Shown: piece by piece, positions 1 to 29,676 of the stretch
How positions within the stretch are numbered: the first letter of the stretch is position 1
How the letters are laid out: each line of letters starts with the position of its first letter
Origin: an uncultured Gammaproteobacteria bacterium
Lineage (GTDB): Bacteria; Pseudomonadota; Gammaproteobacteria; CAZMMH01
Length of the DNA stretch: 29,676 nucleotides
Reading direction: 5' to 3'
Assembly: GCA_964567315.1 (NCBI GenBank)
Contig: CAZMMH010000002.1
Span: forward strand, 1 to 29,676
Notes under the pieces: generated by a model
Seen by the model: only the letters and a program-made list of their open reading frames with translations
The model's database searches: none
Told to the model about the DNA's origin: nothing
Translations under genes and position numbers: made by a program

Positions 1-113
1 TCACCGCCGACGGCCGCACGCCGCACCAGGCGGTGGTGACGGCGATGGACGCGGCGGGGCAGCTCGGCCTGACCCGGATCGCCATCACCACCAAGAGGGA
101 ATCCGGCAACTGA
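1..113 (+). CDS. exbD: Biopolymer transport protein ExbD/TolR family, C-terminal fragment (5' end outside window)
   Basis: Frame starting at 3 reads TADGRTPHQAVVTAMDAAGQLGLTRIAITTKRESGN*, matching the ExbD C-terminal motif (AD..TPHQ.VV.AMDAA..LG). TGA at 111-113 is 3 nt before the msbA ATG. exbB-exbD-msbA-lpxK order is known in Gammaproteobacteria. Confidence 0.85.
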   Translation, partial: TADGRTPHQAVVTAMDAAGQLGLTRIAITTKRESGN

Positions 114-116
114 TTC

Positions 117-1883
117 ATGGCCGTTCCTGCTGACACGGCCGACGCGGCCGCGATCTACCGGCGCCTGCTGGGCTACGCGGCGCCCCACTGGCGGATGTTC
201 GCCGGCGCGGTGGTGGCGATGACCCTGTATGCCGCCACCGACACCGGCTTCGCCGCCCTGATGCGGCCGATGCTCGACGGCAGCTTCGTGAACAAGGACC
301 CGGTGGTGATCCGCTGGGTGCCGTTCCTGCTGATCGGCCTGTTCTTCGTCCGCGGCGTGAGCGGCTTCTCCTCCACCTACGCCATGAGCTGGATCGGCCG
401 GCGGGTGGTGCACCGGCTGCGCGAGCAGATGTTCCACGGCCTGCTGCGGATGCCGAGCCGCTACTACGACAACAGCTCCACCGGCGAGCTGATTTCACGC
501 CTCACCTACAACACCGAGCAGGTGGCCCAGGCCACCACCAACGCGGTGACCATCGTCATTCGCGACGCCCTCACCATCCTCGGCCTGCTGGCCTGGATGT
601 TCTATCTCAACGGCCTGCTCTCCCTGGTGTTTCTGGTTCTGGGCCCGGCGGTGGTCTTCTTCGTCGCCAACATCAGCAAGCGTTTCCGCCGTATCGGCCG
701 CGGCATCCAGGACTCCATGGGCGACATCACCCGCATCGCCGAAGAGGCGATCGACGGCCAGCGGGTGGTCAAGGTGTTCGGCGGCCAGAGCTACGAGGAA
801 GGTCACTTCGCCGCGGCCAACAAGCGCAATCGCAATCAGAACATGAAGTTGATCGGCACCTCGTCGGCCAACGTGCAGATCATCCAGCTGATCGCCGCCG
901 TGGCCCTGGCCCTGATCATCTATCTGGCGACCCGCCCGCAGATGCTGCAGTCGATCACCGTCGGCACCTTCATGTCCTTCATCACCGCGATGATGATGCT
1001 GCTGCCGCCGATCAAGCGGCTCACCTCGGTCAATTCCATCGTGCAGCGGGCGATCGCCGCCGGCGAGAGCATCTTCGAATTTCTTGACTCGCCGCTGGAG
1101 CAGGACGTGGGAACGCGAGGGATCGAGCGTGTCGCCGGCGCCATCGCCTTCCACGGGATCACCCTGAGCTACCACCAGGACAAGGGCCCGGCCCTGCAGG
1201 GGATCGAGCTGGAGATCGCCGCCGGCGAGACCGTGGCCTTCGTCGGCCGCTCGGGCAGCGGCAAGACCACCCTGGTCAACCTGCTGCCGCGCTTCTACGA
1301 GCCCCAGGCCGGGCACATCCTGCTGGACGGAGTCGAGCTGCGCGACTACCGCCTGACCGACCTGCGCGACCAGATCTCCCTGGTGGGGCAGGAGGTGACC
1401 CTGTTCAACGACAGCATCGGCCGCAACATCGCCTACGGCCGCCTGCAGCAGGCCGATCCTGAGGCGATCCGCGCCGCGGCCGAGGCGGCCCATGCGCTGG
1501 AGTTCATCGAGGCGCTGCCCGATGGCTTCGACACGATGGTGGGGGAGAATGGGGTGCTGCTTTCCGGCGGCCAGCGCCAGCGCCTGGCGATTGCCCGCGC
1601 CCTGCTCAAGGATGCGCCGATCCTGATCCTGGACGAGGCCACCTCGGCCCTGGACAGCGAGGCCGAGCGGCATATCCAAGCGGCCCTCGAGACCCTGATG
1701 CGCAACCGCACCACCCTGGTGATCGCGCACCGCCTCTCGACCATCGAAAAGGCTGACCGCATCGTGGTCCTGGATGGCGGGCGCATCGTCGAGGTGGGCA
1801 GCCACGCCGAACTGCTGGCCGCCGACGGCGCCTATGCCGCCCTGCACCGGCGTCAGTTCGGCGACGCGCCGGCGGCTGTCTGA
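117..1883 (+). CDS. msbA: Lipid A export ABC transporter permease/ATPase MsbA
   Basis: 588 aa. N-terminal TM domain, Walker A GRSGSGKT, signature LSGGQRQR, Walker B ILILDEATSALD, H-loop IAHRLST. Sits directly upstream of lpxK. Confidence 0.96.
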   Translation: MAVPADTADAAAIYRRLLGYAAPHWRMFAGAVVAMTLYAATDTGFAALMRPMLDGSFVNKDPVVIRWVPFLLIGLFFVRGVSGFSSTYAMSWIGRRVVHRLREQMFHGLLRMPSRYYDNSSTGELISRLTYNTEQVAQATTNAVTIVIRDALTILGLLAWMFYLNGLLSLVFLVLGPAVVFFVANISKRFRRIGRGIQDSMGDITRIAEEAIDGQRVVKVFGGQSYEEGHFAAANKRNRNQNMKLIGTSSANVQIIQLIAAVALALIIYLATRPQMLQSITVGTFMSFITAMMMLLPPIKRLTSVNSIVQRAIAAGESIFEFLDSPLEQDVGTRGIERVAGAIAFHGITLSYHQDKGPALQGIELEIAAGETVAFVGRSGSGKTTLVNLLPRFYEPQAGHILLDGVELRDYRLTDLRDQISLVGQEVTLFNDSIGRNIAYGRLQQADPEAIRAAAEAAHALEFIEALPDGFDTMVGENGVLLSGGQRQRLAIARALLKDAPILILDEATSALDSEAERHIQAALETLMRNRTTLVIAHRLSTIEKADRIVVLDGGRIVEVGSHAELLAADGAYAALHRRQFGDAPAAV

Positions 1884-1897
1884 GGCGGGCCCGCGCG

Positions 1898-2878
1898 GTG
1901 AAACGCCTTGACGCCTACTGGCAGGACAACAACCCCGTCAGCCTGCTGCTCACGCCGTTCGCGTGGCTGTTCCGGGCCCTGGCGGCGCTGCGCCGGGGCG
2001 CCTACCGCAGCGGCCTGCTGAGCGTACACCACCTGCCGGTGCCGGTGGTGGTGGTGGGCAACATCAGCGTCGGCGGCACCGGCAAGACCCCCCTGGTGGC
2101 CTGGCTGGTGGAGCAGCTGCGCGAGGCGGGCTTCCGCCCGGCCATCGTCAGCCGCGGCTACGGCGGCCGCGCCCGCCACTGGCCGCAGCAGGTGCGCCCG
2201 GATGGCGATCCCCAGGCGGTGGGCGACGAGCCGGTACTGCTGGCGCGCCGCTGCCGTTGCCCGGTGGCGGTTGGCCCGGATCGGGTGGCCGCGGCGCAGG
2301 CGCTGCTGGAGCACACCGACTGCGACCTGATCGTCTCCGACGACGGCCTGCAGCACTACGCCCTCGGGCGCGACGTGGAGATCGCCGTGATCGACGCCAA
2401 CCGGCGTTTCGGCAACGGCCGCTGCCTGCCGGCCGGGCCCCTGCGCGAGCCGCCGTCGCGGCTCACGAGCGTCGACCTGGTGGTCAGCAACGGCCCGGGC
2501 CTGCGCGGCGAACTGCCCATGCGCCTGGTCGGCGACACGCTGCACGCGGTACTGGAGCCCGCCCGCCGGCGGCCGCTGGAGGAGCTGCGTGGACTGCGGG
2601 TGCATGCGCTGGCCGGAATCGGCGACCCGCCGCGCTTCTTCGCCCTGCTGCGGCGCAGCGGGATCCAGCTGCTGGAGCATCCGTTTCCCGACCACCACGC
2701 CTTCCGGCCGGAGGAGCTGCGTTTCGACGACGGCCTGCCGGTACTGATGACGGAAAAGGACGCGGTAAAATGCGCCCCGTTCGCGGCGCCCAACCACTGG
2801 TACCTGCCGGTGGAGGCGCAACCCGACCCCAACCTGTTGCCCCGGCTGCTGCGCCTGTTGCCGCAGCCGGGCGGCTGA
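1898..2878 (+). CDS. lpxK: Tetraacyldisaccharide 4'-kinase
   Basis: GTG start. Motifs VVVGNISVGGTGKTP, SRGYGG, GDEP, DDGLQH, LPAGPLREP, LAGIGDP, FPDHH and MTEKDAVK. Confidence 0.97.
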   Translation: MKRLDAYWQDNNPVSLLLTPFAWLFRALAALRRGAYRSGLLSVHHLPVPVVVVGNISVGGTGKTPLVAWLVEQLREAGFRPAIVSRGYGGRARHWPQQVRPDGDPQAVGDEPVLLARRCRCPVAVGPDRVAAAQALLEHTDCDLIVSDDGLQHYALGRDVEIAVIDANRRFGNGRCLPAGPLREPPSRLTSVDLVVSNGPGLRGELPMRLVGDTLHAVLEPARRRPLEELRGLRVHALAGIGDPPRFFALLRRSGIQLLEHPFPDHHAFRPEELRFDDGLPVLMTEKDAVKCAPFAAPNHWYLPVEAQPDPNLLPRLLRLLPQPGG

Positions 2879-2896
2879 ACCCGCACTGGAGCCGCC

Positions 2897-3076
2897 ATGG
2901 ACAAGAAACTGCTGGACATCCTCGCCTGCCCGGTCTGCAAGGGAGCGCTGCTCCACCACAAGGATTCCCGCGAGCTGATCTGCCGCTTCGACCGCCTGGC
3001 CTTCCCCATTCGTGACGGCATTCCCGTGATGCTGGAGGAGGAGGCACGGCGCCTGGCGGCCGACGAGGAGATCTGA
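2897..3076 (+). CDS. ycaR: Trm112-family (YcaR/UPF0434) small protein, 59 aa
   Basis: Not in the supplied ORF track. Reads [66 protein letters not shown] upstream; TGA abuts the kdsB ATG; canonical lpxK-ycaR-kdsB position. Confidence 0.95.
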
Positions 3077-3835
3077 ATGGAGTTCCGCATCGCGATCCCC
3101 GCGCGCTACGCCTCCACCCGCCTGCCGGGCAAGCCACTGCGCGAAATCGGCGGACGGCCGATGCTCGAGCATGTCTACCGGCGGGCGGTGGAGAGCGGTG
3201 CAGCCGAGGTGGTGATCGCCACCGATGACGTGCGCATCCAGCGGGTGGCCGAGGGCTTCGGGGCACGGGTCTGCATGACCGAGCCGCAGCATCCCAGCGG
3301 CACCGACCGGCTGGCGGAGGTGGCCACGGCCCTGGGCTGGAACGAAGGGGATATCGTGGTCAACCTGCAGGGGGATGAGCCGCTGATGCCGCCGCGCCTG
3401 TTGCGCCAGGTGGCTGCGGCCCTGGATGTCCATCCGGATGCGGCGATCGCCACCCTCTGCACGCCGATTCACACCACCGCCGAGCTGTTCGATCCGCACG
3501 TGGTCAAGGTGGTCTGCGACCGCGACGGTTACGCGCTCTACTTCAGCCGCGCGCCGATTCCCTGGGACCGCGACGCCTTCGGCGTCACCACGGAGGAGTT
3601 GCCGGAGAGCCGGCTGCACTACCGCCACGTCGGTCTCTACGCCTACCGGGTCGGCTTTCTGCAGCGCTTCGCCGCCGGAGCACCGTGCAGCCTGGAACGG
3701 ACCGAATCCCTGGAACAGCTGCGGGCCCTGTGGAGCGGCGAACGGATCCATGTCGGCGTGGTCGAGGCGCCGCCGGGCCATGGGGTGGACACCGAGGAGG
3801 ACCTGGCGCGGGTGGCCGCGCAGCTGGCGGGCTAG
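3077..3835 (+). CDS. kdsB: 3-deoxy-manno-octulosonate cytidylyltransferase (CMP-Kdo synthetase)
   Basis: Motifs IPARYASTRLPGKPL, SGTDRLAE, VVNLQGDEP, ALYFSRAPIP, HVGLYAYR, LEQLRAL and GVDTEEDL. Confidence 0.97.
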   Translation: MEFRIAIPARYASTRLPGKPLREIGGRPMLEHVYRRAVESGAAEVVIATDDVRIQRVAEGFGARVCMTEPQHPSGTDRLAEVATALGWNEGDIVVNLQGDEPLMPPRLLRQVAAALDVHPDAAIATLCTPIHTTAELFDPHVVKVVCDRDGYALYFSRAPIPWDRDAFGVTTEELPESRLHYRHVGLYAYRVGFLQRFAAGAPCSLERTESLEQLRALWSGERIHVGVVEAPPGHGVDTEEDLARVAAQLAG

Positions 3836-4098
3836 GACAGGTCTCCCAGCTCACCCAGGTCCGGGTGCAGGACGCCGTCCTCCCCGGGGTAAAGGGCCAG
3901 GGTCACCAGGTGCGGTGCGCGCCGCCGGGGTCCGCCGAACTGGTCGCCCTGGATCACCTGCGGACGGTTCGGGCATTGCAGCACCAGCTCCGGTCCGTGC
4001 TCCAGCAGTTCGATCACCCGACAGCGTTGACCGAGGTAGGGCACCTCGCGGCCGATCAGCTTGCGCAGGGCGGGAAGGCGGTTCGAAGGGTCGCTCAT
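3832..4098 (-). CDS. Hypothetical protein, 88 aa
   Basis: MSDPSNRLPALRKLIGREVPYLGQRCRVIELLEHGPELVLQCPNRPQVIQGDQFGGPRRRAPHLVTLALYPGEDGVLHPDLGELGDLS*. Codons look G/C-ending. It fills the otherwise empty gap after kdsB, and its stop overlaps the kdsB stop in a shared CTAG. ATG at 4098 is preferred over the ORF-track start at 4209. Confidence 0.7.
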   Translation of the reverse strand: MSDPSNRLPALRKLIGREVPYLGQRCRVIELLEHGPELVLQCPNRPQVIQGDQFGGPRRRAPHLVTLALYPGEDGVLHPDLGELGDLS

Positions 4099-4130
4099 GG
4101 GCGGGCTCGGAGGGGTTGCGTGCGGGGTGG

Positions 4131-4158
4131 TTGGCACTTTTCTGGGCTTGTCTATACT
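4131..4158 (+). promoter_or_regulatory. Candidate sigma70/sigmaS promoter for the DUF2934 gene
   Basis: TTGGCA (4131-4136), 16 nt spacer, TATACT (4153-4158) preceded by C, giving CTATACT, the sigmaS-type -10. Lies in an AT-richer intergenic stretch. Confidence 0.5.
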
Positions 4159-4313
4159 TTGGTTCGCTTTTCGCGAAGCGCAATGCGTACACCTACCAAC
4201 TGATGTCATACTCGTGTCACGGCGCGGTCGGGATAATTGGACCGTTGGCCGGTGGCGAGCAGGATCATCGGACGCTCACACACCAACCTAGAAACGGGGA
4301 GTAGAAAGTCGCC

Positions 4314-4865
4314 ATGGCTGAGAGTAAAAGCAAATTCTCCACGAAAAAGGGCACCAGCAGTGGGGTAAAGAAAAAGGCTGCGGCGAAGAAACCCGCCGGC
4401 AAGGCCGCGGCGTCGGAAGCCATGGCGACCACAGCCGCGGCGGCCAAGAAGCCGGTGGCCAAGAAGGCCGCGAGCAAGAAGGCAGCCGCTCCCGCAACCA
4501 AGAGCGTGGCCAAGACGCCGGCACCGGCCAAGAAGGTCGAGCCGTCCAAACCGGTCGAGCCCAAGCCGCCCGTGTCCAAGGCGGCCGAGCCCAAGCCTGC
4601 GGTCAGCGCTGGCACCACCAGCTCCGCGCCGGCCAAGGCGCCCGCGGTCAAGAGCGCGGCAAAGCCCGCGGCGGCCAAGGTGGCCGATCCGAAGCCGGTG
4701 GGGCGCAAGCCGCCGCTCGGTGTCAGCGACGAGGAACGCTGGCGGATGGTTGCGGTGGCGGCCTACTACCGGGCGGAAAAGCGCGGCTTCGCGCCCGGCA
4801 GCGAGCAGGAGGACTGGGCCGAGGCGGAGCGCGAAGTGGATACCCTGCTGTCCAGCAAAGTCTGA
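4314..4865 (+). CDS. DUF2934 domain protein with a long Lys/Ala/Pro-rich (histone H1-like) N-terminal region
   Basis: C-terminal DEERWRMVAVAAYYRAEKRGFAPGSEQEDWAEAEREVD fits the DUF2934 pattern (I...AY..AE.RG....G....DW..AE). N-terminus has KKKAAAKKPAGKAA / AAAAKKPVAKKAASKKAAAP tracts. GGGAG RBS-like sequence upstream. Confidence 0.85.
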   Translation: MAESKSKFSTKKGTSSGVKKKAAAKKPAGKAAASEAMATTAAAAKKPVAKKAASKKAAAPATKSVAKTPAPAKKVEPSKPVEPKPPVSKAAEPKPAVSAGTTSSAPAKAPAVKSAAKPAAAKVADPKPVGRKPPLGVSDEERWRMVAVAAYYRAEKRGFAPGSEQEDWAEAEREVDTLLSSKV

Positions 4866-4898
4866 TACGGCCGGCTTCCTGAGCACCCCGCGCACTGA

Positions 4899-4920
4899 CG
4901 GGCCGGCGATGACCGGCCCG
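4899..4920. other. Perfect 8-bp GC inverted repeat (hairpin without U-tract) between the DUF2934 and GT4 genes
   Basis: CGGGCCGG-CGATGA-CCGGCCCG. Confidence 0.4.
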
Positions 4921-4959
4921 TAGGTGCACGCGCTCCTGCGGCCGGTGAGGGAGGGGTGT

Positions 4960-6141
4960 TTGCGAATCCTGATGATCAGTGACGTCTATTTCCCCAGGAT
5001 CAACGGGGTGTCGACGTCGATTCAGACCTTTCGCCGCGAGTTTATCGCGGCCGGACACCACGTCACCCTGATCGCCCCGGACTACGGCGGCAGCGCCACC
5101 GACGACGACCCCGATATTCTCCGCATCCCCTCGCGGGGCGTGATCCTCGACCCGGAGGACCGCATGCTCAAGGGGCGGCGGATCAAGGCGTTGCAGGAGC
5201 GTCTGCGCGCCGAGCGCTACGACATCCTGCACATCCAGACGCCGTTCGTGGCCCACTACGTGGGCGTGCGCCTGGCGCGCGCGCTGGGCATCCCGGTGGT
5301 GGAGAGCTACCACACCTTCTTCGAGGAATACCTTTACTGCTACATCCCCTTTCTGCCCCGCCGCTGGTTGCGCTTCGTCGCCCGACGCCTCTCCAGCCTG
5401 CAATGCAACCGGGTCGACGCCCTGGTGGTACCCTCCAGCGCCATGCTCGAGGCGCTACGCCGCTACGGAGTGAACTCCGAGGCGGCGATCATTCCCACCG
5501 GCATGGAGCTGGAGCGTTTTCGGGGCGGTGACCGCGCTGCCTTCCGCCGCCGCCACGGCATTCCGGACGAGCGACCGGTGCTGCTGTACGTGGGGCGGGT
5601 GGCCTTTGAAAAGAACATCGGCTTTCTCGTCGACATGCTGGCCGAACTGCGCGCGCGTCTCCCCGAGGTGCTGCTGGTGGTCGCCGGGGAGGGGCCGGCC
5701 CGGGCCAGCCTGGAGCGGCGGGCGCAGGAGGCGGGACTCGCCGGCAACGTGCTGTTCATCGGCTACCTGGAGCGGGAGCGGGAGCTGCTGGACTGCTATC
5801 GGGGCGCCGACGTGTTTACCTTCGCTTCACGCACCGAGACCCAGGGTCTGGTGCTGCTGGAGGCGATGGCCCTCGGGGTGCCAGTGGTCTCGACCGCGGT
5901 GATGGGCACGCGGGACATCCTCGCCGCGGGCCGTGGTGCCCTGGTGGCGGAGGAGACGCACAGCGACTTCGCCGCCAAGGTTGCGCGCCTGTTCGATGAG
6001 CAGGAGCTGCGCAGCCGCCTCGGCGAGGAGGGCAGGGCTTACGTCGAGGAGTGGTCGGCGTCCCGGTTGGCGACGCGCATGGTGGAATTCTACGGCGAAA
6101 TCCTCTCGCGTCACGGGCGCACGGCGGCGGTGCTGAACTGA
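4960..6141 (+). CDS. Glycosyltransferase family 4 (GT-B fold), diacylglycerol alpha-glucosyltransferase-like
   Basis: Probable TTG start at 4960 after a GAGGGAGG RBS gives (M)RILMISDVYFPRINGVSTSI. Further motifs DILHIQTPF, SYHTFFEEY, LLYVGRVAFEKNI and FASRTETQGLVLLEAMALGVPVV (EX7E motif). Confidence 0.9.
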   Translation: MRILMISDVYFPRINGVSTSIQTFRREFIAAGHHVTLIAPDYGGSATDDDPDILRIPSRGVILDPEDRMLKGRRIKALQERLRAERYDILHIQTPFVAHYVGVRLARALGIPVVESYHTFFEEYLYCYIPFLPRRWLRFVARRLSSLQCNRVDALVVPSSAMLEALRRYGVNSEAAIIPTGMELERFRGGDRAAFRRRHGIPDERPVLLYVGRVAFEKNIGFLVDMLAELRARLPEVLLVVAGEGPARASLERRAQEAGLAGNVLFIGYLERERELLDCYRGADVFTFASRTETQGLVLLEAMALGVPVVSTAVMGTRDILAAGRGALVAEETHSDFAAKVARLFDEQELRSRLGEEGRAYVEEWSASRLATRMVEFYGEILSRHGRTAAVLN

Positions 6142-6236
6142 AACCCATGCCGCGCCCCCGGTTGCAGTTGCAGGAGGCGGGGGAGTAAAACAGCGGAACG
6201 CCCCCCGTTCCGGCGCCACGGCGTGGCGCCACCTGC

Positions 6237-9167
6237 ATGCCGCACAGGATGTTTCGTCTAAATCCCCACAGCCCGATCAAGCGTCCCCTCATCGTGACCG
6301 TGGTGGCGGCGATCGGGTTGTTGCTGGCCGTCTTCATCTCCGCCACCTACAGGCTGCGCACCGACGTGGAACGGGAGGACATGGCGCGCCTGGGACAGGG
6401 GGCGCAAAACCTTTTCCGCCTTGAACTGAGGGAAGACAACAACGCCCTGCACGGGCTGTTGACCCTGATGGAGAGGAACCCGGTGCTGCTCCGGGCCTGG
6501 GCCCGCGGCGACCGCGCGGCCCTGCTGGCGGCCAGCCGCCCGCTGTTCGAGGCGATGCGTGCCGCCAGCCGCGTGGATGGGCTGCGCTTCATCCAGCCGG
6601 ATGGCAGGGTCTTCCTGCGGGTGGACGACCCGGGACGCCACGGCGACCGGATCGGTACGGCGGCCTTGCGCCAACTGGCGGAGGCGGGGACCTTTGCCAG
6701 CGCGATCGAGCTCAACGGCGCGGGGGCGCTGACCTTGCGGGCCGGCGCCCGTTGGCGGGCCCATGGCCGGGACCTCGGTTTCGTGCAATTGGACAAGGGT
6801 GTCGTGCCGATGGTCGACGAGGTGCACCGACGCCTCGGCCTCGACATGATGATCCTGTTCCCCGCCGGTGCCGGCGGCCGCAGGGCCGCGGCGGCGCCGG
6901 GGCAGACGCGAATCGGCGGCTACTCCCTGGTGGCCAGCACCCTGATGGGGGTGCCGGTGTCGCTGCGCCGCTTCATCGAACGTGGTTTCGCCCTGGGCCG
7001 CGGCCCCGACCTGCGCTATCCGGGCGAAGAGACGCCACGCTTCACCCTGGCCTTCGCCCTGCCGGCGATCCAGGGCGGCGGCACTCTTCCCGCCCGGGGT
7101 CTGCTGATCAGCGGTGCGGACGTGGGGCGCCACGCCCTGCACCGCAGCGTGGGCCTGGTGACCGGGGCCAGTCTGGCCCTGGCGGCGCTGCTGGTGATGT
7201 TCTTTTCCCGCCAGCTGGAATATATCGAGCAGCAGGTGCTCACGGCCAATCGGGCCCTCGCCGATGGACGCCGCAACCTGGAAAGGCAGGTGGCGGAGCG
7301 GACCCGGGCCCTGCGGGCGTCGGAAAACAAATACCGGGCGGTGATGGAGCACGCCGGCGACGGCATCCTGCTCGCCGAACCGGAGGGCCGGCTGATCGAA
7401 GCAAACCGCCAGGCGGAGATCATCACCGGTTATCCGCGCGAACAGTTGCTGAACATGACCGCGGCGCAGTTGCATCCGCTGGATGAGCGCAACGCCGTGG
7501 AGCGCGCGTTCGAGGCGATGGCCAAGGGGCACTCCCTGCTGCACCAGTTGCAGGTCCTGCGCAAGGACGGGGCCCTGCTGCCGGTGGAGATCGCCTCCGG
7601 CCAGGTGGCGGTGGGCCGCACGCCGCTGGTGGTGGCCATCCTGCGGGACATCAGCGAGCGCATCCGCGCCCGCGAGGCCCTGCGGGCGAGCAGCCAGCTG
7701 TTGGAGCGGACCTTCGACAGCCTGGACGACGCCCTGTTCCTGATCGACCCGAAGAGTCGGCGGGTGATCTCCTGCAACCAGGCCGTGGAGAGAATTTTTT
7801 ATTACCCCAAGGACGAGGTGGTGGGCCGCTCCAGCAAGATGTTGCACACCGGCCCGGAGCAGGCGGAGGCGTTCATCCGCAGCGCCTTCGCCGCCCTGGA
7901 CAGCGACGGGGTGTTCCATACCGAGTTCCAATTGCGGCGGCGCGACGGCAGCGTGTTTCCCAGCGAGCACACGGTGACCGAGATCGTTGGCGAGGACGGC
8001 AAGCGGGTGACGCTGGTCTCGATCGCGCGGGACATTACCCGGCGCAAGCATGCCGAGGCGGCGCTGTTGCGCAGCGAGGAGCGTTTCCAGCTGGCCATGC
8101 GCGGGGTCAACGACGGCCTTTGGGACTGGCAGGTGCAGGCCAACGAGATCTATTTTTCTCCGCGCTGGAAGGAGATGCTCGGCTACGCCGACGGTGGACT
8201 GCCCAACCGGCTGGAGGAGTGGACGAGCCGGGTCCACCCCAAGGACTGGCCGGCGGTCAAGGCGGCCATCGACGAGCACCTGCTCGGACAGGCGCCGAAA
8301 TTCGAAAAGACTTACCGTATGCGCCATGTCGACGGTCATTATGTCTGGATCCTCGGCCGCGGCCAGGCCCTGTATGGCGACGACGGCATGCCGTCACGGA
8401 TGGTCGGCACCCACACCGATATTACCGAGCGGGTCGAGGCCGAGGAGCGTGAACGCCAGCTCCAGGCCCAGCTGTTGCGGCTCGAACGCCTGAGCACCAT
8501 GGGTGAGATGGCGACCTCACTGGCCCACGAACTGAATCAGCCCCTGGCGGCGGTGGTGAATTTTGCCGGCGGCTGCATCTACCGCATTCGCGCGGGCAAG
8601 GCCGACGAGGCGGGATTGCTGTTTGCCCTGGAGCGGATCTCGGAACAGGGCAAGCTGGCCGGCGAGATCATCCGCAGGGTCCGCATGTTCGTGAGCAAGG
8701 CGGAACTGCAGGTGGAGACCATCGAGCTGCACCAGGTGCTCGACGAGGCGCTGGTTTTTCTCGACGGCGTGCTGCGGCGCGGCCGGGTGGCCATCCGCAT
8801 CGAGCTGGGGAAGGGGCTGCCGGCCGTGCTCGGGGACCGGGTGCAGTTGCAGCAGGTGCTGATGAACCTGATACGCAATGCCGGCGAGGCGATGGCGGAA
8901 CAGCCGGAGGAGGAACGCCGCTTGACGATTGCCGCCGAGCCGGACAAGGATGGCAACCTGGAGGTGGCGGTCAGCGACAACGGCCCGTCGGCGGTCGCCG
9001 CCGAACTGGAGGGAATGTTTCGCCCGTTCCATACCTCCAAGGCCGAGGGCATGGGCATGGGGCTGGCAATCTGTCGTACGATAGTGGAGTCCCATCATGG
9101 CCGGATCTGGGCCGAAGCGAATGGACATCGCGGGATTAGCGTGCACTTCACCCTGCCGAAGGCTTAG
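6237..9167 (+). CDS. Membrane sensor histidine kinase: TM - Cache-like periplasmic domain - TM - three PAS domains - HisKA - HATPase (FixL/TtrS-type transmitter)
   Basis: Two hydrophobic segments flank a domain containing VFLRVDDPGRHGD (dCache_3-like). PAS/PAC repeats include WDWQVQANEIYFSPRWKEMLGY...VHPKD. H-box MATSLAHELNQPL, N-box QVLMNLIRNA, G1 DNGPS, F-box FRPFHTSK, G2 GMGMGLAIC. Start could alternatively be ATG 6250. Confidence 0.93.
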   Translation: MPHRMFRLNPHSPIKRPLIVTVVAAIGLLLAVFISATYRLRTDVEREDMARLGQGAQNLFRLELREDNNALHGLLTLMERNPVLLRAWARGDRAALLAASRPLFEAMRAASRVDGLRFIQPDGRVFLRVDDPGRHGDRIGTAALRQLAEAGTFASAIELNGAGALTLRAGARWRAHGRDLGFVQLDKGVVPMVDEVHRRLGLDMMILFPAGAGGRRAAAAPGQTRIGGYSLVASTLMGVPVSLRRFIERGFALGRGPDLRYPGEETPRFTLAFALPAIQGGGTLPARGLLISGADVGRHALHRSVGLVTGASLALAALLVMFFSRQLEYIEQQVLTANRALADGRRNLERQVAERTRALRASENKYRAVMEHAGDGILLAEPEGRLIEANRQAEIITGYPREQLLNMTAAQLHPLDERNAVERAFEAMAKGHSLLHQLQVLRKDGALLPVEIASGQVAVGRTPLVVAILRDISERIRAREALRASSQLLERTFDSLDDALFLIDPKSRRVISCNQAVERIFYYPKDEVVGRSSKMLHTGPEQAEAFIRSAFAALDSDGVFHTEFQLRRRDGSVFPSEHTVTEIVGEDGKRVTLVSIARDITRRKHAEAALLRSEERFQLAMRGVNDGLWDWQVQANEIYFSPRWKEMLGYADGGLPNRLEEWTSRVHPKDWPAVKAAIDEHLLGQAPKFEKTYRMRHVDGHYVWILGRGQALYGDDGMPSRMVGTHTDITERVEAEERERQLQAQLLRLERLSTMGEMATSLAHELNQPLAAVVNFAGGCIYRIRAGKADEAGLLFALERISEQGKLAGEIIRRVRMFVSKAELQVETIELHQVLDEALVFLDGVLRRGRVAIRIELGKGLPAVLGDRVQLQQVLMNLIRNAGEAMAEQPEEERRLTIAAEPDKDGNLEVAVSDNGPSAVAAELEGMFRPFHTSKAEGMGMGLAICRTIVESHHGRIWAEANGHRGISVHFTLPKA

Positions 9168-9177
9168 GAGGAAAGCA

Positions 9178-9798
9178 ATGCATGAGAAGGCTGTCGTCTA
9201 TGTTGTCGACGATAATGAGGAGTTGCGCGTTTCCCTGCGCTGGCTCTTGGAATCGGTTGGGGCGCGGGTCGCGACGTTTGCCTCGGCCCAGGAGTTCCTC
9301 GACGCCTTCGATCCGCGGCAGCCGGCCTGCCTGATCCTCGACATCCGCATGCCGGGGATGAGCGGCCTGGAATTGCAGGAAAAGCTCAAACGGGACCAGG
9401 GGCACCTGCACATCATCTTCCTTACCGGCCACGGCAATGTGCAGATCGCGGTGCGGGCCATGCACGACGGCGCGGTGGACTTCTTCGAAAAGCCGGTGGA
9501 CGAACAGATGCTGCTGGACCGGGTGCAGACGGTGCTGCAGCAGATCGATGAGCAGCGCGCGACGATGATGGAACGTGCCGTGCTGGAGGCACGGCTCAGT
9601 CTTCTGACCCCGCGTGAGCGCGAGGTTCTGGAGCACGTGGTCGCCGGCAAGCGGACCAAGAATATCGCCGAGGATCTCGGCATCAGCGCCCGCACCATCG
9701 AGGCCCATCGGGCCAAGATCATGGAGAAGATGCGGGCCAATTCGGTCGGCGAACTGGTCTCCAAGGTGATGGAGTTCCGGCAGGGCAACGTTGCGTAG
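9178..9798 (+). CDS. Response regulator, FixJ/TtrR family (receiver + LuxR-type HTH)
   Basis: ATG 9178 follows an AGGAGG RBS. Motifs VYVVDD, CLILDIRMPGMSG, FLTGHG, DFFEKP, and HTH LTPREREVL...KNIAEDLGISARTIEAHRAKIMEKM. Confidence 0.94.
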   Translation: MHEKAVVYVVDDNEELRVSLRWLLESVGARVATFASAQEFLDAFDPRQPACLILDIRMPGMSGLELQEKLKRDQGHLHIIFLTGHGNVQIAVRAMHDGAVDFFEKPVDEQMLLDRVQTVLQQIDEQRATMMERAVLEARLSLLTPREREVLEHVVAGKRTKNIAEDLGISARTIEAHRAKIMEKMRANSVGELVSKVMEFRQGNVA

Positions 9799-9893
9799 TT
9801 TCGCGCAGCCGCAACGGGACTAGCCCGAATCGCATTTTCTTCACGCCTGGTTAATCTTCAACGCTTGGGGCCGGTTCGGTCGGCCCGGAGCGA

Positions 9894-10271
9894 GTGTTGG
9901 GGGATGCCGTGCGTCGCTACACCGTCTATGTGGTTGAGGACAATCACCAGTTGCGTGATTCCCTGCGCTGGCTGCTGGAGGGCGCGGGCTACCGTGTGAC
10001 CTGCTTTGCCGGCGCCGACGAGTTTCTGGGCGCCTGTGACGCGGGTGGACGCTGCTGCCTGATCACCGATGTGGTGATGCCCGGAATGGACGGGCTCGAT
10101 CTGTTGCGCGAAATGGCGCAGCGGGCGCTGAATATCCCCAGTATCGTGATGACCGCCTATGACAGCCGCCTGTTGCGCGAACGGGTGGCGGCCGCCGGGG
10201 CGTCGGGCTACCTATGCAAGCCGTTCGAGGCGAACGAACTGTTGGCGTACCTCGGCTCGTTGAGTGGATGA
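9894..10271 (+). CDS. Stand-alone receiver-domain protein (single-domain response regulator)
   Basis: VYVVEDN, LITDVVMPGMDG (phospho-Asp), VMTAY and YLCKPF are all present. No output domain. GGAG RBS; start GTG 9894 or TTG 9897. Confidence 0.88.
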   Translation: MLGDAVRRYTVYVVEDNHQLRDSLRWLLEGAGYRVTCFAGADEFLGACDAGGRCCLITDVVMPGMDGLDLLREMAQRALNIPSIVMTAYDSRLLRERVAAAGASGYLCKPFEANELLAYLGSLSG

Positions 10272-10296
10272 GTGGTTGGCGAGTGCCTGGCCTGGC

Positions 10297-10500
10297 CTAG
10301 CGCAGCCAGGCCGCGCGCAAGCGCTGGCAGGGTTTGCGCCAGGGGCACTCCGTTTCGGCACAATTGTAGCGCTGCTCGGTACCGAAGCAGGGCTCGTGGC
10401 CGTCGAGTACCTGTTGTTTGCGGATCGCCGAGGGCGGGACCTCGGCGAGGACGCCAGGCCGGTCCGGCGACTGTCGCAGTGTACTGGCCGCGCGATTCAT
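10297..10500 (-). CDS. Small four-cysteine hypothetical protein, 67 aa (C-x8-C-x4-C-x5-C)
   Basis: MNRAASTLRQSPDRPGVLAEVPPSAIRKQQVLDGHEPCFGTEQRYNCAETECPWRKPCQRLRAAWLR*. GAGG RBS lies shortly upstream of ATG 10500. Codons end strongly in G/C on this strand, unlike the overlapping + strand ORFs. Confidence 0.75.
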   Translation of the reverse strand: MNRAASTLRQSPDRPGVLAEVPPSAIRKQQVLDGHEPCFGTEQRYNCAETECPWRKPCQRLRAAWLR

Positions 10501-10629
10501 CGAATACCTCAAAGGTTCGGTCTGGGGCGGCCGTCCGGTACGCCGGCGCCGCGGCAGGCCGGTTTGCAGGGAGAGAAGCTAACAGCAATTAGTTACGAGA
10601 ATTAGAAGGTTTCGTGGCATTCTTACCTG

Positions 10630-10671
10630 GATTTCTCAAATCTGGCGCGCAAGCGCCTGCTCGTCTATAAA
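10630..10671 (+). promoter_or_regulatory. Candidate promoter/operator for the barrel-FecR-cyclase operon
   Basis: Perfect dyad GATTT-CTC-AAATC at 10630-10642 and a -10-like CTATAAA at 10665-10671, within the AT-rich divergent intergenic region. The -35 element is weak. Confidence 0.35.
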
Positions 10672-10853
10672 TTTTTGCAGTGGCTCCATGAACGGTAAAT
10701 TGTGCGAAACACGGTCGCCGCTAGGTGTAACTGCCACGGCTGCGGCCCGCAGCAACGGTGGGCGTTGACGGCGGTCGGGCGTGGTGCTGTGATGCCGGTA
10801 ACGAGTGCGGCGGGCGCCCGGGCCCGCGGCCACGGGGAGGGGGGATAGGTTTC

Positions 10854-12371
10854 ATGGGTATGCAAGGCCTCGGGGCAGCCGCGGTGCTGGCTGTGGTCGT
10901 ACTTGGCGCAGCTCCGGGCGTCAGCGCGGAGACCCGGCTGGAAAGGGCCGCGCAGCAGTTCGCGGGACAGAACTACGAAGAGGCGGCGGCCCTGCTGGCG
11001 CCGCGCTACGCCCATGCCGACGGCTCCGAAGGTTCCCGTCTGCTGGGTTTCGTCTATGTCGGTCAGGGCCGCTATGCGGCGGCCGTTCCCCTCCTGCGCA
11101 TCCGCGTGGCGAAGGTGCCGGAGGACGGGGAGGCGCGGCGCTACCTGGCGCAGGCGCTGTTGGGCGAAGGTGAGGCCCCGGCTGCGCTCGCCCAGCTCGA
11201 CCTACTGCCCGAAACGATGGTCCGCGCCGATTCCACCCTGCTGCTGCGTGGCCGCGTGCTGGCGGCCCTGGGCCGGCTGGAGCCGGCCGCCAGCGCCTTC
11301 CGGGCGGTACGCGGGCCCGCCCTGCGCGGGGAGGCGAGCGTGGAACTGGCGCGGCTCTATCTGGCGGCGGGACACGCAGGCGAGGCGCGGCGGGTGATCG
11401 ATGGAGCGCTTCCGGACGCCGGGCCCTACGCGGCCTACCAACTGCAGGCCCTGCGCGAGCGTCTGCACGGCCAGTGGGTGGAGAAGCGGCTTGGTGTGCA
11501 CCTCGGCTACCGGCTGGAATACGACAGCAACGTGCCGGCCGCGTCCGACGATCCCGTCCTCTCCAGCGGGATCAAGAAGGAGGACTGGCGCAATGTGCTT
11601 ACCGCCGACCTGCTGGGCCGGCAGCCACTGACGGCGGGCTGGGCGCTGTTCGGCGAGGTCCATCTGTATGGCAACAGTCATCACCAACTGAGCGCCTACG
11701 ACCTGCTGCAGCAGAATTACCTGGCCGGCATCGGCTGGTCGGGGCGGGTGATCGGGCTGCGCCTGCCCTACGAATACACCCACGACACCCTGGACGGGCA
11801 CTCCTACATGACCAGCCAGGCGCTGACGCCGGGGCTCTCCGTCAATCTACCGGGCCGCCGGCTGCTATACGCCTACCTGCGGCTGCAGCGGGACGCACTC
11901 GATTCGAGCTGGCTGCTGGCCAACACGGTGGGCTACTGCACCAGTGCCGGCTCCGCATGTGCCGAGGACCGCAGCGGTGATGGGCACTATGCCGGTGTGA
12001 TCTTCTCCATGCCGCTGTTCAGCCGTGGCCACCTGCGGCTGCAGGCCGAGGGCGGCCACAAGAACGCCGATGGGGCCAACTGGGACCACGACCGGGTCGG
12101 CCTGGCGGCCCGGCTGGGCGTTGCCCTGGGTTCGGCCTGGAACGCCTCGCTGGGGGCGGAGCAGCGGCGGGAGTACTACGACAACGTCAACACCATCTGG
12201 CACGCGACCCGCGAGGACACACGCACGCGCTATACGGCGTCGCTGGCCTACCGCCTGGCCACGGGCTGGGATCTGCGGCTACAGGGGTCGTACACCCGCA
12301 ACGACTCCAATATCGCGTTTTACCAGTACTCGCGGCGGGTGGTGGCCTTGGGGATCAACTGGAATTACTGA
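10854..12371 (+). CDS. TPR-containing outer-membrane beta-barrel protein (Slam/DUF560-like), 505 aa
   Basis: ATG 10854 follows a GGGGAGG-rich RBS. Signal peptide-like GLGAAAVLAVVVLGAAPGVSA. Ala/Leu-rich helical TPR-like repeats occupy the first ~190 aa. The barrel has alternating-aromatic strands from LGVHLGYRLEYDSNV to SYTRNDSNIAFYQYSRRVVALGINWNY, with a terminal aromatic residue. Confidence 0.8.
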   Translation: MGMQGLGAAAVLAVVVLGAAPGVSAETRLERAAQQFAGQNYEEAAALLAPRYAHADGSEGSRLLGFVYVGQGRYAAAVPLLRIRVAKVPEDGEARRYLAQALLGEGEAPAALAQLDLLPETMVRADSTLLLRGRVLAALGRLEPAASAFRAVRGPALRGEASVELARLYLAAGHAGEARRVIDGALPDAGPYAAYQLQALRERLHGQWVEKRLGVHLGYRLEYDSNVPAASDDPVLSSGIKKEDWRNVLTADLLGRQPLTAGWALFGEVHLYGNSHHQLSAYDLLQQNYLAGIGWSGRVIGLRLPYEYTHDTLDGHSYMTSQALTPGLSVNLPGRRLLYAYLRLQRDALDSSWLLANTVGYCTSAGSACAEDRSGDGHYAGVIFSMPLFSRGHLRLQAEGGHKNADGANWDHDRVGLAARLGVALGSAWNASLGAEQRREYYDNVNTIWHATREDTRTRYTASLAYRLATGWDLRLQGSYTRNDSNIAFYQYSRRVVALGINWNY

Positions 12372-12381
12372 GGGGAAGCAG

Positions 12382-13110
12382 ATGAAGCGCCTTTGGAGTT
12401 GCGTATTCGCCGCGGGCCTGTGGCTCGCTGCGTTCACCGGACCGGCCATGGCCGCCCCCGTCGGGCAGGTGACGAAGGTGCTGGGCAGCGCCGACGTCAC
12501 CCGCGGCGAGACTCCCGCCCAGCCGCTGAAGGCGGGCGATCCGATTGAGGAGCACGACGTGCTGCGAACCAAACGCGGCTCGCTGCTTGAGGTGACCATG
12601 AGCGACGGCAGCCAGCTGACCCTGGCGGAGAATACCCGCCTGGAGGTGACCCGTTACGTCACCGGCGACCACCCGCAGGGGATCTTCGATCTGGCACGGG
12701 GCAAGGTGCGCAGCGTGGTGACCAAGGTCTTTTCGTCGCGCAGCGAATCCTTCCGCGTACGTACGCCGACCGCCGTGGTCGGGGTCTCGGGGACGGATTT
12801 CGTCACCGAGTATGGCCGCTTCACAGTGGTCTACGTCTATCGCGGCGTGGTGATCGCGCGCAGCGCCGACCCGTCGATCGGCCTTTATCTGATCCTGCGC
12901 CCCGGCCAGGGCGCGATCATCCGCCGCGGCCTGTCGCCGGAATTCTCCGGGCGGATTCCCGACGACTTCTGGGGCGGCGGCAACCAGGACCTGCGCAGCG
13001 GCGGCAACCAGGGAAGCGACAGCAACGGCCTGGAGCCGTATGTGCCGCCGAAGCAGCCGACGCCTCCCAGCGGCGGTGGCGGCGGAGATTACTACACGCC
13101 GATCCAATAG
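12382..13110 (+). CDS. Secreted/periplasmic FecR-domain protein, 242 aa
   Basis: Signal peptide MKRLWSCVFAAGLWLAAFTGPAMA|A. FecR-domain motifs GDPIEEHDVLRT, MSDGSQLTLAENTRLEV, FDLARGKVR and FRVRTPTAVVGVSGTDF. Gly/Pro-rich tail. No anti-sigma N-domain and no TM anchor. Starts 10 nt after the barrel stop. Confidence 0.87.
   Translation: MKRLWSCVFAAGLWLAAFTGPAMAAPVGQVTKVLGSADVTRGETPAQPLKAGDPIEEHDVLRTKRGSLLEVTMSDGSQLTLAENTRLEVTRYVTGDHPQGIFDLARGKVRSVVTKVFSSRSESFRVRTPTAVVGVSGTDFVTEYGRFTVVYVYRGVVIARSADPSIGLYLILRPGQGAIIRRGLSPEFSGRIPDDFWGGGNQDLRSGGNQGSDSNGLEPYVPPKQPTPPSGGGGGDYYTPIQ
12974..13012 (+). repeat. Direct repeat, 15 bp x2, 24-bp period, in the FecR-protein tail
   Basis: GCGGCGGCAACCAGG at 12974-12988 and 12998-13012, encoding GGGNQD / SGGNQG. 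Confidence 0.7.
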
Positions 13111-13148
13111 GGGCCGTTGCGTAGAACGATGCAGTATCGACACCGGAT

Positions 13149-15302
13149 ATGCCGGTGACTCCGTCGGGCCAGGGCGGCAGGGCGGGTACGCGCCATGCGC
13201 GCCGCCTGGCGCGACGCTTCGCGGTCGTCGCGGCCCTGCTCAGCCTGCTGCTCTACTGGTGGCACCCGACCCTGCTGGAGCGGATCGACACCCGTGCCCG
13301 GGACGTGGTGTTCCAGCTGCGTCAGGCGCCGCCGCCGTCACCCCTGGTGGCGGTGGTGGCGGTGGATGAGGCCAGCGTCAAACGCTACGGCCGCTGGCCG
13401 TGGTCGCGGGAACTGCAGGCGCGCCTGATCGAGCGGCTCAAGTCCCTGGGTGCGGCGGTGATCGGTCTGGATATCGTCTATTCCAGCCCCTCGACGCCCG
13501 CCGCCGACCAGGCCCTGGCCAAGGCCCTGGCGGCGCCGGGGGCACCGGTGATCGGCGGCTACTTCTTCCGCGACGTGCAGAGCGTGGCGCCGGCACCCGC
13601 GGCGCTGGCGGTCCTGCGGCGGCATCGCATTGGCGCGGTGCTCGCCAGCCATCCCGGTGCCCGCGCGGCGGCGGTGCCGGACTATCCCCACGTGGAGATC
13701 AGCGAGGTCGGGCTGGCCCGCCGCTTCGCCGGGCTCGGCTTCTTCAACTACATTCCCGATGCCGACGGCCTGGTGAGGGCGGCACCGGTGGTGCTGCGCT
13801 ATCACGGCGACTACTATCCGTCGCTGCCCCTGGCGGCGCTGGCCGAACTCTCGGGCCAGCCGGCGGTACTGAACGTCGACGATGACGGTGTCAGCGGGCT
13901 GCGTCTCGGGCCCCTGGCGCTGCCGGTGGACCGCCTCGGCCGGCTCGAACTCAACTTCTACGACCACAAGCGGCCGGTTCCGCTGCTGAGCGCGGCCTCG
14001 GTGCTGGACGGCAAGATCGACCGGAAGGCCATTGCAGGCAAGCTGATTTTCGTCGGGGTTACCGAGGTCGGCATCGCCGACGTGCGACCGACGCCGATCG
14101 ACGACAGCTTCCCCGGGGTCGCAGTGCACGCCACCGTCGCCTCCAACGTGATCCAGGGCCGCTTCCTCAGCCGCGACCGCGACGCGGTGCTGTTCGACGT
14201 GGCCATGATGGGCCTGCTGCCGCTGTTGATGGTCTGGGCCATCTCCCACTTGCGCCGGCCCTGGGCCATGGCCGCGATCTACCTGGCCACCCTCGGGTTC
14301 GTTTGGGGCGCGTTCTATTACGCCCTGGCGGCTGCGGCCCTGGTGGTCAGCCTGGTCTATCCGCTGATCGGCGTGACCCTGGGCTATCTGGTGTTTCAGA
14401 CCTATCACCAGCTGGTCAGCGAGCGTCAGGGCCGCTTCCTGCGCCAGGCATTCTCCACCTATGTCTCGCCGGCCCTGGTCAACCGCCTGATCCGCGACCC
14501 CGACACCCTCAGCCTGGCGGGGGAAAAACGTCCCATCAGCGTGCTCTTTTCCGACATCCGCGGCTTCACCAGCATCTCCGAGGCAATGAGCCCGGAACAG
14601 CTGGTGGCCCTGTTGCAGCACTATCTCGGGCCGATGACCGATGCGGTGATGGAGGAGAACGGCACCCTCGACAAGTACATCGGCGACGCGGTGATGGCGA
14701 TCTTCAACGCACCGCTGGACGTGGCCGAGCATCCGCGCCACGCGGGCCGCTGCGCCTTGCGCATGCTGGAGCGGCTCGACGACCTCAATCGCGGCTTTCG
14801 CGAGGAGTATGGCGTCTCCCTGCGTATCGGCATCGGCATCCACACCGGCGAGGCGATCGTCGGCAACATGGGCAGCAGCAAGCGCTTCGACTACACCGCC
14901 ATGGGCGACACGGTGAATCTCGCCTCGCGCCTGGAGGGACGGACCAAGGCCTACGGGGTGGAGATCGTGATCTCGGGCGACACCGCGGCACAGCTGGGGG
15001 AGGGCTTCCTGTTGCGCCGGCTCGACCGCATCCGGGTGAAGGGCAAGAGCCGGCCGGTGGAGATTTTCCAGCTCTGCCGCGATCAGCGTCCGGCGACCCG
15101 GGCCCTGGCGGAGCGGTTCGAGGCGGCCCTGGAGCACTATTTCGCCGGCCGTTTCAGCAAGGCGCTGGCGGAATTCCTGGCCCTGGCGGGCGAGTATCCG
15201 GGTGACGCCCCGAGCCGCCTCTACGTGGAGCGTTGCGAGCAGCATATCAATGAACCGCCGGTGGGGGAGTGGGACGGGGTCTTCACCGCGCAGGAAAAGT
15301 GA
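13149..15302 (+). CDS. CHASE2-domain class III adenylyl cyclase with C-terminal TPR-like helices
   Basis: N-terminal TM, CHASE2 motifs (VVAVDEASVKRYGRWPWSR, IGLDIVY, FNYIPDADGLVR, PGVAVHATV), three TM helices, then cyclase motifs LFSDIRGFT, DKYIGDAVMA, IGIHTG and FDYTAMGDTVNLASRLE. Ends in EWDGVFTAQEK. Confidence 0.93.
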   Translation: MPVTPSGQGGRAGTRHARRLARRFAVVAALLSLLLYWWHPTLLERIDTRARDVVFQLRQAPPPSPLVAVVAVDEASVKRYGRWPWSRELQARLIERLKSLGAAVIGLDIVYSSPSTPAADQALAKALAAPGAPVIGGYFFRDVQSVAPAPAALAVLRRHRIGAVLASHPGARAAAVPDYPHVEISEVGLARRFAGLGFFNYIPDADGLVRAAPVVLRYHGDYYPSLPLAALAELSGQPAVLNVDDDGVSGLRLGPLALPVDRLGRLELNFYDHKRPVPLLSAASVLDGKIDRKAIAGKLIFVGVTEVGIADVRPTPIDDSFPGVAVHATVASNVIQGRFLSRDRDAVLFDVAMMGLLPLLMVWAISHLRRPWAMAAIYLATLGFVWGAFYYALAAAALVVSLVYPLIGVTLGYLVFQTYHQLVSERQGRFLRQAFSTYVSPALVNRLIRDPDTLSLAGEKRPISVLFSDIRGFTSISEAMSPEQLVALLQHYLGPMTDAVMEENGTLDKYIGDAVMAIFNAPLDVAEHPRHAGRCALRMLERLDDLNRGFREEYGVSLRIGIGIHTGEAIVGNMGSSKRFDYTAMGDTVNLASRLEGRTKAYGVEIVISGDTAAQLGEGFLLRRLDRIRVKGKSRPVEIFQLCRDQRPATRALAERFEAALEHYFAGRFSKALAEFLALAGEYPGDAPSRLYVERCEQHINEPPVGEWDGVFTAQEK

Positions 15303-15437
15303 GCCGGCCCGCTGCCGCGGCGCGGCACTTGAGTTTTCCGGCGGACCGCCCCACATCGTTTGCACAGAGGCCGGTCGCGCTTGCCCCTGAACGTGGAAGC
15401 GGCGCGCGCGGCGGCCAGGTTTCGGAGAAGTACCCGC

Positions 15438-15872
15438 ATGAGCGAAGCACTGCACATCGTCTGCCCCCATTGCGAGGCGGTAAACCGCATCTCCGGTGCG
15501 CGCCTGGCCGACGGCCCGCGTTGCGGCAAGTGCCATCGGGAGCTGTTCACGGCCCATCCGCTGGAGCTGACCGCGGCCAATTTCCAGCGGCACCTCGAGC
15601 GCAACGATATCCCGCTGTTGGTGGACTTCTGGGCCCCCTGGTGCGGCCCGTGCAAGATGATGGCGCCGCAGTTCCTGCAGGCTGCGGCCCAGTTGGAGCC
15701 GCAGGTGCGCCTGGCCAAGGTCGACACCGAGGCCGAGCAGTCCCTCGGCGCCCGCTTCGGCATCCGCAGCATTCCCACCCTGGCCCTGTTCCGCGGCGGC
15801 CGCGAGCTGGCGCGGCAGGCAGGCGCCATGGGCGCCGCGGACATCATCCGCTGGGTGCGTAGCCAGCTGTAA
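15438..15872 (+). CDS. trxC: Thioredoxin 2 (zinc-finger thioredoxin)
   Basis: N-terminal CPHC...CGKC zinc site and active site WAPWCGPC. ATG 15438 follows a GGAG RBS; 144 aa. Confidence 0.93.
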   Translation: MSEALHIVCPHCEAVNRISGARLADGPRCGKCHRELFTAHPLELTAANFQRHLERNDIPLLVDFWAPWCGPCKMMAPQFLQAAAQLEPQVRLAKVDTEAEQSLGARFGIRSIPTLALFRGGRELARQAGAMGAADIIRWVRSQL

Positions 15873-15887
15873 GCGGGAACCGCCTCC

Positions 15888-16574
15888 TCAGGCGCTTTGC
15901 AGCCGCCCGTCCACCAGGTGGCAGACGGTGTCGAAGCCCTCGATCATGCGCTGGTCGTGGGTGACCGTGATCACGGCGGAGCGGCGCTCCCGGGCGATCC
16001 GGCGCAGCAGTTCCATGACCCGGTGTCCGCGCTCGGTGTCCAGGGAGGCCGTCGGCTCGTCGGCGAAGATGATCGGCGGGGAATTCGCCAGGGCCCGGCC
16101 GATGGCGATGCGCTGCTGTTCGCCGCCGGACATCTCCGCCGGCAGGGCCCTGGCCCGGTGGGCGATTTCCAGGTATTCCAGCAGTTCATCGGCGCGCCGC
16201 CGGGCCGCCGCGGTGGCGGCGCCGTTGAGGGTCAGCGCCAGGGCGATGTTGTCGCGCGCGTTGGCGAAGGGGATCAGATTGTGCTGCTGGAAGATAAAGC
16301 CGATGCGCTCGCGGCGCAGGCGGCGTACGTCGGTATGTACCCGGCCGTCCTTGAATACCTCCTTGCCCTCAATGACCACGCGCCCGCTGCTGGGCAGCTC
16401 GATCAGGGCGATGGAGAGCAGCAGGGTGCTCTTGCCCGAGCCGCTGGGGCCTAGCAGGGCGGCCAGTTCACCGCTGCGCACCGAGAGGTCGATCCCCTTG
16501 AGCGCCTCGATCGCCTGGGCGCCGCTGCCGAAGACCTTGCGCAGCCCCTCAACCCGCAGTACCTCCTGATCCAT
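15888..16574 (-). CDS. ABC transporter ATP-binding protein (MacB/LolD-like NBD), 228 aa
   Basis: Begins MDQEVLRVEGLRKVF. Walker A GPSGSGKST, GFIFQQHNLIP, signature MSGGEQQR, Walker B IIFADEPT, H-loop VTHD. The true start is 16574; the ORF-track start at 17018 runs inside the permease gene. Confidence 0.93.
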   Translation of the reverse strand: MDQEVLRVEGLRKVFGSGAQAIEALKGIDLSVRSGELAALLGPSGSGKSTLLLSIALIELPSSGRVVIEGKEVFKDGRVHTDVRRLRRERIGFIFQQHNLIPFANARDNIALALTLNGAATAAARRRADELLEYLEIAHRARALPAEMSGGEQQRIAIGRALANSPPIIFADEPTASLDTERGHRVMELLRRIARERRSAVITVTHDQRMIEGFDTVCHLVDGRLQSA

Positions 16575-16579
16575 GCCGG

Positions 16580-17773
16580 TCAGCCCCCCAGGGCCATGCG
16601 CGCCGGCGTGCGCAGGGCCTGGACGATGCCCAGGGTGCTGGCCAGGACGCCGCCCGCCAGGATCACCAGGAAGGTGATGAAGGTCTCCTGGGGCAGCATC
16701 ACCAGGGTGCGGGGGAAATGCGGCTGAGCGAGCTGGGCGAAGGTGTAGGCCAGGGCGAAGGCGCCCAGGGTGACCACCATCGACTGTTGCAGGATGAGCG
16801 AGACGATCACCCGGTTGGCTGCGCCCATCAGCTTGAGGGTGGCGATGGACCTGAGCTTCTCGATGGTGAGCACGTAGATCAGCAGCGAGATGATGACCAC
16901 CGCCACCACGATGAGCAGGGCGCGGAACAGCTTGAGCACGGTGCCCATCTTCTTCAGCTTGCCCTCGATCAACAGGGTCCGCTCCTGGGCCGTGGTGTAG
17001 ACGTTGTAGTGCAGCCATTGGCGGATGTGTTCGGCCACCGCCTCGGTGTCGCTGCCGGGAGTGAGGTGCACCAGCACTGCATTGATGGTGCGGCTGGTGC
17101 CCTCGAACAGCGGCAGCAGGCGGCGTGCCTGCTCGCTGCCGAGTCCCGCCGCCTGCAGCCGCGCCAGGGTGTTGGCACGGCTGCGCAGCAGGGCCTCGTT
17201 GTCGAGGTCGTAGAGGACCTCCTGGGCGTCGGGCAGCGCCAGGTAGAGCAGGGGATTGCCGGCGGCATCGACCCCGCCCTTGATCAGGCCGACGATGGTG
17301 TATTGGTGCAGACCGAGGGTCAGCTTCTGCCCCGGCTTGAGCCCCAACTTGGTGTCGGCCACGGCCTGGTAGTGGGCGCGTTCGATCGGGCGGCCGGCCA
17401 CCAGCCCGCGGGGCCCGCCCAGGCCGTCGAAGATGTCGTAGCCGATGATGGTGAACTGGCGTTCGCGGTCACCCACCTGGCGCTGCACGGTGTAGCTGAT
17501 GAACGGCGCCGCCCTGGCCACGCCCGGCACCGCGGCCACGCTGCGGTAGCTGTCCTGAGGCATGCGCGACTGTTCGTTGAAGGGGCCGCCACGGCCCTTT
17601 TCCACGATCCACAGGTCGGAGCCGGTGTTGTCGATCAGCCAGACGCCATCGGCCACGTTGCCGCGGTAGATGCCGTTCATGATCAGGACGATGGCGAGCA
17701 GCAGGCCAACGCCGACGGTGGCACCGGCGAACTTGCCGTAGTGCCTGCGCATGTCCATGAGGGCGAGGTTCAT
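16580..17773 (-). CDS. ABC transporter permease, MacB/FtsX family (type VII, 4-TM with large periplasmic domain)
   Basis: N-terminal TM, long periplasmic region, C-terminal TM block with EKLRSIATLKLMGA (FtsX/MacB ER..EI..L..LGA motif). ATGA overlap with the adaptor gene. Confidence 0.9.
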   Translation of the reverse strand: MNLALMDMRRHYGKFAGATVGVGLLLAIVLIMNGIYRGNVADGVWLIDNTGSDLWIVEKGRGGPFNEQSRMPQDSYRSVAAVPGVARAAPFISYTVQRQVGDRERQFTIIGYDIFDGLGGPRGLVAGRPIERAHYQAVADTKLGLKPGQKLTLGLHQYTIVGLIKGGVDAAGNPLLYLALPDAQEVLYDLDNEALLRSRANTLARLQAAGLGSEQARRLLPLFEGTSRTINAVLVHLTPGSDTEAVAEHIRQWLHYNVYTTAQERTLLIEGKLKKMGTVLKLFRALLIVVAVVIISLLIYVLTIEKLRSIATLKLMGAANRVIVSLILQQSMVVTLGAFALAYTFAQLAQPHFPRTLVMLPQETFITFLVILAGGVLASTLGIVQALRTPARMALGG

Positions 17774-18912
17774 TCGGCTGCGCGCGTCGCCGGGCGGACC
17801 CGGGCCCCCGGCTTTATCCCGCCGGGGCGGGCAATGAGCTGCATGCCGGTCTCCAGCCCGGAGAGGGCGATGGCCTCGCCGTTGGCCACCGGTCCGAGTT
17901 TTACCGGTGTGAACAGGGCGCGTCCACGTTCGACGCGCAGTACCCCGGGCTGGGTGCCGCTCCGGAGCAGGGCCGAGGCCGGAAACATCATGCCCGCGAC
18001 CTGCCCGGTGCGAATGATCGCCTGGGCCTCCTCGCCGATGGCGTAGCGCCGGGGGGTGGAGTCCAGACCCACCTCCACCTCGAGCTCCCGGGTGGAGGGG
18101 TCCGACTGCAGGCCGATGCGCGCCACATGCCCGGCGACCTCCGCACCGGTACGCAATTTGACCTTAGCCGGAAGACCGACCCGGATCGCCGCGCTCTGTG
18201 CTTCGTCCACCCGCATCACCACCCACAGGGTGGCCGGATCGATCAGGCGGAACAGCGGGGTTCCGGGGCTGACGGTCTGTCCGGGTTCGGCGTAACGGCG
18301 TACCACCAGGCCGTGGAACGGTGCGGTGATGCGGGTGTAGCCGAGCTGGGTGGCGAGGACATCGCTTTCCGCGCGCAGCCGGGCGGTTTCCGCCTGGCGT
18401 ACCTTGAGCGTCGCCTCGGCCAGATCCAGTGCGCTGCGCGCGGTGTCGTCGCTGGAGACGCCCTTGTCCAGCTCGGCCTTGGAGATCAGGGCCTTGGCAT
18501 ACAGCGAGCGGGTGCGGGCCAGTTCCTGCTGCGCCAGACGGTTTGCCGCCTTGGCGTGGCTGACGGCGGCCCGGGCGGCCGCCTCCTGGTGCAGGGCCGC
18601 GTTGAGCCCGGCGGCGGCCGAGCGCTGCTGGTTGCGGATCTCCTCGGAATCCAGCGTCGCCATCACGCTGCCGGCGTCCACCGTCTGGCCCTGGTCGACC
18701 GGCAACTGGTCGATCCGGCCACTGATGCGGGCCGCGATGGTGGTGGCGGTGCGCGCCTGGAGCGAACCGGGGCCGTGCACCTGCAGCGGCAGGGCACCGG
18801 GCTCGACGCCGGTGACTGCCACCGTCGCCGTGCGCAGCAGCAGCCACCAGGCGGCGAAGCCGGCCAGGGCGACGGCGGCAAGCAGGGGGAAAAGAAGGGT
18901 GCGGAAACGCAT
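17770..18912 (-). CDS. Periplasmic adaptor / membrane fusion protein (MacA/HlyD-like), 380 aa
   Basis: Start ATG 18912 gives MRFRTLLFPLLAAVALAGFAAWWLLLR (membrane anchor). Lipoyl halves IAARISGRIDQLPVDQGQTV and ITAPFHGLVVRRYAEPGQTVSPG flank an Ala-rich coiled-coil hairpin. Confidence 0.9.
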   Translation of the reverse strand: MRFRTLLFPLLAAVALAGFAAWWLLLRTATVAVTGVEPGALPLQVHGPGSLQARTATTIAARISGRIDQLPVDQGQTVDAGSVMATLDSEEIRNQQRSAAAGLNAALHQEAAARAAVSHAKAANRLAQQELARTRSLYAKALISKAELDKGVSSDDTARSALDLAEATLKVRQAETARLRAESDVLATQLGYTRITAPFHGLVVRRYAEPGQTVSPGTPLFRLIDPATLWVVMRVDEAQSAAIRVGLPAKVKLRTGAEVAGHVARIGLQSDPSTRELEVEVGLDSTPRRYAIGEEAQAIIRTGQVAGMMFPASALLRSGTQPGVLRVERGRALFTPVKLGPVANGEAIALSGLETGMQLIARPGGIKPGARVRPATRAAE

Positions 18913-19030
18913 CAAGGCCGGCCTTATGCAGGAATGCTGGGTGAGGTCGGCGACCTCTTTCGGATTATGGAAGGCGCTGAAGAGACGCGCAAGATTCCGC
19001 CTCCGGGCAGCCTCCGGCCGGGGTGGGAAG

Positions 19031-19039
19031 TGGTATAGT
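19031..19039 (+). promoter_or_regulatory. Extended -10 promoter candidate for ptpA
   Basis: TGGTATAGT (TGn-TATAGT), about 100 nt upstream of the ATG. Followed by TCGCG, as is the rluC element. Confidence 0.45.
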
Positions 19040-19139
19040 TCGCGCTCCACGGGAGGCCCGGCCGCAGCGCTCGCCCAGCGGCTGGCGCCGGTCCCCGGTC
19101 TTCCCGCAGAGTTGAACCAAACCCGAATAGCAGGACGTT

Positions 19140-19619
19140 ATGGAAAAGGCACGAGTGCTGTTTGTCTGCATGGGCAATATCTGCCGTTCGCCCACCGCCG
19201 AGGGGGTGTTTCGCCACCTGGTGGAGACGGGGGGACACACGGCGGGGATCGAAATCGACTCCGCCGGTACCCACTCCTACCACGCCGGCAACCCGCCCGA
19301 TGTCAGGGCCCAGGAGGCGGCGCGGCGCCGGGGTGTCGACCTGAGCGACCTGCGTGCGCGGCGGGTGAATGCCGACGACTTCCACCGCTTCGACTACGTG
19401 CTGGCGATGGACAAGGACAATTTCGCCGATTTGCGACGGATCTGCCCGCCCGGGCAGGAGCACAAGCTGCGCCTGTTCCTGGAATTCGCCGAAGGCCGGC
19501 GGGAGCGCGAGGTGCCGGACCCCTATTACGGTGGCGACAGCGGTTTCGAACAAGTGCTCGACCTGGTGGAAGCGGCGAGCCGGGGGTTGTTGGAGGAGAT
19601 CAAGGGCCGCTTGAAATAG
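19140..19619 (+). CDS. ptpA: Low-molecular-weight protein-tyrosine phosphatase
   Basis: VLFVCMGNICRSPTAEG (C-x5-R P-loop), IDSAGT, VLAMD and EVPDPYYG. Confidence 0.94.
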   Translation: MEKARVLFVCMGNICRSPTAEGVFRHLVETGGHTAGIEIDSAGTHSYHAGNPPDVRAQEAARRRGVDLSDLRARRVNADDFHRFDYVLAMDKDNFADLRRICPPGQEHKLRLFLEFAEGRREREVPDPYYGGDSGFEQVLDLVEAASRGLLEEIKGRLK

Positions 19620-19643
19620 GGCCGCGCGCGCCGTCGGGCGCAG

Positions 19644-19679
19644 AAAAAAAGGCCGGCGGTGAAGACCGCCGGCCTTTTT
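19644..19679. terminator. Bidirectional rho-independent terminator between convergent ptpA and rne
   Basis: AAAAAAA-GGCCGGCGGT-GAAG-ACCGCCGGCC-TTTTT: perfect 10-bp GC stem with A/T tracts on both sides. Confidence 0.9.
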
Positions 19680-19698
19680 CGTGCCGGCTCCGCCGGTC

Positions 19699-22308
19699 TC
19701 AGTCTTCGCCGTGGCTGCCGGAGGAGGCGGGTGCCGGTTCGGGACGCTTGGGCGCCTCGGACGGTTCGCTCTTCGCTGCGGGTTCGGCTGCCGGCTGGGG
19801 CGCCGGTTTGGGCGCCGCCTCCGCCGCCGGGCGGGCAGGTTCCGCCGCTGGTGCCGGCGCGGGCTTCGGTGCCTCGGCCGGCTTTGCGGCCTCCACCGGG
19901 CGCGGGGTCTCGACCGGCTTCGGCGCTTCCGCCGGTTTGGCCGGCTCGCCGGGCTTCACCGCTGCGCTCGGCTTTGTGGCTTCGCTCGGGCGGGGTGCCG
20001 TGGGTGCCGCGGCCTCGGCCGGTTTTGCCGCGGCTTCGCTGGGCTTGGCGCTTTCGGCCGGTTTCGCTGCCGCGGCGGCCGGGGCCTTCGGCTGGGACGC
20101 TCCGCGCTGGGGGCGCTGAGCGTCGTTCTCGCCGCCGCTCTTGCTTTCGCCACTCGCCTTGCCGCCGTTCTCGTCGCCGGAGGTCGCACTGGCGTCGGCA
20201 TTTTCCTCGTTGCGGCGGCTTTCACCACCGCGGCGGCGTCCGCGTCCGCCACGACGACCGCGCCTGGAGCGGCCCTCGCCGCTGGGCCGCTCTTCGCCGG
20301 CCTTATCCTCGCCACCGCGGGCGGTGCGCTGCTCGCCGGCACCTTCGGCGGCTGCGGCCTTTTTCGGCGCTTGGGCGGCGCCGCGGCGCTCGCCCTGGGA
20401 CTCGCCGCGCTGACGGCGGCCAGCCGATTCTTCGGCGCCCTGGTCACCGCCGGAACGACGGGAACGGCCGGAGCCGCCGCCGGAGCCGCCGCGGCGACGA
20501 CCGGAGCCGCTGCTGCGGCCGCTGTCGCGTCCGCCCTCGCTGCTCTGGCGGCGGCGGGGCTTGCTCGGCTCGGGCTTTTCCACCGGCTCCTCTTCCTTGG
20601 CGCTGCCGGAAAAGAGGTGGGAGAACAGCCGGCGGATGATGCCGGGGCTGCTGGGTTCGGCCTTGGTGTAGGTGGGCTCGGGCTGCGGTTGCTGGGCCGG
20701 GACCGGGGTGGCCGGGGCCACGCCGCGGACCGCCGGCACCTCGAGGGCGGCGTTGGCCTCGGCAGGCGTGGGCGCCTCGGGGCTCTCCGGCTCGGTGACC
20801 ATGCGGTAGCTGAGTTCGCGCTCCTTCGGCAGTTCGTCGTCGCGCAGGCGCACGACGTCGTAGTGGGGCGTCTCCAGATACGGGTTGGGGATCAGTACCA
20901 CGCCGATGCCGTGGCGTGCCTCGATGTTGGTGATGACGTCGCGCTTCTCGTTGAGCAGGAAGGTGGCCACCTCGACCGGCAGCTGGGCGTGGACCTCGCC
21001 GGTCTTCTCCTTCATGGCGTTCTCCTCCACCAGGCGGAGAATGGCCAGGGCCAGGGATTCGACGCCGCGAATGGTGCCCTGGCCCTTGCAGCGGGGGCAG
21101 ACCACCTGGCTCGATTCGCCGAGCGAGGGGCGCAGGCGCTGGCGCGACATCTCCAGCAGGCCGAAGCGGGAGATGCGCCCGATCTGCACCCGGGCACGGT
21201 CCACCTTGAGCGCTTCGCGCAGGCGGTTCTCCACCTCACGCTGGTTCTTGGCCGGGGTCATGTCGATGAAGTCGATCACCACCAGGCCGCCGAGGTCGCG
21301 CAGGCGCATCTGCCGGGCGATTTCGTCGGCCGCCTCAAGATTGGTGTTGAGGGCGGTCTCTTCGATGTCGGCACCCTTGGTGGCGCGGGCCGAGTTGACG
21401 TCGATCGAGACCAGGGCCTCGGTGTGGTCGATCACGATGGCGCCACCGGAGGGCAGGCGCACCTCGCGGGTAAAGGCCGACTCGATCTGGGATTCGATCT
21501 GGTAGCGGGTGAACAGCGGCACGTCGTCCTGATACAGCTTGAGCTTGTTCAGGCTGTGCGGCATCACCTGGCGCATGAAGTCTTCGGCCTGGGCATACAC
21601 GTCGGGGGCGTCGACCAGAATCTCGCCGATGTCGTTGCGCAGGTTGTCGCGCAGGGCGCGGATGATGATGTTGCTTTCCTGGTAGATCAGCACGGGGGCC
21701 GAGTGCTCGGCGGCGGCCTTGGAGATGGCCTCCCACACCTGGAGCAGGTAATCGAGGTCCCACTGCAGCTCTTCCGCGTTGCGGCCGACGCCGGCGGTGC
21801 GCACGATCAGGCCCATGTCCTCGGGGATATCCAACTCGCGCATGGCGTCGCGGATCTCGGAGCGGTCGACGCCCTCGATACGCCGGGAGACGCCGCCGGC
21901 GCGGGGGTTGTTGGGCATCAGCACCAGGTAACGGCCGGCCAGGCTGATGAAGGTGGTCAGGGCGGCGCCCTTGTTGCCGCGCTCCTCCTTCTCCACCTGC
22001 ACCACCACCTCCTGGCCTTCGCGCAGGGCGTCCTTGATGCTCACGCGGCCGGAGGCGGCGGCGGCCTCTTCGCTGAAGAAGCTGCGGGAAACCTCCTTGA
22101 GGGGCAGGAAGCCGTGGCGCTCGGCGCCATAGTCGATGAACGCGGCCTCCAGGCTGGGCTCTACGCGGGTGATCTTACCCTTGTAGATATTGGATTTTTT
22201 CTGCTCGCGCGAAGGGGTCTCGATGTCGAGGTCGTAGAGCTTCTGGCCATCGACCATGGCCACCCGCAACTCTTCGGGCTGAGTTGCGTTGATTAGCATT
22301 CTTTTCAT
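19699..22308 (-). CDS. rne: Ribonuclease E, 869 aa
   Basis: Starts [31 protein letters not shown]1 domain ([10 protein letters not shown]), [17 protein letters not shown], Zn-link CPRCKGQG, amphipathic membrane-targeting [13 protein letters not shown], Arg-rich segments and a long disordered tail. Confidence 0.98.
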
Positions 22309-22760
22309 ATTTATTGTCTCTCGGGGGCCCGGTCCTGCTTGGCGGCCGCCGGCAGAGCCGGGCCGGCGCCGGGCGTACGCCTGCGTGCGCACCCGTGAAG
22401 CGGGGCGCAGGCAGCATTGCCGTGAACTCGGGCCAGAAATAGCGGCCCAGCCGGCACAGCAGCAGCGCAAACAGGGGGGCGTGACAGTTCATTGAATCGG
22501 GTACGGTCGGCACCGGTCGTCGGTGCCTCGGTTCCTTGTGCATGTTGACGGCGGGGCGGGCCCTGGGCCGCTGCCGCGCCTGTTTCTCGATCCCCGTCGA
22601 GGGGTGGTACCGCCGGAGAACCGTCGGCGCCTGTCTCGGACGCGAATGCGAAGAATCTTGCTTCTGCCTGACCTGCTGGGCGGATCGCCCGCCGCGGGTC
22701 TGGCGGAAGGTAATATAACAGTGAACAGGAGTGGCATCAACGTTCTGTAATATGCGCTAA
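22309..22760 (-). promoter_or_regulatory. Long structured rne leader / divergent rne-rluC control region
   Basis: 523-nt intergenic gap with inverted repeats at 22379-22412 and 22509-22527 and an AT-rich patch near 22710-22790. Long autoregulatory rne 5' UTRs are established in E. coli. TSS not determined. Confidence 0.5.
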
Positions 22761-22816
22761 GCTGCCGGTTTTTTGGAAAAAATATTTCCGGTCGCGCGGC
22801 GGTTCGGGGGCAAAAC

Positions 22817-22825
22817 TGGTATCAT
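22817..22825 (+). promoter_or_regulatory. Extended -10 promoter candidate for rluC
   Basis: TGGTATCAT ends 6 nt before the ATG at 22832, with no Shine-Dalgarno in between. Confidence 0.5.
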
Positions 22826-22831
22826 TCGCGA

Positions 22832-23785
22832 ATGAATCAGCCGGCCCCTTCACCCCGCGTCCAGGAACTGGAAATCGACGCCGAACAGGCGGGCCAGCGC
22901 ATCGACAACTTCCTTCTGCGCCGGTTGAAAGGGGTGCCGAAGAGCCGCATATACCGCATCCTGCGCAAGGGTGAGGTGCGGGTGAATCGGGGGAGGATCG
23001 GTCCCGATTATCGCCTTCAGAGTGGCGATCGGGTCCGTATTCCGCCGATTCGCGTCGGCGAGGCCAAGCCGGCGCCCCGTACCGACGGGGATCGCCTCGC
23101 CTGGCTGGAGCAGCGGGTGCTGTTCGAGGACAAGGGGCTGCTGATCCTCGACAAGCCGAGCGGCATGGCGGTGCACGGCGGCAGCGGCGTCAGCTTCGGC
23201 GTGATCGAGGCGCTGCGGGCCCTGCGCCCGAGCGCGCCGTTCCTGGAGCTGGTACACCGCCTGGACCGGGATACCTCGGGCTGCCTGATGGTGGCCAAGA
23301 AACGCTCGATCCTGCGCGCCCTGCACGAACTGATGCGCGGCGACGGCGTCGAAAAGCGCTATCTGGCCCTGCTCGCCGGGGCCTGGAAGGGCGGCGAGCG
23401 GCGGGTTTCGGCGCCGTTGCGCAAGAACGTGGTGAGCAGCGGCGAGCGCATCGTGCGGGTCGACCCGGAGGGCAAGCCGGCGCGCAGCCTGTTCCGCCCG
23501 CTGCGGCGCTTTGCCGACGCGACCCTGGTGGAGGTGGTGCTGGATACCGGGCGCACCCACCAGATCCGGGTGCACGCCGCCCACATCGGCCACCCCGTGG
23601 CCGGCGACGAGAAATATGGCGACGAGACCTGCAACCGGCGCCTGCGCGAACTGGGCCTGAAACGGCTGTTCCTGCATGCCCACGCGCTGGCCTTCCAACT
23701 GCCGGAGCGCGAGCGGCTGGAGGCGAGCACGCCGCTGGACCCGGAGCTGCAGGCGGTGCTGGAGAGGCTGCACGAGAAGAAGTGA
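22832..23785 (+). CDS. rluC: 23S rRNA pseudouridine(955/2504/2580) synthase
   Basis: S4 domain GQRIDNFL...[33 protein letters not shown], catalytic [19 protein letters not shown] and LFLHA. Divergent from rne. Confidence 0.97.
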
Positions 23786-24468
23786 CGATGAGTGGCGAAT
23801 ACCGATTGGTGATTTTCGACTGGGACGGCACCCTGATGGATTCGGTGGGGCAGATCCTGGAGTGTATGCAGGCGGCGATCCGCGAGCTGGAACTGCCTTC
23901 ACGCAGCGACGAGCAGATCAAGAACATCATCGGCCTCGGCCTGCACGAGGCGATCGAGCAGCTGTTCCCGGGCCACCCGCCGGAGTTTGCCGAGCGCGTG
24001 GCCGGACGCTACCGCCACTACTACCTTTCCGGTGAGGCCAGCCCCTCGAGCCTGTTCGACGGGGTGGTCGGGATGCTCGATAGCCTGCGTGACGCCGGCT
24101 ACCGGATGGCGGTGGCCACCGGCAAGGGGCGGCTGGGGCTGGACAAGGTCCTGGCGGAGACCGGTGTGGGCCACTATTTCGAGGCCACCCGCTGTTCCGA
24201 CGAAACCCGCTCCAAGCCCCATCCCCAGATGCTGCACGAGCTGATGGCGGAGCTCGGCAGCGGGCCCGGCGAAACCCTGATGGTCGGCGATACCGAGTAC
24301 GATATGGAGATGGCCTGCCGGGCCGGGGTCGGGCCGCTGGCGGTCAGCTACGGCGTCCACGACTGCCGCCGCCTGCACCGGCATGCGCCGCTGGCCTGCC
24401 TCGATTACATCGGCGAGCTGCCGGCCTGGCTGCACCAGGCGGCCGGCCGGCGGCGCGCGGGCGGCTGA
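23782..24468 (+). CDS. HAD-IA family hydrolase (phosphoglycolate phosphatase-like)
   Basis: Motif [11 protein letters not shown], motif II VATGK, motif III SKPHP, motif [14 protein letters not shown] overlap with rluC (ATG 23788 is an alternative start). Confidence 0.92.
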
Positions 24469-24542
24469 AGTCCCCTTCCCGGCGGTGGGCGCACTGCCCG
24501 CCCGGGTGCGGAATCTGATCGGCAACGGACAAGGAGAGCGGA

Positions 24543-25493
24543 ATGAGCGACGGTGACGGCCGCGGCACGGGTTGGGAAAGGGATGTGATCGAGCGCCTGG
24601 CGATGGCCGCGATCAAGGAGCAACGGCGGGCCCGGCGCTGGGGCATCTTCTTCAAGCTGCTGCTGTTTCTCTACCTGTTCGGTCTGCTGGCGCTCTATTC
24701 CCCGGGACTGTGGCAGGAGTCGGAGCTGCACACCGGCAAGCACACGGCCCTGGTCAATCTGACCGGGGTGATCGCCGCCGGCCAGCCGGCCAATGCCGAC
24801 GACATCATTGAGGCCCTCGACAGCGCCTTCAAGGCCAAGGGCTCCAAAGGGGTGATCCTGCGGATCAACAGCCCCGGGGGCAGCCCGGTGCAGGCGGGCC
24901 AGATCGCCGACGAGATACGGCGCCTGCGCAAGCAATATCCGCACAAGCCCCTCTACGCGGTGGTCGACGACCTGTGCGCCTCGGGCGGCTACTATGTGGC
25001 CTCGGCGGCCGACAAGATCTACGTCAACAAGGCCAGCCTCGTCGGCTCCATCGGCGTGCTGATGAACGGCTTCGGCTTCGTCGATTCCCTGCACAAGCTG
25101 GGGGTGGAACGGCGCCTCTACACGGCCGGCCAGCACAAGGGCTTTCTCGATCCGTTTTCGCCGGTGCAGCCCGATGACGTGAAGTACGTGGAGTCGATGC
25201 TGGACGATATCCATCAGCAGTTCATCGACGTGGTCAAGCAGGGCAGGGGGGCGCGCCTGAAGAACGATCCGCAGCTCTTCAGCGGCCTGATGTGGACCGG
25301 TGACAAGGCGATCAAGCTGGGCCTCGCCGACGATTATGGCAGCGTCGGCCAGGTGGCCCGGGACGTGATCGGCGCCCGCCAGGTGGTGGACTACACCGTC
25401 AAGCAGGGCTTCCTGGCGCGGGTGGCCGACCGCATCGGCAGCAGCATGGCCAACCTGGTGTTGTCGCGGGTGGAGGCGCCGGCGCTGAGGTAG
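24543..25493 (+). CDS. sppA: S49-family signal peptide peptidase (short SppA/SohB type)
   Basis: N-terminal TM segment, then LRINSPGGSPVQ, ASGGYYVASAAD and VGSIGV. Conserved position after rluC-HAD. Confidence 0.9.
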   Translation: MSDGDGRGTGWERDVIERLAMAAIKEQRRARRWGIFFKLLLFLYLFGLLALYSPGLWQESELHTGKHTALVNLTGVIAAGQPANADDIIEALDSAFKAKGSKGVILRINSPGGSPVQAGQIADEIRRLRKQYPHKPLYAVVDDLCASGGYYVASAADKIYVNKASLVGSIGVLMNGFGFVDSLHKLGVERRLYTAGQHKGFLDPFSPVQPDDVKYVESMLDDIHQQFIDVVKQGRGARLKNDPQLFSGLMWTGDKAIKLGLADDYGSVGQVARDVIGARQVVDYTVKQGFLARVADRIGSSMANLVLSRVEAPALR

Positions 25494-25520
25494 GGCCTTC
25501 CGCCGACCGCTTGCCGGCGC

Positions 25521-27131
25521 CTAGATCCGAAAGCGCTGCACCACCCCCTGCAGCTGGTCGGCCTCGTGGGCCAGCCGGGAACCGGTATTCGAGGCCTGCT
25601 GGGCGGTGTCGGCGGTCGCCTCCACCGCCTGGTTGATGGCGACGATGTTGCGGTTGATCTCCTCGGAGACCGCGCTCTGCTCCTCGGCGGCGCTGGCGAT
25701 CTGGGTGCTCATGTCGCTGATGGTGCTTACCGCATTGCGGATGTCGGTCAGCGAACGGCCCGCCTCGCCGGCGTGTTCCACCGTGGTCTGAGCGGTGCTC
25801 CGGCCCTGTTCCATCACCGCCACCGCCTCACGCGCCCCCTGCTGCAGGCGTTCGATCATCTGCTGAATCTCCTGGGTCGACTGGGCGGTGCGCGAGGCGA
25901 GGGTGCGCACCTCGTCGGCGACCACGGCGAAGCCGCGGCCCTGCTCGCCGGCCCGGGCCGCCTCGATGGCGGCGTTGAGCGCCAGCAGGTTGGTCTGTTC
26001 GGCGATGCCCTTGATCACGTCGAGCACGGCACCGATATTCTCGCTCTCCTCCTCGAGCCGGCCGATCACCTCGGTACCGCGCATCACCTCGTCCGCCAGG
26101 CGGTTGATTGCGTTGACCGTCTCCTCGACCACCCGTTGGCCTCGGTCCACCTCCTGATCCGAGTGGTGGGCCGCCTCGGCGGCGGCGCTGGTGTTGCGCG
26201 AGATCTCCTGCACCGTGGCCACCATTTCATTGATGGCGGTGGCCACCTGTTCGATCTCCGACTGCTGGCGGCCGATACTCTGACTGGTGGTCTCGGCGAT
26301 GCCGTTCATGGCGTCCACCGCCGAGCCGACTTCGCCGCTGCTGGCGGCGATTTCACCGATGGAGGCACGTAGCTGCGTCTGCATACGGCTCATCGCCTCG
26401 GCCAGGCGGCCGATCTCGTTGCCGCCGGCTATCTGCGGCGGCGCCCGGGTGAAGTCGTTGTCGGCCATCTGCAGGGCCACCTCGGTCAGTCCGCCGAGAG
26501 GGCGGATGGTCCGGATCAGCATCATCAGACCGCCGATGATGATCACCGCCAGCAGCAGGGAGGTCACCATGGTGGCTACGGTGGCGGTCTGCTGGGATCT
26601 GCGCAGCTTGGCGAAGACCGCCTGCTTGGCGTCCGCGGCCCGCTTCAGCAGGCCGTTCACCTGGGTGCCGATCTTTTCGGCGGCAGCGTCGAAGTTGGGC
26701 ATGAAGGCGTTACCGCCGGCCGGCCCCTGGTCGACGTAGAGCTGGGCCATCTTGCGGCCGCTTTGGTAGTAGGCGTCGAAGCTCTCCCGCAGCCGGGTGT
26801 AGAACTCGCCGTTGCCTTCGTCCAGGGCCTCAAGTTCCCCGATCAGCTTGTGCGCCTCGGCGGCGTGCTTGGCGGCATTGTCGAGGCCATCGTCGAGCCC
26901 GTTCTGGCCGCGGGTCGCGCTGATGTCGGAGAGGAACTGCTGTACCTGGATCACGTCCAGCTTGAGTTCGAGCGCCTTGCGCTGGAACGGGTCGTTGTGT
27001 TCGGCGAGGCTGCGGGTCGCCTGACGGACCTCGCGGGTGGTGAACTGGTTGGCGGTGGCCATGATCGCCATGGCGACCGCGAGGACACCCACCAAGAACC
27101 ATGCGTAGCGGATGATCGAACAGTTTTTCAT
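25521..27131 (-). CDS. Methyl-accepting chemotaxis protein, 536 aa
   Basis: Start ATG 27131 ([15 protein letters not shown]...). TM1, helical periplasmic domain, TM2, HAMP (IRPL...GNEIGRLA), signalling hairpin [37 protein letters not shown], and methylation helices (QQSEIEQ; [10 protein letters not shown]). Confidence 0.96.
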
Positions 27132-27215
27132 TGCGCCACCTTGCTTCTTGTTCGCTATTGTCTGCCGCCCGGCCCCGTTCACGGGGACCCGGCGAGGCAC
27201 GCAGCCGTATATGAA

Positions 27216-27242
27216 CTAGCGGCTGCTCAATGAGTTACTTAA
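27216..27242 (-). promoter_or_regulatory. Candidate sigma28 (FliA) promoter for the MCP gene
   Basis: Minus strand TTAAGTAA-N11-GCCGCTAG versus consensus TAAAGTTT-N11-GCCGATAA (5/8 and 6/8, correct spacing), about 85 nt upstream of the ATG. Confidence 0.55.
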
Positions 27243-27317
27243 GAATCTTAGCGGGCTTTCGGCAAGTTGGCGAAATGCCGCGGGGATCTTGCGGACACGG
27301 CGGGGGAGGGGGGCGCT

Positions 27318-27914
27318 TCAGGTCGCGGCGCTCAGAACGTCGCAACCTTCGGCGGCCAGCATGGCGGTCAGGCGGATCAACGGCAGGCCGATCAGGCTGT
27401 TGGGGTCGTCGCCCTCGAGGCGCTCGAACAGGGCGATGCCGAGACCTTCCGACTTGAAGCTGCCGGCGCAGTTGTATGGCGTTTCGTGGCGCAGGTAACC
27501 CTCGATCTGCGCCGGGCTGAGCCGGCGGAAGACGACGTGGAAGGGTTCGACGCAGCTTTGGGCCCGGCCGTTGGCGGCGTTCAACAGGCAGAGGCCGGTA
27601 TGGAAGACGACGCTGCGGCCGCTGGCGGCGGTGAGTTGGCGCACGGCGTTGGCGTGGTCGCCCGGCTTGCCCAGGATATCGCCATCGATCACCGCCACCT
27701 GATCCGAGCCGATGATCAGGGCCTGCGGGTGGCGCGCGGCCACCGCCTCGGCCTTGGCCCGGGCGAGGCGGGCCACCAGGGCCTCCGGGGGCTCATCGGG
27801 CAGGCGGCTCTCGTCCACCTCGGGTGCAGCGGTGAGAAAGGGCAGACCGAGCCGTTCCAGCAGGGCGCGACGGAAGGGCGAGGTGGAGCCGAGAACCAGC
27901 GGGGGACAGGGCAT
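27318..27914 (-). CDS. yceF: Maf-family nucleotide pyrophosphatase, YceF subtype (7-methyl-GTP pyrophosphatase-like)
   Basis: [21 protein letters not shown] (Gln typical of the YceF subtype), [16 protein letters not shown] and [12 protein letters not shown]. Start ATG 27914 (GTG 27926 is an alternative). Confidence 0.9.
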
Positions 27915-27922
27915 ACGGGGTG

Positions 27923-29676
27923 TCACTCGATCTCGACCAGGGCCTCGTCCGGGTTGACCCGATCGCCCTTCTGCACGTGGATCGCCTTGACCGTCCCGGA
28001 GACCGGCGCCTGCACCTCGGTCTCCATCTTCATCGCTTCGGTCACCAGCACCGGATCGCCGGCGTTGACCGTGTCGCCCTCCTTGACCAGCACCTCGACG
28101 ATGCTCCCCGGCATGGAGGTGGTGACATGGCCGGGCTTGGTCGCGCGCAGGCGCTTGCTGGCCCCCTTGGCGCCGGTGGCCGGTTTGCTCTCGGCGCCGG
28201 CGGAGGGGATCAGCGGCACCAGCTCGCCCAGGCTTTCGATGATCACCTCTTCCGGCATGCCGTCGACGGTGAGATAGAAGGGCCGCCGTTCCGCGTTCCA
28301 GTGGCCGGCGCCGGTCACCTTGATGTGGTAGTGCTCGCCATGCAGGGTGACGTTGAACTCGGTCGGCGCGAAGTGGCCGCCCTCGCCGGTGGTGGCGGGG
28401 AGCGGTTCCAGCGGCTCCGGCATCAGGGTGCCGGCGGCGCGCCCTTCGAGAAATTCGCGGCCGATCTCCGGGAACATGGCGTAGGTGAGGACGTCCTCCT
28501 CGCTCTTGGCCAGCTCGCCGATCTCCCGGCGCAGGTTGTCCATCTCGGGGTGCAGCAGGTCGGCGGGGCGGCAGTCGATGCCCTGTTCGTTGCCGATCGC
28601 CTGCTGGCGGACCATGGAGTTGACCTCGCCTGGTGCCTTGCCGTAGCGCCCCTGGAGGTAGAGTTTCACCTCGTTGGTGATGGTCTTGTAGCGGGTGCCG
28701 GTGAGCACGTTGAGCACCGCCTGGGTGCCGACGATCTGCGAGGTCGGCGTGACCAGCGGCGGGTAGCCGAGGTCTTCGCGCACCCGCGGGATCTCGGCCA
28801 ACACTTCGTTCATGCGGCCCAGCGCGCCCTGTTCGCGCAGCTGGTTGGAGAGATTGGAGATCATGCCGCCGGGAACCTGATTCACCTGGACGCGGGTATC
28901 GATGCCGGTGTACTCGCTCTCGTACTGGTGATACTTCTTGCGCACCTCATGGAAATAGAAACCGATCTCCTGCAACAGCGGCAGGTCCAATCCGGTGTCG
29001 TATTCGCTGCCGCGCAGCGCCGCCACCATCGATTCGGTGGGCGGATGCGAGGTGCCGCCGGCGAAGGCGGAGATGGCGGTATCGATGTGTACGGCGCCGT
29101 GCTCGATGGCCTTGATCTGACACATGCTGGCCAGGCCGGCGGTGGCGTGGCCGTGTATCGCCACCGGCACCTTGAGGCCGCCGACCAGGGCATCGACCAA
29201 CTGTGCGGTCGCCGTCGGCGTGAGCAGGCCGGCCATGTCCTTGATCGCAATGCTGTCGCAGCCCATGGCCTCCATCTCCCGGGCCATGGCCACGAACTGC
29301 GGAATGCCGTGCACCGGGCTGGTAGTGTAGCTGATCGCCCCCTGTGCGTGTTTGCCGTTCTTCTTCACCGCGTTGATGGCGGTGCGCAGGTTGCGGGTAT
29401 CGTTGAGGGCGTCGAAGACACGGAATACGTCGACGCCGTTGGCGGCGGCACGCTCCACGAACGCCTCGACCACATCGTCGGAGTAGTGGCGGTAACCGAG
29501 CAGATTCTGGCCGCGCAGCAGCATCTGCAACCGGGTGTTCGGTAGCGCCTGGCGCAGTTTGCGCAGGCGCTCCCACGGGTCCTCCTTGAGGAACCGCAGG
29601 CAGGCGTCGAAGGTGGCGCCGCCCCAGACTTCCAGCGACCAGAAGCCGACCTTGTCGAGCTTGTCGCAGATGGGCA
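27923..29676 (-). CDS. pycB: Pyruvate carboxylase subunit B (carboxyltransferase + biotin carrier), 5' end outside window
   Basis: Frame stays open to the window edge ([37 protein letters not shown]...QMLLRGQN). Motifs [27 protein letters not shown] and biotin site EAMKM. Linker [19 protein letters not shown] resembles Pseudomonas-type PycB. No oadB follows downstream, which argues against oadA. Confidence 0.85.

Follow-up and report, generated by a model that had tools for sequence, protein, structure and literature searches.

To our knowledge, no ligand has been assigned to CHASE2, a sensor domain widespread in bacteria. The sole genetic clue to its control in the literature consulted is the need for NsrA in signalling through the cyclase CyaK of Sinorhizobium meliloti: signal perception by way of CyaK requires NsrA (PMC7529298, PMC10463352), the barrel portion of which is given as amino acids 600–1200 (PMC7529298), and the signal is an outside protein (PMC7529298). 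Clusters of CHASE2 cyclase, FecR and TPR genes (plus phosphodiesterase) have been reported in Campylobacterota (Mo et al. 2022, PMC9239204), and operons of LysM-FecR and CHASE2 kinase genes in Burkholderia and Pseudomonas (PMC5192318). These clusters share with the locus described here the position of FecR-domain genes beside CHASE2 sensors and of TPR proteins beside CHASE2 cyclases, but they are neighbourhood notes without mechanism, in which the TPR protein is neither named a barrel of the type 11 secretion system (T11SS) family nor linked to NsrA. A sequence-only reading of the present locus had held it to be uncharacterised in this form; given the combination reported by Mo et al. (PMC9239204), it had not gone wholly unnoticed.

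As a rule, the cargo of T11SS barrels is a lipoprotein or a hemophore (PMC12282271). About ten cargo architectures have been described for the cluster 1 systems, the FecR domain not being among them, and the main text of that article makes no mention of FecR, CHASE or cyclase (PMC12282271).

The locus lies in a 29,676-nt stretch of DNA, the whole of which is referred to below as the window. On balance, we think it probable, with modest confidence, that the three genes of the locus, read as one transcription unit, encode a module of the NsrA–CyaK kind for cAMP signalling across the envelope, in split form and on a T11SS-family barrel.

Organisation of the locus and its three products

Three co-oriented ORFs on the + strand (10854–12371, 12382–13110 and 13149–15302) lie exactly 10 and 38 nt apart. 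They are followed by a terminator-like GC hairpin with a T-rich tail (15311–15337, + strand), which by consensus match only is probably the operon end; the hairpin itself (15311–15327) starts 9 nt past the cyclase stop codon. ORF reading and Pfam searches bore out the coordinates, spacing, domains and cyclase catalytic residues of the sequence-only reading. A PAS kinase and response regulators are found upstream of the module and a MacAB-like pump downstream; these flanking genes were rejected as module parts, since they are not kept beside it in the nearest relatives.

The product of gene 1 (10854–12371, + strand, 505 aa) is an outer-membrane protein of the Slam/T11SS family (DUF560, PF04575). 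Its N-terminus is hydrophobic and has a cleavage site of the A-x-A type, which indicates a Sec signal peptide at about residues 1–25; the C-terminal residue is aromatic, as is typical for outer-membrane proteins. Pfam matches were obtained with TPR_19 (35 bits) and TPR_16, with DUF2860 (35.2 bits, cut-off 22.9), and with SlipAM/DUF560 (24.7 bits, cut-off 22), only the last third of the latter model being covered. When AlphaFold2 (AF2) was run on the single sequence, the barrel was unusable (pLDDT about 23); repeated with a 64-sequence alignment, the prediction reached a pLDDT of 92.7, with an N-terminal periplasmic TPR-like domain of 13 confident helices (residues about 28–206) and a C-terminal 14-strand DUF560-type beta-barrel (residues 213–505). 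In a Foldseek search of the Swiss-Prot AlphaFold database, the best eight matches were all Slam1, Slam2 or HsmA (E 3e-21 to 3e-17; TM 0.51–0.57), aligned over both the TPR region and the barrel. Architecture and fold are thus those of the known T11SS outer-membrane proteins (Slam1/Slam2, HsmA, HrpB, NilB). These systems are accompanied by TbpB, hemophilin and related cargo, and a neighbouring cargo protein with a C-terminal eight-strand TbpB/hemophilin-type barrel is a further family feature; no TbpB-like cargo domain was found anywhere in the window. In contrast to such cargo, the partner encoded here carries a signalling-type FecR domain, and the barrel and its partner go with a CHASE2 cyclase instead of genes for metal or haem uptake.

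Gene 2 (12382–13110, + strand) encodes a secreted FecR-domain protein of 242 aa with a Sec-type signal peptide (residues 1–24, cleavage AMA/AP). The FecR-type domain (residues about 25–190; Pfam FecR PF04773, 60 bits, residues 59–157) contains the invariant motif G-V-x-G-T-D-F and is followed by a Pro/Gly-rich low-complexity tail (about 190–242); a TbpB-like C-terminal barrel was not found in this protein. Over 130 aa, the domain shares 30% identity with its FecR counterpart in the S. meliloti protein encoded upstream of cyaK. As in FecA-FecR-FecI, there is a FecR-type periplasmic domain (PF04773) with a conserved Gly-Thr motif, here as the presumed link to an outer-membrane protein. The window differs from that system in its output, a cyclase, and in what accompanies the domain: gene 2 has no hydrophobic segment beyond the signal peptide, hence no transmembrane anchor, and no anti-sigma domain, and on the window's contig there were no matches to Sigma70_r2 or to a TonB-dependent receptor (TonB_dep_Rec). 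The proposals that gene 2 does not encode a classical anti-sigma factor, and that ECF sigma factor and TonB-dependent transducer are absent, were therefore upheld, and classical Fec-type signalling was rejected.

Gene 3 (13149–15302, + strand, 717 aa) gave Pfam matches to CHASE2 (185 bits) and Guanylate_cyc (91 bits). A first transmembrane segment (residues 25–43) is followed by the periplasmic CHASE2 region (about 44–345), three transmembrane segments (345–417) and the cytoplasmic cyclase domain. The two metal-binding aspartates (D468 and D512), the purine pair K508/T583 (the latter in FDYT) and the transition-state pair N590/R594 are all in place. Judged by its residues, the protein is thus a IIIb-like class III adenylate cyclase that retains the full catalytic set, and its product would be cAMP. 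Over the transmembrane and cyclase part it shares 39% identity with S. meliloti CyaK, which has Ser where gene 3 has the Thr of the Lys/Thr pair. A complex prediction with the FecR protein (25–242) and the periplasmic part of CHASE2 (44–345) returned a score of 0.00, which gives no support and counts neither way on binding.

Recurrence of the pairs and of the trio

Homologues of gene 1 were collected by an exhaustive search, which yielded 600 relatives, while a word-indexed search returned gene 1 alone. The neighbourhoods of 40 full-length homologues were compared, all from other genomes of the class: 34 had an adjacent FecR-domain ORF, mostly directly downstream, and 11 had a CHASE2 cyclase within 8 kb. 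As the compared genomes are kin, these counts and those that follow are not independent. The converse sample was drawn as the best CHASE2 hit per genome (40 of 57 other genomes with a match), the barrel playing no part in the choice. At 15–16 of these 40 loci a FecR ORF lay within 8 kb, directly adjacent in 11 of them, and the CHASE2 genes so placed also included output domains other than cyclases. No FecR neighbour was present at the remaining six barrels or at about 60% of the CHASE2 genes, and FecR-CHASE2 pairing was seen without any barrel as well.

The window's barrel falls in a well-supported clade (100/100), in which all partners are short FecR proteins without a cargo barrel; a CHASE2 cyclase was present at all four evaluable loci, that is, those on a contig long enough to look. 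The six nearest barrel homologues (35–42% identity) are each followed by a FecR protein of 236–256 aa, and at one locus (L075) the gene order is identical to that of the window. The same trio order occurs on plasmid pAMI5 of Paracoccus aminophilus and on a Shinella plasmid; tblastn against plasmids with the window's barrel as query gave no match.

Many genomes have these genes together, and the arrangement is thus far from chance. The conserved three-gene unit proposed from the sequence was thus confirmed by the neighbourhood analysis, in which barrel-FecR, FecR-CHASE2 and the trio all recur, and the trio does occur at other loci, contrary to one case that had been set against it. That the neighbourhood is coincidental, the barrel serving some unrelated cargo and the FecR protein and cyclase being independent genes, is accordingly very improbable. 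Nothing speaks for coincidence beyond the usual service of T11SS barrels to lipoprotein or hemophore cargo (PMC12282271); it is already contradicted by conservation, the pairings being found again in different families of the class as well as in Alphaproteobacteria, and the window holds no TbpB-like cargo domain for such a barrel to serve. Natural fusions of the components also stand against it.

These fusions consist of FecR, TPR and barrel in one polypeptide beside CHASE2 genes, and were found in three of the genomes compared (G001, 1101 aa; G018; G144). On S. meliloti pSymB, a 1190-aa FecR-TPR-barrel fusion is encoded directly upstream of cyaK, which it overlaps. From its size and locus we take this gene to be nsrA. 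NsrA had been described in the sequence-only reading as a barrel/TPR protein; both parts are present, but in the 1190-aa protein they are preceded by an N-terminal FecR domain. Since NsrA, so identified, already holds that domain, the window is better described as an NsrA-like arrangement divided over genes than as a split cascade with an extra periplasmic relay: the split stands, the added relay does not.

Both systems have a CHASE2 class III adenylate cyclase. In S. meliloti it is encoded beside an outer-membrane element that combines FecR, TPR and beta-barrel in one protein; in the window these three elements are present and adjacent but spread over two genes. In contrast to NsrA–CyaK (with CyaD1/CyaD2 and Clr), the window's FecR domain is a separate 242-aa protein, no Clr-type regulator adjoins the trio, and the barrel type differs: 14 strands of Slam/DUF560 type in about 290 aa, against a barrel portion of about 600 aa in NsrA. 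By tblastn and hhalign, the NsrA barrel has no detectable homology to that of the window. With hhalign the TPR region alone aligned between the window's barrel protein and the S. meliloti protein, and tblastn with the Paracoccus barrel as query gave no S. meliloti match.

Secretion or signalling

In the wider family, most FecR partners look like cargo. A cargo-barrel profile seeded with two alphaproteobacterial proteins missed other partners, which were reached by direct clustering of the C-termini; 32 of the 37 long FecR partners have a common C-terminal domain, the profile of which matched TbpB (E 3e-6) and hemophilin (E 3e-4 and 6e-3) in the PDB, both known T11SS cargo. The FecR proteins of Paracoccus and Shinella match the slam_lipo model (E 5e-9 and 1e-8), and the Leptospira FecR-domain proteins LipL45 and Lsa33 are annotated as surface proteins. 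The genome of the window itself has a second barrel/FecR pair on another contig (C250), in which the partner bears a TbpB/hemophilin-type C-terminal barrel. The TbpB/hemophilin-like barrel on most FecR partners is read here as a T11SS cargo address. One case against the signalling proposal had been that the barrel is a plain Slam/T11SS translocon for an unrelated lipoprotein. For the window, the family assignment holds and the partner is a FecR protein; for the family as a whole the objection is half true, because in most relatives the FecR proteins themselves carry the T11SS cargo barrel.

The barrel family being a secretion system and most of its FecR partners being cargo-like, the window's FecR protein could therefore leave the periplasm, which tells against our main reading. 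Genes 1 and 2 would then encode a translocon and its substrate, with a sensor next to them: the translocon would export FecR to the surface or medium, no signal would pass inward, and the cyclase would either sense unexported periplasmic FecR, as feedback on secretion, or use cAMP to regulate the two genes. Gene 1, a Slam/T11SS protein by both fold and Pfam match, fits this account, as do the cargo-like partners, yet we consider it unlikely. The cargo barrel is missing from the window's FecR protein and from all partners in its clade, NsrA-type fusions place FecR N-terminal of TPR and barrel and hence in the periplasm, and FecR-CHASE2 pairing exists where there is no barrel. The LysM-FecR partners of CHASE2 kinases, being peptidoglycan-bound, are also periplasmic (PMC5192318). 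A clade in which the only FecR partners are short and free of a cargo barrel favours a periplasmic adaptor role here.

In the signalling module that we prefer, the FecR protein would act as such an adaptor, docking on the TPR/barrel protein and contacting the periplasmic CHASE2 domain of the cyclase. Something that happens at the outer membrane or across it, perhaps a ligand binding to the barrel surface loops or the Pro/Gly-rich FecR tail occupying the barrel, would alter the engagement of CHASE2 by FecR; the changed contact would change cAMP synthesis, and the cAMP may be read by the many cNMP-binding proteins of the genome (20 cNMP_binding matches). The proposed route from the outer membrane to CHASE2 by way of FecR is supported by co-location and by the FecR-TPR-barrel fusions beside CHASE2 genes. 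The direction of signalling, all physical contacts, the nature of the cue, the cAMP output and an activating or inhibiting effect of FecR are inferred.

A special case of this module would have the envelope state, not an outside ligand, as its cue. Malone et al. reportedly described YfiB in the outer membrane, YfiR in the periplasm and YfiN as an inner-membrane cyclase. By the same logic, free FecR would repress (or activate) the cyclase until envelope stress led the barrel to capture it and release the cyclase. The three-tier layout of outer-membrane protein, small periplasmic protein and inner-membrane nucleotide cyclase is indeed that of YfiB-YfiR-YfiN (TpbB) in Pseudomonas aeruginosa, and the co-location and fusion data apply equally. 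However, the protein families are unrelated, neither sequence nor fold linking the window's proteins to YfiB or YfiR, the YfiBNR output is c-di-GMP, and covalent FecR-barrel fusions are more easily reconciled with a permanent complex than with capture that can be reversed; such a switch is distinctly unlikely.

A more far-reaching version of the signalling module is possible but, in our estimate, falls short of probable: a T11SS branch may have been converted from a secretin to the outer-membrane half of a signalling receptor, with FecR as the protein ligand of CHASE2, and in the window's clade the partner may have lost its export address, the pair being a pure surface-to-cAMP transducer.

The findings lead to a testable proposal, namely that FecR-domain proteins control CHASE2 sensors and that outer-membrane barrels hold those FecR proteins, either fused to them (NsrA type) or as separate proteins (Slam/T11SS type). 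Second-messenger signalling would thereby be added to nutrient capture and adhesion, the roles for which this family of secretion systems has been known to date. The window's clade, with its short FecR proteins devoid of an export address, would be the simplest version of the system and would suit reconstitution in E. coli.

The three-gene module, its barrel and its surroundings

The three co-oriented genes lie on the forward strand with gaps of 10 and 38 nt: a barrel ORF (10854–12371, 505 aa), a FecR ORF (12382–13110, 242 aa) and a cyclase ORF (13149–15302, 717 aa), with a terminator-like hairpin 3′ of the last. In Pfam searches the first product matched TPR repeats and, after them, DUF2860 at 35.2 bits (cut-off 22.9) as well as SlipAM/DUF560 at 24.7 bits (cut-off 22); the second matched FecR (60 bits), and the third matched CHASE2 (185 bits) and a class III cyclase domain (91 bits). 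The FecR protein has a Sec signal peptide and no hydrophobic segment beyond it. The cyclase shows the usual CHASE2-type topology (TM1 at 25–43, a periplasmic part to about 345 and three TM segments after it) and a complete catalytic set (D468, K508, D512, T583, N590 and R594). Searches of the window's contig found neither an ECF sigma factor domain nor a TonB-dependent receptor. The sequence-only reading was thus confirmed in its gene arrangement, its domain content, the FecR protein lacking a membrane anchor, six of six catalytic residues and, for this contig, the absence of sigma factor and receptor.

A single-sequence AlphaFold2 run of the barrel was unusable; repeated with an alignment of 64 relatives, it gave a model (pLDDT 92.7) of 13 helices (28–206) followed by 14 strands (213–505). 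A fold search of reviewed UniProt models placed Slam or HsmA proteins in all of its top eight positions (E 3e-21 to 3e-17; TM 0.51–0.57, spanning both domains), the source genera being Moraxella, Neisseria, Haemophilus, Pasteurella and Acinetobacter. The PDB, which holds no Slam structure, gave TPR-barrel exporters (BcsC, PelB) and 14-strand barrels (CymA, OmpG). Predicted fold and sequence together indicate that gene 1 encodes a member of the Slam/type 11 secretion (T11SS) family.

Just 5′ of the module, on the same strand, are genes for a PAS-rich histidine kinase (976 aa, dCache_3 sensor), an overlapping LuxR-type response regulator and a receiver-only protein (6237–10271). The genes directly behind the cyclase are convergent to it and encode a MacAB-like ABC pump with ATPase, FtsX/MacB permease and HlyD-type adaptor (15888–19050, reverse strand). 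Neither set was found beside the module in the six nearest-relative loci, and the link between pump and module may be due to chance, these relatives being without any such pump. On one Shinella and one Ensifer plasmid, NHLP-type bacteriocin exporters (HlyD and C39-peptidase ABC) border the barrel/TPR–FecR–cyclase module. The remaining window genes are housekeeping genes (RNase E, RluC-type pseudouridine synthase, HAD phosphatase, SppA-type S49 peptidase and methyl-accepting chemotaxis protein; 19699–22470 reverse, 22832–25493 forward, 25521–27200 reverse).

Barrel–FecR pairs and the clade of the window

A profile from eight such barrels, searched in 300 genomes of the window's class, gave about 65 full-length matches, of which 40 were fetched with 8-kb flanks and scanned in six frames with our own profiles. 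A FecR-domain ORF adjoined the barrel in 34/40 loci, mostly directly downstream; two of the six loci without such a neighbour were at contig ends. None of the conclusions drawn depends on G039, an unpublished genome. All 44 FecR partners collected (FecR-domain proteins encoded beside a barrel) matched Pfam FecR. The barrel–FecR pair is the conserved core, and a CHASE2 cyclase was located within 8 kb in 11/40 barrel loci, in variable orientation. The co-location in other genomes for which the sequence-only reading had proposed a neighbourhood analysis was found for both companions of the barrel.

Two loci (L039, G015:C38, and L038, G212:C12) have two or three FecR paralogues in tandem behind a single barrel, and therefore one barrel may serve several FecR partners. 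These paralogues differ in length, and a cargo barrel (a C-terminal domain resembling transferrin-binding protein B or hemophilin) is present in some and absent from others. The window's own genome (G000, a 74%-complete assembly) has a second barrel–FecR pair on contig C250, with a 599-aa partner bearing a cargo barrel; the contig ends 426 nt further on. Two more barrels, on C103 and C77, are adjoined by no FecR gene, and that on C103 belongs to the group sister to the window's clade. The same genome gave 20 matches for cNMP binding and encodes three CHASE2 proteins, each a cyclase.

An exhaustive search for barrel relatives yielded 600, including 34 at E < 1e-30. Behind each of the six nearest (35–42% identity) lies a gene for a FecR protein of 236–256 aa, and a CHASE2 cyclase was in the cluster in 4/4 nearest-relative loci with a long enough contig. 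In a maximum-likelihood tree of 51 barrels, the window and these six formed one clade (100/100 support) on a long branch, set apart from barrels with cargo-barrel partners. The short FecR proteins of the clade are 40–49% identical to that of the window, and a G-V-x-G-T-D-F motif (window 12790–12810, FecR residues 134–140) is invariant among them, its Gly-Thr being nearly invariant among all 44 partners. FecR-type anti-sigma factors such as FoxR cleave themselves at a Gly-Thr pair, to which the pair in this motif presumably corresponds.

Gene order in L075 is identical to that of the window; in L074 and L076 a large secreted protein is placed ahead of the cyclase, and in L073 the cyclase is divergent with cNMP-binding genes around. 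The clade's large secreted proteins (L074:9299–13492, 1397 aa, no Pfam match; L076:3199–6147, 982 aa, CLIPPER/He_PIG; L073:4330–6060, 576 aa, CLIPPER_2) are encoded between the FecR and cyclase genes or alongside, and the window has none; the module may use them as ligands or cargo. The genes around the L073 module encode a Metallophos protein and three small proteins that bind cNMP (6307–6684, 10879–12713). The Metallophos protein may be a cyclic-nucleotide phosphodiesterase, and these surroundings fit a self-contained cAMP circuit.

Cargo-like and short FecR partners

A C-terminal domain of about 170 aa was common to 32/37 long partners (≥440 aa). Transferrin-binding protein B and hemophilin are known T11SS cargo, and in solved structures the profile of this domain matched both the former (4qq1, E 3e-6; 5kkx) and the latter (8glo, 6om5). 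Two plasmid-encoded FecR proteins, one from Paracoccus aminophilus pAMI5 and one from a Shinella plasmid, matched the NCBI ‘Slam-dependent surface lipoprotein’ model below its cut-off (E 5e-9 and 1e-8). The architectures set out by Grossman et al. 2025 (PMC12282271) include no T11SS cargo barrel with a FecR head, and the main text of that paper nowhere uses the words FecR, CHASE or cyclase. The window's FecR protein has only 242 aa and a Pro/Gly-rich tail at its end, and no cargo-type barrel was found within the window; by sequence, most FecR partners look like T11SS cargo, whereas that of the window does not.

The N-terminal half of the NCBI LapA ‘retention module’ model was matched by 34/44 partners (best E 1.2e-15), and by residues 28–92 of the window's protein at 28.6 bits (cut-off 50). 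Giant adhesins secreted by type 1 systems are anchored in the outer membrane by a plug, with which the FecR head may have a fold in common. For the long forms the matches hint, speculatively, that the head may be kept in the periplasm and the tail exported.

The cargo-like partners bear on the main rival explanation, in which FecR would be truly secreted and the cyclase would sense or regulate secretion, and which we hold to be rather unlikely. The partner in the window's clade is without an export address, which argues for a FecR protein resident in the periplasm or docked on the barrel, where it would modulate cAMP synthesis; we lean somewhat towards this adaptor.

Link to CHASE2 and comparison with NsrA–CyaK

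The count was also made in reverse, from the best CHASE2 match per genome picked irrespective of barrels (57 other genomes had a match, and 40 of these were used). A FecR ORF was located within 8 kb in 15–16/40 of these loci and directly adjacent in 11, many of the CHASE2 proteins being non-cyclase. Given a handful of FecR genes per genome, chance proximity would account for a few per cent at most, a rough estimate among genomes that are kin. The only complex to be predicted, FecR with the periplasmic part of CHASE2, found no support, a result to which we attach no weight. In S. meliloti, SMc02177 presumably adjoins cyaD1. Published reports are in keeping with a FecR–CHASE2 link: SMc02177 is a Clr target with a FecR domain (PMC5498481), operons of LysM-FecR and CHASE2 kinase are described in Burkholderia and Pseudomonas (PMC5192318), and clusters of CHASE2 cyclase, phosphodiesterase, FecR and TPR in Campylobacterota (PMC9239204).

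Fused forms were also found. G001 encodes FecR, TPR repeats and a C-terminal outer-membrane barrel in one 1101-aa protein, with genes for a CHASE2 protein and a response regulator behind it; similar fusions in G018 and G144 adjoin CHASE2 cyclases. On S. meliloti pSymB, the stop of a gene for a 1190-aa protein overlaps the cyaK start; this protein has a FecR domain (66–160), TPR repeats (417–587) and a weak C-terminal barrel match. It is presumably NsrA, and the description of NsrA as a barrel/TPR protein in the sequence-only reading leaves out the FecR domain. NsrA is required for CyaK-dependent perception, and its barrel portion is given as residues 600–1200 (PMC7529298, PMC10463352). Because FecR, TPR and barrel sit in one protein beside cyaK, the window trio appears from sequence to be a split counterpart of NsrA–CyaK. 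The FecR domains are 30% and the cyclases 39% identical; the barrels are of different kinds, the TPR region alone aligning.

The FecR domain is the single element in every version, whether fused to the barrel, paired with a T11SS barrel or bearing LysM, and in overview every version goes with CHASE2 (counted in 11/40 barrel loci). On the simplest reading, FecR would be a periplasmic adaptor through which the outer-membrane component controls CHASE2; a YfiBNR-like capture switch, a variant of this reading, seems improbable. Genetic work in S. meliloti has already linked an outer-membrane protein to a CHASE2 cyclase, and brief mentions of the gene cluster exist. The literature searched did not contain the assignment of the TPR protein to the T11SS barrel family, the class of FecR-headed putative cargo, or the short-FecR clade that includes the window.
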